From a bacterium (lineage in GTDB: Bacteria > Planctomycetota > Phycisphaerae > UBA1845): 48,122 nt of DNA. The number at the start of each line of letters is the position of its first letter. Position 1 is the first letter of the stretch. Shown here in pieces: positions 1-48,122 of this stretch. Where the stretch lies: contig JAAEQG010001482.1 of assembly GCA_024231775.1 (NCBI GenBank), forward strand, positions 1 to 48,122. Direction: 5' to 3'. Below the pieces are notes generated by a model. The model was not told the origin of the DNA. It saw only the letters and a program-made list of their open reading frames with translations, and ran no database searches. A program made the translations under genes and the position numbers.

Positions 1-1005
1 AGGCGTCGAAGCCAGGCTGTCCGTCCCAATGCAGACGTTGATGCCGGCAGAGAGCATCTCACCGAACCGGTGGGGCGCGTGTCCGAAGGCGGCGTGGGTG
101 CGCGGACAGTAGGCTACGTGTACGCCCGAACGAGCCAGACGGTCCAGATCAGCATCGCTGAGGTAGTTGACGTGGGCCAGCAGAGTTCGCGGAGAGAGAA
201 GACCAAGCAGGTCCGCGTACTCGACCGGAGCAAGCCCCGGAGTTTTGACCGAGTCGTTCCATACCCCGACCGAGCGCAAGAGATCGACCAGCGGTCCCCG
301 CCCGTGCTCGGTGCATAGCGTCTCTTCCGGCGACTCCGCCAAGTGCATGCACAGACGGGCCTTCTCCGCGGACGCCGCCTCCTTGCAGGCCCGCAGCGCC
401 CGGCGGTCGCAGGTGTAGGGTGCGTGCGGGGAGACCGCCGCATTGAGTCGATCGGAATCATGCGTCCGGTCCAAGGCGGCGTCGAGGCGCGGGCGAAGCT
501 TCTCGCGCAGCGCCCCAAGGGCAATCACCTCCCCGAACGACACCACGCGAAGGCGCCCAGCTCGGAGCACCGGTCGAGTAATGTCCGGGCGACGGGTGAT
601 GTCGCCGACGGTGGTTACCCCCGCCCGCAGGCTGAATGCGGCGCCCTCATTGGCAGCCGCAGCCAACCCCGATTCCTCGTCGGGCGCTGACCGCATCTCT
701 GCGAGCAACCTCCTCAGCCAGCCGGTAAACACCGAGTCGCCAACCTCAGCCGCCACGGGCACGACCGGCGTCACTTTCCCTTGCAGGTGGGATAGCTCCA
801 AATGGGTGTGGGCGTTCACGAATCCGGGAAGAAGAACCGCATCACCGCAATCGATGATGCTGCTCCCCCGCTCGTGAGGCTTGCTCGGGCGCACGTCCAC
901 TATGCGGGTCTCGTGGATCTCGACCAAGCCGTTGTCAATGACCGCTCGGCGGCTGAGGCCCCCGGCGCCTGCCACCGGAATCACGTGTTTCGCCTTGAGG
1001 ATCAT
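1..1005 (-). CDS. amidohydrolase-superfamily metal-dependent hydrolase/deaminase-like protein; 3' end runs off the left edge
   Basis: Absent from the ORF track because it is edge-truncated. My reverse translation from ATG 1005-1003 gives MILKAKHVIPVAGAGG..LLPGFVNAHTHLELSHL (HxH metal motif)..VSPHAPYTC..CMHLAESPEE..LLAHVNYL..NVCIGTDSLAS. The frame is open to position 1. Its ATG overlaps the stop of the upstream GNAT gene (ATGA). Confidence 0.75.
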   Translation of the reverse strand, partial: MILKAKHVIPVAGAGGLSRRAVIDNGLVEIHETRIVDVRPSKPHERGSSIIDCGDAVLLPGFVNAHTHLELSHLQGKVTPVVPVAAEVGDSVFTGWLRRLLAEMRSAPDEESGLAAAANEGAAFSLRAGVTTVGDITRRPDITRPVLRAGRLRVVSFGEVIALGALREKLRPRLDAALDRTHDSDRLNAAVSPHAPYTCDRRALRACKEAASAEKARLCMHLAESPEETLCTEHGRGPLVDLLRSVGVWNDSVKTPGLAPVEYADLLGLLSPRTLLAHVNYLSDADLDRLARSGVHVAYCPRTHAAFGHAPHRFGEMLSAGINVCIGTDSLASTP

Positions 1006-1802
1006 CCGTGCGTCTGCTCCGGAGCCACGGTGTCGGGATGCCAATACTGGACTGTTTCGCCATCAGCGACGAACCCGGCTCGCTCGACCCAGCGTCTGGC
1101 TGGTGGGTCGTCAGCATCGACCTCCAGGCAGATCGTGCGGGCCATCGTCCGACGAGCGATGCTCAGCAAGTGCAGCAGGATCGCCGTGCCGATGCCGCGC
1201 CGGCGGTGCTCCACCGACACATACAGATCGATCACCCTCCCGATGTCGCCGTGGTGCAACAGCGCTCCCCGACCGACCGGCTTGCCATCCAATAGCGCCA
1301 CGGATGCGTCATAACGGGCGTCGTCCAAGCGTTCCAGCCCGGCAGCCGCGGCGAGGGCCATGTGCTCCGAGGTGCAAGTTGCGGCGGGATTGAAGAACGT
1401 CTGCTCGTACAGGGCTCGCGTAGCCCGCGCCGGCAGGACCTTCACCTCCGGCCGGGCGGACAAGACCGGCCAGTCCGCCAGACCGCAGGCCAGCGCACGA
1501 CGCCGTTGGTATCCCTTCTCAAAGAGAAACTGCCCCATGGACTCCGACGGTCGATCGGGCGCCGCGCTCCAGCGTAGGCACTTCGTTCCGCGAGCCGCAA
1601 AATGAGCTTCGACCTCCGGGTACGCACGGCGAACCTCGTCGTCGTTCGCCACCGTGAATGCGCACAGTTGGTTGGATTCCGGCAAGCCCGCAAACTCGGC
1701 TGAACTGTACGCCGTCCCCCATTCGAGCAAGTCCGCCCGGGCCACTTGTTGGACGTAAGCCTCATTCGTGCGAGACACTGCCCCAAGAATGGTCGCACCC
1801 AT
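1002..1802 (-). CDS. GNAT-family N-acetyltransferase
   Basis: 266-aa ORF. The C-terminal half carries the acetyl-CoA binding signature VSVEHRRRGIGTAILLHLL followed by ..RWVERAGFV, typical of the GNAT fold. Confidence 0.8.
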   Translation of the reverse strand: MGATILGAVSRTNEAYVQQVARADLLEWGTAYSSAEFAGLPESNQLCAFTVANDDEVRRAYPEVEAHFAARGTKCLRWSAAPDRPSESMGQFLFEKGYQRRRALACGLADWPVLSARPEVKVLPARATRALYEQTFFNPAATCTSEHMALAAAAGLERLDDARYDASVALLDGKPVGRGALLHHGDIGRVIDLYVSVEHRRRGIGTAILLHLLSIARRTMARTICLEVDADDPPARRWVERAGFVADGETVQYWHPDTVAPEQTHG

Positions 1803-2030
1803 GTCTGGCCTCGAATCCAGTTAGGGTGCCCCGTCCCTTCTGTAAGCAAGAGTGGAGCACCCGCGCGTCCGCGCCTTCCGTCGTGTCATGGCACGTTCCC
1901 CGATGATAACCCACGGACCGCGCCAGGGACACCACGAACCCCCGAGTGTTCACGACTTCGGCTAATCAGCGTGCCCGGGACCTAACCGGCGTCTCCGCAT
2001 TCGGCCCGATTGTCGCTATACTGACTTACG

Positions 2031-3176
2031 ATGGAGAACGTCCTGGAATACGCATTGTGGGTCGGAGCTGGGCTGTGGATGGTGTTCCTGGTCTTGTTCG
2101 TGGTCAACTGGCTGGCGATCCCGGAACTGAGTCGCGTGCCTGGTTCTCCCCCCGCACACTGGCCGCATGTCTCCATCGTGGTGCCCGCCCGCGACGAAGC
2201 CGACGGAATCCGCCGGGCGGTGAGTTCTTTCTGCCGACAGGACTACCCGTCCTTCGAGGTCATCGTGGTGGACGATCGCTCCACCGACGCGACGCCGCAG
2301 ATTCTCGCGGAGTTGAAGGAGCAGTTTCAGAATCTGAAAGTCGTGCCCGGCAGCGATCCCCCGGAGGGTTGGCTGGGCAAGCCGTTCGCCCTGCAATTGG
2401 GCTCCCAGCACGCTCGCGGTGATTGGCTGCTGTTCGTGGATGCCGACATAGAGTACGCCCCGGACCTGCTCCGCCGTGCGTTACCCTATGTTCTCGAACG
2501 TGACGTTGGCATGCTCTTTCTGTTTCCCCGATTGCTGACCGGCGAGTGGCTCGAGGCGGTCATCATGTCGACCCTCTATCTGGGGCCCTTCGCCATCTTC
2601 CCGACGTTCCTGATCAGTCGCACCCGCAGTGGGTTGCTCGCTCTCGGGGGCGGGATGTTCAATCTCGTTCGGCGGGACGCCTTTGAAGCCAGTGGAGCGT
2701 TCGAGTCGCTGCGTAACGCGGTGGTGGACGACGTGGGCATGGGCCGCGTCGTAAAACAGGCAGGCTTCAAACAGGCCGTCGCCCTGGCGGGTCCGCTGAT
2801 CCGGGTGCGCATGTACGCGGGCGCTCGAGCGACCATCGACGGGTTCTCCAAGAACGCGTACCCGATGTTCCGCCGGCACTGGTGGCTGCTGCCGATTCCG
2901 CTGTCGCTGGGTCTGGTGGTAAGTGTCGTGCCATACGTCGGCCTGACCGCTGGGATCATCGCGGGCACGCTCAGCACCCCGGCAATGATTTCCCTGGGGT
3001 GCATGCACGTGATTCTGGCGGGCCTGGCGTGGCGTCTTCGTCAGCCCTGGTACGTCGCCCTGCTCAACCCGGTGCGCGAGCTGTGTTGGTGGTGGATCCT
3101 GTTGCGCTCCGCAGTGCGCTACTTCCGGTACGGTTTGTTGTGGCGCGGTCGAAGCTATGGTTCCGACATCTCATAG
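2031..3176 (+). CDS. family 2 glycosyltransferase, membrane-anchored
   Basis: 381 aa. An N-terminal TM helix is followed by VSIVVPARDEADGI..YPSFEVIVVDDRSTDAT and a DxD-like FVDADIEY. Several C-terminal hydrophobic helices follow. Confidence 0.85.
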   Translation: MENVLEYALWVGAGLWMVFLVLFVVNWLAIPELSRVPGSPPAHWPHVSIVVPARDEADGIRRAVSSFCRQDYPSFEVIVVDDRSTDATPQILAELKEQFQNLKVVPGSDPPEGWLGKPFALQLGSQHARGDWLLFVDADIEYAPDLLRRALPYVLERDVGMLFLFPRLLTGEWLEAVIMSTLYLGPFAIFPTFLISRTRSGLLALGGGMFNLVRRDAFEASGAFESLRNAVVDDVGMGRVVKQAGFKQAVALAGPLIRVRMYAGARATIDGFSKNAYPMFRRHWWLLPIPLSLGLVVSVVPYVGLTAGIIAGTLSTPAMISLGCMHVILAGLAWRLRQPWYVALLNPVRELCWWWILLRSAVRYFRYGLLWRGRSYGSDIS

Positions 3177-3200
3177 ACATGAAAGCCGGCAGCAGCGTCC

Positions 3201-4451
3201 TCAGCCACGAGTGCGTCCTCGCTCCCACCAACGCACCAGGACAACTGCGGCGAGGACCGCCAACATGGGCATCGCCCCCAGGCGATAGCGAACGCTGCCG
3301 ACAAAGACCATGTGCAACGCACTGAGGTACAACGCCGGTAGAAGCAGGAACACGACAGCCCCAAGCCCTCCCGCAGTTCGATCTCTGGCTAGCACCACTG
3401 CACCCGCAAGCGCCAACAGCAGCAGCGGTATCATCCAGGCAGCACTGACCACCCGCACCATCGCCGATTGATACTCCGCCGCATTGGGTACGGGGTTCCA
3501 CATGCGGCCGAACTTCCGCACCGCCAACTGTACGACGCGGAATGGATCGGCCCGCACTTCCGCCCAGGCGGCGTTCAGGAAGTACCGGTTGTACTCCAGC
3601 TCGGTCAGCTCGCGAACGGCGTCCTGCCGCTTCACGTCGCCGAGATCGCTTGCCCCGGTCGCCTGCGGGCCAACGCCGTCGTACAGCGATATCCCCGCAC
3701 GAGTCGTCAACCAACACCAGTCCCCCAGCACCTGGTGATTCCGCAGCGCCCACGGAAAAAGCCCTGCCAACAAGACCCCGCCGACCACGGCTACGCCCAG
3801 CCAACTGTTACGCTCGAAGCGCCGCCGGATCAGGTGGACGACCAGCACGGCGCCGATCAACCCCAGCGTCGACTCCCGCGCATACACGCAAGCCAGACCC
3901 AGCAAGCCCACCAGAATCCACTGGCGCCACGTCGGCCCGCGCGGCTCAACCGCGAAACGAGCAACGTAGCTCCACCACGCCACCAGAACCGTCAGAAACA
4001 GCGTCTCGGTGAGGACCAGGTTGCTGAAGAAGATCAGAAAAGGATCCACCGCGAACGCCAGACCGACTAATACGCCCACCCCACGCCCGCCGAACCGTGA
4101 ACCCAGTATCGCGGCAAACACCGCCCCCAGCCCCCCGATGAGCCACTGAGCAACCTTGACCGCAGCCACCCCCCACGAACATCCCACGACCAGCGAAAGA
4201 CCCGCGGGATAGAGCGGCATCCGCCCGGCGCGGAAACCCAACTCATCGGTCAGGCCCCGCCCCTCGTGCAAAGACGTCGCCATCAGCCAGTACTGTTGTT
4301 CATCCGGAAACTCCAGCGCCGCAGAACCCGACGCGCTCATGCGGTACAGCCCCCATCCTGCCCGAGCCCCCAACGCCACCAGGAACACGAAGAGCAGCAT
4401 CCGCGCGGTGATCCGCCCAGCCTCATTCTCCCTGGAGTCAAGCACGGGCAT
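3201..4451 (-). CDS. GT39/ArnT-like polytopic membrane glycosyltransferase
   Basis: 416 aa and highly hydrophobic with many helices. The first-loop motif FPDEQQYWLMATSLHEGRG resembles the DE-containing loop of PMT/ArnT-type lipid-linked sugar transferases. Confidence 0.7.
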   Translation of the reverse strand: MPVLDSRENEAGRITARMLLFVFLVALGARAGWGLYRMSASGSAALEFPDEQQYWLMATSLHEGRGLTDELGFRAGRMPLYPAGLSLVVGCSWGVAAVKVAQWLIGGLGAVFAAILGSRFGGRGVGVLVGLAFAVDPFLIFFSNLVLTETLFLTVLVAWWSYVARFAVEPRGPTWRQWILVGLLGLACVYARESTLGLIGAVLVVHLIRRRFERNSWLGVAVVGGVLLAGLFPWALRNHQVLGDWCWLTTRAGISLYDGVGPQATGASDLGDVKRQDAVRELTELEYNRYFLNAAWAEVRADPFRVVQLAVRKFGRMWNPVPNAAEYQSAMVRVVSAAWMIPLLLLALAGAVVLARDRTAGGLGAVVFLLLPALYLSALHMVFVGSVRYRLGAMPMLAVLAAVVLVRWWERGRTRG

Positions 4452-4525
4452 ACCTCACCGCCTCCTGGATCAACCTGAAGTCGATCGGTCCAGACACCTG
4501 TCCCGCCAACGCCGCGAATCTCCGC

Positions 4526-5974
4526 TCACCGAAGCCACCGCAAGCGAACCTGGAGCACTCGGCGAGTCTGGCGAGTCAACTTGGCCCGCTCGTCAATGCG
4601 ATGACCGATCAACCACACCGGCCCCAACGAATCACACAATAACGCCAACCGGGCGCGCTCCGCGGGATCAACTTTCGCGTCGATCAGAAACTCGGACACC
4701 TTCTTGGAACCCGGCGCCCCCAGCGGCCAGAAGCGGTCTCCTGGGCGGCGATGGCGCACGATCAGCGGTAGATGCACGGCGTCGGCGTCGAACCACTCTT
4801 CCTGAGGATGCGCGGCGTGCATGGCGTCAGCCGCCCCGCCCGCGGGAAGCTCGGCGTATGTACAGGTAAGCTCGACCCCGTGACGCGGCATCGCGGTCCG
4901 CCCGGGGATGCGCACGACGATCTCGCTGGCCAGCGTCTCGCGCGGTTCGTCGGTGGGCACGGCGAAGATCAAGCGGTTGTAGATCTTCGATACGATCATC
5001 CCGCCAGGCAGGTGTAGCTGCTTGCCGCTGGCTGGATCGGAGAGCAGGTCCACCACCGCACTCAAGTGGGTAAAACTGACGTCCTGCTCGCCCAGTTCGA
5101 AAGCGGCGATCGCCCGGCGCACCAGCTCCGCCTGCATGATACGACTCTTGCGCGACAGTGCCCCGGCGTTCAAAGCCAACGCCTGATCGGTATGCTCGAT
5201 CACCAGCGGATCAAACGCCGACTGCGCCGTCCGGTCCACATACTCATTGACCCAGCGGGCCTGCTCCGACAAGCGTAGCAGCGCATCGCGCACCTGCGGA
5301 TTCACCCGTTCCGCCAGCAGAGGGAGAATCTCGTGCCGCAACCGGTTGCGCATGGGCTCGCTGCCGGAGTTAGTGGCGTCCTCCCGAAAGGGCACAGCTT
5401 CGGCGGCGTTGAACTCCAGAATCGCCCGACGGCCATGCCGCAACAAGGGTCGCACCAGGCGAACCAAACTTCCCGAGCTTAGCGGGCGAGAACGGGGGAT
5501 TCCCGCCAGACCGCGTAGCCCCGTACCCCGGAGCATGCGCTGGAGCACCGTCTCCGCATTGTCGTCCGCCTGATGCCCCAAGGCGACGTACTCGGCACCG
5601 GTCCGGGGACATAACCGTTCAAAAAAAGCGTAACGCGCGGCGCGACCAGCCTCCTCCACGGAGATGCCGCGCTGCCGAGCACTCGCCGCCACGTCCACCG
5701 ACTCTATCGTGCAGGGCAGCCCCAACCCATCCGCCGCAGCTTGCACAAACGCCGCGTCCGCGTCGGCCTCCTCGCGACGAAGCTGGTGATTCAGGTGGGC
5801 GATGTGCAGATCGAGTGCGTAGGACGGACGTCGATTCAGCCCCACGAGAGCGTGCAGCAGACACATGGAGTCCGCCCCCCCCGACACGCCCACGATCATG
5901 CGTGCGTTTGCAGGGAACAGCTCTTCTGCGCCAATCTCCTCCTCGATCGCTTTGAGCAGACCAGCCCCTGACAT
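4526..5974 (-). CDS. tilS: tRNA(Ile)-lysidine synthetase
   Basis: PP-loop motif VGVSGGADSMCLLHAL, then HLNHQLR and a TilS-type C-terminal domain. I moved the start to ATG 5974 (MSGAGLLKAIEEE). The track's extra 128 N-terminal codons are Arg/Gly-rich and overlap ychF on the other strand. Confidence 0.85.
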   Translation of the reverse strand: MSGAGLLKAIEEEIGAEELFPANARMIVGVSGGADSMCLLHALVGLNRRPSYALDLHIAHLNHQLRREEADADAAFVQAAADGLGLPCTIESVDVAASARQRGISVEEAGRAARYAFFERLCPRTGAEYVALGHQADDNAETVLQRMLRGTGLRGLAGIPRSRPLSSGSLVRLVRPLLRHGRRAILEFNAAEAVPFREDATNSGSEPMRNRLRHEILPLLAERVNPQVRDALLRLSEQARWVNEYVDRTAQSAFDPLVIEHTDQALALNAGALSRKSRIMQAELVRRAIAAFELGEQDVSFTHLSAVVDLLSDPASGKQLHLPGGMIVSKIYNRLIFAVPTDEPRETLASEIVVRIPGRTAMPRHGVELTCTYAELPAGGAADAMHAAHPQEEWFDADAVHLPLIVRHRRPGDRFWPLGAPGSKKVSEFLIDAKVDPAERARLALLCDSLGPVWLIGHRIDERAKLTRQTRRVLQVRLRWLR

Positions 5975-6181
5975 GAGCACTCCGCCTTGCACGCCACCGT
6001 CGACCCACAGCCGAATCCCATTGTACCGTCGCCCCGTCGGGTCGGTAGCCTCCCGCCTTGCACGACAGGAAACCGCTCGTAGAATCGATCGATTCCGTCG
6101 TCCAGCCGCTGTGGCTGAAACGGCTCGGCCCGGCGGTGACGAGGGCTGGGGCTTGGTCAACGCACCAGAGGTAGTGACATC

Positions 6182-7246
6182 ATGCGTGCCGCCATCATCG
6201 GTCTGCCTCAATCCGGAAAGACAACGCTGTACACCGCGGTAACCGGCCAACAGGTCGATGCCGGCGAGATGACCCACGAACACGTCGGGGTGGTCCAGGT
6301 GGCTGACGAGCGTCTGGACTATCTGACCACACTCTACAAACCCAAGAAGACAACCCACGCCACCATCGAGTTCGTGGACGTGCCCGGGTTTTCATTGGAG
6401 GACCGCCACGGGGTGGAAGAGTTCAAGCGTCACCTCCCCGCCGTCCGCCAAGCCGATGTGCTGGTCAGCGTGATCCGCGACTTCGAGAGCAACACCGTCC
6501 CTCCGTACCGAAACCGCGTGGACCCCTCCGCCGACCTCACCGAGCTGTGGGAGGAGTTTGTCTACGCCGACCTCGACGCGGTGACCACGCGGATCGACCG
6601 GATCGAAAAGGCGTTGAAGAAGCCCTCGGGATCACACGACGCCGAAAAACGCGAGCTTCTCGCCCTCCAGCGCTGTCAAGAAGCCCTGGAGAAGTCTCAA
6701 GCCATCTCGACTGTGCTCACCTCGGAGGATGAGCGCAAGACGTTGGCCAGCTTTGCCTTTCTCACCGAGACGCCCTGGGTCGTGGTCTACAACGTAAGCG
6801 AGGATCATGCATCCGACGCAGCTCCGGAGGTCCCCGAACACGCCCACGCCGCCATCGCCCTCTGCGCCGAGACCGAAGCCGAAATCGCCCAACTGAGCGA
6901 GGCGGACCGGCCGGCGTTCCTCGAAGATTTGGGCGTGACCGAGCCGGCGCGGGACCGCCTGCTGCACTCGTGCTTTGCGGCTGCCGGACTGATAACCTTC
7001 TTCACCGTCGGCGACAGGGAAGCCCGAGCCTGGACCATCCGCGCCGGATCGTCCGCCCTGGACGTAGCCGGCAACATTCATACGGACTTGGCCCGCGGTT
7101 TCATCCGCGCCGAGACCGTCGCCCTGAGCGACCTCCGCGCCGCCGGCAACATGCGCTCCGCCAAAGCAGACGGCAAAGTCCGCCAGGAGGGCAAAACCTA
7201 CATTGTCCAAGAAGGCGACGTCATCCTCATCCGCTTCAACGTCTGA
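6182..7246 (+). CDS. ychF: ribosome-binding ATPase YchF
   Basis: Walker A in MRAAIIGLPQSGKTTLY, a coiled-coil insert, and the C-terminal TGS-like end GKTYIVQEGDVILIRFNV. 354 aa. Confidence 0.9.
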   Translation: MRAAIIGLPQSGKTTLYTAVTGQQVDAGEMTHEHVGVVQVADERLDYLTTLYKPKKTTHATIEFVDVPGFSLEDRHGVEEFKRHLPAVRQADVLVSVIRDFESNTVPPYRNRVDPSADLTELWEEFVYADLDAVTTRIDRIEKALKKPSGSHDAEKRELLALQRCQEALEKSQAISTVLTSEDERKTLASFAFLTETPWVVVYNVSEDHASDAAPEVPEHAHAAIALCAETEAEIAQLSEADRPAFLEDLGVTEPARDRLLHSCFAAAGLITFFTVGDREARAWTIRAGSSALDVAGNIHTDLARGFIRAETVALSDLRAAGNMRSAKADGKVRQEGKTYIVQEGDVILIRFNV

Positions 7247-7300
7247 CCAAACGCGGGGTCAGATTGGCCAGACACTGAATCTGTGCGTAGGGCTCGGATA

Positions 7301-8455
7301 ATGGTATCGCACGACATCCCACCAGCACTGGCTGAGCGACTCGAGAAGTCCACAGACACGCTCGAGCGGCACAAATCACACCCCGATGTGTCGCTGGACA
7401 TGTATGCGCGGGGCCAACGCCACAACGTCGGATTGAGAGCTCTGAGCCGCCACAGGATCTACTTGGATCAGCGCTACTGGATTCATTGCCGCGATGCCTT
7501 CCTCGGGAGACCCACGAACCCGCAGCATACAAGAATCTGGCGGGGGCTGTGCAACGCCGTCAAGGCCGGGAGACTATGGTGTCCCGCATTCGGGTCGGTT
7601 CTTGCCGAAACGATGAAGCAGAAGGACCTAGACTCGCGCCGAGCGACAGCCTGCGTCGTCGATCAGCTGAGCGGTGGCCTCGCGCTGCAGCCGCCAATTG
7701 ACCGCGGCATACGGGAGATCTCCCATTACACCTGGACCAAGCTCCTCGGTGATACCACGCTCGGCCCCGCGGAACACTATGTATGGGTGCGGGTCGGCCA
7801 CATAATGGGCGAACTGTTCCCAATGGAGACCGCATTCCCACCAGACTTGGAACTGGCTATGCAGAAAACCATGTACGATCTTCAGGCAACACAATCGCTG
7901 GAAGACTTCGTGCGTCTCGTAGATTCAGCGCCGTATCCGGCGGATGACGACCGCTTGTTCCAGGCTGTCCAGAACTTGATGTGCGATGTACACAGACAGG
8001 AGTCTTCGGATTACGAAGACGCGCGATCCATCGAGTTGAGAGGCGTTGCCGGCCTCTGGATGTCTGAACTCCATGGCTTCGCTGAAGACCTCTTCCGAAA
8101 GGGTAAGCGCGTCGAACTCGACGGGGCGCCGACGACGCCCCGCGAGCTTGCTCTGAACCTCATGGCAATCGTAGTGGCCGGCCTGAGAATGGGAAGAATC
8201 CAAACGGAGCTTCCATGCCTGCATGTTCAGACGGGCATTCATGCAGCGATGCGCTTCAAGCGGCAGAAGTTTCAGAAGGGCGATACGCACGACTTTCAGC
8301 ACGCCGCTGCCGCCTTACCATACTGTAACGCCCTCTTCACCGAGAGGCGATTGGGCAATCTGCTGACCAGGGAGCCTCTCTGGTATGATGAGTTGTACGA
8401 CTGCAGGGTGTTATGGAGGGAGCAAGACGTGATCGAGCATATCGAGAACCTGTGA
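7301..8455 (+). CDS. hypothetical protein (orphan; visibly more A/T-rich than its neighbours)
   Basis: Long clean ORF with no competing frame. The track start at 7283 is GTG; the first ATG is 7301 (MVSHDIPP). I recognise no domain with confidence. It uses rare codons (aga, ata, tta) that are uncommon elsewhere in the window. Confidence 0.5.
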   Translation: MVSHDIPPALAERLEKSTDTLERHKSHPDVSLDMYARGQRHNVGLRALSRHRIYLDQRYWIHCRDAFLGRPTNPQHTRIWRGLCNAVKAGRLWCPAFGSVLAETMKQKDLDSRRATACVVDQLSGGLALQPPIDRGIREISHYTWTKLLGDTTLGPAEHYVWVRVGHIMGELFPMETAFPPDLELAMQKTMYDLQATQSLEDFVRLVDSAPYPADDDRLFQAVQNLMCDVHRQESSDYEDARSIELRGVAGLWMSELHGFAEDLFRKGKRVELDGAPTTPRELALNLMAIVVAGLRMGRIQTELPCLHVQTGIHAAMRFKRQKFQKGDTHDFQHAAAALPYCNALFTERRLGNLLTREPLWYDELYDCRVLWREQDVIEHIENL

Positions 8456-8654
8456 TCCACACACAACTTAGGCGACAGTTGACTCCGCTGGGCACGAGCG
8501 TTGCCTGCGTAGCGAGTCCGTGCCAATCGCAGCCCAACTGGCGCCGCGGTGACGGTCCCGAGCATGGCACTGGCCCCTGACCCACACGCGCTCTTGCCTA
8601 CCGCGCCCGGTCTGCTACCGTACCCGAACACAACATCGCAACGGAGCAACAACC

Positions 8655-8966
8655 ATGGCCCTGTTACTCGAATTCTCGATGTCGCCCTTCGACAAAGGCG
8701 AGAGCCTCAGCAAGTACGTCGCCCGCAGCCTGGAGATCATCGATCAGTCCGGGGTGCCCTATCGGTTGAACCCGATGGGGACCGTCCTCGAGGGGGAGTG
8801 GGACGAGTGCATGGAGGTGGTCCGCAAGTGCTACGAGCGGATGGCCCAGGATTGCAGCCGCATCAGCGTGTCGATCAAGATCGACGCCCGCCAGGGGCGG
8901 AGCGGACGCCTCGAATCCAAAATCGCCAAGGTCGAGCGAATCGTCGGTAAGAACCTGTCCAAGTAG
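8655..8966 (+). CDS. MTH1187/YkoF-family thiamine-binding protein (DUF77)
   Basis: 103 aa. MALLLEFSMSPFDKGESLSKYVA..GVPYRLNPMGTVLEGEWDE..ISVSIKIDAR matches the family's characteristic beta-alpha-beta pattern and size. Confidence 0.8.
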   Translation: MALLLEFSMSPFDKGESLSKYVARSLEIIDQSGVPYRLNPMGTVLEGEWDECMEVVRKCYERMAQDCSRISVSIKIDARQGRSGRLESKIAKVERIVGKNLSK

Positions 8967-9129
8967 GGCGAAACGTGTACGCAACCGGCGGTCCGCTGCT
9001 GGATGGTCAATGACACACCGATGGCGGGTGCGCGCTTGCCTTACGTGACGACACCGGCTACGTACGCTATAAACTCTCCCGGTGGTGAGACCCGGTGAGA
9101 GCGTGTGGAATGCCAAGGGGGATCCAATC

Positions 9130-10764
9130 ATGAGACTATTCCGGTCGAGCGTGTTTCTCTGCGGTAAGGCTGTGGTCATCGCAGAGCTGTTGGCCGGGGT
9201 GGGGTGTGCCAGTACGCCGAAGCAGGCTCACCTGGAGACGCCGCGAGCACCCGGTGAGGCCACCGGGGTGGTATTCCACGACGCAAACGGCAATGGGGTG
9301 CGCGATTCCGGTGAGCCGGGGCAGGCAGGGGTCGGGGTATCGAACGGTTGCGAGGTGGCGCGTACCGACCGCCAGGGGCGGTATCGTCTGCCGGTCGGTG
9401 ACGACACGATCATCTTCGTCATCAAACCGGCAGGCTGGATGACCGCCACCAGCAAGCATCAGGTTCCGCACTTCTACCACGTTAACAAGCCGACGGGTTC
9501 CCCTCCCCTGCAATACGCCGGCGTCGCTCCGACAGGGCGGCTTCCGGACTCGGTGGACTTCGCGTTGTATCCTCACGAAGAGCCGAAGCGCTTTCGAGCG
9601 ATCCTCCTGGGCGACACGCAACCACGAACGCAAAAGGAACTCGACTACGTGGCTCACGACGTGGTCGAGGAACTGGTGGGAACAGATGCGCTGCTTGGCG
9701 TCACCCTGGGAGACAACGTCTACAACCACCTTCCGCTGCTGGACAACCTGGTGCGGGCGTTGGGGTTGGTGGGGATGCCTTGGCACTATGTGCTGGGCAA
9801 CCATGACATGAACTACGACGCGGTGGACGATCAACACTCGAACGAGACCTGGGAGCGTCTCTTCGGACCGTCGTACTACGCGTTCAACTACGGTCGAGTA
9901 CACTTCATCGTGCTCGATGACGTAATCTGGACCGGGGCGAGCGGGGAGAACAGAGGGTACTACATCGGAGGGCTGGAGGATCGTCAACTCGAGTTCATCC
10001 GCAACGATCTGGCGTTGGTACCGAATGATCGGCTGGTCGTGCTGGTGATGCACATACCTCTGGTGCTGGAGCGTGGCGGCAAGACGCTGTTCCGCGAGCC
10101 GGACCGCGATGCGCTGTTCGGCCTGCTGAAGGACCACCCGCACACCCTATCGATCTCCGCACACTGGCATCGCCAAGGACACCTATTCTTCGGAAAGAAA
10201 GATGGATGGCCCGGGGCGAAGCCGCACCACCATCTGGTCCAGGGCACGGTCTGCGGAAGCTGGTGGAGCGGAGCCCCGGACGAGCGGGGGATTCCGCACG
10301 CGACAATGTCGGACGGGACTCCAAACGGTTATTCCACGATCACGTTTGACGGAGCCGATTACGCAATCGAATACCGTGCGGCCGGCCGTCCAGCCGATCA
10401 CCAGATGGCGATCTTCGTTCCTGAGGAGGTCGCCGGATCCGACGCCGCCAAGACCGAGGTGCTGGTGAACGTCTTCGCGGGTTCGGAGCGCTCCACGGTG
10501 GAGATGCAGCTTGGGGACACCGGTCCTTGGGTCGTCCTGAAACGTGTTCAACGTGAGGACCCGTTCTACCTGCGGATGAAAGAGGCGGAGGAAAGCCCCA
10601 CGCCGCCACGAGGTCGACGCCTACCCACTGCGACCTCCTGCACGCACCTGTGGCAGGCCTACCTGCCTCCTAACCCCATCGCGGGCACACATCTTCTCCG
10701 GGTGCGAACGACCGATATGTTCGGCCAGACCTACTCTGCCGTTCGGGTAGTCCGAATCCGCTGA
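9130..10764 (+). CDS. secreted calcineurin-like metallophosphoesterase (probable lipoprotein)
   Basis: Start set at ATG 9130, preceded by AAGGGGGA. Signal/lipobox LLAGVGCAS and an SdrD-B-like GVVFHDANGNGVRDSGE module. Phosphoesterase motifs LGDTQ, GDNVY, GNHD, and VLVMHIP..SAHWH. Confidence 0.8.
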   Translation: MRLFRSSVFLCGKAVVIAELLAGVGCASTPKQAHLETPRAPGEATGVVFHDANGNGVRDSGEPGQAGVGVSNGCEVARTDRQGRYRLPVGDDTIIFVIKPAGWMTATSKHQVPHFYHVNKPTGSPPLQYAGVAPTGRLPDSVDFALYPHEEPKRFRAILLGDTQPRTQKELDYVAHDVVEELVGTDALLGVTLGDNVYNHLPLLDNLVRALGLVGMPWHYVLGNHDMNYDAVDDQHSNETWERLFGPSYYAFNYGRVHFIVLDDVIWTGASGENRGYYIGGLEDRQLEFIRNDLALVPNDRLVVLVMHIPLVLERGGKTLFREPDRDALFGLLKDHPHTLSISAHWHRQGHLFFGKKDGWPGAKPHHHLVQGTVCGSWWSGAPDERGIPHATMSDGTPNGYSTITFDGADYAIEYRAAGRPADHQMAIFVPEEVAGSDAAKTEVLVNVFAGSERSTVEMQLGDTGPWVVLKRVQREDPFYLRMKEAEESPTPPRGRRLPTATSCTHLWQAYLPPNPIAGTHLLRVRTTDMFGQTYSAVRVVRIR

Positions 10765-10872
10765 GCGAGGTTGGCTACGGTCCGCATCGGTGGTGGGCTC
10801 GGCACGCCGTCCTGCCGATACACCCCTACGCATAAGTGTCCTCCAGGCAAGACCTTTCGCGAAGGGAGGCCG

Positions 10873-12459
10873 GTGTCCAAGCGCAGCTACAGCGCCTTCG
10901 TGGGTACTCCCGGCGGGCTTGCCCTGACCGCCTTGGTCGCGGGTTCGCTCATGGGTTGGGGGTGCGGCGCACCGCAGGCGGGTGCGTCCTCCGGTTCAGC
11001 AACTTCCTCGAAGGTGTACATCGTCAGTACGGAGAACCTGGAATCGGCACCGTTGGGGCCGAGTGACTCGTGGGCTCCCAGCCGTTGGATCAGCGTCGGG
11101 AGCGAGGACACCACGTCGCCGCGGATGGCGGAGTTCTTCCTGACCGTAGCCACAGACCGGCCGGAGTCGTTGAAAATCCGCCTGGTGCCGGCGCAGTCCG
11201 ACTCACCTGTGCGGCTACGACACGTCGCCCCGCCGACGACTCCCGCAGGAACCAGCAGCCTCGACTCGCGGTCGACCGGCGGGGACGGACCCGCCTCTGA
11301 TGGCAGCCGCCTACAGGACGGCGGCTTCTGGCTGGCGGAAGGAACAGCGCCGACCACCCCGTTGTATCACCGGATCGGAGTGCAGATCGCCCCCAGCGCC
11401 ATGAGCGCGAACACGTGGCTGGAAGTCTACGTCTCGGAGACCTCGACCGGCGAGCCCATCCATGCGGACCGGATCAAACTCACCCGCGGTTTCTTCTATA
11501 TGGCGGTGGTAGGCGATTCGGCCATGTGGGGGAACGGGTTGCGGGAGGGCGACAAGTTCAGCACACGGGTGGCCCGGCGCATCGAAGAGGAGACGGGGCA
11601 GGAGGTGGTCCGCTTCACATATGCTATCTCCGGAGCGGAGATCGTCCCCAAGAAGACGGAAGAGGCGATCTGCGGCGAGGGGTGCATGGGAGAGGTTCCC
11701 TCCGCCGTCACCTCGATAACGCGTCAGGTCGAGAACATGCTGCACCCGGAGGAGATGGACCTCATCCTGCTCGACGGATGTGGTAACGACGTGAACATGA
11801 AGCACATCCTCTCACCTCAGACTGATCCGGTGGAACTGGAGGAGACCACGCGTCGGTACTGCGGAGCTGAGATGATCGGGCTTCTGGAGAAGGTGCGCAG
11901 CCGTTCTCCGCAGGCTCCGATCGTGGTGACGGGGTATTTCCCCTTCGTGAGCGAGGAGTCGGTGGAATCTGGCGCTGAGGAGATGGCGTTGGCTTTGGGA
12001 ATCGCCGGCGAAGACCTGGAGGGCAGCGACGACCCCCTGGGGGCGATGGCCCGAAACTCGGCGGTCTTCCATAGGGTCTCGGGGGAGAGCCTGGCGGCGG
12101 CGGTCGCTGCACTGAACGCCTCCGGTCCCGGCGCCCCCCTGGCTGCGTTCGCTGATCCGGGCTATGGGCCGGAGAACTCCATCTTCGCTCCGGAGTCGTG
12201 GCTGTGGAATCTGACGGCCAACCCTGAGCTCGAGCAGATTCTCGGAATCGAGCTGCGCCTGTTTCCAGAGGACCCACTATTGGACTACCGCCTGGAAGCG
12301 TGCCGCGAGCCTGGCGTCGCCATCGACCTGATCCCGTGCGTCTACGGATCCGTCGCTCATCCCAACCCCGCCGGAGCCCGGGCCTACACGGATGCGGTCG
12401 TAGATGCGCTGCGCCAGCTCGAGGTGCTCCCCGCTTCCGCAGCCTCGGACACGCCTTGA
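10873..12459 (+). CDS. SGNH/GDSL-like hydrolase lipoprotein
   Basis: GTG 10873 is preceded by GAAGGGAGG. Lipobox SLMGWGCGA. SGNH block I is VVGDSAMWGNGL, block III is LDGCGNDVN, and block V-like is SVAHPNPAGARAY. The long N-terminal region is unassigned. Confidence 0.55.
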   Translation: MSKRSYSAFVGTPGGLALTALVAGSLMGWGCGAPQAGASSGSATSSKVYIVSTENLESAPLGPSDSWAPSRWISVGSEDTTSPRMAEFFLTVATDRPESLKIRLVPAQSDSPVRLRHVAPPTTPAGTSSLDSRSTGGDGPASDGSRLQDGGFWLAEGTAPTTPLYHRIGVQIAPSAMSANTWLEVYVSETSTGEPIHADRIKLTRGFFYMAVVGDSAMWGNGLREGDKFSTRVARRIEEETGQEVVRFTYAISGAEIVPKKTEEAICGEGCMGEVPSAVTSITRQVENMLHPEEMDLILLDGCGNDVNMKHILSPQTDPVELEETTRRYCGAEMIGLLEKVRSRSPQAPIVVTGYFPFVSEESVESGAEEMALALGIAGEDLEGSDDPLGAMARNSAVFHRVSGESLAAAVAALNASGPGAPLAAFADPGYGPENSIFAPESWLWNLTANPELEQILGIELRLFPEDPLLDYRLEACREPGVAIDLIPCVYGSVAHPNPAGARAYTDAVVDALRQLEVLPASAASDTP

Positions 12460-12579
12460 AGGCTGGGTGCCGCCTTGGCCGGACTCCCCAGCCAATTGTG
12501 GGGCAACGCCCGGGCGGCGCAACACCACTCAAAGCTCGATCAAGCCTTCATCATGGTCGGCGCTCGCGGATCGCGCAGG

Positions 12580-14568
12580 TCAGCCTGCACGGTTGTCGGG
12601 TTCTTCCTCGTCCTCATCGAAGGTTCTCTGCACGCGGGCTTTGAGCCTGGGGCCTTCGGGGTGTTCGTGGGTGTACATGTCCTTGGGCATCGTTCCGCCG
12701 AGCCAGGACGGGTTCATCGGGTAGACGTGGGGGCTGAACAGCACCGAGTAACCATGCCATACCAGGATAGCCAGCGTAGCCAGCCAAGCCTCGTAGTAGT
12801 GAATCACTAACACCACGTCGAGGATACCCTTGGGCAACGCCCAACGCTGCACGAAATAGTTATCGAACCACAGGAGCACACCGGTAAGGGTCATGATGAC
12901 CCCGCCCCAGGCCAGGGCCCAGTACTCGCACTTCTCCATGTAGCTGAATCGTCCAAACTGGGGACGGTCATCCCGGAGTCCCAGGAAGTAGGCGGCGCTG
13001 TTCTTGATGTCCACGAAGTCGCGCTTGGCCAGAATCATGTCCCGCAGCGCATGCCGGCCACGATGGCCGAAGAGGTAGAAGAGGTGCCACACGCAACAGA
13101 ACGCGAACAGGACCGCCGCGATGCGATGCACTTCCCCACGGAACACGAACCCCTTGCCGTCTCCCCAGTCAAACAACCACTTCACCCAGAACGCCTCGGA
13201 GAAGCGCAGCGAGAATCCGGAAACCACCAGGATGATGAACGAGACCGTAAGCAACCAGTGCTGGAACGTCTCGTTGGGAGTCATCCGCACGACGTACGGT
13301 TTGCGACGCATGAGCTGGACATGGCGAACGATGTCGGCGATGTTGTGCAGGAGCATCAGTCCGATGGTGATTCCGATCAACCACAGATACAGGACTCTGA
13401 CGAAGTGTGGCCACCCCGTCTTGAGCCCTGTCGCGGACTCGTGGATCGAAGCCGAGGCAAGTTCGACGGATATCTGCTCGTGGCACTCCCCACAGGTCGC
13501 CTGGAGGTTGTCCGGATGAATCGAGGAGTCGGGGTCGGTGTGCGGAAGAATCCGGTGCGGGCCGTGACACGAGGAACAATTAGCCACTTTAACATCGTCG
13601 CTGGTGCTCGCCCGGCTCTTGAGTCCGTGGTAGCTGTCGATGTAGGACGTCAGCCGGCCCGCGGGGATGCCGTACTTCTCGTTGAGCACCTCAGACTCAT
13701 GGCATGGCGAACAGGTAGCTTCGGCCACCCGCGTGGCACTGACCGGTGACCGCGGGTCCTTATGGTCGATGATCCCATGCTCACCATGGCAGGTGGTGCA
13801 TACGGGCGCATCGACCTTACCGCGCTTGACCATCTTCCCGTGGATTCCTTCCCAGTAATCCTTCATGAACGTCGGATGACAGCTGCCGCACGTGTTGGGG
13901 ATGTTGAAGAAGGAGATCGGCGAATCAGAATCGCCAGCGCCCAGAATGCGATGCGCCGTCCGCTTCCCATCGGACTCGGGAGCGGAATGGCAGTCATTGC
14001 ACGTGGCCGCCATGTACCGTCCCTTACGGCTGGCTTGGCCGTGAATGGAATTCTCGTAGAGCCGGATAGGGGCATCGCGCAGGAACTCGTGCCTCTTGAC
14101 CAAGTCCACGTCGACATGACACGCCCTGCAGGTTTCCGGCAGGTTGATGGGGTGAACCCGCGAGTCCGTATCGTCGGTGGCGAGGATGTCGTGTGCCCCG
14201 TGACAACTCCAGCAGGCGGGGAGGTCGGGATCCTTCCCGACTTCGAGTCGGCCGTGCTGGGTATACACCTCGGCCGCTTCTTCGTGACACTCGCCGCAGT
14301 CCACCGGCGCGACCGCTTCCCCATGCGGGGTCGGAGATGTCGCATCAACGCTCTCCATGGAGAGCGACTGATGGCAGTCCGTGCAGTCCAGGTCCGCATG
14401 GATTGAAGTGCTGAGGATGTCCCCTGGCGGGCGGTCCTCCCCTGCGTCTGCCGCATCGTTGTGACAGTCGAGACAACTCGCGGGTTCCGTGGCTTGGGCG
14501 AAACCGCGCGGGCTTGCCCCTGCAATCACCAGCGCTGCAAGCGCCCCAATCATAATCGCCTGTCTCAT
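12580..14568 (-). CDS. CbcL-like fusion: 11-CxxCH multihaem cytochrome c + FdnI/HydC-type cytochrome b membrane domain
   Basis: I counted 11 CxxCH motifs, several as paired modules such as CSSCHGPHRILPHTDPDSSIHPDNLQATCGECH. The C-terminal TM domain has RMTPNETFQHWLL..VSGF, VHRIAAVLF..VWHLF and VIHYYEAW..LVWHGY (b-haem His ligands). Start is probably ATG 14568 (MRQAIMIGALAALVIAGA signal peptide); the track start is 14625. Confidence 0.85.
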   Translation of the reverse strand: MRQAIMIGALAALVIAGASPRGFAQATEPASCLDCHNDAADAGEDRPPGDILSTSIHADLDCTDCHQSLSMESVDATSPTPHGEAVAPVDCGECHEEAAEVYTQHGRLEVGKDPDLPACWSCHGAHDILATDDTDSRVHPINLPETCRACHVDVDLVKRHEFLRDAPIRLYENSIHGQASRKGRYMAATCNDCHSAPESDGKRTAHRILGAGDSDSPISFFNIPNTCGSCHPTFMKDYWEGIHGKMVKRGKVDAPVCTTCHGEHGIIDHKDPRSPVSATRVAEATCSPCHESEVLNEKYGIPAGRLTSYIDSYHGLKSRASTSDDVKVANCSSCHGPHRILPHTDPDSSIHPDNLQATCGECHEQISVELASASIHESATGLKTGWPHFVRVLYLWLIGITIGLMLLHNIADIVRHVQLMRRKPYVVRMTPNETFQHWLLTVSFIILVVSGFSLRFSEAFWVKWLFDWGDGKGFVFRGEVHRIAAVLFAFCCVWHLFYLFGHRGRHALRDMILAKRDFVDIKNSAAYFLGLRDDRPQFGRFSYMEKCEYWALAWGGVIMTLTGVLLWFDNYFVQRWALPKGILDVVLVIHYYEAWLATLAILVWHGYSVLFSPHVYPMNPSWLGGTMPKDMYTHEHPEGPRLKARVQRTFDEDEEEPDNRAG

Positions 14569-14664
14569 AGATAGCCTCTCGTACTGCTTGCCAAGGAATC
14601 CACCGGTCATGCTCCGGTTCGCCATTGAGCGTCGTATCCCTCGTCGCGTTCCCCGGCGGAACCA

Positions 14665-17538
14665 TCAGCGATACGCGAACAACATCGCGTAGACGATCAA
14701 CCCGACCAGAGTGAACCCGATCGCCAAGGCGGCAAACCCGAACACCTTGGCGCCCCGGGTCAGAGCCAGTGGAACCGGATCAGCCAGGAAGTCCTCAAGC
14801 CTGCCGCTGGCCACCAACTCCTCGTATTCCCGCGGCTTATCGTGCCGCAACTCTTCCAGCGTCATCCGGCCGGTGAAGATCACCGTATCCATGGGGAACT
14901 TCTCCGGACGGAAGTGGGTGTTGAAGAAGTGGATGGTGAATATGAAACCCGTGGCGAGCAGAGCTTCGTCACTGTGGATTATGGTCGCGACGTTGATCGC
15001 CCAACCCGGAAGCAGGCGCGTGAAGAACTCCGGAAACCACAGGCACAACCCGGTGGCACCGATCACCGCCACGCCCCAGAATACGGCGAAGTAGTCAAAC
15101 TTCTCCCAATAGGTCCACCGCCCGTAGTGGGGGCGCGGTCCGCGGCCGACGAACCACTTGACCGTCTGCCAGAACTCCCGGAGGTCATTCCACCGCGGCA
15201 GCATGGTGTTAGGTCCGAACACGTAGGCGGTCCAGGTCTTTCCGCTCTTGCGATACTTGCGCCACAGATCCCACAAGTGCAGCGCGAAGTATCCGAACGT
15301 AGCCAGCGCACAGATGCGGTGGATCCAGGCTGCGGTGTCCGCGCCGCCCAGGAAGCTGCTCAAGACCTTCGCCCAGCCCGTGTAGGAGAACTTGAGGGCC
15401 ATACCGGTGATCGCCAGCCCAAAGAAGCTCAGGATCACGGTGAGGTGCAGTCCACGACTAAAACGCGTAAAACGAACGAACTGTTTGGCCCGCGGGTCCA
15501 CCGCAGCCAACACTTGGCCGTGCTGCTTGCGCAGCTTCCAGGACCGCGGTAGCCACGCCAGTGTGTGCAGGCCGAAGAACGTGAAAGTGCCCACCAGCAA
15601 GGTGGTCATACCCCAGAATGTCCAGTAGAGCGCCGGGTACTTCTCGGGATCGTGGTGTGTGGCGTGAGTGAGATAGCCCGCGAAACGCCGATGGGATCCC
15701 GGATGACACTGGGCACAAGTAGCCACAATGCTGTCGCGGTGCAACATCGACCGCGAATCCGTGATCGGATGGATCTCATGGGCACCGTGGCAATCCTGAC
15801 ACCTGGCGGCGGTGCTGGATCCATCCAATTCAGAAGCCTTGCCGTGATAGGTATCGAAATACGTTCGGCTAACATCCTCGTGGCACTTCCCGCACTGCTC
15901 CATGATCTCGGTCTTGAAGTCAGAAACATCGGTGCGGGCTACGCGGTGTGACGTGTGACAGTCGTTGCAGCGCGGCAGTGCGTGAGGCTGCGATCCGCGC
16001 TGTCGCTCGTATTCCGGGTTACCGGTGGGGGAATGGATGCTGTGTTCGTACTGTTCATAGATGCCGTCGTGGCACTGCCCGCACGTCTCGGCGATGTTGT
16101 CCGGGTGGATGCTGGACTCGGTATCGTGCCGCGGCAGCTCCTTGTGGGGGGTGTGACAGTCCGTGCAGGTCGCGGTCACAGTCAGCCCGCTCTCCAGGAG
16201 CCCCTTCCCGTGGATGCTCATCGAGTAGTTCTCGATGATGTGGGTCTCCGTCCCGAAGTAGCGCAGCGCAGCCCGCCCACCCTCGCGGTGACACTTGCCG
16301 CACAGCTCGGGCACGTTGCGGCTGTAGCTCGGCGACTCGCGTACGAGATTCTTCAGTTCGCGCGGAGCGTCCTCCGCAACGGTGTGTTCAAGGATGTGGT
16401 GGCTACCGTGGCAGTCGGTGCAATAGGGGGCGTTTTCATCACCCGCCGCGTGTAGACGCCCGTGACGTCCTCGCTCGTACGCCGCGACCTCGGCTTCGTG
16501 GCACACCGAGCAGTTCACCCTCTCGGTGATGGAGCGACAAGGCCGGTCATCCGATGATGCGGTCACCCCCATGTGGCACTGCGCACAGGCGGTCACCTTG
16601 CGACCGTGGATGGATTCGCCGTACTCCTTGGAATCCACGTACAGAGAATGCCCGTCCTCCTCGGCGACCAGTTCGGGGCTCCCATGGCAACTGAGGCAGT
16701 CGGCGTTGCTCATCTCGGTGGAGTAAAACACCTCGCGGATCTCGTGCGGTGAGTGACACTCCACGCACACCGGCACGGTGCGTTCGGAGTCATCCGGACT
16801 TGCCCACAGCTCGCCGGCGATGATCTTGCGATGTACCTCCTGAATCCGGCCATGACACTGCCGGCAGGTGTCCGCCACCTTGTCCTCGTGGATCGAAGAG
16901 CGCGGATCGGTATGCGGCAGCACGTTGTGCCCGGTGTGGCAGCTCGTGCATACCGCGGTGACCACCAGCCCCTGCTTGAACAGCCCCTCTCCGTGGATGC
17001 TCTGGCGATAACGCTGGAAGACCTGTTCTTCCGGAAGGTCGTGAGTCCGCTCGACCTTGGCCCCCTCGGCGTGGCATTGCGCACACATCTGCGGGACGTT
17101 GAACGGAGAAATCACCGAGTCAGGGTCGGACAACTCAAGGATGTAGTGGTTGCCGTGGCAATCTTGGCATAATGGGGCATCTGGGTCGTCTGCCCGCACC
17201 CGCTGCCCGTGCGTGCTGGACCAGTACGCTGCGATCGGGCCGTCTTCGTCTTCGTGGCAGTCGCCGCAGCCCACGCGTTCCAAACCCGTCTGGTGCGGGT
17301 AGCCCTCGACGCCGTCGAGTTCGGTGTGGCAACCAACGCAATCCATGTCCCCGTGAACGCTACCCTCGAAGCGGTCCGGGTTCACGTGCAGGTCGATCTC
17401 GCGACCGGCGCGATCGACCTTCAGCCCCACCCGCGCGTGGCACTTGAGACAATCCTCATTCTCCTGGGCGATCCCCGCCGGAATGTGCCCGCTGAGCGCC
17501 AGCAAGAGGGAAACAGCCAGCAGGTTCGATCGGGGCAT
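14665..17538 (-). CDS. CbcL-like fusion: 19-CxxCH multihaem cytochrome c + FdnI/HydC-type cytochrome b membrane domain
   Basis: 957 aa with signal peptide MPRSNLLAVSLLLALSG. I counted 19 CxxCH motifs. The C-terminal roughly 330 aa are hydrophobic, with FTRFSRGLHLTVILSFFGLAITG, IHRICALATF..LHLW and IIHSDEALLATGFIFTIHFF. Confidence 0.85.
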   Translation of the reverse strand: MPRSNLLAVSLLLALSGHIPAGIAQENEDCLKCHARVGLKVDRAGREIDLHVNPDRFEGSVHGDMDCVGCHTELDGVEGYPHQTGLERVGCGDCHEDEDGPIAAYWSSTHGQRVRADDPDAPLCQDCHGNHYILELSDPDSVISPFNVPQMCAQCHAEGAKVERTHDLPEEQVFQRYRQSIHGEGLFKQGLVVTAVCTSCHTGHNVLPHTDPRSSIHEDKVADTCRQCHGRIQEVHRKIIAGELWASPDDSERTVPVCVECHSPHEIREVFYSTEMSNADCLSCHGSPELVAEEDGHSLYVDSKEYGESIHGRKVTACAQCHMGVTASSDDRPCRSITERVNCSVCHEAEVAAYERGRHGRLHAAGDENAPYCTDCHGSHHILEHTVAEDAPRELKNLVRESPSYSRNVPELCGKCHREGGRAALRYFGTETHIIENYSMSIHGKGLLESGLTVTATCTDCHTPHKELPRHDTESSIHPDNIAETCGQCHDGIYEQYEHSIHSPTGNPEYERQRGSQPHALPRCNDCHTSHRVARTDVSDFKTEIMEQCGKCHEDVSRTYFDTYHGKASELDGSSTAARCQDCHGAHEIHPITDSRSMLHRDSIVATCAQCHPGSHRRFAGYLTHATHHDPEKYPALYWTFWGMTTLLVGTFTFFGLHTLAWLPRSWKLRKQHGQVLAAVDPRAKQFVRFTRFSRGLHLTVILSFFGLAITGMALKFSYTGWAKVLSSFLGGADTAAWIHRICALATFGYFALHLWDLWRKYRKSGKTWTAYVFGPNTMLPRWNDLREFWQTVKWFVGRGPRPHYGRWTYWEKFDYFAVFWGVAVIGATGLCLWFPEFFTRLLPGWAINVATIIHSDEALLATGFIFTIHFFNTHFRPEKFPMDTVIFTGRMTLEELRHDKPREYEELVASGRLEDFLADPVPLALTRGAKVFGFAALAIGFTLVGLIVYAMLFAYR

Positions 17539-17663
17539 CGCAGCATCCTTGAGGTCTGCACGGTTCGTCTAGCCGGCTCCGGGTGGCCGCCGGCGCTCAC
17601 TTGCGCACGGGTTCCGCTGGACGAGGAGATCTACTGATAGTCCCGTTGTACCCGTGGCCGGGG

Positions 17664-17694
17664 AGTATTGTGGGCGCGGGGCGCCAGATGTCAA
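17664..17694 (-). promoter_or_regulatory. candidate sigma70-like internal promoter ahead of the 19-haem gene
   Basis: On the minus strand, TTGACA (17694-17689), a 19-nt spacer, then AATACT (17669-17664), about 125 nt upstream of ATG 17538. The spacer is long and the -10 is a 4/6 match, so this is weak. Confidence 0.2.
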
Positions 17695-17734
17695 CGCCTC
17701 CCGCACGCTGGGCGCGGCGTGGTCAGCCTGGTTT

Positions 17735-17744
17735 TGTTATAACA
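17735..17744. promoter_or_regulatory. perfect 10-bp A/T-rich palindrome TGTTATAACA (candidate transcription-factor site)
   Basis: Read directly. It sits in a local A/T-rich patch (gttttgttataacactatg) within the GC-rich 391-bp gap between the 13-haem and 19-haem genes, about 40 nt upstream of the TTGACA element. Confidence 0.25.
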
Positions 17745-17929
17745 CTATGCCGTTATGGGGAGAAACCGAAGCTGGGACGCCCCATCCGTGGGGAGCGTAG
17801 CGGGCCGGAGCCCACAGCACTTCGCGACGGAACCACCCTGCCCGTCCACACGACTCCGGTTCTGAAGCGAAGACGATGCCGTTGCCTGGACCCCAGACTC
17901 CGGCGTGCCATGGACTGTCGCAACGAACC

Positions 17930-19150
17930 CTAATCGCTCTTCGCGAGGGGGCCCGGACGCTTGTTGGGGAAGATGAAGCCCTCGTCCTCGTCGTGGCATT
18001 CGTCACAGCGCGGTTTCGCGTCAAACTTGCGGTCGGCGTGGCAATCGACGCAATCAACGTCCTCGTGGTTCTCGTCGAGCCCCTGCCCGGTCACCGCGTG
18101 TTCGAATGTGTCCGAGTCCCAGTCACGGTGACATGCATTGCACTCTCGGTCCAGCTTGCTGAAGCGGGCCGTTTTGTGGCAGGCGCGGCAACTGTTTTTC
18201 TCGTGGTACCTGCTGAGCGGCCAGCCGGTGTTGGCGTGGTCAAAGGGCGGCGGCTTGTTTTGCCCCTGCTTCCAGTGACAACGCGAGCAGTTTCCGCCCT
18301 TCGCCAGATCCACGCCGTGGCACTCAGCACAATCCTGGTGGTGTTCCTCGAAGGTCCGCTCGCGCTGAACATGTTTGCCGCCTTCTTCGTGGCAGCGGGC
18401 ACAGTTGTCGCCGCGGTGGCATTCGGCACACTTGAGCTCGAAGCGATGGATGTGCTCCTTGTGGCGGAAGATGACTTTCGTCCCGGGGGCGGGCTTCGAC
18501 TTGGGCTCGTAGATCTCGGTGTCCGGTTCGGGGATGGGGGCGCCCATGTGACCGAGAACCTCTCGAGGATCCAGGATCTTGACCCCGTTCCCTACTCTCT
18601 TCGCGTGGCACGCGTCGCACTTAGTGTTATGGCTCCATTCGCGGTGGCAGCCCATGCACTGACGGTGGTACGCCCCTTTGAGGCTTGGCCTCTTGATGTC
18701 CGCACCTGCCCGCCGGTTCTCCGGCGGATGACAGGTCCGGCAGGCGGGGTGGACCTCTCCCTCGGGCGTGTAATGATGGCAAACCGTGCATCCGCCGGAG
18801 ATTTCCGCCCACTTGGCGTGTCCGGAATGGTCGAAGGGCACGGGGCCGAAGCGATCGGTCCCCTCAGTTTCGCCCTTGAGCATGTCCAGCAGGATGATTC
18901 CCTCGGGGCCTTGCTTGCTGGCCAGGACCTCGGCGGCGGCCTGGACTCGCGTGCAGTCGGGCAGGCAGACCATCGCGGAGGTCGGTTTGGGGCAGGTGTG
19001 ACAGCGGGAGCAATCCGACGCCGGTTCAGGCTGGGCGGACGGCTGCTGAGCCAAGGCCCGGGAGGGAGCCAGGACGCCACCTCCAGCGATCACCAAAGCG
19101 GCGACGATGGTCAGCCTGCACAGATTCCCAGAGTGGAGGCGGTCGTTCAT
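17930..19150 (-). CDS. cytochrome c3-family multihaem cytochrome (13 CxxCH)
   Basis: 406 aa with signal peptide ..LTIVAALVIAGGGVLAPSRALAQ. I counted 13 CxxCH motifs. Its ATG overlaps the TGA of the upstream NrfD-like gene (ATGA at 19147-19150). Confidence 0.85.
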   Translation of the reverse strand: MNDRLHSGNLCRLTIVAALVIAGGGVLAPSRALAQQPSAQPEPASDCSRCHTCPKPTSAMVCLPDCTRVQAAAEVLASKQGPEGIILLDMLKGETEGTDRFGPVPFDHSGHAKWAEISGGCTVCHHYTPEGEVHPACRTCHPPENRRAGADIKRPSLKGAYHRQCMGCHREWSHNTKCDACHAKRVGNGVKILDPREVLGHMGAPIPEPDTEIYEPKSKPAPGTKVIFRHKEHIHRFELKCAECHRGDNCARCHEEGGKHVQRERTFEEHHQDCAECHGVDLAKGGNCSRCHWKQGQNKPPPFDHANTGWPLSRYHEKNSCRACHKTARFSKLDRECNACHRDWDSDTFEHAVTGQGLDENHEDVDCVDCHADRKFDAKPRCDECHDEDEGFIFPNKRPGPLAKSD

Positions 19151-20340
19151 GATTCCCTCGCAGTAAGGTCAGGGTGACTGATCACCGGGAGGTAGGTCAC
19201 CGCCAGGCGATACACGAGCATCAGGGTGGCGATCAGCCCGACGGTAATCGCGACTTCCATGAGCGATGGGAAGTAACTCTGCGTCACGTAGGGCGGCTGG
19301 TAGGAGATCAGGAACACATTGATGCGATTGAAGACCACCCCCAGCACGATCAACAGCGCCGCGGTCAGCAGGAGTCTCGGGGTGTTGCGAACCCGCTCGG
19401 ACAGCAGCATGAAGAAGGGGATCATCACTCCGAACAACATCTCGATGATGAAACACCAACTCTGCACCGAGTTCTCCGTCAGGTAGACATAGCTACCGCG
19501 GATGGCCATGTCCGTGAGCTTCACCGCCAGATAGACTCCGGTGAAGAAGATGGTGTACTTGGACAGCGGGGCGAGAATCTCCATCTCTGGCTTGAGCTTG
19601 AAGGACCAGCCGGCGAACATCGACTCGACGATCACCATGGGGAAACCCACCATGAACGCCGACAAGAGGAACAGCAAAGGGCTGATCGACGTGTCCCATA
19701 GATCATGCCACTTCGCAGGGCAGATGACCATCAGCGTCCCCAGGGAGGACTGGTGCAGGCAAGAGAGGGCTGTCCCGGCGATGACGAACACAAACATGAT
19801 CCTGCTCAGCCTGCTGTTGAGCGCTGCGGCAATGCGACTCAGGGTGGGCCAGCGCAGGTCGGTCTCGAACCGCTCACAGATAATAGGAAGAAACTCGATG
19901 TAGAGCACGTTGATGTAACACACCACGCACATGCCCACCTCGAAGAGCACCGAGTTGCCCTGCCAGAGGATGACCGGGTGCCAGATGTTGTAGAAGCGCC
20001 CCAGGTCGAAGGTCAACCCGATACCGACGAAGGTGTACCCCAGCATCGCGGTCAGCAGCGCCGGACGGGTGATGGCGTGGTAGTGCTCGCGGTGAAAGAT
20101 GTGGGCCAGGGTCGCGGTGGTGAACCCCCCCGCGGCCAACGCCACCCCGGTGGCAACGTCGATCGCGATCCAGATGCCCCAGGGGAACTCCTGATTGAGA
20201 TTGGTGGCACCCGCCAGCCCGCCGAGAGCGAACCGGTAGAACGCGGTGCACGCCATGATAATGGAGAGTATCAACAGCATCAGCACGCCGGGCGTGAAGA
20301 ACTTCCGGCCGACAGGCATGGGCAACGCATGTTCGCTCAC
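19147..20340 (-). CDS. NrfD/HybB/DsrP/HmcC-family integral membrane quinone-interacting subunit
   Basis: 397 aa, polytopic. The N-terminus FFTPGVLMLLIL..YRFALGGLAGATNLNQEFPWGIWIAIDV is characteristic of HybB/NrfD proteins. The GTG start is preceded by AGGAG. Confidence 0.85.
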   Translation of the reverse strand: MSEHALPMPVGRKFFTPGVLMLLILSIIMACTAFYRFALGGLAGATNLNQEFPWGIWIAIDVATGVALAAGGFTTATLAHIFHREHYHAITRPALLTAMLGYTFVGIGLTFDLGRFYNIWHPVILWQGNSVLFEVGMCVVCYINVLYIEFLPIICERFETDLRWPTLSRIAAALNSRLSRIMFVFVIAGTALSCLHQSSLGTLMVICPAKWHDLWDTSISPLLFLLSAFMVGFPMVIVESMFAGWSFKLKPEMEILAPLSKYTIFFTGVYLAVKLTDMAIRGSYVYLTENSVQSWCFIIEMLFGVMIPFFMLLSERVRNTPRLLLTAALLIVLGVVFNRINVFLISYQPPYVTQSYFPSLMEVAITVGLIATLMLVYRLAVTYLPVISHPDLTARES

Positions 20341-20444
20341 TCTGAAACTCCTAGCCGCCAGGGGCTTCCCGGCTGATGTGGTCCCCAGCTGTAATGCCGC
20401 GTGCCCGCCAAGCCATCGGCGCAGCTACCCGCGGCGGCGATTAG

Positions 20445-21428
20445 TCAACCACGGTGCTCCGCGGACGCGTGCCCCTCTTCCTTGGGGTTCGGGCGCGATA
20501 CCCACATCATCGCCCCCAACAGACCATACCAAGCCAGCGGCGGAATGAAGTGCTTGAACACGCCGTGCTGAATCGTCTCCGTACGCAGGGGCGGCACTGA
20601 CGAATCCAGCTCGACGAATCCCAGCTCCGCGAACGGCTTCTGCTTGGGGGCCAAGTACAACCACGAAGTTCCGCCGGCTTCATGCTCGCCGTAGACGTGG
20701 TCCAGGTATACGTCGGGCTCACTGCGGATCTTCTCGTGGGCGAGGTCCAGCAATTCGCTCCGCTTCCCGTAGGTCATGACCTCCGCCGGACAGATCTTCA
20801 TGCAAGCGGGCACTTTGCCCTTGTTGGGATTACCTTCGTCCGCACAGAGGGTGCACTTGCGCACCTGGGGGGTCAGCAGATTATCGTATTCGTAGGTGGG
20901 GATCCCGAAGGGACACGCCACCATGCAGTAACGGCAGCCCATGCATTTCCACGCATCGTAGACGACCGGACCGTCCTCCAGCTTCCTGAACGCCCCTACG
21001 ATGCACGCGGATTCGCACGCCGGTTTGTTGCAGTGAAAGCAGTTGGCTTTGTTGTAGAACGGCTTGGTCTCGTCCGCAGGATTGGGGAACCGCCCGATCT
21101 TGGTGTGGCAATAAGGCTCGGGCCGGCGCAAATCCTCCTGATCGTACACCGACTTGTCTTCAAAGGTCTCCATCGGCTGCGGTTTGAACAGAGCTGCCTC
21201 TTTGAGTTCGCCGCGGGCGATGGACGCCTGCTCGGCGGCCTCCCTGCAGGCGAACTCGCACCGCCGACACCCGATGCATTTGGGAATGTCCACCAGGACG
21301 CCCATCCAGTCTTCGGAGATGTGCAGCGCCTCGGAAGCATCCGCGGTCTGAGCGGCGGTTCCGGAAACGGCTCCACCAAGCCCCAGTATGCCCGCGGTCC
21401 GCAGAAAGTCTCTTCGTGTACCTGACAT
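20445..21428 (-). CDS. Tat-exported 4x[4Fe-4S] ferredoxin-type subunit (HybA/DsrO/HmcB/NrfC-like) with C-terminal TM anchor
   Basis: Twin-arginine signal MSGTRRDFLRTAGILGLGG. Cys clusters are CIGCRRCEFAC, CFHCNKPACESAC, CMGCRYCMVACP and CTLC..C..ICP. The C-terminal helix is FIPPLAWYGLLGAMMWV. Confidence 0.85.
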   Translation of the reverse strand: MSGTRRDFLRTAGILGLGGAVSGTAAQTADASEALHISEDWMGVLVDIPKCIGCRRCEFACREAAEQASIARGELKEAALFKPQPMETFEDKSVYDQEDLRRPEPYCHTKIGRFPNPADETKPFYNKANCFHCNKPACESACIVGAFRKLEDGPVVYDAWKCMGCRYCMVACPFGIPTYEYDNLLTPQVRKCTLCADEGNPNKGKVPACMKICPAEVMTYGKRSELLDLAHEKIRSEPDVYLDHVYGEHEAGGTSWLYLAPKQKPFAELGFVELDSSVPPLRTETIQHGVFKHFIPPLAWYGLLGAMMWVSRPNPKEEGHASAEHRG

Positions 21429-21932
21429 CGTCTAATGTACCTCACCCGCTCGCGCGGGAACTCCGACCTCGCGGTTCGGTTCGGCAACCGTCCTTCAGGA
21501 AACCTTCCCCAGGAGCACACCCGGCAATTCTCGTGCCGCCACTGGGTTGCGGCAGATTCCCGGACCGGTAGGTTCGACACCCACCGCATCGCGCCCGGAC
21601 CGCTCGGACCCACGCCTTATCCGGGTCGTCCTGACCGCTTGCGGAGAATACCACAAACTGGAGAAATATCACGCGGATGTTAAGCGTGCGAAGCGCTTCG
21701 GGCAAGATGCCCGCCGACGGAGCTGCGAACGGGTGCGCTTGGGGTCAGCGCCGGATGTTTGACTACACAAACGCCATCGGAGCACGCCACCGCGACAACG
21801 ACGGAACGAGACCCGATCGCCAACGGATTCGCCCCACCGACGGCGAAGTCGGTCCAACGAGCCAGCGTCCGACCTCACTCCTCGGTCGGCGGGAATCCGA
21901 CCGCCACACGCTCAGGACCTCGCCACCGGCGG

Positions 21933-23255
21933 TCAAGCCGGGAAGATCTTGGACCGTCCGGTGCGCACGCCACTGGTGGCGTTGCGCGTATCCACCACCG
22001 CCCGGGCATGCTTGACGATCATCGCGTAGTCGTAGTCGCTGTGGTCGGTGGCGATCAGGACGCAATCATATCTGCCGAGCATGGCGGGAGACAGCGGTTT
22101 GCTGCGCATGCCCAGGTCATGCTCGCGCTGCTTGTGCGTGTGGGGGATGTAGGGATCGTTATAGTCCACCTTGGCTCCGCGCTCTCGGAGCAATTCGATC
22201 AGCTCGATCGAAGGCGACTCGCGCAGGTCGTCGATGTCCTTCTTGTAGGCCAAGCCCAGCACCAGGATCTTGGATCCGTTGATCGCCTTCTTCGTTCGAT
22301 TCAGGCACTCCCCCACCCGGTCGATGACGTACTCCGGCATCCGAGCGTTGATGTCCCCAGCCAGTTCGATGAAGCGCGTGCTCAGATCGAACTCGCGGGC
22401 CTTCCAGGTCAGATAGAAAGGATCGATGGGAATGCAATGCCCCCCCAGCCCAGGGCCGGGATAGAAGGCGTGAAACCCGAACGGCTTGGTGGATGCCGCC
22501 CGAATCACCTCCCAAACATCGATTCCCATGCGGTGGAAGAGCATCTTGATCTCGTTGATCATCGCGATGTTGATGCACCGGTAGACGTTTTCGAGGATCT
22601 TGCAGGCTTCCGCCGCTTCACAACTGCTGACGGACACGACCTGCTCGACCGCACGGCTGTACAGCGCACAAGCAACCCGGCTACTGGTCCGGTCAATGCC
22701 GCCCACGACCTTGGGAATGGTCCTGGTGGAGAAGTTCTTATTACCGGGGTCCTCGCGCTCGGGGGAAAACGCCAGATAGAAGTCCTTTCCGGCCTTTAGA
22801 CCGCTCTGCTCCAGAATGGGGAGCACGACCTCCCGAGTGGTTCCGGGGTAGGTGGTACTCTCGAGCACGACGAGTTGACCACGACGCAGGTTCCGCGAGA
22901 TAACCTCCGCGGTCGAGCGAACGTAGGTCATGTCTGGTTCGCGCATCTTGGTCAGTGGCGTGGGCACGCAAATGACCACGGCGTCGCAGCGCTGGAGCTT
23001 GCGTGGGTCTGTGGTGGCGCTGAACTGCTTGGCCTTGAGGCAGTCACGGATCAGCTTGGAGGGAATATGGTCGATGTAGCTCTTGCCCGCGTTGAGCATC
23101 CGCACCTTCGCCGGATCCACGTCAAGCCCGAGTACGTTCAGCCCCCCCTCGCAGAAAGTCTGCATCAACGGCAGGCCCACGTAGCCCATGCCGATAATCC
23201 CCACGAGAGCCTTCCCCTGCTCCAACGACGCGATGAGTTTCTGATGATCTGCCAA
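21933..23255 (-). CDS. UDP-N-acetyl-sugar (nucleotide-sugar) 6-dehydrogenase, WecC/WbpA/Cap5O-like
   Basis: 440 aa. Rossmann motif VGIIGMGYVGLPL and the catalytic region GPGLGGHCIPIDP. The TTG start is preceded by AGGAG at 9 nt. Confidence 0.9.
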   Translation of the reverse strand: MADHQKLIASLEQGKALVGIIGMGYVGLPLMQTFCEGGLNVLGLDVDPAKVRMLNAGKSYIDHIPSKLIRDCLKAKQFSATTDPRKLQRCDAVVICVPTPLTKMREPDMTYVRSTAEVISRNLRRGQLVVLESTTYPGTTREVVLPILEQSGLKAGKDFYLAFSPEREDPGNKNFSTRTIPKVVGGIDRTSSRVACALYSRAVEQVVSVSSCEAAEACKILENVYRCINIAMINEIKMLFHRMGIDVWEVIRAASTKPFGFHAFYPGPGLGGHCIPIDPFYLTWKAREFDLSTRFIELAGDINARMPEYVIDRVGECLNRTKKAINGSKILVLGLAYKKDIDDLRESPSIELIELLRERGAKVDYNDPYIPHTHKQREHDLGMRSKPLSPAMLGRYDCVLIATDHSDYDYAMIVKHARAVVDTRNATSGVRTGRSKIFPA

Positions 23256-23345
23256 GTATCTAACTCCTACCTACGTTGTACCCGATCCCCAATGATAAGC
23301 TTGCCGCTCCCAGGTGGCAACGGACCGCGGAGGATTCGGCGACAC

Positions 23346-23374
23346 TTAGCGCCCGTGCCCGGAGTCACTATAAT
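23346..23374 (+). promoter_or_regulatory. candidate sigma70-like promoter for the DegT-family gene
   Basis: Perfect TATAAT at 23369-23374 with TTAGCG at 23346-23351 (17-nt spacer), about 40 nt upstream of ATG 23414, in a divergent intergenic region. Confidence 0.35.
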
Positions 23375-23413
23375 CTCTCGAACCGGACCCTGAACCACCC
23401 CGTAGGAATGCTC

Positions 23414-24526
23414 ATGAACCAGATTCCCCTAGCTCAGCCGGACATCACCCAACACGAGATCGACGCGGTGGTCCAAGTGCTGCGAACCCCCAACCTGTCC
23501 CTGGGGCCGCAGTTGGAGCGATTTGAACAGGCGTTCGCCGACTACTGTGGAACACGCTTCGGGGTGGCGTGCAACAGCGGCACGTCCGCACTCCACCTGC
23601 TCATGATCGCCTTGGGGATCGAGCCTGGTGACGAGGTGATCGTGACCCCGTTCTCGTTCATCGCCTCGGCGAACTGCGTTCTTTTCGAGGGCGGCACCCC
23701 GGTCTTCGCCGACGTCGATCCGCACACCTGGAACCTCGACCCGCAGCAGATCAAAACCAAGGTCACCCCACGCACCAAAGCCATCATCCCGGTGGACGTT
23801 TTCGGACAGGTAGCGGACCTCGATCCGGTGCTGGAGCTTGCCCGAAAGCACCGCATCGCAGTGCTTGAGGATTCCTGTGAAGCGGTGGGGGCAACATACC
23901 AGGGGCGTCGCGCCGGTGGGATCGGCGATGCGGGGGTGTTCGGGTTTTACCCTAACAAGCAGCTCACCGCCGGCGAAGGGGGAATGATCGTTACGGACCA
24001 TGAGGAGTGGGCCGCCCTGGCCCGCTCGGTGCGCAACCAGGGGCGCAACCCCGGCGGCGGCTGGCTGGGTCACGATCGGCTGGGCTACAACTTTCGCCTG
24101 AGTGACCTCAACTGTGCGTTGGGGTTGGCCCAGTTGGATCGCGTCGACGAGATCCTCGAGTCCCGCCGCCGTGTAGCGGAGATGTACCTCCAGCGTCTGG
24201 GCGAGGACCCGCGACTGATCCGCCAAAAACCTCTCGAAGACACGACCATGAGCTGGTTCGTATTCGTAGTGCGACTGATTGACGAGTACACCCAAGACGA
24301 TCGTGACCGCATCCTGACCCAACTGCGCGCCCAGGGGATCGGTAGCAGCAACTACTTCGCCCCGATCCACCTTCAGCCGTTCTACGTCGAGCGATTCGGA
24401 TTCAAGCCGGGCGACTTTCCGGTCTGCGAAGCGTTGGCGGCGCGGACCTTGGCGCTGCCTTTCCATGCCCATTTGACCGAGGCGGAGATCGACTTCGTCT
24501 GCACCTCGCTGAAGAACCTGCTATAG
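23414..24526 (+). CDS. DegT/DnrJ/EryC1/StrS-family PLP-dependent sugar aminotransferase
   Basis: MNQIPLAQPDITQHEIDAV.. is the typical family N-terminus. Further motifs are CNSGTSALHL, IIPVDVFGQ and FYPNKQLTAGEGGMIVT (PLP lysine). Start moved from 23276 to 23414. Confidence 0.9.
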   Translation: MNQIPLAQPDITQHEIDAVVQVLRTPNLSLGPQLERFEQAFADYCGTRFGVACNSGTSALHLLMIALGIEPGDEVIVTPFSFIASANCVLFEGGTPVFADVDPHTWNLDPQQIKTKVTPRTKAIIPVDVFGQVADLDPVLELARKHRIAVLEDSCEAVGATYQGRRAGGIGDAGVFGFYPNKQLTAGEGGMIVTDHEEWAALARSVRNQGRNPGGGWLGHDRLGYNFRLSDLNCALGLAQLDRVDEILESRRRVAEMYLQRLGEDPRLIRQKPLEDTTMSWFVFVVRLIDEYTQDDRDRILTQLRAQGIGSSNYFAPIHLQPFYVERFGFKPGDFPVCEALAARTLALPFHAHLTEAEIDFVCTSLKNLL

Positions 24527-24719
24527 CCGCAGGGGGCAAGTTGCTGCGCCGCTCGGTCGGCGGAAGATCCCGAACGGAGCGGAGACCTGTGTGCCTGGGG
24601 CGCACAGCAGGCCGCTCGTCTATTCGCCGCGGTGTCCATCCTCTGGCCAAGCTGGCGACCAGAACGTAGAAGGCCAGCAGGTTCCCAAGCCGGGCCACGC
24701 CACACATGCGCCTCAGCGT

Positions 24720-26063
24720 TCAGTCGGCCAGAGGTAGCCCGCTGGGAACTCCGTCTGGGGTATCGGCGATCGCCAGCCAGCCGAGACTGGGTGAAGTCAG
24801 GGCCTCCATGAACTGCATCAGGTCGTCGAACTCGCCGGCGGTGAGCGTTACCGGCTCGGTCTCGTCGGGATCGACCGCCGCCAGGATGGTGTCGGTCTGC
24901 TCGGGATGGTAGAGGGGTTCGAGCGCTGCGCTGAGTTGTTCGGCGTCGAAAGCTGCGACGCTACTCACGCAATCGAGCTGGTGCCTCACCGCGGCTTCGA
25001 GCGTGGTAAACGCACCATCGTGCATCCAGGGGCCGGTGGCAGCGACGTTGCGCAGAGGTGGCGTACGGAACTTGCAGCGGTCCGCCTGGTCCTCCGTGAC
25101 GCGTTCGCGGCCGAAGTCGGCCAGACCCGCATCACCGTCTCCCTTGCCGGGGCCGAGTTGAGGAACGGCCCGATTGTGGTAGTCCTCGTCGGTCATTAGC
25201 GAGCCAGTGTGGCAGTTCGCGCATCCGGCTTTGCCGTAAAATAGCACGGCGCCGCGCTTGGCTGAGTCTGACAGAGCGGTGCCGTCGCCACGGAGGTAGG
25301 CGTCGAAGGGACTGTCCACCAGCGTCCAGTGCTCGATTTCAAAGGCTGCGATCGCATTGGCGGCGTGGGCAAAGGTGAGATCATGCTCGGCGACGTCGGG
25401 GTAGGCTGCGGCGAAGAGTTGCCGATACTCGTCGAACTCGAGCACGCGGACCATCAGCGCCGACCAGATCCCGCTGAAGTCGTCATCGTCCGCATCAGCA
25501 ATCTCGTTCTCGCCCGCGGCACCGCGCATTTCGTCTGGAGACGTCACCGGGAACATAGCCTGGACAGCCAAAGCGCTTTCCAGACCGGGAAGGAGCGCGT
25601 CTCCCGCGGGCGACTCGAAAGTCCCGTCGCCGCGGTCGGCCACTCGACCATCCCAGAACATAGTCGTAAAGCCGGCCCGGTTGAACACTTCCGGAGCGTT
25701 TCGGGGGATGAAGATCGGCTCGCCACCCTGATCCACCGGAGCGGCACGCCCCTGAGCCAATCCCGTGCCGCCCTGGCCAACGGAGAGTGATAAGCCGTCG
25801 CCAGTGAATGCCAAAGGAGTGTGGCAGGTGGCACAGGAGATGTTCCGGTTGCCGCTCAGGAGCTTGTCGAAGAAGAGCGCCTGCCCCAGGCGGACCTTGG
25901 CTTCCTCGGCGGCTGGCTTGGAGATCGCCTCCACCTCATGCTCGGCCAACAAGGCCCGCAGGTCGGTGTCCAGTTCTTCCGCACCGTCGGGGGGAGCCAC
26001 GACGGCTGTACACCCCCCGACGAGAAGCATCGCCGCACAGATTGCGAGTTTCTTCCGGTTCAT
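24720..26063 (-). CDS. dihaem cytochrome c peroxidase (CCP/MauG family), probable lipoprotein
   Basis: Two CxxCH motifs (CATCH, CANCH). FFDKLLSGNRNISCATCH and FRTPPLRNVAATGPWMHDG are family hallmarks. Start set at ATG 26063 (MNRKKLAICAAMLLVGGC lipobox), preceded by AAGGAG. Confidence 0.85.
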   Translation of the reverse strand: MNRKKLAICAAMLLVGGCTAVVAPPDGAEELDTDLRALLAEHEVEAISKPAAEEAKVRLGQALFFDKLLSGNRNISCATCHTPLAFTGDGLSLSVGQGGTGLAQGRAAPVDQGGEPIFIPRNAPEVFNRAGFTTMFWDGRVADRGDGTFESPAGDALLPGLESALAVQAMFPVTSPDEMRGAAGENEIADADDDDFSGIWSALMVRVLEFDEYRQLFAAAYPDVAEHDLTFAHAANAIAAFEIEHWTLVDSPFDAYLRGDGTALSDSAKRGAVLFYGKAGCANCHTGSLMTDEDYHNRAVPQLGPGKGDGDAGLADFGRERVTEDQADRCKFRTPPLRNVAATGPWMHDGAFTTLEAAVRHQLDCVSSVAAFDAEQLSAALEPLYHPEQTDTILAAVDPDETEPVTLTAGEFDDLMQFMEALTSPSLGWLAIADTPDGVPSGLPLAD

Positions 26064-26435
26064 GTTCTTTCTCCTTGCTGCGCCTGCGAACGCACGCCAC
26101 ACAGACCAGCGGATTCGGTCACACAACCGCGTCATACGTGTCCAGAGGAGGTGCATTCCCCGATGCGCTCATGCCATTGGCATGGGCGACCCGTCATCAG
26201 GCTCATTCTAGCGTCTCTGGACAGCGATATCGACGGCCTGACCTGATGCAGAGGGGGCATATTGCCACCCCTGCATCGTGCTGAGTTGCCGGCCGTTCGG
26301 AGAGGACGCTCACCCAGCACGCAGTAACACGGCGTATCAGGACGCGCCCGCACGGTCTCGACCCAACGGCTTGGGCGGCGTAGAATGAGCGGTGCGCGGT
26401 GGTGGAACCCAAACGCGTCGGATGGTGCGTCGAAT

Positions 26436-27323
26436 ATGCTCGAATCGTCAGCCAAACGGTCCGCACGTCTGCGGGAGCTGATCGCGAACCACATCGTGGT
26501 TCTGCCCGGGGCGTTCAACGCCCTGAGCGCCCGACTGATCGAGCGCGAGGGGCATGAGGCAATTTATCTTTCCGGGGCGGTGTTGGCCAACTCGGTGGGC
26601 GGCGTTCCGGACGTGGGGTTGATGACCCTGAGCGAACTGCGAGACCACGCCACCCACATCGCCAATGTGACTTCGCTGCCGATCATCGCGGACGCGGACA
26701 CGGGCTTCGGCGGTCCGGAGAACGCCGCCCGGACGGTGCGAGTGCTGGAGAGCGCCGGGGTAAGCGGAATGCACCTCGAAGACCAGGAGTTCCCCAAGCG
26801 CTGTGGTCACCTGGAGGGCAAGCGGCTAGTGCCGGCAGAGGAGATGTGCGCCAAGGTCGCCGCGGCGGCGGCAGCCAAAACCAGCGAGGATTTCTTGCTG
26901 ATTGCGCGCACGGATGCACGGGGGGTTGTGGGGTACGACGAGGCGGTTCGGCGAGCGGAGATGTACATTGCCGCCGGGGCGGACGGCATCTTTCCCGAGG
27001 CGCTGCACACGCGGGCGGAACTGGAACGGTTCGCCCGCGATGTCGATACCATCCTGCTGGCGAACATGACCGAGTTCGGCAAGACTGAATACCTGACCGC
27101 GGATGAGTTCGCGTCCCTGGGGTACGACTTGGTGATCTTTCCGGTCACGTTGCAGCGCGTGGCGATGAAGGCGACCGAGGCGGCGTTGCGGACCTTGAAG
27201 GAAGAGGGTACCCAGAAAGCGATCCTGGAGCAGATGCAGACCCGTGATGAGCTGTACGATCTACTGGGGTATCAGATGGAAACGCCGGGAGCGAACCACC
27301 CCGACCCCGGTCGGAGACCATAG
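26436..27323 (+). CDS. prpB: methylisocitrate lyase (isocitrate lyase/PEP mutase family)
   Basis: AIYLSGA, DADTGFGG, HLEDQEFPKRCGHLEGK (KRCGH active-site loop), ARTDA, NMTEFGKT and EGTQKAILEQMQTRDELY closely parallel E. coli PrpB as I recall it. ATG 26436 fits the homologue N-terminus; the track start is 26385. Confidence 0.85.
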   Translation: MLESSAKRSARLRELIANHIVVLPGAFNALSARLIEREGHEAIYLSGAVLANSVGGVPDVGLMTLSELRDHATHIANVTSLPIIADADTGFGGPENAARTVRVLESAGVSGMHLEDQEFPKRCGHLEGKRLVPAEEMCAKVAAAAAAKTSEDFLLIARTDARGVVGYDEAVRRAEMYIAAGADGIFPEALHTRAELERFARDVDTILLANMTEFGKTEYLTADEFASLGYDLVIFPVTLQRVAMKATEAALRTLKEEGTQKAILEQMQTRDELYDLLGYQMETPGANHPDPGRRP

Positions 27324-27325
27324 GC

Positions 27326-28441
27326 ATGGACGGAAGAAGCCCAGACCCACGCGGTGCTGGCGGCTGTGAGACCGGCATCTGCGAGCGCACTCCGGAGAGC
27401 GTGCGCTATCGCGGATATGCGTTGGAGGACCTGACGGAACACTGCTGCTTCGAGGAGGTGGCCCATCTGCTGATCTTCGGGGAGTTACCCACCGCTGCTC
27501 AGTTATCTCAACTGCGTGACTTGCTGGCGAGGTTCCGCCCACTACCGATCGAAATCCGCGACCTGCTACGAGCCCTTCCGACCAACCTGCCCATCCTCGA
27601 CGTCATTCGCACAGCCATCTCGACCTACGGTCACTTTGACCCTGTGGAAGGCGACTCGACGGAGGCTTTGCAGCGGAGGGGGATATGGTTGATGGCTGCG
27701 AGTGCAGCGGTGGTCACCGCCCGGGCCCGTATCGTTCGTCGCCAGGAGTTATTGGAGGCCAAGGCGGGGTTGGGCTACGCCGCACAGATTCTCCATCAGA
27801 TCCAGGGTGAGGCGCCCCCCGCCGGAGCTGAGCGTCTGCTGGACAGTCTCCTGATAGTATACGCCGAGCACAGCCTCTGCGCCGACACGCGGGTGGCCCG
27901 GATCGTCGAATCGACCGGGGCTGACCTGGTGTCTGCCCTGGTGGGGGCGATCGGGGCGTTCAAGGGCACGCGAACTGGTGGCGCGGATGAGCGGGTGTCC
28001 GCCCATCTGGAGGCGTTCGAGAGCATCGAGCAAGCCCGTCACCAAGCCCGAGAAGCAGGCTCCAGCAACGCCGGGGTTCCGGGCTGGGTACTCCCGGGGG
28101 GCGCTGCCGACGGCGGACGCGCCGAGGTACTGGAGGCTCGGTTGCGGACATTCGCAGAAGAGAAGGGTCTTAATCGAACGCTGGAGTTCTACGACGCGGT
28201 CAAGCAGGGCGCTGCCGATTGCTCTCCGGCGCCATGCCCCACGATCGACTTCCCCGGCGTATTGGCTGGACGCGCCCTGGGGTTGCCTACCAACCTGCTG
28301 GCGCCGATCGTGCTGACGGCCAGGGTCGCCGGTTGGTCGGCGCACTACCTCGAACAGCATGCCCAAAGCAGCGCCCCGGAGTTGCCCAACCGATATGCAG
28401 GTCCCGCTGCCCGGGCGTTCGCACCTATGGCGCAACGGTAA
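27326..28441 (+). CDS. citrate synthase-family paralogue with degenerate active site (PrpC position in the operon)
   Basis: Collinear with short bacterial citrate/2-methylcitrate synthases: VRYRGYALEDL, FEEVAHLLIFGELPT, ARVAGWSAHYLEQ. However GPLHGGAN is replaced by GTRTGGAD, and GFGHRVY by PGWVLPG. Only the NVD-type Asp (TIDFPG) is kept. Confidence 0.75.
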   Translation: MDGRSPDPRGAGGCETGICERTPESVRYRGYALEDLTEHCCFEEVAHLLIFGELPTAAQLSQLRDLLARFRPLPIEIRDLLRALPTNLPILDVIRTAISTYGHFDPVEGDSTEALQRRGIWLMAASAAVVTARARIVRRQELLEAKAGLGYAAQILHQIQGEAPPAGAERLLDSLLIVYAEHSLCADTRVARIVESTGADLVSALVGAIGAFKGTRTGGADERVSAHLEAFESIEQARHQAREAGSSNAGVPGWVLPGGAADGGRAEVLEARLRTFAEEKGLNRTLEFYDAVKQGAADCSPAPCPTIDFPGVLAGRALGLPTNLLAPIVLTARVAGWSAHYLEQHAQSSAPELPNRYAGPAARAFAPMAQR

Positions 28442-28551
28442 CACTCGTCGAGGCCAGATTGCGCAGTTTACCTCTCTTCTCTGACGTGTAACTCAAACCG
28501 CCTCAAAGGGTCCTCCATTCGCGGTGTAGCTGACTCCGCGGACTCCCTGGA

Positions 28552-28579
28552 TTGCTTCCGCACGCCGGCGCGGTAAGAT
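28552..28579 (+). promoter_or_regulatory. candidate sigma70-like promoter for citrate synthase
   Basis: TTGCTT (28552-28557), a 16-nt spacer, then TAAGAT (28574-28579), about 85 nt upstream of ATG 28664. Confidence 0.3.
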
Positions 28580-28663
28580 GAGGCTTCGTTTCGGCTGTGG
28601 CGTCCGCGCGGCGGGCCTGTCGACAAACACTATCTACTTCCACACTTCGCGAGGTGCCCCACC

Positions 28664-29941
28664 ATGGCAAAGCTAAAGGACGTTCTGGCAAAGAAGTTTC
28701 CGAAGCTCCAGGAGGAACTCAAAGGCCTGGTCAAGGCCAACGCCGGCAAGGTTATCTCCGAGGTTACCGTGGCCCAAGCCTACGGCGGAATGCGCGGGGT
28801 GAAGGCCCAGATCTGCGACACCTCAACGGTTAGCCCGGATACCGGTCTGATCGTGCGAGGCATCCCGCTCGCCGAGATCACCGACCGCTGCCCGGAGGAG
28901 ATGTTCTGGCTGCTGCTAACCGGCGAACTGCCGGACGCCGAGTCGCTCAAGGACTTGCAGGCGGACCTGGCAGCGCGCTCCGAAGTGCCCGCATACGTCT
29001 GGGACATGCTTCGGGCGATGCCGAAGGACACGCACCCCATGGTCATGCAGAGCATGGGCGTGGTGGCGATGCAGGGGCTATCCAAGTTCCGCAAACGCTA
29101 CGACGAGGGCATGCCCAAGCAGGAGTATTGGGAGGCCTGCCTGGAGGATTCGCTGGACCTGCTGGCCAAGATCCCGGTGCTCACTGCCGGGGCCTGGCGG
29201 ATTCGCTATGAGGACGGCAAGCTGATCCCGCGCGATCCGAGCAAGGACTGGAGCGCGAACTTCGCCCACATGATGGGCGTGCCTGATCCCTCGGGCCACT
29301 TGGCGGACTTGTTCCGCCTCTACTTGAACCTCCACGCCGACCACGAGAGCGGCAACGTGAGTGCCAACCTGTGTCACGTCTGCGGTTCAGCCCTTTCCGA
29401 TCCATACTACTCGGTGGCGGCGGGGCTCAACGGCCTGGCCGGTCCGTTGCACGGCCTAGCCAACCAGGAATGCCTGAAGTTCCACGAAACGATCTACCAG
29501 AGATTCAATGGCGTACCCACCGCGGAGCAGTTGAGCAAGCTGGCTTGGGACACGCTCAACTCCGGACGGGTCATCCCCGGTTTCGGCCACGCGGTGCTCC
29601 GCTGCACCGACCCGCGCTACACCGCCTGCCACGAGTTCGGCATCAAGGTCTGTCCTGACGAACCACTGTTCAAGCTGGCCGACCTCATGCTCCAGGTGAT
29701 CCCCGGGGTGCTGAAGGAGCACGGCAAAGCCAAGAACACCAACCCCAACGTAGACGCGCTGTCCGGCGTGTTGATGTACGCGTTCGGCGTAAAGGAGCCG
29801 CCCTTCTACACCGCCATCTTCGGCGTTTCCCGCGCCATCGGGATGTGTGCCCAGATGATTATCAACCGTGCCATCGGCACACCGATCACCCGGCCTAAGT
29901 CGGTCACGACCGAGTGGATCAAGCAGCAGGTGGGCGCGTAG
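28664..29941 (+). CDS. gltA: citrate synthase, eukaryote-like (mitochondrial-type) form
   Basis: 425 aa. GMRGVKA, HADHESGNVS, GLAGPLHGLANQE, VIPGFGHAVLRCTDPRY, NPNVDALSG and ITRPKS are all present. All three catalytic residues are intact, and the motifs match the mitochondrial-type family rather than the GFGHRVY bacterial type. Confidence 0.9.
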   Translation: MAKLKDVLAKKFPKLQEELKGLVKANAGKVISEVTVAQAYGGMRGVKAQICDTSTVSPDTGLIVRGIPLAEITDRCPEEMFWLLLTGELPDAESLKDLQADLAARSEVPAYVWDMLRAMPKDTHPMVMQSMGVVAMQGLSKFRKRYDEGMPKQEYWEACLEDSLDLLAKIPVLTAGAWRIRYEDGKLIPRDPSKDWSANFAHMMGVPDPSGHLADLFRLYLNLHADHESGNVSANLCHVCGSALSDPYYSVAAGLNGLAGPLHGLANQECLKFHETIYQRFNGVPTAEQLSKLAWDTLNSGRVIPGFGHAVLRCTDPRYTACHEFGIKVCPDEPLFKLADLMLQVIPGVLKEHGKAKNTNPNVDALSGVLMYAFGVKEPPFYTAIFGVSRAIGMCAQMIINRAIGTPITRPKSVTTEWIKQQVGA

Positions 29942-29985
29942 TACCGTCAGCGGAAGGGTACGGGCGATTCTAACGCGGTGATTCT

Positions 29986-30030
29986 GTAGCGACCTGCGCC
30001 TCCGTCGGCTTGCGAGGCGCAGGTCGCTAC
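29986..30030. terminator. 17-bp perfect-stem hairpin between convergent genes (candidate bidirectional terminator)
   Basis: GTAGCGACCTGCGCCTC (29986-30002), an 11-nt loop, then GAGGCGCAGGTCGCTAC (30014-30030). Flanking AACGCGG/CCGCGTT extend the inverted repeat. There is no clear U-tract. Confidence 0.5.
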
Positions 30031-30049
30031 AGCCATCCACGAAGCCGCG

Positions 30050-30886
30050 TTACGGCTCGCCGTTCCCCGCAAACTCCACATGACCCCAGTGCTCGGGGAT
30101 GTGCATGTTGATCTCCCCTTGAGGAGACCACACCCAGTTGTTCTCCGTGGCATCCGCAGGCTTGGCATAGCTCCCGTCCACGACGAGAAGCGGCCACTCA
30201 ACCCTGGAGAAATTCATCCGCCACGTGTCACCCGCACGCGGCGGTGACGGTCGGTGTGCGTACTCCGCAAGCGAGGCCCAGGGCAAAGCCAGTTCCAGAG
30301 ACCACCCCGTGTCGACGTCACCCGGATCGTTCACTGAACCATCGACGAACACCGCGGACTTCAACCCGTCCAGATTCCAATCGTGATCCGCAGGACCACC
30401 ATCGCGGTACGTGCGCACCAGCAACAGGTCGAAGATCGTGTTCAGGGCGTTGATTTCGACTTCGTAGTATTCGCGGGCGTCACCGTCGGGGTCGATGAAC
30501 AGCTCGAAGTCATTGTCGTGGAAGACGATTTGGTCGTGTTCGGTGAGGGTTCCCCAGACGTGCGGCTCTTCCAGCTCCGCGCCGATGTAGAGATAGCCAT
30601 CGTCCCAGCACAGCTTGGCTCGGGTACGGTATCTTGGCGGGGGCTTCGCCGGACCTTCGATGTCGATGAATGGTTCTGTCCAGGGAACTTCGGCCCAGGC
30701 GGGTTCGTTCAATCGACCGTCGACCACGATCGGAGTTTGTGCTCGGGAGCAAACGTACCGGCGCGGGATCGACGTCCGGGGTGATCGCTCCAACCCCTGC
30801 ATGGGCACGCGACCAGGCCCGCACCCCATCCCCAGCAAACCAGCCATCCCCAACAGCACCAGGGTCCAATACACCCGGGGAATCAT
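30050..30886 (-). CDS. carbohydrate-binding family 9 (CBM9/DOMON-like) secreted protein
   Basis: Signal peptide MIPRVYWTLVLLGMAGLLGMGC. IVVDGRLNEPAWAEVPW..FIDIEG..LYIGAELEEPHVW..DNDFELFIDPDGD..YYEVEINALN is typical of CBM9-like proteins. GGGAGG precedes the start. Confidence 0.7.
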   Translation of the reverse strand: MIPRVYWTLVLLGMAGLLGMGCGPGRVPMQGLERSPRTSIPRRYVCSRAQTPIVVDGRLNEPAWAEVPWTEPFIDIEGPAKPPPRYRTRAKLCWDDGYLYIGAELEEPHVWGTLTEHDQIVFHDNDFELFIDPDGDAREYYEVEINALNTIFDLLLVRTYRDGGPADHDWNLDGLKSAVFVDGSVNDPGDVDTGWSLELALPWASLAEYAHRPSPPRAGDTWRMNFSRVEWPLLVVDGSYAKPADATENNWVWSPQGEINMHIPEHWGHVEFAGNGEP

Positions 30887-31254
30887 ATGGTTCCTCCCGT
30901 CTCCGGACCTCGGGGGTCCAGGCCTCGCCGGTCATCTCGGCCTCCGTGGGTAACCGTGGGTCTGGAGTGTAGTCACAGGAGCGAGCGGCGCAAAGGCGCC
31001 TCCCGCTCAGCCCGGGCTCCTTGTCTGCGTCGCTTCTCCCGGCTGAGCACGGGTGGGGTGGTCTGCATCGTCGCCGTCGGGGTGAGTAGCCGACGCCGAC
31101 GGGGAACGGTATCCTGCGGGGGAAGGCTGCGGCGTTGGGGGGGGATCGGAGAGGACAACGCCGCAGCTTCCTCCCGGTGGATGGGGTGACGACGGGGGCT
31201 TTGCCAAACGGGGGTAATCGTCACCAGCCGCGCGATATACGAGGAAAGGTCACC

Positions 31255-33027
31255 ATGCAGCTCACTTCACTCGATTGGATTGTGGTCGCGGCCTGCTTGC
31301 TGATTGCCCTTCTTCCGGCATTGTTCTTCGCCCGTCGCGCTGGGCGGGGCACGGTTGAGTTCTTCGTCTCGGGGCGGGCAGCCCCGTGGTGGTTGATCGG
31401 CACGTCCATGGTCGCGACCACCTTCGCCACGGACACCCCAAACCTGGTCACTGAATTGGTGCGGACCAAAGGCGTGGCAGCCAACTGGGTGTGGTGGTCC
31501 TTTCTGCTCACCGGCATGCTCACCGTCTTCTTTTACGCCCGCCTGTGGCGCCGCTCCGGCGTACTGACCGACCTGGAGTTCTATGAGATTCGGTACTCCG
31601 GGAAGTCCGCGAGTCTGGTCCGTGGGTTCAGGGCGCTGTACCTGGGTCTGTTCTTCAACTGCGTCATCATGGCCAACGTAACCCTGGCGGCGGTGAAGAT
31701 CGCCAACGTAATGCTCGGTTGGACGCCGCTGCAGACGGTGTTGATCTGCGGATCCATCTGCGTGGTCTTCTCCGCCATGTCCGGGTTGTGGGGCGTGCTC
31801 GCGGCGGACCTGGTCCAGTTTGCCATTGCCATGGTGGGGGTGACTGCCGCAGCCTACTACGCCCTGGATCACGAAGCCGTCGGCGGGCTTGCGGGCATGC
31901 TCAGCAAGATCGAACCAGCCAAGCTCAACCTGTTGCCGGACTTCAGTAATACGGAGCTGACCCTGACGGTCCTGATAATTCCCCTCACGGTTCAATGGTG
32001 GTCGGTCTGGTATCCCGGGGCTGAACCGGGGGGGGGGAGTTACGTCGCTCAGCGCATCCTCGCCGCCAAGGACGAGAAGCACTCCATGGCGGCGACGCTG
32101 TGGTTCAATATCGCCATGTACGCCCTGCGGCCTTGGCCGTGGATCATCGTGGCACTCTGCTCGCTGCTGGTATTCCCGACGTTAGGGGACCTGCAGGCGG
32201 CGCTGCCCCACGTGGACCCCGCGTTGATTAAGGATGACTTGGCTTATCCCGCCATGCTCACCCTGCTCCCCGCGGGGCTGGTGGGGTTGCTGGTGGCTTC
32301 GCTGTTCGCCGCGTATGTCTCCACGATGTCCACGCAGTTGAACTGGGGGGCGTCATACCTGGTGCACGATTTCTACCGGCGCTTCGTGCGCCGTGACGCG
32401 GATGAGCGGCATTATGTCTTGGTATCCCGGTTGGCTTCCGTCGCCCTGATGTTGGTTGCGGGGGGGATGATGTTCTTGCTGGAGAGCGCGGGCGAAGCCT
32501 TCGAGCTTCTCCTGGCCATTGGCGCCGGAACGGGGCTGATCTACCTGTTGCGCTGGTTCTGGTGGCGGATCAACGCCTGGAGCGAGATCGCCGCGATGGG
32601 GTCGTCGTTTCTGATCGCCGCGGGGCTGTTTGTGGCCAAGAGATTCGGCGTCGAGGTGCCCACGCACCTGTCGCTGGTGGGCGCGATGCTTGCAGCGACC
32701 CTGGTCTGGGTGGTGGTCACCTACCTCACTCGCCCGGTCGATCGCAATGTGCTCATCCGCTTCTACCAACTGGTCAGGCCGGCTGGTCCTGGGTGGAGCG
32801 CGATCCGGGAAGCCTCCGGTGCGACTCCGTCGCCGGACAGCCTGCCCCATGCGTTGCTGGGTTGGATCCTGGGCTGCACTTTGGTCTACTCTGCCTTGTT
32901 CGGGACGGGGAGCTTCATCTACGGTCGCACAACTGCCGGCGTGGTATGCGCCGCGATGTTCCTCGCCAGCGGGATGGCGTTGGCAGCCTTGTTGCGGGTT
33001 CTGTGGAGGGACCGCCATCCCGGATGA
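31255..33027 (+). CDS. sodium:solute symporter family transporter
   Basis: Start at ATG 31255 (MQLTSLDWIVVAACLL), preceded by GAGGAAAGG. About 13 hydrophobic helices, with FFVSGRAAPWWLIGTSMVATTFATDTP matching the SSF signature region. Confidence 0.85.
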   Translation: MQLTSLDWIVVAACLLIALLPALFFARRAGRGTVEFFVSGRAAPWWLIGTSMVATTFATDTPNLVTELVRTKGVAANWVWWSFLLTGMLTVFFYARLWRRSGVLTDLEFYEIRYSGKSASLVRGFRALYLGLFFNCVIMANVTLAAVKIANVMLGWTPLQTVLICGSICVVFSAMSGLWGVLAADLVQFAIAMVGVTAAAYYALDHEAVGGLAGMLSKIEPAKLNLLPDFSNTELTLTVLIIPLTVQWWSVWYPGAEPGGGSYVAQRILAAKDEKHSMAATLWFNIAMYALRPWPWIIVALCSLLVFPTLGDLQAALPHVDPALIKDDLAYPAMLTLLPAGLVGLLVASLFAAYVSTMSTQLNWGASYLVHDFYRRFVRRDADERHYVLVSRLASVALMLVAGGMMFLLESAGEAFELLLAIGAGTGLIYLLRWFWWRINAWSEIAAMGSSFLIAAGLFVAKRFGVEVPTHLSLVGAMLAATLVWVVVTYLTRPVDRNVLIRFYQLVRPAGPGWSAIREASGATPSPDSLPHALLGWILGCTLVYSALFGTGSFIYGRTTAGVVCAAMFLASGMALAALLRVLWRDRHPG

Positions 33028-33066
33028 TGGCCCCCGCATGTCCTACGTGAGACAGGGAGGTGTCAG

Positions 33067-34953
33067 ATGCAGATGAGGGTTGTGCTTCTGGTGATGGGCA
33101 TGGTAGGCGTTCATTCCGTATCGGCTGACCCGGCGATGGCTGAGCGAGCGGTGGCGATCGTCCCGCGTCCCGCCCATCTGAAGGTCCTCTCCGGAGGGTT
33201 CCGGGTGTTGCCGGACACGCCCATCGCGGTCGATGTCGGGAACGCCGAGGTCCGGGCCATCGGCGACTACCTCGCGGAGGTCCTGCGTCAGCAGACCGGG
33301 AGCAAGCATCCCCTTATCCCGATGAGCGCTGAAACGCATCCGCCAGCCATATGCCTGACCATCAGTGAATCCGCCGACGGATCGACAGGCCAGGAGAGCT
33401 ATGATCTGGTTGTGGCGCCTGATCGCGTGCTGCTGCGTGCCAGCCGTCCCCGCGGATTGTTCCTGGGCGTTCAGACGCTTCGCCAGCTCTTCCCCACGGA
33501 ATGGACGGAGTCGAATGATCGAAACCCGAGCACAGTTCCAGGCGGGACCATCCGATGTGTCCGTATCACGGATCAACCGCGGTACCGATGGCGCGGTATG
33601 CTGCTCGATTGCTGCCGTCACTTCATGCCCAAGGACTTCGTGAAACGCTACATCGACTTGCTGGCCTACCACAGAATGAACGTTCTGCACTGGCACCTCA
33701 CTGAGGATCAGGGTTGGCGCATCGAGATCAAGCGATACCCCAAGTTGACGCAGATCGGCGCCTGGCGCGGGGAGGGCGATGAACGCCACGGAGGCTACTA
33801 CACCCAGGAGGACATCAGGGAAATCGTAGCCTACGCCGCCAGCCGGTATATCACCGTCGTTCCTGAAATCGAGATGCCCGGACACTCCGTCGCCGCCCTG
33901 GCTGCTCATCCCGATCTGTCCTGCACCGGGGGGCCGTTCGAGGTGAGCACGCACTGGGGCGTCCATGACGATGTTTACTGTGCCGGCAACGAAGCGACCT
34001 TCGAGTTCATCGAAAACGTTCTCACCGAGGTCCTGGACCTGTTCCCATCGGAGTTCATTCATATCGGCGGCGATGAATGCCCCAAGGTTCGCTGGAAGGC
34101 TTGTCGCAAGTGTCAGGCCCGCATCAAAGCTGAAGACCTTGAGAACGAGGACGAACTGCAAAGCTATTTCATCCGGCGCGTCGAGGGCTTCCTGAGGAAG
34201 AACCAGCGGCGGCTGGTCGGTTGGGATGAAATTCTCGAAGGTGGTCTGGCCCCCAACGCCACCGTCCAATCGTGGCGCGGCATGAATGGAGCCATCGCCG
34301 CCGCCCAGGCCGGTCACGACGTGATCGTCTCGCCCACCACTCACTGCTACCTGGATTACTCCCAGGCCCGCACGCCCGGAATACCCATGCCCATGGGCTT
34401 CGTCGATCTGCAAACCGCATATTCCTTCGAGCCCACCCCGAAGCTGCTTACCGAAGCGCAAGCCGGGCACGTTCTGGGGCTGGAAGGGAACATATGGACT
34501 GAGTTCGCCCCGCCGGAACGCGTAGATCAGCAGGTGTTTCCGCGGCTCTGCGCCTTGGCGGAGGTCGCCTGGACGCCTGCGGAGCGCCGCGACTGGGCGG
34601 GATTCTCGGAACGACTGATCGTCCACCTACGCCGGCTGGAAGCCATGAGTGTGGCGTACTTCCTTCACCCCCCCGTGTGCCTGACCACTGATCGTGAGTT
34701 CGTCAACGCCATCGACGTGCGCTTCGAGAACCCGCTGGGACAAGGTGAGATTCGATACACTATCGATGGAAGCGAACCCTCCGCGCAATCCGCACCGTAC
34801 CTCAGCGGTATCCGGTTGGAGGAGTCGGCGGAGGTCCGAGCCAGGACCTATCTCCCTCGAGGACGATCCACCGATACGGTGACGCTACACTTCACCAAAA
34901 GGACCCCGCGCAAGCCGGCGCGCGGCTCCGGGTTGGCTCCCGGTCTGGAGTAG
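33067..34953 (+). CDS. GH20 beta-N-acetylhexosaminidase, secreted
   Basis: Signal peptide MQMRVVLLVMGMVGVHSVSA. RWRGMLLDCCRHF, MNVLHWHLTEDQGWR, IVPEIEMPGH and HIGGDEC are present, including the GH20 catalytic D-E region. GGAGG precedes the start. Confidence 0.9.
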   Translation: MQMRVVLLVMGMVGVHSVSADPAMAERAVAIVPRPAHLKVLSGGFRVLPDTPIAVDVGNAEVRAIGDYLAEVLRQQTGSKHPLIPMSAETHPPAICLTISESADGSTGQESYDLVVAPDRVLLRASRPRGLFLGVQTLRQLFPTEWTESNDRNPSTVPGGTIRCVRITDQPRYRWRGMLLDCCRHFMPKDFVKRYIDLLAYHRMNVLHWHLTEDQGWRIEIKRYPKLTQIGAWRGEGDERHGGYYTQEDIREIVAYAASRYITVVPEIEMPGHSVAALAAHPDLSCTGGPFEVSTHWGVHDDVYCAGNEATFEFIENVLTEVLDLFPSEFIHIGGDECPKVRWKACRKCQARIKAEDLENEDELQSYFIRRVEGFLRKNQRRLVGWDEILEGGLAPNATVQSWRGMNGAIAAAQAGHDVIVSPTTHCYLDYSQARTPGIPMPMGFVDLQTAYSFEPTPKLLTEAQAGHVLGLEGNIWTEFAPPERVDQQVFPRLCALAEVAWTPAERRDWAGFSERLIVHLRRLEAMSVAYFLHPPVCLTTDREFVNAIDVRFENPLGQGEIRYTIDGSEPSAQSAPYLSGIRLEESAEVRARTYLPRGRSTDTVTLHFTKRTPRKPARGSGLAPGLE

Positions 34954-35071
34954 CACCAATGTACAGTTTGAGTTTGCCGATTGCCCGATTCCCGATCGTC
35001 TTGGCGCTCGAGTGGCCGCGCGGACTGAAGTCCGCGGCTCGCTGATCTGCATAGTCATCCTGGACTTGGTA

Positions 35072-35635
35072 TCATTCGTCGCCGGAGGGAGCGATCCTGG
35101 CTTGTTGCTTGAGACTCTCCCGGGCCGACTCGAAGAAAGCGTGATACGTTTCGGCTGCATAGTCGGGGTAGGTCCAGGGATAAGCGTGCCAGGCGCCGCT
35201 GGCATAATGCAGGGTCACCTCGGCGTGAATGCCCCGCTCGAGGTAGATGCGGTGTGAGAAGTCCTTCGTCGTTGCCAGAACGAGCTTGCTCAGGGTAAGG
35301 TAGCCCGGGTCGATGTTCACCGGTCGACGATCGTGCGGACAGAGCGTGTCGTCGCAGATGCGCTTCTCCAGGTCGTTGGTCAACCGCTTGATCTCAGCGA
35401 GGCGCTCAACCGAGACCAACTCTTCAAAACACACAAACCGTCGCCGGAGGTCAACGCCCATCTCCTCACGGTAGTAGTCGGTCTGATCGAACGGCCAGGT
35501 CTCGCTCTCCGTATCGACCGGCCCGAGAAGGGCGCGCAACCGCCGAACGGCCAACACCAGAAGGTCCGGATCGGACGACAGCAACCCGCAAATCAACTTA
35601 GCTCGCGGCGGTGGTTTGACGGTTCCCATGAGCAC
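35072..35635 (-). CDS. DUF4416-family protein
   Basis: 187 aa. PPRAKLICGLL..FDQTDYYREEMG..RRFVCFEELV..NIDPGYLTLSKLVLATTKDFSHRIYLERGIHAEVTL..PWTYPDY matches my recollection of the DUF4416 consensus. Confidence 0.6.
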   Translation of the reverse strand: MLMGTVKPPPRAKLICGLLSSDPDLLVLAVRRLRALLGPVDTESETWPFDQTDYYREEMGVDLRRRFVCFEELVSVERLAEIKRLTNDLEKRICDDTLCPHDRRPVNIDPGYLTLSKLVLATTKDFSHRIYLERGIHAEVTLHYASGAWHAYPWTYPDYAAETYHAFFESARESLKQQARIAPSGDE

Positions 35636-35972
35636 TAAACCAGTGTTCCAGTCGACGCCCTGTCCTGCTCAGGCAAGACGCGGGCACGATAGAACTCCCT
35701 CCATCCAGGTCGCCTCTCCTGTCGGGAAGGCTCGCCATGAGTTGTGACGCTCTCAGGAAGCGGCTTGCTTTCCTTCCGGACAAACGGATCAGTCCTCGTT
35801 CGGGTCCTCAACGCATCATACCTCAGTACCACCTCGCTTCCCAGCAGCGCTGCCCGGACGCGGCGCTGAGGAACAGGCTACCGATCGACCTGCACCGCTA
35901 TTGCTCGGGATAGTGGTCCGTGAGAATGATGAGAACGGTGGACCTGTTGACCACGCCGTATGATCCGCGTCT

Positions 35973-37418
35973 TCAGCTCCGCTCCACGTGGATGAGCTTG
36001 AGCAGCTCGCCGGCGGTGCGCACCAGCTTCGGATCGGTAGAGTGGTCTACGATCCAGCGGAAGTCCGAGATCGCGGAGTCGAATTCGCCAAGCAAGGCCC
36101 GGGCCTGCCCACGGCCATAGTAGGCATATCCGTAGTCGCCTTTGAGTTTGATCGCCTTGTTGTAGTCGGAGATAGCTCCGGAGTAATCGCCCCCTTCAGC
36201 CTTAGCGTCTCCGCGTCCACAATAGGCGTAGGGGTGGTCCGGTCTGAGCCGTATGACCTGGTTGAAGTCCGCAATCGCTCCGGAAAGGTCTCCGGTGGCT
36301 TCCTTGACGTCCGCCCGACCACAATAAGCGTCCGCATCGTCGGTGCGAGCTGCAATCACCTTGTTGAAATCGGCGATGGCCGCAGAGAGTTGGCCGGTCT
36401 CCTCCCGAGCACGTCCTCGTGCAAAGTAGGCGTCGGCGTCGTCGGGGTTCAGGCGAATCGCGGCGGTGTAATCCGCGATGGCACCCGCCAGATCACCCTT
36501 GGCCCGCTTGGCATCGGCCCGGTAGGAACGGGCCCGCGGGCTGTCTGCGCCCAGCTTGATGGCCTTGCCAAAATCGGAGATAGCCCCGGAGAGATCGCCC
36601 CTGAGCTTACGGGCGACCCCGCGACTGTTGTGCAACTCGATATCCATCGGATCCAGCCGGATGGCTCGCGTAAAATCGGTGATGGCTCCGGCGTAGTCCG
36701 CCATCTGCTGACGGGCTTGGGCGCGGTACTTGAACGCCTCGGCGTTCGGCGGATCCAGCCGAATCACCTCATCCAGATCGGCGATGGTTGCAGAATAATC
36801 ACCCAATGCGTACCGAGCTTTTCCCCGGCCCAAGAAGTACGGCGCCTGATCGGGCCGGAGGTTGATCGCCGCACCGAAGGCGTCAATCGCACCAGTTGGG
36901 TCGCCCGCGCCGAGCCTGGCGTCACCGAGCAGGGACAAGACCTGCGCATCCCGCGGGGCCCAGCGAGCGGCGGATTCGTAGTCTGCCAAAGCCAAGCCGG
37001 ATTGTCCGCTCTTGGAGTAAGCGTCCGCACGCTTGCGGTATAACTCAGCCTCCTCCGGGGCAGCTTCAATGGCCACCGTGTAGTCGGTCACCGCTCCGCC
37101 CAGGTCTTCGGATAGCAGGCGAAGATCACCGCGCCGCGCATACGCTTCGGCATGGTCGGGCTTCAGGACGATGACCTGATCCAACCGGGCAATCGCCCCG
37201 CGGGTGTCCCCGTACTTAGCAACCTCTTCGGCCTCCCTGAAGAGGCGAACACTGTCCGGGGCGGCTTCGACGAAGTGGGGGCGAACCTGGATGAAGACCG
37301 CGCCACCCAGTATCACCAGCACCGGGAGCATCATCCCGATCTTGAGCGCCGGCCTGATGGGCTGTTTCTTGATCTTCACGGAGAAGGTCGGTCGTTTGCC
37401 GTCTCTGTGTGGTCTCAT
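35973..37418 (-). CDS. membrane-anchored tetratricopeptide (TPR) repeat protein
   Basis: ATG 37418 is preceded by AGGAAG. One N-terminal TM helix (IGMMLPVLVILGGAVFI) is followed by about 12 consecutive 34-aa TPR units of the form GDLSGAIADFNQVIRLRPDHPYAYCGRGDAKAEG. Confidence 0.85.
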   Translation of the reverse strand: MRPHRDGKRPTFSVKIKKQPIRPALKIGMMLPVLVILGGAVFIQVRPHFVEAAPDSVRLFREAEEVAKYGDTRGAIARLDQVIVLKPDHAEAYARRGDLRLLSEDLGGAVTDYTVAIEAAPEEAELYRKRADAYSKSGQSGLALADYESAARWAPRDAQVLSLLGDARLGAGDPTGAIDAFGAAINLRPDQAPYFLGRGKARYALGDYSATIADLDEVIRLDPPNAEAFKYRAQARQQMADYAGAITDFTRAIRLDPMDIELHNSRGVARKLRGDLSGAISDFGKAIKLGADSPRARSYRADAKRAKGDLAGAIADYTAAIRLNPDDADAYFARGRAREETGQLSAAIADFNKVIAARTDDADAYCGRADVKEATGDLSGAIADFNQVIRLRPDHPYAYCGRGDAKAEGGDYSGAISDYNKAIKLKGDYGYAYYGRGQARALLGEFDSAISDFRWIVDHSTDPKLVRTAGELLKLIHVERS

Positions 37419-37606
37419 ACGCGCTTCCTGATAATGCCAGAGGTCGCCCACCGACTTCCCGGTGACTCAGTTGCTCCGCCGCGGCGACGCACGCAGCATT
37501 CTGGGGTCATTCCTCATCGGGATATCGGCGTGTACTGGCGTCCGGTTGATGAGAAGCCCGCGTGGCTATCGGACGCAGAGAGGCGTCGGCCACGCTGGTC
37601 GGAGCG

Positions 37607-40600
37607 TTATCGTCCGAACCACCGCCGCTTCTTGGTGGGACACTCTGAGGGCTCCTCATGGGTCTCACTGCAGGCCTGCTCGATCAGTTCGACAAGCGGG
37701 CGGCCCGCACCGCTCAGGCGACGGAGCATTTTGACCTTCGCCAGAGTCTCAGAATCCAATGAATCGAGGAGGGCCTCATCAGGGTCAGGTCCGGGCGGCG
37801 TCTCCGGCATCTGGTCATCTGGCCGATCAGGGGCCTCCTGCTGACTGTCCTTCCCAAGATCCGATGGTTCCGCCAGCTTGGTGGCTTGCGGAGCTGCCTG
37901 CTTCTTGCTGGGCATCCGTGCGTTGCCCTGCCCGGGAGCCCGCGGAGGTAGCATGACCACTTTCTTCACCTCGCCGGCGCTCGCCAGCGAATCCTCACCG
38001 GAGGCATCATTCGAGACCGGCGGATCACTCTCCGGACCGGACGACTCGGCATCGACGCGCGCATCCTCCGCGCCACCGGCCGTTTCCCTGCCGAAACTCT
38101 CTATGGCTTCATTAGCGTGGTGGAGTTCCACCTCGCGCTCGGTCAGCTTCTGGTTGAGCGCCTCCAACTCACTGCGCAGCTCTTCTGCGCGCGCGGAACT
38201 CTCCTCGGCGTCGGTGGCGCGCTCGCGCTCCTGACCCTCGACATCACCGATGCGCCGATCAAGGTCTTGCTCGAGGTCTTGCACGCTCCGCTGCTGCTCG
38301 GCGATCTGACCCTCTCGGGCCTGCAGCTCTGCTTCGGCTTGATCGAGCTTCTGCTCACGGATGCCCAGCGTTTTCTCTGCTTCCGCGGCTACTCGGTTCG
38401 CCGTATCGACCTGCTCTAAGCCCGCAGCGAGCTCGCGCTCACGTTCAGCCAAAGCTGACGCCTCGGACTCGAGCTCGGCACGTGAAGCCGAAGCCTCAGT
38501 GCCGTCCGCTTCTGCCTGACTCTTGGCGGTGAGGATCTCCTCCCGCTGGCGACGAAGCGCCTCCTGCTCCTCTGCAAGACGTCCCTGCAGATCGTTCAAC
38601 GCCGTCTGTTGTTCGGCCAGTTCAAGCTTCGTCTGTTCAAACTCGCACCGCTGGTCCTTGAGTTGGCGCTGCTGCTCGGCCATCTGCCGGCCACCGCTGT
38701 CGAGGGCAGCGGCGCGCTTCTCCAGCTCGCGCTCACGTTCAGCCAAGGCGGACGCCTTGGACTCGAGCTCGGCACGTGAAGCCGAGGCCTCAGCACCGTC
38801 CGCGTCTGCCTGACCCTTGGCGGTGAGGATCTCCTCCCGCTGGCGGCGGAGAGCATTCCGCTCCTCCTCAAGACGTCCATGCAGGTCTTTCAGCCCCGCC
38901 TGCTGTTTGGCGAGTTCAAGCTTCGACTGTTCAAGTTCACCAGCATGTGCGTCAAGTTCGCACCTCTGGTCTTTGAGTTGGCGCTGCTGCTCGGCTGACG
39001 CACGTTTCTCAGCCTCAAGATCCGCTTCCTGAGCTGCGTTCACCTCCCGAAGCTCATCCAATTCTCGGGTGCGCGTGTCCAGCACCTGCAGATCCTGTTC
39101 TTGCCGTCGATCGAATTGGTCCTGAAGTTTGGCGAGCTCAGCAGCTCTCTTCTGGAGGTCTTGCTCGGCCTGTTCCACCTGACGCCGAGCAACGTCCACC
39201 TCGCCAGACTCTTGTTCACCTGCCGCCGCACGAGCCTCAAGCACGGCTTCACGCTGGTGAAGCTCGTCGGCCTCCTTCCGCAGCGCGGACCGATCCGATT
39301 CACAAGCCTGGCGGTCCTGTTCGAGCTGCTCATACTGCTTCTTGAACCCCGCCCCCTGCTCGTGGCGTTCCAGCTCCCAGGTCTGACGAACAGCTTCGAG
39401 TTGACTGGCTTGGGATTCCAGTTGCTCACGCTCGTCGCGGAGAGCGGCTTCGCGCTGCTCCAGCCCAACCGCCACCTGGTTCGCCTCCTCGACGGCGATC
39501 TCCTGCTGGGCAACCCTCTTTCGGTGCTGTTCCTCCAGCCCCCTGCGCTCCCGTTGGGCTTCGACAAGGAGTGCCTCCCCAGCGCCGAGCTTCTCCTCCC
39601 GGGTGATCAGCTCAGCCTGCAGGTCTTCCACCTCCTGTTCGCCGCGTGCCAGATCCTGCTGGGCCTGTTCGCATTGCCTGAGTTGGGCGGCGAGGGTGCT
39701 CCGCATGTGGTTCTGCTCTGCCTCGCGCTCCTGCAGGTCAGCCCGGGACTGCTCCAAAGCAGCCTGCCCTGCCTCCAAAGCCAGGGCGCGATCTTGCAGA
39801 CTCTGAACTTCTTCGACGGCCGCCGAGCGCTGTTGATCCAGCTCCGCAAGCCCGGTGTCGAGCCTAGCTGCCCGCTCCTGGAACTCTGCCTCCTGAGCAC
39901 CAAACCGGGCAGCGAAGGAGGACTGTTCGGACTCCAGCTTGCGTCGGGCCTCTTCCAGGCGAGCGCAGTCCTCCGCAACTTGCCCCTGGCGATCCTCCAG
40001 CTCAACTTGTCTCGCGGAGTGACTCTCCGCATCCGCCGCTTGGCGCTGCTCGGCCTCCGCTACGGCGGTTTCTCGCGTCGCAAGATCTCGCTCCGACGCC
40101 GCCAGCCGCTCATTCAGCTCCGCAAGCTCTGCCTGCTGCCCGGTGAGACCGCTCTGCAAATCGACCGTACGCTTTTCGAGTTCCTGACGAAGCGCGTTCA
40201 ACTCCGCAAGGTCCGCCTCGTGAGTCTGACGCTGGGTATCGAGAGCCCGCTCCCGCTGCTCGAGCTCTTGGGCGAATTCGCGGGCGCGCCGGTCAGCCTG
40301 AGCCACCTCAGCTTCGCGCTGCTCGATATCGCTACGGGCGGCGGTCGCCCGGGCAAGCTGCTGATCGAGCGCCTCTTGCTTTTCCCGCTGCTCTTGGGCA
40401 GCTCGCTCCGCATCAGCACGCTGTTCTTCAAGCCTGGCCCTCAGTTGCTCGCCTTCGGCGCTACGAGAAGCCAATTGCTGCTTGAGCTCGTCCAGGGCCT
40501 GGGCTCGGGCCTCCAGCTCCGCGGTCTGATTTGCGATCCGGCATTCGCGTTCGTCCCCATGCTCGGAACAGCGCGACAGCGCCTCGCGGTCTTTCTGGAG

Positions 40601-41539
40601 AACCTCGTTCTCTGCCGCGAGCTTCCTGGCATCCTCTTCGAGTGAAACGTGGCGAGCTTCCAGCAGGTGCTCACGCTCCGTAGCCGCGTTCTCCCGGGCC
40701 TGGACTTCCCGCCGCGCTTCTTCAACACTGCGGCGATGTTGGTCCAGGTCCTCAAGCTGCCCGTCCAGGCGTTCCTCAATCAGGGTCAGGTCATCGCCCC
40801 GTCGGGCCAAGTCTTTGCCCTGGCTCTCGATGTCGGCGAGGCGACCTTGTAGCTGCGCCTCCCGAGAGTGCAGATCCTCGGTCTGACTGCAGAGCTCTGA
40901 CTCGCGCGCCTCCAGCTCAGCCCTTTGCTTCTCCACGCGAGCCTGAGTGTCCACCAATTCCGCCGCACTTTTCTCGCATTGCTCATCGCTCGACTTGCAC
41001 TCAGCCCGGGCAGCCTCCAAATCAGCGCGCTCGCGCTGCAGCTGCGCCCGCTCATCCTCCAGATCCTGCCGGCTCCGGGCCTGGTCCTCAAGTTGGCTCT
41101 TACGGCCGGCGTCAAGCGCCTCTAGTTCTTGATCCAACTGCTGGCGCTGCTGAACCAGGGCGGCTTCACTGGCTGCGCAGGCCTGATCGCGGGATTCAAG
41201 CTCCGCTTGTTTCAACCGGAGCTCATCCCGGGCGGCCTGAAGATCGCGCTGTCCGGCGGCCAACTCCGTGGTCTGTTGGTCGGTATCGATGGTGAGCCGG
41301 TCGAGATCGGCCTGCCGCGCGTCTAGCCGCGAACTCGTCTCCCCCAGGAGACCTTCCCATTGACTCGCCCCCTCGAAGGAATGGGTGAGCACTTCGCAGA
41401 CGGTCTGAATCTTGGCCTCGGCGTCTGCAAGCGCATCGGTGAGTTCGCGGTCACCCTGATCGTTCGGAGCGGCCGTATTGGTCTGGCACTCCGCCGCTGC
41501 ATTCGCGGCGGAGCGATCATCACGAGATCGCGGCGCCAT
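37607..41539 (-). CDS. giant coiled-coil protein (about 1310 aa, E/Q/R/A/L-rich) with Pro/acidic linker and short basic C-terminal helix
   Basis: A single uninterrupted ORF. Composition and heptad-like periodicity indicate a continuous coiled coil for about 1150 aa, followed by a disordered SGPESDPP..PETPPGPDPDE segment and LAKVKMLRRLSGAGRPLVELIEQ. ATG 41539 is preceded by GGGGGGA; the track GTG start is 41584. Confidence 0.8.
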   Translation of the reverse strand: MAPRSRDDRSAANAAAECQTNTAAPNDQGDRELTDALADAEAKIQTVCEVLTHSFEGASQWEGLLGETSSRLDARQADLDRLTIDTDQQTTELAAGQRDLQAARDELRLKQAELESRDQACAASEAALVQQRQQLDQELEALDAGRKSQLEDQARSRQDLEDERAQLQRERADLEAARAECKSSDEQCEKSAAELVDTQARVEKQRAELEARESELCSQTEDLHSREAQLQGRLADIESQGKDLARRGDDLTLIEERLDGQLEDLDQHRRSVEEARREVQARENAATEREHLLEARHVSLEEDARKLAAENEVLQKDREALSRCSEHGDERECRIANQTAELEARAQALDELKQQLASRSAEGEQLRARLEEQRADAERAAQEQREKQEALDQQLARATAARSDIEQREAEVAQADRRAREFAQELEQRERALDTQRQTHEADLAELNALRQELEKRTVDLQSGLTGQQAELAELNERLAASERDLATRETAVAEAEQRQAADAESHSARQVELEDRQGQVAEDCARLEEARRKLESEQSSFAARFGAQEAEFQERAARLDTGLAELDQQRSAAVEEVQSLQDRALALEAGQAALEQSRADLQEREAEQNHMRSTLAAQLRQCEQAQQDLARGEQEVEDLQAELITREEKLGAGEALLVEAQRERRGLEEQHRKRVAQQEIAVEEANQVAVGLEQREAALRDEREQLESQASQLEAVRQTWELERHEQGAGFKKQYEQLEQDRQACESDRSALRKEADELHQREAVLEARAAAGEQESGEVDVARRQVEQAEQDLQKRAAELAKLQDQFDRRQEQDLQVLDTRTRELDELREVNAAQEADLEAEKRASAEQQRQLKDQRCELDAHAGELEQSKLELAKQQAGLKDLHGRLEEERNALRRQREEILTAKGQADADGAEASASRAELESKASALAERERELEKRAAALDSGGRQMAEQQRQLKDQRCEFEQTKLELAEQQTALNDLQGRLAEEQEALRRQREEILTAKSQAEADGTEASASRAELESEASALAERERELAAGLEQVDTANRVAAEAEKTLGIREQKLDQAEAELQAREGQIAEQQRSVQDLEQDLDRRIGDVEGQERERATDAEESSARAEELRSELEALNQKLTEREVELHHANEAIESFGRETAGGAEDARVDAESSGPESDPPVSNDASGEDSLASAGEVKKVVMLPPRAPGQGNARMPSKKQAAPQATKLAEPSDLGKDSQQEAPDRPDDQMPETPPGPDPDEALLDSLDSETLAKVKMLRRLSGAGRPLVELIEQACSETHEEPSECPTKKRRWFGR
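38420..39000 (-). repeat. in-frame tandem duplication, 2 copies with a 294-bp (98-aa) period, inside the giant coiled-coil gene
   Basis: GCTCGCGCTCACGTTCAGCC recurs at 38431 and 38725. The protein copies both run QQRQLKDQRCE..LRRQREEILTAK.QA.ADG.EASASRAELES.ASALAERERELE. The upstream copy carries an 18-nt indel. Identity is high by eye but was not computed. Confidence 0.85.
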
Positions 41540-41878
41540 CGCTGTCCCCCCTGATCCAAGTGTTCCCCCCCTGCGCGTCCGCACTCGGCAGCGCGTACCG
41601 CGAGGTCACCTGAGAGTCTACAATTCAATCCTCAGCGAGGCAGACCGCCACCGCAGGAGCCTACCGGTCGATGAGTATCGGACGTTTGTGCCTGTGCGCA
41701 TCCGCACGGAGTGGGTTATCGAACCGAGCCCGCAGGTGATTGAAAGTCGCTGGGGATTATCACCGAAGTCTATCGTAGACTCGGACCGACAGCGCCTTCG
41801 CGCTTCGGGGGCGGTGGGTCCAAATACGGGGAGATCGGCTCGGGCATCACTCCTGCGAGCGAGTGCGGTCCAGGAAAC

Positions 41879-43072
41879 ATGCGTATGGCCGCATCCACTG
41901 AGACCGGATCACTGCCTGCCCAACCGCCTGATACGGCGGGACTGCAACGTGCGGGCGGTGACGCGCTGGCATCGATCCGGCGCGTCCAGGATCTGCTCCG
42001 CGCCCGTGGCACGGAGTTGGAAGCCCTGCGCGCCGAGCTATCAGATGAGCGAACCACTTTGAGTTCCGATCATGCCCGGCTTGAAACCGAGCGCGCCGCC
42101 TGGCACCAAGAGCAGAATAACGCCCGCAACGTCTTGGGAGAACGTGAAGAGACCGTCGCCACCGAACACCAGCGCCTTGCCGACCGGGAGTGCGAGCTAG
42201 AGGCTCAACATCTCGAGGTGAGCGCAGCGCAAGAAGCGACCGAGCAGTCCAGAACAGAGCTCGCCGAGCGCCAGCGCCAGCTGGCCGACCTGCAACGATC
42301 CGTCGAAGCGAGCGCGGCGACTTGTGTGGAGCAGGAGACCGCCCTGAGCACCCGAGGCGAGGAGCTGGAAGCAACCGCCGCGAAGCTTGCTGCCGATGAG
42401 CAGCGGATGGCTGACCTCCGCAGTGCGGTGCAGCACGATCGTGGTGAGCTTCAGCGCACCGAGAGCGAACTGGAGACTGAGCAAGTCCGACTCACGGAGC
42501 TGGCCGCCACGCTGGAAGACCACCAGACAGACACGGTGCGGGAACGACAACAGGTTGAGTCCGCTCGCCAGGATCTGGAGAGCATGCAGACAGCGTTAAG
42601 CCAATCTCGCGAATCCATCGAGCGCCAAGAGGCGGACCTCGCAAACGCAGATGAGGCTCTGCGGAAGCGTACAAGCGAACTGGAGGAGCTCGAGGATTCC
42701 GTCGGGGAGCAAACCCGTACGCTGCAACAGCGTGAAGCCGCCGTCCAGGGCGCGACGCAGGAAGCAGAAGCCAAACTGAAGGAGGCTGACTCCATCCGCG
42801 AGGGCATGGCAACGCTTCAGGCCCAGTTGGAGCGCGAGCGCCATGAAGTCGCCCAGCAGCGTCAGGAGCTCATGAGGCAACTGGGAGCCCTCCCGGAGTC
42901 GATCGCCGAGGAAGATTCAACCGCGCCGGCGGACGAGCCGGCGATGTCGGTCGAGGACCCAAAAGCGCCGGAAGCGCCCGCCGAGCCCGCCCCTCCAGCG
43001 GTGACGTCGGCGGCGGAGCGGATGCGCAAACTACGTCGCGATGCCAAGCGCCGAGCGATGGGCGGAATGTAG
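41879..43072 (+). CDS. coiled-coil protein (397 aa) with Pro/acidic linker and basic C-terminal helix
   Basis: ATG is preceded by AGGAAA. It has the same E/Q/R/A/L-rich heptad-like composition as the divergent giant gene. It ends ..PKAPEAPAEPAPPAVTSAAERMRKLRRDAKRRAMGGM. Confidence 0.75.
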   Translation: MRMAASTETGSLPAQPPDTAGLQRAGGDALASIRRVQDLLRARGTELEALRAELSDERTTLSSDHARLETERAAWHQEQNNARNVLGEREETVATEHQRLADRECELEAQHLEVSAAQEATEQSRTELAERQRQLADLQRSVEASAATCVEQETALSTRGEELEATAAKLAADEQRMADLRSAVQHDRGELQRTESELETEQVRLTELAATLEDHQTDTVRERQQVESARQDLESMQTALSQSRESIERQEADLANADEALRKRTSELEELEDSVGEQTRTLQQREAAVQGATQEAEAKLKEADSIREGMATLQAQLERERHEVAQQRQELMRQLGALPESIAEEDSTAPADEPAMSVEDPKAPEAPAEPAPPAVTSAAERMRKLRRDAKRRAMGGM

Positions 43073-43147
43073 GCGCGGTCGGGATTTGCGCATCGGTCCC
43101 CGAACCAGTGCACCAAGACCGGGCTCGTCGGAGAACTAGGTAGACAG

Positions 43148-44155
43148 ATGACGATACGACACCTCTTCAGAAAGCGGCCGACCAGCGCGACCTCCCTGGC
43201 GTCGGACGATCCAGTCATGCAGCGCGATCGAACGGCGCGCGAGGAGTACGTACCCGCTGCACATGAGGCGCTGGAGGATGACCCCCTGAAGCAGCTTTGG
43301 CAGCAGCAACGGTACGCTGTCATTGTCACTCAGGCTGAGCGCTGGAAGACGCATCCGGCGGCGGACGCCATCGTCACCACAGCACGCGAGAAGCTGGATG
43401 GGCATCTCGCCCTCGTACCCGAGGGGATTGTCGCCCTCCCCAGTTCGCTGGACGACAGCGTGGGGGCGGAGGAACGCGACGAGCACATCAAACCCTTCCT
43501 ATTGGACATTTGCACAGTCTCGAACGAACGGTTCCAGCGCTTCGTCGACGCCGGCTGCTACGACGAACTGGAGATCTGGCCTCGGGAGATCTGGCCACAC
43601 CTGATCGAGATGCAGGATCTGACCGGCGAACCCGGACCTCGGTTCTGGAGAGGCGGGAGGCACGACCAGCGTCTCGCCAGTCATCCGGTGGTGGGGGTGA
43701 GCGTGTATGAAGCCCAGGCGTTCGCTCGGTGGGCAGGCCAGCGCCTGCCCACCGAAGCGGAGTGGCAGATGGCCGCCAGTTGGCACCTCAAGAGCGAAGC
43801 CAACATCCTGCGGCGGTTTCCCTGGGGCGACGCCATGGACCAGACCCGCTGCAACGTCTGGGCATCGCGCAAAGGCGGAACAGTGGCCGTGCATGAGTAT
43901 CCCAAGGGTGCGGCCCCCAACGGCGTGCTCCAATTGATCGGCAATGTGTGGGAGTGGACCGCATCGGAGTTCGAGATCACCGATTTCTCCGGCAATCCAG
44001 TTTTGGGCGAGATGCCCATGCGCAGCGTGCGCGGCGCAGCCTTCGACACCTACTTTGAATCGCAGGCGAACAGCCTGTTTCGCACGGGGCAGATCGCCAT
44101 GGGACGCACACACCACACCGGATTCCGCTGTGCCCTCGATTTGCCAGAGTCCTGA
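43148..44155 (+). CDS. FGE-sulfatase (SUMF1/EgtB/PvdO) fold protein lacking the FGE catalytic cysteine pair
   Basis: VSNERFQRFV, HPVVGVSVYEAQAFARWAGQRLPTEAEWQ, FPWGD, GNVWEWT, VRGAAF and HTGFRCALD are the canonical FGE-sulfatase blocks. There is no Cys between RGAAF and GFRC, where human FGE has its two catalytic Cys residues. Confidence 0.8.
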   Translation: MTIRHLFRKRPTSATSLASDDPVMQRDRTAREEYVPAAHEALEDDPLKQLWQQQRYAVIVTQAERWKTHPAADAIVTTAREKLDGHLALVPEGIVALPSSLDDSVGAEERDEHIKPFLLDICTVSNERFQRFVDAGCYDELEIWPREIWPHLIEMQDLTGEPGPRFWRGGRHDQRLASHPVVGVSVYEAQAFARWAGQRLPTEAEWQMAASWHLKSEANILRRFPWGDAMDQTRCNVWASRKGGTVAVHEYPKGAAPNGVLQLIGNVWEWTASEFEITDFSGNPVLGEMPMRSVRGAAFDTYFESQANSLFRTGQIAMGRTHHTGFRCALDLPES

Positions 44156-44163
44156 CGTAACGT

Positions 44164-45066
44164 GTGGTGGAGAGATGTGACGTGAGCACTGCACCCGAGA
44201 CGGCAACTGAATCGGCCTACTGCCTGATCTGCGAGCGCGAGAACCCAGACGCGGCGGTACTCTGTGCCCACTGCTATGCGCCGATGGCGCTCATTCACGA
44301 TGCCATCCGCCAGGATCGTGAACCCTGCATCATCAGCGTGATTGGCGACAGCAACGTGGGCAAGACGGTCTACCTGGGATTCCTACTGGACATGCTCTCC
44401 AAGCGTGCCGGCGACTTCGAGGCGGTTCCCAAAGGAGCCTATTCGGTCAACCTCCAGCAAACGGTAATCGGTAGCCTCCAGCAACGGGTGTTTCCGCCGA
44501 AGACTCCCAATGAGGCCGATCAATGGCACTGGGCCTACTACCAGGTGGCCCGCCGGGCGAAGAACGCCGCCTGGTTCGACTTGGTGATGCCGGACATGGC
44601 GGGCGAAGCGCTGGCCGCCGAGGTCGAGTCGCCCAAGACGCACGCGGTCATCCGCAGCTTGCTGAGCAAAACCGCCGGCTGCCTGGTACTTGTCGATGCC
44701 GCCGCAGCCGCGTTGGGCTCCTCTCATCCGGACCTGTTCGGTCTCAAGCTGATGACCTATCTCGACCAGATGTTCGCCCAGAAACGAGGGCAGCGGATCT
44801 ACAATCCTGTGGCGGTGGTGCTCTGCAAGGCAGACTATTGCCCACAGTCCTTTGAGAACCCGCGCGGGTTTGCCCAAACGAATCTCAATCGAGTGTGGAA
44901 CATCTGCGAGAGTCGTTTCGCCAATGTCGAGTTCTTCGCCACCAGCATCATCGGGGCGCTGGGGTTCAGCAGTGACGACGACGGAAACGTCGTCCCGATT
45001 CCTCTGCACGGCGCACCGCGCGGTATATTGGAGCCGTTTGAATGGATCCTCAGTTGCCTGGAGTAA
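44164..45066 (+). CDS. zinc-ribbon-fused TRAFAC-class small GTPase
   Basis: N-terminal CLIC-x10-CAHC zinc ribbon (44221-44274). G1 is VIGDSNVGKT (44344-44367), G3 is LVMPDMAGE, G4-like is VVLCKAD and G5-like is FATSIIG. GTG start lies 8 nt after the FGE-fold gene stop; 300 aa. Confidence 0.8.
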   Translation: MVERCDVSTAPETATESAYCLICERENPDAAVLCAHCYAPMALIHDAIRQDREPCIISVIGDSNVGKTVYLGFLLDMLSKRAGDFEAVPKGAYSVNLQQTVIGSLQQRVFPPKTPNEADQWHWAYYQVARRAKNAAWFDLVMPDMAGEALAAEVESPKTHAVIRSLLSKTAGCLVLVDAAAAALGSSHPDLFGLKLMTYLDQMFAQKRGQRIYNPVAVVLCKADYCPQSFENPRGFAQTNLNRVWNICESRFANVEFFATSIIGALGFSSDDDGNVVPIPLHGAPRGILEPFEWILSCLE

Positions 45067-46454
45067 GCCCGACCGGCGCAGGCACGCCCCATGCATCCGT
45101 GCCCTGTGAACAGGCGATCTTCACTTCCGTGCGTACCGCCATGGGGCAGGGCTATCGGCTGATCGCCTCCAGCCCCGGGCTAACGCCGGAGGAAAAGACC
45201 GAGATCACCAAGCGCAGCCCGTCACATGGTGGGCTGTGCAACGCGGATAACGGCTCGGCGGTGGCCTTCTACCCGCTGCCGGGCGGACGCTTATGCGCCG
45301 CGCTGTCCTGCGCTGCCGGGCAAGAGCAGTCCGGTCGGGGAGGGCTGCGCATCTACACCCGTGCCGCCGTGTTGGACCGATCGTCCTTCGACAAGTTCGC
45401 GGGCAATCCACTCAACGTACTCAGAGCCCTGGAGCAGAGCGGGTTGGCGACGCCCGACCTCGAACCCGCCAAAACACTTCCGGTGGTTCACCTAGCCCCC
45501 GACGCACGCTGTCGCTCCGACGAGACTCTCGAAGCCCTTGACCGGGTGGGCCGTGACTGGCTGATCTTCATGCTCCAAGCGGCGCTAGCGGAGCGGCGCG
45601 TGATTCTGGCGGGTACCGACGATCCTCTGGTACTTATTGAAGCTGTGCTGCTGGGGCTTCCGAACTCTGTGCGCGAGAGCGTGTCGTTCGCCAGCGGTCT
45701 GACTTTCTCGATCGGTCGGGCGTTTACACTGACGGCCGTAAGTGGTGACACCCGGGGGATAGAACGAATCATCCGCGGCCACCCGCTCGCCCTGGTCCAC
45801 CCGCAAGCCCATACGCCACCACCTCCGCTTGAACTGGGTGAATGGAGCCGGATGGTGACGGAGTACTGGAACGAATCCGCCCACGTGGAGCTGGCCAGAT
45901 TCACTGGCGAAGCGTTTGAAGATTGCTCGCCGGAAGCTCTGGAGCGGGTCGCCGCCCTGCGAAACGAAACCAGCCGCGCATCAGTATCCGGAGCGGCAGA
46001 GCTCCTGGTCCTGGCCCTGCGCCGAGTTACCCAAGGAACTGCGGACGGGCTGGAGAACCGCCTGCTAGCCGACCTGCTCAGCACGATCCGCATGCGCTTG
46101 CAGCGCATCTGGTCCACGGCTGGGCAACAGGAGCTGGTCCAGGAGTGGCCTGCGCTGGTCGATCTGGTACGCAAGTCGCCCCTGGCGTTCCAGCACCTAA
46201 CTCCATTGGTCGGCTTGGTGCTTACTCGCCTGGCGATCACGACTCCGCTTAAGGCGATGGAGTATGCCCTGGAAATCGCCGGTGATCCGATGGTGAGAAC
46301 CCTGGAGAGTGAATTGGACAACGTGGCGGAGGCGGTGGAGGCACAACAGCCTCAGGCGGACTCCGGACAGACCCGGCTGGCCAATAAGCTGCTCGACAAG
46401 TGGCGGACGGCGTTCCCACACCTGCCGAGTTCGTCCGTTGCGATTCGCACATAG
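45042..46454 (+). CDS. GTPase-associated protein 1 (GAP1)-like protein, uncharacterised
   Basis: 470 aa. The N-terminus EQAIFTSVRTAMGQGYRLIASSPGLTPEEK ... GQEQSGRGGLRIYTRAAVLD resembles, from memory, the QLYYTS..G.GFQ..A.S.G ... SGR.GN...HALV pattern of GAP1 N-terminal domains. The ATG overlaps the GTPase gene by 25 nt; an alternative GTG lies at 45099. Confidence 0.6.
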   Translation: MDPQLPGVSPTGAGTPHASVPCEQAIFTSVRTAMGQGYRLIASSPGLTPEEKTEITKRSPSHGGLCNADNGSAVAFYPLPGGRLCAALSCAAGQEQSGRGGLRIYTRAAVLDRSSFDKFAGNPLNVLRALEQSGLATPDLEPAKTLPVVHLAPDARCRSDETLEALDRVGRDWLIFMLQAALAERRVILAGTDDPLVLIEAVLLGLPNSVRESVSFASGLTFSIGRAFTLTAVSGDTRGIERIIRGHPLALVHPQAHTPPPPLELGEWSRMVTEYWNESAHVELARFTGEAFEDCSPEALERVAALRNETSRASVSGAAELLVLALRRVTQGTADGLENRLLADLLSTIRMRLQRIWSTAGQQELVQEWPALVDLVRKSPLAFQHLTPLVGLVLTRLAITTPLKAMEYALEIAGDPMVRTLESELDNVAEAVEAQQPQADSGQTRLANKLLDKWRTAFPHLPSSSVAIRT

Positions 46455-46471
46455 GATGCCGGGGGCAACGG

Positions 46472-47176
46472 CTAGCCCGCCAACGCCGCCAGCGCCGCGC
46501 TGACGTACTTCGAGGATCGCTCGATCCGTGCGGGGAAACTCGAGGCGACCTCCGCAAGATGGCCGTAATGGGCTGCGCCGGCCTTAACCTCGATGATGAT
46601 CCGGTCCGCCACCGGAGTGGCCCGGTGCAAGTTCGGGATTGTGGAGCGGAACTGGTCAAAGACAGCCAGATCCCGGTCCACGGTGACCCGGACCGTACGG
46701 TCCGCCGAAGAGTAGTACATCCGCCGATAGCATATCAGCACCGTCGGACAGCATCGTTCGTCCAACCGGACACGCCACCCGCCCGGAAGCTGGCGGCGGA
46801 GCTGACCAAGCACGGCGGACCATGTAGTGTGTTCAAGCTGGACGGGTGCGGCGAGCACATGCTGCCGCTTGTCTCCCAGTCCACCCCGCTTGAGCTTCAA
46901 CTCCATCGTTGGCGGAGCGGACGGGCACCGCTCGCCGTACCACCTCAGCCTGAGTTTGCAGCGCGAAGACACGCCCGCCAGATTGTCATTAGCACTGTGC
47001 AGCTCCGGGGTATCGAAGTAGATACTGTTGACCTCTCGCGGCGGATACGCCTTGGAAAACGCCGCGGGATGAAGGCGAAGCCAGGCCCGCACGGTGGCAA
47101 GACGATCACGGCGAACCACGAGCTTGAGTTCGTAGCGCTCACCGCCAGTACCCCCCACCACCGAGTCACCGAGCAT
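46472..47176 (-). CDS. VTC-domain (polyphosphate polymerase/CYTH-like) protein
   Basis: ERYELKLVV.., REVNSIYFDTPEL, KLRLRWYG, TMELKLKRG, ICYRRMYYSS, RVTVDRDL, IIIEVK and SKYVSA follow the VTC/CYTH beta-barrel pattern. Start is uncertain: ATG 47176 gives 234 aa, and the alternatives are GTG 47296 or the track start at 47371. Confidence 0.7.
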   Translation of the reverse strand: MLGDSVVGGTGGERYELKLVVRRDRLATVRAWLRLHPAAFSKAYPPREVNSIYFDTPELHSANDNLAGVSSRCKLRLRWYGERCPSAPPTMELKLKRGGLGDKRQHVLAAPVQLEHTTWSAVLGQLRRQLPGGWRVRLDERCCPTVLICYRRMYYSSADRTVRVTVDRDLAVFDQFRSTIPNLHRATPVADRIIIEVKAGAAHYGHLAEVASSFPARIERSSKYVSAALAALAG

Positions 47177-47300
47177 ACGGGAAACCGCCGTCCGGGGCGA
47201 AGGTCGGACCGGAACGCACGGCTTGGTCTCTACAGAACAGCCCGTGCCGGTTGCGCTGTCGGTCTCGTCAGCTACAAGTAGGGTGCCTTCGTCCACGCGG

Positions 47301-48122
47301 CTAGTTCTCCGCAGTCCGCCGAGCGTACAGTGTGGCGACGTCCAGCTCAGTAGCGTCCTGGGCAATGCCATTCAACTGCACTGAGGAACCCGTCTGGGCG
47401 AGCACGGTCTGCATCGTGTCCGCAAACTGGACGTTACGCGCAACGACACTCGCCGGTCCGTGTACGGGTTTCTTGACGTAGGCTGCAAGACCGATCCGGG
47501 CGTGGCGGATCATCGAGTCGGCAAGCTCCACCGAGGATGAGTCCTTGCTGGCGATGGCGATGCCGGCTTGGTCAATGGTCACACGCGATGCGGTGACCAC
47601 GCTCCTTTCGCCAGAGGAGATGACCTTGTCGACAACTCGCTCTGCCCTCAGATCCAGGATGCGCAGTCGGCTGCCGCTGACGTCCACGGCATCCCCTCCT
47701 ACGTCAGCGAACCGGCAGCGCTTCACGGCTCCGGTCACGTAGTCACCGTCGAACGCATCCGCAGCGCAGTTCTCGAAAACGCAGTCCTCGAGTTCCACCA
47801 CGCCGTGAATGATGTTGAGCGCGTCTTCGGACGTGTTGTCCAGGAAGGTCACCCGGGCAAGGTGGGCATCGCACCGGTAGAAAGTCACCCCTCCGGTTAG
47901 CATCCAACCCCCACGCTGAATTGGAGACGTGCCCTTGACCACGACGCTCTCCCACTCAGAAACCTCGGCAGCTGCGGACACGACCACCCCGCCCCAAGTC
48001 TTGCCCTGCGGTTCCAGCACGATAGGACTCTGGGGGTCGCCGTTCATGCCGACTGGACCCGTCGCATAGAGCACGGCGCCGGGCGCGAAGCGCAGAGTCG
48101 TTGCCGAGTCGATCTCCAGGCC
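47301..48122 (-). CDS. right-handed parallel beta-helix repeat protein; 5' end beyond the right edge
   Basis: The frame stays open upstream of the track's GTG 48074 to the window end (..GLEIDSATTLRFAPGAV-LYATGP..). Repetitive short strands such as VTFLDNTSEDALNI, LEDCVFENCAADAFDGD, CRFADVGGDAVDVSGS and VTIDQAGIAIASKD are typical of pectate-lyase-like beta-helices. Confidence 0.6.
   Translation of the reverse strand, partial: GLEIDSATTLRFAPGAVLYATGPVGMNGDPQSPIVLEPQGKTWGGVVVSAAAEVSEWESVVVKGTSPIQRGGWMLTGGVTFYRCDAHLARVTFLDNTSEDALNIIHGVVELEDCVFENCAADAFDGDYVTGAVKRCRFADVGGDAVDVSGSRLRILDLRAERVVDKVISSGERSVVTASRVTIDQAGIAIASKDSSSVELADSMIRHARIGLAAYVKKPVHGPASVVARNVQFADTMQTVLAQTGSSVQLNGIAQDATELDVATLYARRTAEN

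Follow-up and report, generated by a model that had tools for sequence, protein, structure and literature searches.

Two co-located sub-modules with 43 CxxCH motifs at a probable Phycisphaerae locus: candidate links between the quinone pool and periplasmic haem chains

Introduction

The bc-cytochromes of the CbcL/MtrH/MtoC family are 416–1034 aa long, carry 3–23 CxxCH motifs and have been described from 15 phyla including Planctomycetes (Zhong & Shi 2018, PMC6295460). The family takes in five-helix members too, and forms with 19 and 11 haems from Planctomycetes and Ignavibacteria have already been catalogued (PMC6295460). In Geobacter, CbcL is a quinol oxidase serving low-potential extracellular acceptors (bioRxiv 10.1101/2022.08.31.506072; PMC9129911). 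In Melioribacter roseus and the candidate phylum MBNT15, complexes of FeS, NrfD and multihaem subunits that contain no molybdopterin subunit have been put forward as quinol:acceptor reductases, which would reduce periplasmic cytochromes with electrons from quinol in support of Fe(III) reduction (PMC9386147).

Here we analyse a locus that encodes both types of protein, located in a stretch of 48,122 nucleotides (GCA_024231775.1, JAAEQG010001482.1:1-48122) that is referred to below as the window. The host genome is probably that of a member of the Phycisphaerae (Planctomycetota), bacteria usually seen as polysaccharide-degrading heterotrophs. Both protein types are already in the literature, the 19-haem and 11-haem CbcL-type forms included; the locus reveals no new kind of system, and the novelty implied by the original prediction was overstated.

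Results

The ORF check of the 48 kb window recovered the five predicted genes, all co-directional on the minus strand between positions 12580 and 21428 and named g1 to g5 below. The locus consists of two separable sub-modules, g1–g3 and g4–g5, with three quinone-interacting membrane units. A regular-expression count yielded 13, 19 and 11 CxxCH motifs in g3, g4 and g5, respectively, which reproduces the predicted total of 43, and the variants CxxxCH, CxxxxCH and CxxCK were all absent from the proteins of the cluster. When the residues of each protein were shuffled, chance motifs averaged 0.05–0.17, with a maximum of 3. Beyond g3–g5, only two CxxCH motifs were present among 34 window ORFs, both in one MauG/CCP-like gene, and the window contains no other multihaem ORF. 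The predicted lack of a catalytic subunit and of a porin-cytochrome held among the scanned window ORFs, which include no molybdopterin, hydrogenase or reductase genes and no porin-cytochrome or cytochrome-maturation genes; with no match to barrel-type families either, an outer-membrane conduit of the porin-cytochrome/MtrAB type is not found in the window.

The gene g1 (20445–21428, minus strand, 327 aa) encodes a Tat-exported periplasmic ferredoxin-like subunit resembling HmcB and HybA, with the twin-arginine signal SGTRRDFLR, 17 Cys arranged as four ferredoxin-type [4Fe-4S] motifs and a Pfam Fer4_11 match of 56.6 bits (curated cut-off 26.2); its C-terminal segment 290–308 is weakly hydrophobic (hydropathy peak 1.04). 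The scores against the NCBIfam models of HmcB (284 bits, cut-off 420) and HybA (212.7 bits, cut-off 263) lie under both cut-offs, so g1 is related to both proteins and is the equivalog of neither. The product of g2 (19147–20340, minus strand, 397 aa, GTG start) is an NrfD-family integral membrane quinone-interacting subunit of the HybB/HmcC kind, with about 10 predicted transmembrane helices (ten hydropathy peaks) and 73.3 bits against Pfam NrfD (PF03916, cut-off 25.8); it scores below cut-off with the HybB (325.3 bits, cut-off 450) and HmcC (263 bits, cut-off 550) models. The g2 stop and the g3 start overlap in the sequence ATGA, as had been predicted, and g3 (17930–19150, minus strand, 406 aa), a Sec-exported 13-haem cytochrome c, is translationally coupled to g2. 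It matches cytochrome c3/c7 Pfam families above the curated cut-offs, and its residues 120–185 match a c3-like domain that HmcA and the nine-haem cytochrome have at their C-termini; the full-model scores are below cut-off for NCBIfam HmcA (66.7, cut-off 400) and for the nine-haem NhcA equivalog (39.9, cut-off 640). All 13 motifs, 11 more His and 3 extra Cys are invariant across 62 homologues of g3.

The g1–g3 unit brings together a Tat-exported multi-cluster ferredoxin, an NrfD subunit and a co-encoded multihaem cytochrome and lacks molybdopterin and NiFe subunits; the trio is kept in loci L002, L010, L034, L064, L081 and L084–L087. By homology it is probably an FeS–NrfD–cytochrome complex of the Hmc/Nhc/HybAB-like kind, in which g3 would stand in for the catalytic subunit. 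By their scores and by the 13 haems of g3, these proteins are not equivalogs of Hmc (16-haem HmcA, HmcB and HmcC); no HmcD, HmcE or HmcF genes flank the cluster and no HmcD-like ORF was found in the window, and a 38-aa gene resembling HmcD (DVU_0533) is present in L002, L087 and L088. Nor are g1 and g2 the HybA and HybB of a hydrogenase-2, since both scores are sub-cut-off and the window contains no NiFe hydrogenase genes.

A gap of 391 bp (17539–17929) lies between g3 and g4. It contains no plausible ORF, and its sequence is not conserved in L081 and L082. A promoter-like match on the minus strand at 17694–17667 (TTGACA-16-CACAAT, 10 of 12) is the sole one in 9.7 kb, where 2.2 are expected by chance, and is not significant by itself. 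The gap probably marks the boundary of two transcription units, and because it separates g3 from g4 the five genes need not share one transcript; together with the promoter-like site, it suggests that they are not a single operon. The same gap and site, and the fact that either unit occurs alone elsewhere, would fit two unrelated respiratory units that have become neighbours by chance and whose adjacency is functionally meaningless. We consider this extremely unlikely, since the combination recurs in Phycisphaerae, in one Melioribacter MAG and in three MAGs unclassified below Bacteria, with differing flanks and gene orders.

The gene g4 (14665–17538, minus strand, 957 aa) encodes a bc-cytochrome with an N-terminal periplasmic 19-haem c domain, and g5 (12580–14625, minus strand, 681 aa) encodes a paralogous protein with an 11-haem c domain, all motifs lying downstream of the signal peptide. 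Both match cytochrome c3/c7 Pfam families above the curated cut-offs, and both exceed the cut-off of 30.1 for Ni_hydr_CYTB (prokaryotic cytochrome b561, PF01292), with 37.1 for g4 and 55.9 bits for g5; the matches to TIGR01583 are weak. The C-terminal FdnI-type di-haem b domain has six helices in g4 and five in g5 (hydropathy peaks). In g4, the membrane residues His658, His698, His740, His754, His855 and His870 are invariant in 64–70 homologues, and His698, His740, His855 and His870 are the equivalents of FdnI His18, His57, His155 and His169. When g5 was aligned to FdnI (1kqf_C) by phmmer, the same four haem ligands corresponded to its conserved residues His456, His500, His609 and His624. The top Foldseek match of the AF2 model of g4 (pLDDT 78) was FdnI, 1kqf_C (E = 4e-4), with a TM-score of 0.75, normalised to the target, for the membrane domain. 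The fusion of each of these cytochromes to a b-type membrane domain is thus as predicted.

Among homologues, every CxxCH motif of g4 and g5 is either invariant or conserved to 95% or more. The 19 motifs of g4 are accompanied by at least 19 further periplasmic His that are invariant in 64–70 homologues, and g5 has about 10–11 invariant non-motif His for 11 haems; these counts point to haems of the electron-transfer type rather than catalytic ones. The assignment of g4 and g5 to the CbcL/MtrH/MtoC family appears sound on the features of the sequences, namely an N-terminal exported multihaem c domain, a C-terminal HydC/FdnI-like b domain with PF01292 above the gathering cut-off, and conserved b-haem His in about six helices (six in g4, five in g5). 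The link was made through a published table of homologues: the Ignavibacteria protein OGU58019.1 (952 aa, locus L070) shares 49% identity with g4, has its 19 motifs at the corresponding positions and is entered as a CbcL homologue in Table S2 of PMC6295460. A CbcL fragment derived by OCR returned no match when used as a query, and no solved structure was found for any close relative of the CbcL-type proteins.

The two paralogues share 28% identity over 672 residues (E = 6e-61), with several alignment registers. Proteins in which a g5-like part is fused to a g4-like part (P0007, P0102) form two independent fusion clusters with a topology-consistent linker. Because two lineages encode them as a single fused polypeptide, g4 and g5 probably act as a pair, presumably a heterodimer.

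A search for the five-gene arrangement in other genomes showed its order to be unchanged in L081, L082 and L086, where the flanking genes differ; L087 also keeps the order, with one gene for the fused FeS and NrfD subunits, L034 has it with an inserted ImcH-like gene, and in L002, L010 and L064 the five genes are rearranged. Close relatives carry the full set between other neighbours, and members of other phyla carry it in altered orders. Homologues of g3 and g4 share a contig in at least 11 further cases. In FdnI the quinone site faces the cytoplasm, as the Fdn-N structure establishes, and in NrfD/PsrC-type proteins it lies on the periplasmic side. This difference in sidedness between the families would allow a redox loop conserving energy between two cytochrome pools, in which the FdnI-type units reduce quinone at the cytoplasmic face with low-potential periplasmic electrons and the NrfD-type unit re-oxidises quinol periplasmically for acceptors of higher potential in the periplasm or outside the cell. 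That the two families are repeatedly found together in several phyla, with varied gene orders, suggests functional coupling; however, g4–g5 very often occur without g1–g3 (in L083 and many other loci), g1–g3 are also seen with other partners, and the loop is purely inferential, so that we hold it to be very improbable indeed.

Among 80 species genomes in which the neighbours of g4 homologues were counted, a second CbcL-type gene was found in 29, an ImcH-like gene in 24, Rieske and cytochrome b genes in 10, a porin-cytochrome-like set in 6 (L007, L014, L041, L064, L072 and L080) and a GSU2204-like protein with a DmsE/GSU2203-family decahaem cytochrome in 3. In the Melioribacter MAG (L064), the homologues of g1-g2-g3, g4 and g5 lie beside the porin-cytochrome-like set. 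The possibility that homologues always sit beside a known catalytic enzyme did not hold, as such an enzyme adjoins only 2 of 88 loci. In L086 (GCA_016208685.1) the five genes lie between ResB/CcsA cytochrome-maturation genes and hzsA-like and hzsBC-like genes, and in L087 a molybdopterin oxidoreductase cluster is located directly upstream. The genome of L086 is among three UBA1845-affiliated Phycisphaerae reference genomes with hzsABC-like genes (PMC10732223).

These two loci would fit a role for the genes as an electron-transfer accessory to a soluble catalytic enzyme of the periplasm whose gene lies elsewhere, and the anammox ETM, which also combines an FdnI-like b subunit with multihaem proteins, is encoded in the hzs cluster. 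The models for such a role are the ETM feeding hydrazine synthase and the redox partner of a molybdoenzyme or HAO-like enzyme. Nevertheless, hzs-like and molybdoenzyme neighbours occur in one of the 88 loci each and neither is in the window, the L087 molybdoenzyme comes with FeS and small cytochrome genes of its own, and the flanking genes in the window, L081 and L083 have unrelated housekeeping or regulatory functions. An accessory role therefore seems rather unlikely.

Discussion

The reading that we favour, and regard as fairly probable, is that two co-located sub-modules join the quinone pool to periplasmic haem chains, most likely as alternative quinol dehydrogenases. In g1–g3, the NrfD-like g2 would trade electrons with quinol or quinone, the Tat-exported four-cluster ferredoxin g1 would relay them, and the 13-haem g3 would occupy the place that hydrogenase-2 or a molybdoenzyme has in related complexes. 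In g4–g5, each protein joins a di-haem FdnI-type cytochrome b to a chain of bis-His haems that would act as a periplasmic wire, with 19 haems in g4 and 11 in g5. The three units may thus act as parallel quinol:periplasmic-cytochrome oxidoreductases for electron transfer of the extracellular type, drawing on (mena)quinone in the membrane and reducing acceptors in the periplasm or farther out, for instance partner cytochromes, humics or Fe(III)/Mn(IV) minerals, possibly with each unit used at its own redox potential. Of the large inner-membrane conduit originally proposed, the electron transfer between quinone pool and periplasm is retained, and the single conduit gives way to two sub-modules with three parallel units.

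The same hardware may run in reverse, with electrons from periplasmic or extracellular donors reducing the quinone pool, and to this we assign a minor but appreciable probability. Of the relatives studied in most detail, FdnI, HybAB, Hmc/Nhc and MtoC feed the quinone pool from the periplasm and only CbcL does not, so that flow in this direction is equally compatible with the sequences. In FdnI itself, the fold and ligands serve to reduce quinone on the cytoplasmic side, g1 and g2 are closest to HybA/HybB and HmcB/HmcC, which feed quinone or the cytoplasm, and CbcL/MtoC homologues are known from both Fe(II) oxidisers and Fe(III) reducers, whose directions of flow no feature of the sequence tells apart (PMC6295460). 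On the other hand, the ImcH-like gene, described only from Fe(III)-reducing organisms, is the commonest non-paralogous neighbour of g4 homologues, a lake survey grouped Phycisphaerae CbcL matches with reductive and not with oxidative electron-transfer genes, and the window contains no Cyc2 or MtoA-type gene. The donors in such a reversal would be Fe(II), reduced humics, a partner cell, or H2/formate via soluble cytochromes.

A bolder reading is decidedly doubtful. In it, g4–g5 would be an obligate heterodimeric machine of 30 haems and four b haems, whose 19-haem arm bridges much or all of the periplasm with no soluble carrier; together with g1–g3 it would run a quinone-mediated redox loop conserving energy between two extracytoplasmic pools, and the three invariant Cys beside haem 1 of g3 would make it a His/Cys-ligated haem of very low potential or reactive towards a substrate.

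The conserved three-module kit backs metagenomic hints that many Phycisphaerae swap electrons with minerals, humics or partner cells. The locus also offers testable material on CbcL-type proteins: the natural g5–g4 fusion, which argues for a heterodimer, the haem and His maps conserved across phyla, and the recurrent pairing of CbcL-type genes with an Hmc/Nhc-like module.

The predicted mixture of Hmc/Hyb-type FeS–NrfD and Geobacter Cbc-type architecture agrees with the homology and the comparative context. Like g1–g3, the Hmc, Nhc (nine-haem) and Ohc complexes and HybA–HybB have a Tat-exported four-cluster FeS protein and an NrfD protein with a periplasmic c3-type cytochrome, and Hmc/Nhc of sulfate reducers has the same design. 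The gene order, however, is A-B-C in Hmc and B-C-A in g1–g3, the Hmc/Nhc cytochromes have 16 or 9 haems and g3 has 13, and the HmcE/HmcF cytoplasmic subunits of Hmc have no counterpart at this locus, where a hydrogenase is also absent. By their descriptions, the Melioribacter roseus and MBNT15 clusters and Geobacter Cbc4 (CbcSTU) resemble g1–g3 in combining a CISM-type FeS protein and an NrfD anchor with a multihaem cytochrome that replaces the molybdopterin subunit, but the module is described there without the pairing to two CbcL-type genes.

The anammox ETM (kuste2854–2856) draws electrons from the quinol pool through an FdnI-like cytochrome b (kuste2856) and multihaem c proteins (heptahaem kuste2855) to serve a periplasm-equivalent compartment. 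Its b and c proteins are separate, carry 7 + 3 haems and work for a defined enzyme, whereas g4 and g5 are b–c fusions, and hzs-like genes are absent from the window and from 87 of the 88 loci.

The closest likeness of g4 and g5 is to CbcL (GSU0274), MtrH and MtoC, in which an N-terminal bis-His multihaem c domain and a C-terminal HydC/FdnI-like di-haem b domain form one polypeptide; FeS, flavin and molybdenum subunits are likewise lacking. CbcL is encoded by a single gene and has 9 haems, in contrast to the adjacent pair of paralogues here, which have 19 and 11 haems and are fused in some lineages; the CbcL type has about six helices and g5 has five, and the g4 family, unlike CbcL, has two extra invariant membrane His (658 and 754). 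A parallel for the three units proposed here is the ImcH/CbcL/CbcBA set of Geobacter sulfurreducens, in which the redox-potential window differs from member to member.

Organisation of the locus

The five minus-strand open reading frames lie exactly where the original prediction had placed them: g1 (20445–21428), an iron-sulfur (FeS) protein; g2 (19147–20340), an NrfD/HybB-like membrane subunit; g3 (17930–19150), a 13-haem cytochrome; and the bc-cytochromes g4 (14665–17538) and g5 (12580–14625). We refer to g1–g2–g3 as module A and to g4–g5 as module B. A regular-expression search of the translations reproduced the predicted 43 CxxCH motifs (13 in g3, 19 in g4 and 11 in g5) and returned no variant haem motifs in g1–g5. 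When the residues of each protein were shuffled, the mean count was only 0.05–0.17 motifs per protein and the maximum 3, and among 34 open reading frames in the window just two CxxCH motifs were found besides those of g3–g5. Both belong to a di-haem MauG/cytochrome c peroxidase-family gene (24720–26156, minus strand; PF03150; TIGR03981 at 276 bits, below the cut-off of 340), which shares the strand of g1 and is located 3.3 kb upstream of it, with sugar-nucleotide genes in between.

The ATGA overlap by which g2 and g3 had been said to be coupled was seen, as were the twin-arginine signal and the four ferredoxin-type cysteine motifs attributed to g1. The other intergenic distances are 104 bp (g1–g2), 391 bp (g3–g4) and 39 bp (g4–g5). 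The sole sigma-70-like match of the region sits in the 391-bp gap and is not significant alone; overall, the promoter and terminator scans were at or below chance level. The gap holds no credible open reading frame, not even a small HmcD-like one, and its comparison with the corresponding region of two related loci, L081 and L082, in search of a conserved regulatory element revealed no conservation. An Rfam scan of the entire window gave no matches.

The flanks of the cluster are unrelated to it and encode a GDSL lipase, a metallophosphatase, UDP-glucose dehydrogenase, a sugar aminotransferase, TilS, citrate synthases and others. At 26385–29941 (plus strand) two citrate-synthase paralogues come after a PEP-mutase/isocitrate-lyase-family gene, an arrangement that resembles a methylcitrate cycle. 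The segment 37607–46454 encodes coiled-coil proteins of 1325 and 397 aa, whose NCBIfam matches to SMC-type models are weak and below the cut-off, followed by FGE-sulfatase-like, Double-GTPase (DO-GTPase1/2) and GAP1-N2 genes, and may represent a GTPase-centred conflict or signalling system.

The FeS/NrfD/13-haem module

Pfam and NCBIfam models identify g1 as a four-cluster ferredoxin nearest to HmcB and HybA, g2 as an NrfD-family protein nearest to HybB and HmcC, with ten helices by hydropathy, and g3 as a c3-type multihaem cytochrome, residues 120–185 of which match the last domains of HmcA and of the nine-haem cytochrome. Since all three score below the NCBIfam equivalog cut-offs, they are relatives rather than members of the Hmc and Hyb families. 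Desulfovibrio ferrophilus DFE_0461–0465, considered as another FeS/NrfD relative, was rejected because the literature describes these genes as encoding cytochromes and NHL-repeat proteins.

Relatives of g3 number 842 at E ≤ 1e-5 and are mostly planctomycetotal. Across 62 homologues the 13 CxxCH motifs, 11 further histidines and three extra cysteines beside haem 1 are invariant; these cysteines, C53, C62 and C66 (within residues 47–66), directly follow the first haem motif. The conserved non-motif histidines amount to 11–12 for 13 haems, and this shortfall, together with the cysteine triad, may point to a His/Cys-ligated haem or a disulfide. The AlphaFold2 model of g3 (pLDDT 60) is too poor for a fold search or for placing the extra cysteines. 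A 38-aa hydrophobic gene resembling HmcD (DVU_0533) lies between the NrfD and 13-haem genes in three related loci (L087:8284–8400, L088:3251–3364 and L002:7647–7763). It is absent from the window, where a profile built from these three relatives found no match, and from L081, L086, L034, L010 and L064.

We propose that g1, g2 and g3 would assemble into one complex, in which g2 would exchange electrons with quinol or quinone and pass them through the four FeS clusters to the 13-haem periplasmic cytochrome.

The bc-cytochrome module

In both g4 and g5, multihaem c domains are joined to a domain of the prokaryotic cytochrome b561/FdnI type, with a score above the Pfam cut-off. When g5 is aligned with E. 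coli FdnI, the four haem b ligands of FdnI correspond to His456, His500, His609 and His624, with His500 displaced by one helical turn in the raw alignment; in g4 the equivalents are His698, His740, His855 and His870. Hydropathy indicates six helices in g4 and five in g5; with the c domain in the periplasm, helix 1 crosses to the cytoplasmic side, and helices 2–5 repeat the FdnI topology. For g4, AlphaFold2 modelling from 64 homologues reached a pLDDT of 78 on average and mostly 85–95 within the membrane domain; in the PDB only FdnI matched this model significantly (TM-score 0.75, normalised to FdnI). Sequence searches of the PDB found no close solved relative of g4 or g5. The two proteins are paralogues (28% identity over 672 residues), and as g5 aligns to g4 in several registers, the 19-haem domain is a form of the 11-haem one that has undergone internal duplication.

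Relatives of g4 occur in at least 595 species-representative genomes. The nearest named ones (62–69% identity) are from Phycisphaerae/Planctomycetota, and those at 47–55% from Zixibacteria, Acidobacteriota, Ignavibacteria/Melioribacter, Calditrichota, Gemmatimonadota, Eisenbacteria, KSB1 and others. Invariance in 64–70 homologues extends to all 19 CxxCH motifs, to six membrane histidines and to at least 19 further histidines in the periplasm, so that every haem could have bis-His ligation. Two of the membrane histidines, His658 and His754, are additional to the FdnI-equivalent ligands and may serve a third haem or the quinone site. The 22 g5-type proteins examined conserve all 11 motifs, about ten further histidines and the four b-haem ligands. 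Such conservation argues for electron-transfer haems and not an open catalytic site, with one or two haems of g3 as a possible exception.

By analogy with FdnI, the g4–g5 pair would have its quinone sites near the cytoplasmic face, and the 19-haem and 11-haem arms would reach into the periplasm.

Recurrence of the cluster and gene fusions

The five-gene order recurs in L081, L082 and L086. The first two are the closest relatives: their g4 homologue is 77% identical and their flanks are quite different. L087 keeps the order with the FeS and NrfD genes merged into one, L034 has an inserted ImcH-like gene, and L002, L010 and the Melioribacter MAG locus L064 show rearranged orders. The L034 run (4796–15099) consists of six tightly packed genes (FeS, NrfD, 13-haem, ImcH-like, g4-like and g5-like), that is, four different quinone-interacting cytochrome modules in succession. 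In at least 11 additional cases g3 and g4 homologues share a contig. Module B is present without module A in L083 and many other loci, and module A is accompanied by a NapC/NirT-type multihaem protein and a g5-like gene in L084 and L085.

Because the two modules are each found apart and are repeatedly reunited, the locus is best described as two separable sub-modules. That the adjacency of modules A and B should be meaningless is hardly credible beside these reunions. We regard a redox loop running between the two modules as very improbable.

Fusions joining a g5-like to a g4-like protein, in that order, make up P0007 (1636 aa) and P0102 (1566 aa), two protein clusters independent of each other. 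The signal peptide of the g4 part is kept as a linking transmembrane helix, providing the extra pass that the five-helix topology of g5 needs. These fusions provide good evidence for joint action of g4 and g5.

Neighbours of the homologues

Around g4 homologues in 80 species genomes, the commonest neighbours were a second CbcL-type gene (29 loci) and an ImcH-like NapC/NirT cytochrome whose motif positions match published ImcH homologues (24 loci). Rieske and cytochrome b genes were present at 10 loci. At six loci, 14-haem and 7-haem cytochromes accompanied a putative barrel that matched no family, a grouping similar to the porin-cytochrome sets of Geobacter; three loci had a GSU2204-family protein with a DmsE/GSU2203-family decahaem cytochrome. 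In L064 (2679–20875) the g1–g2–g3 homologues, a histidine kinase and the g4 and g5 homologues stand in a row, followed by a c554-like tetrahaem cytochrome, a barrel/14-haem/7-haem set that looks like a porin-cytochrome conduit, and a sigma-54 response regulator.

[quoted passage not shown] The original prediction would have been refuted by homologues constantly found beside a known catalytic enzyme; such neighbours are sporadic, with hydrazine-synthase-like genes (L086) and a molybdopterin oxidoreductase (L087) at one of 88 loci each, and both were rejected as regular neighbours. We consider the accessory role quite unlikely. In L086 (2508–20195; GCA_016208685.1) the cytochrome c biogenesis genes ResB and CcsA precede the cluster, and downstream lie an hzsA-like gene (PF18582) and a 797-aa c554 plus beta-propeller gene resembling fused hzsBC. 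PMC10732223 counts this assembly among its Phycisphaerae UBA1845 reference genomes with hzsABC-like genes, and proposes related MAGs of its own as possible novel anammox bacteria.

Comparison with known systems

The three units, g1–g2–g3, g4 and g5, would probably serve as parallel exits from the quinone pool to periplasmic or outer acceptors, much like ImcH, CbcL and CbcBA of Geobacter. The main rival is the reverse direction, electron uptake into the quinone pool, because FdnI, HybAB, Hmc/Nhc and MtoC all run that way; we hold it to be rather unlikely. The observation behind the original prediction is confirmed and its interpretation, an electron-transfer module between quinone pool and periplasm that lacks a catalytic subunit, is supported by our data. 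The points of interest are the Phycisphaerae host, the conserved pairing of module types, the g5–g4 fusions, the cysteine triad of g3 and the two extra membrane histidines of g4.

CbcL of Geobacter sulfurreducens, in which a c domain with nine haems is fused to a di-haem HydC/FdnI-like b domain, is a menaquinol oxidase serving low-potential extracellular acceptors (bioRxiv 10.1101/2022.08.31.506072; PMC9129911). The CbcL/MtrH/MtoC homologues that Zhong and Shi found in 15 phyla, Planctomycetes among them, are 416–1034 aa in length and have 3–23 CxxCH motifs and, for the most part, six helices; their genes often cluster with other cytochrome genes or mtrAB/mtoAB (PMC6295460). Their table contains the Ignavibacteria protein of L070, 952 aa long, with 19 motifs at the same positions and 49% identity to g4, and 11-haem Planctomycetes proteins of 664 and 709 aa resembling g5. 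The assignment of g4 and g5 to the CbcL family rests on this table; a query with a fragment of G. sulfurreducens CbcL, taken from a badly OCR'd alignment, returned no match. A lake metagenome survey also recorded CbcL matches in Phycisphaerae MAGs.

In Melioribacter roseus and MBNT15, known FeS/NrfD modules with a multihaem cytochrome instead of the molybdopterin subunit have been read as quinol:acceptor reductases (PMC9386147); the Hmc/Nhc complexes of sulfate reducers are built to the same design. In the anammox ETM, which serves hydrazine synthase, the FdnI-like b part and the multihaem part are split. We did not find the exact five-gene combination described in the literature; every component is of a known kind, and the locus adds a member to known families without amounting to a new system.

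Follow-up and report, generated by a model that had tools for sequence, protein, structure and literature searches.

Organization of the locus

The window, by which we mean the whole 48,122-nt stretch of DNA that was analyzed, contains a candidate operon encoding a short coiled-coil protein (CC-S), an FGE-fold protein, a zinc-ribbon GTPase and a GAP1-N2 protein, with a long coiled-coil protein (CC-L) and a TPR protein encoded divergently (Table 1). On re-reading the sequence, we found these six ORFs, the GTPase motifs, and a 15-nt palindrome where a preliminary description of this DNA had placed them. Its domain calls also held, with Pfam FGE-sulfatase, DO-GTPase1/2, and GAP1-N2 all scoring above curated cut-offs. 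Within the operon, the reported 8-nt gap between the FGE and GTPase genes and the 25-nt GTPase/GAP1 overlap stand, whereas the gap between the CC-S and FGE genes measures 75 nt rather than 76. The divergent intergenic region, previously given as 340 bp, is 339 bp if CC-L begins at its ATG and 294 bp if it begins at GTG. Because the GTPase gene overlaps the GAP1-N2 gene, the two are probably translationally coupled; relatives keep both the gene order and an overlap of 22–25 nt, in support of the proposed operon. Elsewhere in the 48-kb window all genes are of metabolic or housekeeping type, and no tRNA or mobile genes were detected.

Table 1. Genes, motifs, and domains of the locus, with positions in the window
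Feature	Position	Strand	Description
TPR protein	35973-37451	-	ORF, 492 aa
CC-L, long coiled-coil protein	37607-41584	-	ORF; 1325 aa from GTG, ~1310 aa from next ATG (41539)
CC-L C-terminal tail	37610..37819	-	last ~70 aa, LDxET..K(M/L)LRRL....ELIxQ....KKRRWFGR; shared by relatives
Internal duplication in CC-L rod	38430..38971	-	~294 nt (98 aa); two 248-nt copies, 82% identical, spacing 294 nt
Box 1, upstream of CC-L	41612..41628	-	reads GAATTGTAGACTC on - strand; same motif as box 2, opposite orientation
Box 2, ~100 nt upstream of CC-S	41767..41782	+	conserved box; contains palindrome AGTCTATCGTAGACT
CC-S, short coiled-coil protein	41879-43072	+	ORF, 397 aa; operon gene 1
CC-S C-terminal tail motif	43010..43069	+	conserved pattern (..ERMRKLRRDAKRRAMGGM)
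FGE-fold protein	43148-44155	+	ORF, 335 aa; Pfam FGE-sulfatase
Lost FGE Cys-pair site	44030..44065	+	R295-G-A-A-F-D300-T301-Y-F-E-S-Q306; alignment to 5nxl
GTPase, zinc-ribbon DO-family TRAFAC	44164-45066	+	ORF, 300 aa; 294 aa with alternative start 44182
Zinc ribbon CxxC-x10-CxxC	44221..44274	+	C20, C23, C34, C37; invariant in 23 diverse relatives
G1 / P-loop GDSNVGKT	44344..44367	+	residues 61-68; G61, G66, K67 invariant; T68 >=90%
G3 / Walker B	44593..44607	+	D144-M-A-G147-E148; >=97% conserved; Glu = family hallmark
G4 C-K-A-D	44824..44835	+	residues 221-224; K222, D224 >=90% in diverse relatives
GAP1-N2 protein	45042-46454	+	ORF, 470 aa; 25-nt overlap with GTPase gene
GAP1 N-domain	45099..45437	+	residues 20-132; longin-like topology in two models
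GAP1 middle alpha/beta domain	45486..45797	+	residues 149-252; DENN-core-like in model
GAP1 C-terminal all-helical domain	45840..46412	+	residues 267-457; model; poorly conserved

A DO-family GTPase and a GAP1 protein of longin and DENN-like predicted fold

A single GTPase, a zinc-ribbon member of the DO-GTPase family, serves as the switch of the module; it matches Pfam DO-GTPase1 (44.6 bits) and DO-GTPase2 (40.9 bits; cut-off 27). Across 81 orthologues its motif residues, other than C221, are invariant or at least 97% conserved; at C221 distant relatives carry T, giving TKAD. A G5-like motif is formed by F258..S261..G264, and a profile search against PDB sequences showed the zinc ribbon to be similar to RanBP2-type zinc fingers. 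DO-GTPase and GAP1 "GTPase-centric systems" were defined by Kaur et al. (2020; PMC7159879), the Aravind-group survey to which the preliminary description had correctly referred. That study names a conserved Walker B Glu among the features of the family and reports N-terminal zinc ribbons on 60% of DO-GTPases, two GTPases in 38% of systems (hence one in the rest), and FGS-linked versions in planctomycetes. The core trio of FGE, GTPase, and GAP1 proteins is already catalogued computationally as a "conflict system". The earlier suggestion of an undescribed arrangement was overstated, as a single GTPase with a zinc ribbon is covered by Kaur et al. (2020) and only the paired coiled-coil proteins lie outside that description. 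The supposition in the preliminary description that no member had been studied experimentally agrees with our literature search, which found no experimental work on any DO-GTPase/GAP1 system.

The protein encoded downstream matches GAP1-N2 (41 bits; cut-off 24), as do 15/15 orthologues tested, and weakly matches GAP1-M (14 bits). It evolves faster than the GTPase (median identity 32%), and its invariant residues (G37 Y38 R39, G93 E95 R99 G100 R103 T106) are concentrated in the N-domain, where two models show the element order two strands, helix, three strands, two helices. The AF2 model of the protein has a pLDDT of 85.8 and pTM of 0.80; the values for the N and middle domains (N+M) are 87.0 and 0.88. 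Foldseek searches with the N+M model identified TagF (9t0n, E 2.4e-4), folliculin (6nzd_H, 4.7e-4), DENND10 (8p0v_M, 3.5e-3), and FNIP2 (6ulg_N, 2e-2), and the Lst4 longin domain (4zy8) matched GAP1 with probability 0.96 and rmsd 4.6. These top matches have probabilities of 0.85–0.99, with the next at 0.28 or below, and are distant (TM 0.25–0.45). The modeling suggests that the N and middle domains adopt a longin+DENN-like fold similar to that of eukaryotic DENN/folliculin GTPase regulators; DENN, longin, and folliculin sequence profiles gave no match to the GAP1 protein. The C-terminal domain is missing from the chemosensory (Che)-linked clade described below, whose GAP1 proteins are 220–256 aa.

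An FGE-fold protein with an altered catalytic site

The FGE-fold (FGS) protein scores 131.7 bits against Pfam FGE-sulfatase (cut-off 23.3), and among proteins of solved structure it is closest to the OvsA/EgtB FGE-like domains, pFGE (SUMF2), and FGE. In an alignment to T. curvata FGE (5nxl), 'flC-hesyC' becomes 'fdtyfesQ', with the Cys pair replaced by D300/T301 and Q306. The protein had been called Cys-less, which is true of the catalytic pair; cysteines are present elsewhere. Inspection revealed no N-terminal hydrophobic signal, and by sequence we predict a cytoplasmic, catalytically dead protein. Median identity over 77 orthologues is 54%, with numerous invariant Trp residues. R295, G296, A298, D300, T301, Y302, F303, and Q306 are at least 97% conserved, and the motif RGGAFDSYFESQ is retained even in a distant locus (L086). 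The protein keeps an invariant surface at the former catalytic-cysteine site; in contrast, DGR-type FGS domains are hypervariable in this region.

Coiled-coil proteins and a shared DNA box

Conservation of CC-S and CC-L lies mainly in short, basic helices at the C terminus of each protein. Nearly every related locus, in all three clades, has a CC-S-type ORF whose end immediately precedes the FGE gene. Its near-invariant tail, [Q/R]F[R/Q]KL[R/Q]RDAKR[R/K], occurs as the strict pattern in 92 of 114 loci and as variants in most others, against a background of ~10 in 6694 other ORFs. A divergent CC-L orthologue of 800–1600 aa with the same C-terminal tail is present in 49 related loci, and most Phycisphaerae loci retain CC-L; the tail (consensus LDxET..KL(K/R)xLRRLNPxKS..ELLxQI..KK(K/R)xWF) is the sole part clearly common to the relatives compared. 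The duplication in the CC-L rod is consistent with rod length varying among relatives. Searches of CC-L against Pfam returned no family, and SMC/Rad50/JetC-type matches of both proteins are of coiled-coil level only, far below cut-offs.

The same DNA box lies upstream of both divergent transcription units. Many loci retain box 1 in the form AAGT(C/G)TACATTTC. Of 45 loci, 32 carry the core of box 2, TATCGTA, and in each it is on the + strand (consensus GTATCGTAGGCTTG). Of the 85 genome-wide matches to the shared box in 1.11 Mb, 46 lie within the 1-kb intergenic region, split between the + strand (24) and the - strand (22). The inverted repeat described earlier, AGTCTA-TCG-TAGACT, is exactly at 41767-41781 and unique in the window (0.01 matches expected in shuffled sequence). 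It is not conserved as a hairpin; it lies inside a block, CACCGAAGTCTATCGTAGACTCGG, common to L004 and L006, and each of these relatives breaks one arm. The palindrome is the form that a conserved promoter-proximal box takes in this genome. Given the CC-S tail motif, the recurrence of the CC-L tail, and the shared box, both coiled-coil proteins can be assigned by sequence to the module, CC-S as a core part.

Conservation and genomic context

The five-gene module is real and widespread in Phycisphaerae. Mining of gene neighborhoods showed that the FGE–GTPase–GAP1 order extends beyond this genome to every one of ~160 related loci, wherever the contig allows, with one module copy per locus among those compared. 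A relative is encoded in 457 GTDB species genomes; the best 80 of these all come from Phycisphaerae/Planctomycetota MAGs, each a different assembly, and GTPase identity across these species is 57–89%. A search for GTPase homologues gave 830, of which the best 120 share at least 62% identity. The family is small, forming 247 clusters at 50% identity among 1.84 billion representatives. Flanking genes vary among relatives and are housekeeping in nature (e.g., LpxD, ABC transporters); no defense or mobile genes were found near the module in the 48-kb window or the relatives' neighborhoods examined. What appears new here is the constancy of gene order, CC-S as a core part, the retention of CC-L, the shared box, the longin+DENN-like fold, and a Che linkage.

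That linkage is seen in a Pirellulales-like sister clade, where in 13 loci the module closes a chemotaxis-like cluster encoding CheW, an MCP, a CheA-CheY hybrid, a PATAN-receiver response regulator, and an FHA+coiled-coil protein. No such linkage was found in the window or within +/-9 kb in 83 Phycisphaerae loci, and it may be confined to a single clade.

The TPR protein, whose gene lies downstream of CC-L, is a possible accessory restricted to a subclade. Genes of 481–490 aa occupy the same position in L004, L006, L008, L011-L013, and L015, and not in other loci. The protein has strong TPR Pfam matches and, by inspection, one N-terminal hydrophobic helix that would anchor it to the membrane.

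Interpretation of the module

We favor, at a probability of roughly 0.55, a conserved Phycisphaerae GTPase switch module that organizes coiled-coil scaffolds in the cell rather than an immune system. The only published interpretation is that of a conflict system, by authors whose survey covered far more DO-GTPase systems (PMC7159879). In such an anti-invader role, GAP1 and the GTPase would form a threshold switch, the FGS protein would bind an invader molecule and neutralize or report it, and the coiled-coil proteins would build a superstructure blocking spread. For planctomycete GAP1-N2 systems FGS domains are indeed listed among the effectors, and for DO-GTPase systems multimerizing effectors are predicted (Kaur et al., 2020; PMC7159879); strong conservation, moreover, does not strictly preclude immunity. 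However, the weak JetC/LmuB-type PADLOC matches of both coiled-coil proteins reflect composition only (8–30 bits against profiles of 560–1470 positions), and PADLOC returned no match for the FGE, GTPase, or GAP1 proteins. Hallmarks that these authors give are also missing, namely a variable effector set, an FNIII-repeat protein, and membrane-spanning core parts, and the copy number is one per locus. The FGS protein is invariant exactly where DGR-type domains vary, the housekeeping neighbors differ among relatives, and in the sister clade the module lies inside a chemosensory operon. The anti-invader possibility raised in the preliminary description thus gained nothing from PADLOC, from variable parts, or from defense or mobile neighbors, and we regard it as unlikely.

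A role in FtsZ-independent planctomycete division, with the GTPase and its regulator placing or remodeling a coiled-coil assembly at the division site, is more doubtful still. It would suit a single-copy module strongly conserved in Phycisphaerae, with relatives in Pirellulales-like genomes, that joins a GTPase with long coiled-coil proteins, but the neighbors examined include no dcw-cluster genes and no link to division genes, the family is small, and the Che-like context of the sister clade favors polarity or motility. We consider it very improbable that the FGE-fold protein is an enzyme (e.g., sulfoxide-synthase-like or an oxidase) served by the GTPase as a maturation or metal-delivery factor, with unrelated coiled-coil genes. 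Its solved relatives and partial NCBIfam matches to EgtB and SenA point that way, yet the EgtB and SenA matches do not extend beyond the FGE-like domain and fall far below the cut-offs (108 against 360 bits and 96 against 420 bits); the iron-binding N-terminal domain of EgtB/SenA-type enzymes is absent and the copper-binding Cys pair of FGE is lost. The coiled-coil genes, moreover, are conserved in the module and have a promoter box in common. The GTPase is a TRAFAC DO-GTPase, and known metallochaperone GTPases belong, to our knowledge, to a different class.

For the favored scaffold-organizing switch, we propose that the longin platform of GAP1 binds the GTPase and sets its nucleotide state. 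Folliculin is a GAP that uses an arginine, and DENN proteins are exchange factors; GAP1 could act like the former through invariant R39, R99, or R103, or alternatively like the latter. The FGE-fold protein would be a non-enzymatic adaptor or sensor within the complex, on which the CC-S and CC-L tails would dock, and CC-L may touch the membrane through its basic W-F end. Through GAP1 control of the GTPase and tail docking, the GTP/GDP state would set the place or time of coiled-coil scaffold assembly. The module behaves, we infer, like a housekeeping switch for cell organization. The earlier analogy to tether, GTPase, and GEF-like logic gains support from the modeled GAP1 fold, the conserved coiled-coil parts, and the constancy and strong conservation of the module. 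The output is likely to be cell polarity, positioning of a motility apparatus, or division, processes that elsewhere are governed by chemosensory pathways with PATAN regulators and small GTPases.

A conserved five-part module in Phycisphaerae

All six open reading frames (ORFs) that the preliminary description had placed around a divergent intergenic region were found in position (see table). A short coiled-coil protein (CC-S), a protein with an FGE-sulfatase fold (FGS domain), a GTPase, and GTPase-associated protein 1 (GAP1) are encoded in this order on the plus strand, with spacings of 75 and 8 nt followed by a 25-nt overlap between the last two genes. Because the next gene downstream, encoding a VTC-domain protein, lies on the opposite strand, this unit ends at 46454. 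A long coiled-coil protein (CC-L) is transcribed divergently and is followed, after a gap of 155 nt, by the gene for a membrane-anchored TPR protein with one N-terminal hydrophobic helix. A TPR gene of equal size occupies the same position in only seven relatives, the closer ones, and may represent a clade-specific accessory.

Positions of the module, its regulatory boxes, and other features of the window
Feature	Position (nt)	Strand	Basis or remark
Multiheme cytochrome c cluster	12580-21428	-	
Apparent methylcitrate-cycle genes	26385-29941	+	
TPR protein	35973-37451	-	ORF
CC-L	37607-41584	-	ORF
Internal duplication in CC-L	38430-38971		
DNA box copy, GTAG[G/A]CTT core	41612-41628	opposite orientation to the other copy	motif comparison, loci L004-L083
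DNA box copy, GTAG[G/A]CTT core	41767-41782	opposite orientation to the other copy	motif comparison, loci L004-L083
CC-S	41879-43072	+	ORF
FGE-fold protein	43148-44155	+	ORF, Pfam
GTPase	44164-45066	+	ORF, Pfam
GTPase residues 15-44	44206-44295		PDB profile search
GAP1-like protein	45042-46454	+	ORF, Pfam
293-aa ORF, probably spurious	46400-47281	+	opposite to the two ORFs below
VTC-domain protein	46472-47371	-	83.9 bits
Right-handed beta-helix protein	47301-48074	-	

Homologues of the GTPase number 830 in a set of 5.8 billion proteins; the best 120 of these share 62-89% identity, and those that are named come from Phycisphaerae or Planctomycetota metagenome-assembled genomes (MAGs). An exhaustive HMMER scan of 1.84 billion representatives yielded 247 clusters at 50% identity, and the family is therefore small. 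When GTDB was scanned at one genome per species with a query alignment of seven GTPase sequences, 457 species genomes contained a relative. The best 80 of the 457 derive from 80 different assemblies, all Phycisphaerae/Planctomycetota except three labelled "uncultured bacterium." Wherever the contig permits, these loci retain the order FGE-GTPase-GAP1, with one copy of each gene per locus, and both the order and the conserved CC-S tail described below persist in a further 80 loci obtained by scanning metagenomes with more distant GTPases. Gene-neighborhood mining across about 160 loci thus bears out the gene order remarked on in the preliminary description. The composition of the module is equal across these loci, and only the presence of CC-L, TPR, and chemotaxis-like (Che) genes varies, by clade. 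In Phycisphaerae, the five-part composition (CC-S, FGE-fold protein, GTPase, GAP1, and CC-L) is conserved. The related sequences all come from metagenome assemblies and their gene starts are approximate. The GTPase and GAP1 genes overlap by 22-25 nt in relatives as well. Measured against the window, the median identities are 64% (GTPase), 54% (FGE-fold protein), and 32% (GAP1). One distant locus (L085, 4995-9731) encodes the small coiled-coil protein, an FGE-fold protein of 411 aa, and the GTPase, with an RNase HII-like gene replacing GAP1; in this lineage, GAP1 may be encoded elsewhere or be dispensable.

The core trio and its catalogued relatives

Profile searches agreed with all three domain calls of the preliminary description, each scoring above the curated Pfam cut-off. 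The GTPase matches DO-GTPase1 at 44.6 bits and DO-GTPase2 at 40.9 bits (PF19975/PF19993; cut-off 27), the FGE-fold protein matches FGE-sulfatase at 131.7 bits, and GAP1 matches GAP1-N2 at 41 bits (cut-off 24). NCBIfam returned nothing useful for these three proteins, and no family in PADLOC-DB 2.0 matches any of them.

Kaur, Burroughs, Iyer, and Aravind (eLife 2020, PMC7159879) defined both DO-GTPases and GAP1. In their account, DO-GTPases are a TRAFAC family with a Walker B glutamate, present in two copies in 38% of systems; 60% of them bear N-terminal zinc ribbons, one or two, and usually two in GAP1-N2 systems. GAP1 comprises three domains (N, M, and C) and occurs in N1 and N2 types, and an FGS-domain protein is explicitly noted for planctomycete versions. 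The core trio has therefore already been catalogued computationally as a biological conflict system, and the suggestion in the preliminary description that the arrangement is undescribed does not hold for these three genes. It does hold for the coiled-coil partners: the paper makes no mention of these, of chemotaxis genes, or of DENN, longin, or roadblock folds in this context. Our literature search, in which this survey and a single passing mention were all that surfaced, found no experimental work on any DO-GTPase/GAP1-N2 member.

The locus resembles the catalogued systems in having a GTPase of the same family with a Walker B glutamate and zinc ribbon, a GAP1-N2 protein encoded directly downstream, and an FGS protein. 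It differs in lacking an FNIII-repeat component, variable effectors, and transmembrane parts in its core. A further difference is that the GTPase bears one zinc ribbon, a single CxxC-x10-CxxC that is invariant in the alignment of relatives, where two are usual for GAP1-N2 systems. It is also a single ORF in every locus, with no two-paralogue arrangement. Its motifs comprise G1 GDSNVGKT, G3 DMAGE (D144-x-x-G147-E148), G4 CKAD, and a FATS...G stretch. Across 81 orthologues, D144-x-x-G147-E148, G1 GxxxxGKT, and G4 xKxD are either invariant or conserved at 97% or more; the cysteine of CKAD becomes threonine in distant relatives, and the remaining motif residues are invariant or nearly so. Thr114, which is followed by an invariant WxW, is probably the switch-I threonine. 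A profile search against PDB sequences found no solved relative of the GTPase, returning P-loop-level matches to FtsY and ABC proteins (E ~0.02) and a zinc-finger match. The latter aligns residues 15-44 with RanBP2-type zinc fingers that recur in a large protein from a eukaryote (9hcj), at a whole-sequence E of 1.7e-5 summed over six repeats that are each weak singly. This likeness probably reflects a common small zinc-ribbon pattern and no specific kinship.

The FGE-fold protein, encoded directly upstream of the GTPase, matches its PDB relatives at E values of 1e-17 to 1e-22. It had been called "Cys-less"; the protein does contain cysteines, and what is absent is the catalytic copper-binding cysteine pair of FGE (FGE/SUMF1). 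In an alignment to the Thermomonospora curvata enzyme (5nxl), "flC..hesyC" corresponds to "fdtyfesQ," and the pair is replaced by D300/T301 and Q306, which are invariant in the family. The catalytic residues of FGE have been lost, and the surface that replaces them is invariant, exactly where DGR-linked FGS domains vary. Matches to EgtB, OvoA, and SenA cover the FGE-like domain only, with no full-length match that includes the N-terminal iron-binding domain, and synthase-family scores are low (108 bits vs a cut-off of 360; 96 vs 420). We take the protein to be cytoplasmic because inspection revealed no N-terminal hydrophobic segment. The families matched include pFGE/SUMF2 and the T9SS ring protein PorK/GldK, which likewise keep the FGE fold without catalytic cysteines and use it for binding or as a structural element. 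They are, however, secretory or periplasmic proteins, whereas the protein here lacks a signal peptide and its gene lies beside that of a cytoplasmic GTPase.

A predicted longin and DENN-like architecture for GAP1

The GAP1-N2 domain was recovered in all 15 orthologues tested (best E 4.9e-14). GAP1-M matches weakly (14.1 bits vs a cut-off of 24; 2 of the 15 orthologues), and GAP1-C has no Pfam match. An AlphaFold2 model built on the 15 orthologues (pLDDT 85.8, pTM 0.80) nevertheless shows a middle alpha/beta domain and a helical C-terminal domain. In this model, residues 20-132 follow the longin order of two strands, a helix, three strands, and two helices. A small alpha/beta domain comes next, at residues 149-252, and helices make up the rest.

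Foldseek comparison of the whole model with the PDB ranked folliculin, DENND10, TagF, and folliculin again at the top. Residues 17-262 modeled separately (pLDDT 87.0, pTM 0.88) matched TagF (9t0n; E 2.4e-4, probability 0.99), folliculin (6nzd_H; E 4.7e-4, 0.85), DENND10 (8p0v_M; E 3.5e-3, 0.91), the Lst4 longin domain (4zy8; E 1.6e-2, 0.96), and FNIP2 (6ulg_N; E 2e-2, 0.85). The next matches were unrelated beta-barrel proteins at probabilities of 0.28 or below. The prediction for GAP1 is thus a confident model whose best matches are DENN-family proteins. TM-scores for these matches are low (0.25-0.45), and none of the DENN, uDENN, longin, or folliculin Pfam profiles matches the 15 orthologues, even at E values up to 10. 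For both reasons we treat the similarity as distant and do not assume homology: the N and M domains of GAP1 look like a longin plus DENN-like pair in the model, whether through homology or convergence.

The likeness to longin plus DENN regulators (folliculin-FNIP/Lst7-Lst4, DENND proteins, and C9orf72-SMCR8) includes a predicted longin topology followed by a small alpha/beta domain, pairing with a GTPase, and invariant arginines in the longin-like domain; unlike the partners of those regulators, the GTPase of the module is not of the Rab, Arf, or Rag type. The best single match to the N and M model is bacterial, namely TagF, a type VI secretion regulator (PDB 9t0n and 6iz8), with which GAP1 shares about 10% sequence identity; no type VI secretion genes were found here. 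To our knowledge, TagF is not paired with a GTPase.

Invariant residues of GAP1 concentrate in the longin-like domain, at G37-Y38-R39, where strand 2 begins, and around the loop that joins strands 4 and 5 (G93, E95, R99, G100, R103, and T106). Folliculin, NPRL2, and SMCR8 all draw their catalytic arginine finger from the longin domain (PMC12290439), which makes R39, R99, and R103 candidate catalytic arginines. The predicted fold leads to a concrete hypothesis, in which GAP1 would have GAP or GEF activity involving these named arginines. Zhang et al. (2012, PMC3521125) described DENN and d-DENN domains exclusively as parts of the eukaryotic DENN module. If GAP1 were truly homologous to DENN proteins and folliculin, the origin of that module would be placed among bacteria, and the similarity would bear on the origin of eukaryotic GTPase regulators.

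Coiled-coil partners and a common DNA box

An ORF of 160-440 aa encoding CC-S lies almost always directly upstream of the FGE-fold gene. Its rod is poorly conserved and ends in a near-invariant helix, [Q/R]-F-[R/Q]-K-L-[R/Q]-R-D-A-K-R-[R/K]-A-I-G. The strict pattern was found in 92 of the 114 loci with enough upstream sequence, against a background of about 10 in 6694 other ORFs, and most remaining loci carry obvious variants, such as QMRKLRRDAKRR in the window. Because its basic amphipathic helix contains an invariant aspartate, this tail probably makes a specific contact with a protein rather than simply binding membrane.

CC-L is encoded divergently upstream in 46 loci. Its orthologues span 800-1600 aa, indicating a rod of rapidly changing length and a constant tail, and the rod in the window contains an internal duplication of 294 nt (98 aa) at 82% identity. 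The tail has two parts, LDxET..KL(K/R)xLRRLNPxKS..ELLxQI and a basic stretch ending in W-F. Subclades with the CC-S tail FQKLCRDAKRR or ALMKLRRDVKRR have no CC-L at the divergent upstream position. Database matches of the two proteins, to JetC/LmuB in PADLOC and to HmpF in NCBIfam (30-43 bits vs a cut-off of 200), reflect coiled-coil composition only.

Upstream of CC-S lies a one-sided DNA box, GTATCGTAGGCTTG, always on the operon strand (45 loci) and about 100 nt from the gene in the window. A second box nearer CC-L, AAGT(C/G)TACATTTC, is the same motif in the opposite direction (reverse complement GAAATGTAGACTT). Loose matches to the motif number 85 in 1.11 Mb of Phycisphaerae loci, 46 of them within the 1-kb intergenic stretch, where the two strands carry 24 and 22. 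From this distribution we infer a putative common promoter or regulator-binding element that may couple the two divergent units. A consensus scan for promoters and terminators returned sites no more numerous than in shuffled sequence. The preliminary description pointed out a palindrome between the divergent coiled-coil genes. It is exact, occurs nowhere else in the window, and sits inside a block common to the two closest relatives (L004 and L006). Each of these relatives breaks one arm, and we therefore rejected the idea of a conserved hairpin or operator palindrome; what has been conserved is the one-sided box.

A chemosensory link in a sister clade

In a Pirellulales-like sister clade, the module is linked to Che-like genes. 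The same strand encodes CheW, an MCP, a hybrid CheA-CheY, a response regulator with receiver and PATAN (DUF4388/PatA_N) domains, an FHA plus coiled-coil protein, and a small coiled-coil protein, with FGE-GTPase-GAP1 last (L086 1-10665, L087, L088, L094, L095, L113, and others). This cluster is at least partial in 13 loci and complete in several. The clade includes a Rubripirellula MAG, and L113 carries DUF1570, a domain typical of planctomycetes. CC-L's place is taken by the FHA-coiled-coil protein, whose two-part tail reads ..F-R-E-H-L-K-E-I.. then ..S-R-L-A-x-L-W-R-R-L. GAP1 is only 220-256 aa long in this clade and is missing the C-terminal helical domain; the minimal unit therefore does not include that domain. 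In a third clade, the FGE-fold protein is larger and Che genes are absent. Genes for CheA, CheW, MCPs, and response regulators were found neither in the window nor within +/-9 kb of the module in 83 Phycisphaerae loci.

Cyanobacterial PATAN response regulators act on the type IV pilus motor and set polarity (bioRxiv 10.1101/2021.06.11.447907; PMC11181946). The sister-clade set of MCP, CheW, hybrid CheA, PATAN-receiver protein, and coiled-coil protein is the same as that of the chemotaxis-like Hmp/Tax systems of cyanobacteria, which include the coiled-coil protein HmpF. We know of no GTPase, GAP1, or FGE-fold protein in those systems. A second parallel is MglA-MglB(-RomR) of Myxococcus xanthus, in which a small GTPase and a roadblock-type regulator set cell polarity (PMC6785124, PMC11016934, PMC3521125). 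The logic of a small GTPase with a regulator on a roadblock/longin-type platform is the same, but MglA-MglB differs in GTPase family and in regulator architecture, and no Che genes adjoin the Phycisphaerae module. In Myxococcus, MglA-MglB lies downstream of the Frz chemosensory pathway, and the sister-clade module similarly adjoins a Che-like cluster.

Functional interpretation

We favor a cell-biological GTPase switch as the reading of this locus, at a probability of roughly 0.55. In such a switch, GAP1 would regulate the nucleotide state of the GTPase, the FGE-fold protein would act as an adaptor or sensor, and the coiled-coil tails would dock on the GTPase/GAP1/FGE complex; the output would be spatial organization, be it of polarity, the motility apparatus, or division. 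An anti-invader function ranks second. The trio was catalogued in that context, but we consider the function unlikely here: the hallmarks named by Kaur et al. (variable effectors, FNIII sensors, membrane parts, and multiple systems per genome) are all absent, and the FGS domain is invariant at the positions that vary in its DGR-linked counterparts. On these two grounds we rank the cell-biological switch above it. No variable effectors differ between close relatives among the roughly 160 loci, and no rapidly evolving FNIII-repeat protein was found in the module or the 48-kb window; unlike a diversifying conflict system, the module evolves like a housekeeping one. The preliminary description had also raised placement in a defense island, which the surroundings speak against. 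No integrase, transposase, or defense gene was found in the 48-kb window, and the genes flanking the module differ among relatives and are ordinary ones, such as those for LpxD, ABC transporters, and EamA. The sole FNIII-related match in the window, an Fn3_assoc domain, belongs to a GH20 enzyme that is encoded 9 kb from the module and is unrelated to it.

A more specific proposal is a role in FtsZ-independent division. Planctomycetes divide without FtsZ by an unknown mechanism (PMC12673574), and because of this and their unusual cell organization, a GTPase-plus-scaffold module is a reasonable candidate for division or cellular organization. Nothing at this locus ties the module to division, however, and we regard that particular role as quite improbable. 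Returning to the cell-biological switch, its most detailed version would be a bacterial counterpart of eukaryotic GTPase-regulator logic. Here the DO-GTPase, switched by a DENN-like GAP1, would use the conserved C-terminal helices of the two coiled-coil proteins to recruit or release them, and the catalytically dead FGE-fold protein would serve as adaptor. The assembly would set polarity, placement of the motility apparatus, or FtsZ-independent division, with PATAN-type chemosensory input in some lineages. We offer this version tentatively, with a low expectation that it holds as a whole.

The DO-GTPase/GAP1 family is known from a computational survey alone and was filed there under biological conflict. 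The locus in the window and its roughly 160 relatives represent a version that behaves like a conserved cell-biological module with defined extra parts. These are two coiled-coil proteins with recognizable candidate docking motifs and a common putative promoter box, neither of which figures in the description by Kaur et al., and, in the sister clade, a direct genomic link to a chemosensory cluster. Relative to the known trio, what is new lies in these parts, in the fold assigned to GAP1, in the link to chemosensory genes, and in the way the module evolves.

Other features of the window

The window contains only metabolic and housekeeping genes, among them TilS, glycosyltransferases, sugar-nucleotide enzymes, citrate/methylcitrate enzymes, and a GH20 hexosaminidase. 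Scans of the window found no tRNA, Rfam family, or tandem repeat. Two genes converge on the end of the operon, encoding the VTC-domain protein (triphosphate-tunnel/polyphosphate-related) and a right-handed beta-helix protein whose ORF overlaps the VTC ORF by 71 nt. In the multiheme cytochrome c cluster, two of the cytochromes (681 and 957 aa) carry fused membrane domains of the cytochrome b561 type, and a third has 406 aa; genes for an NrfD-like membrane protein and a 4Fe-4S protein come next. The cluster looks like a respiratory or extracellular electron-transfer module. Elsewhere, a PEP-mutase/isocitrate-lyase-family gene followed by two citrate-synthase-family genes suggests a methylcitrate-cycle set.
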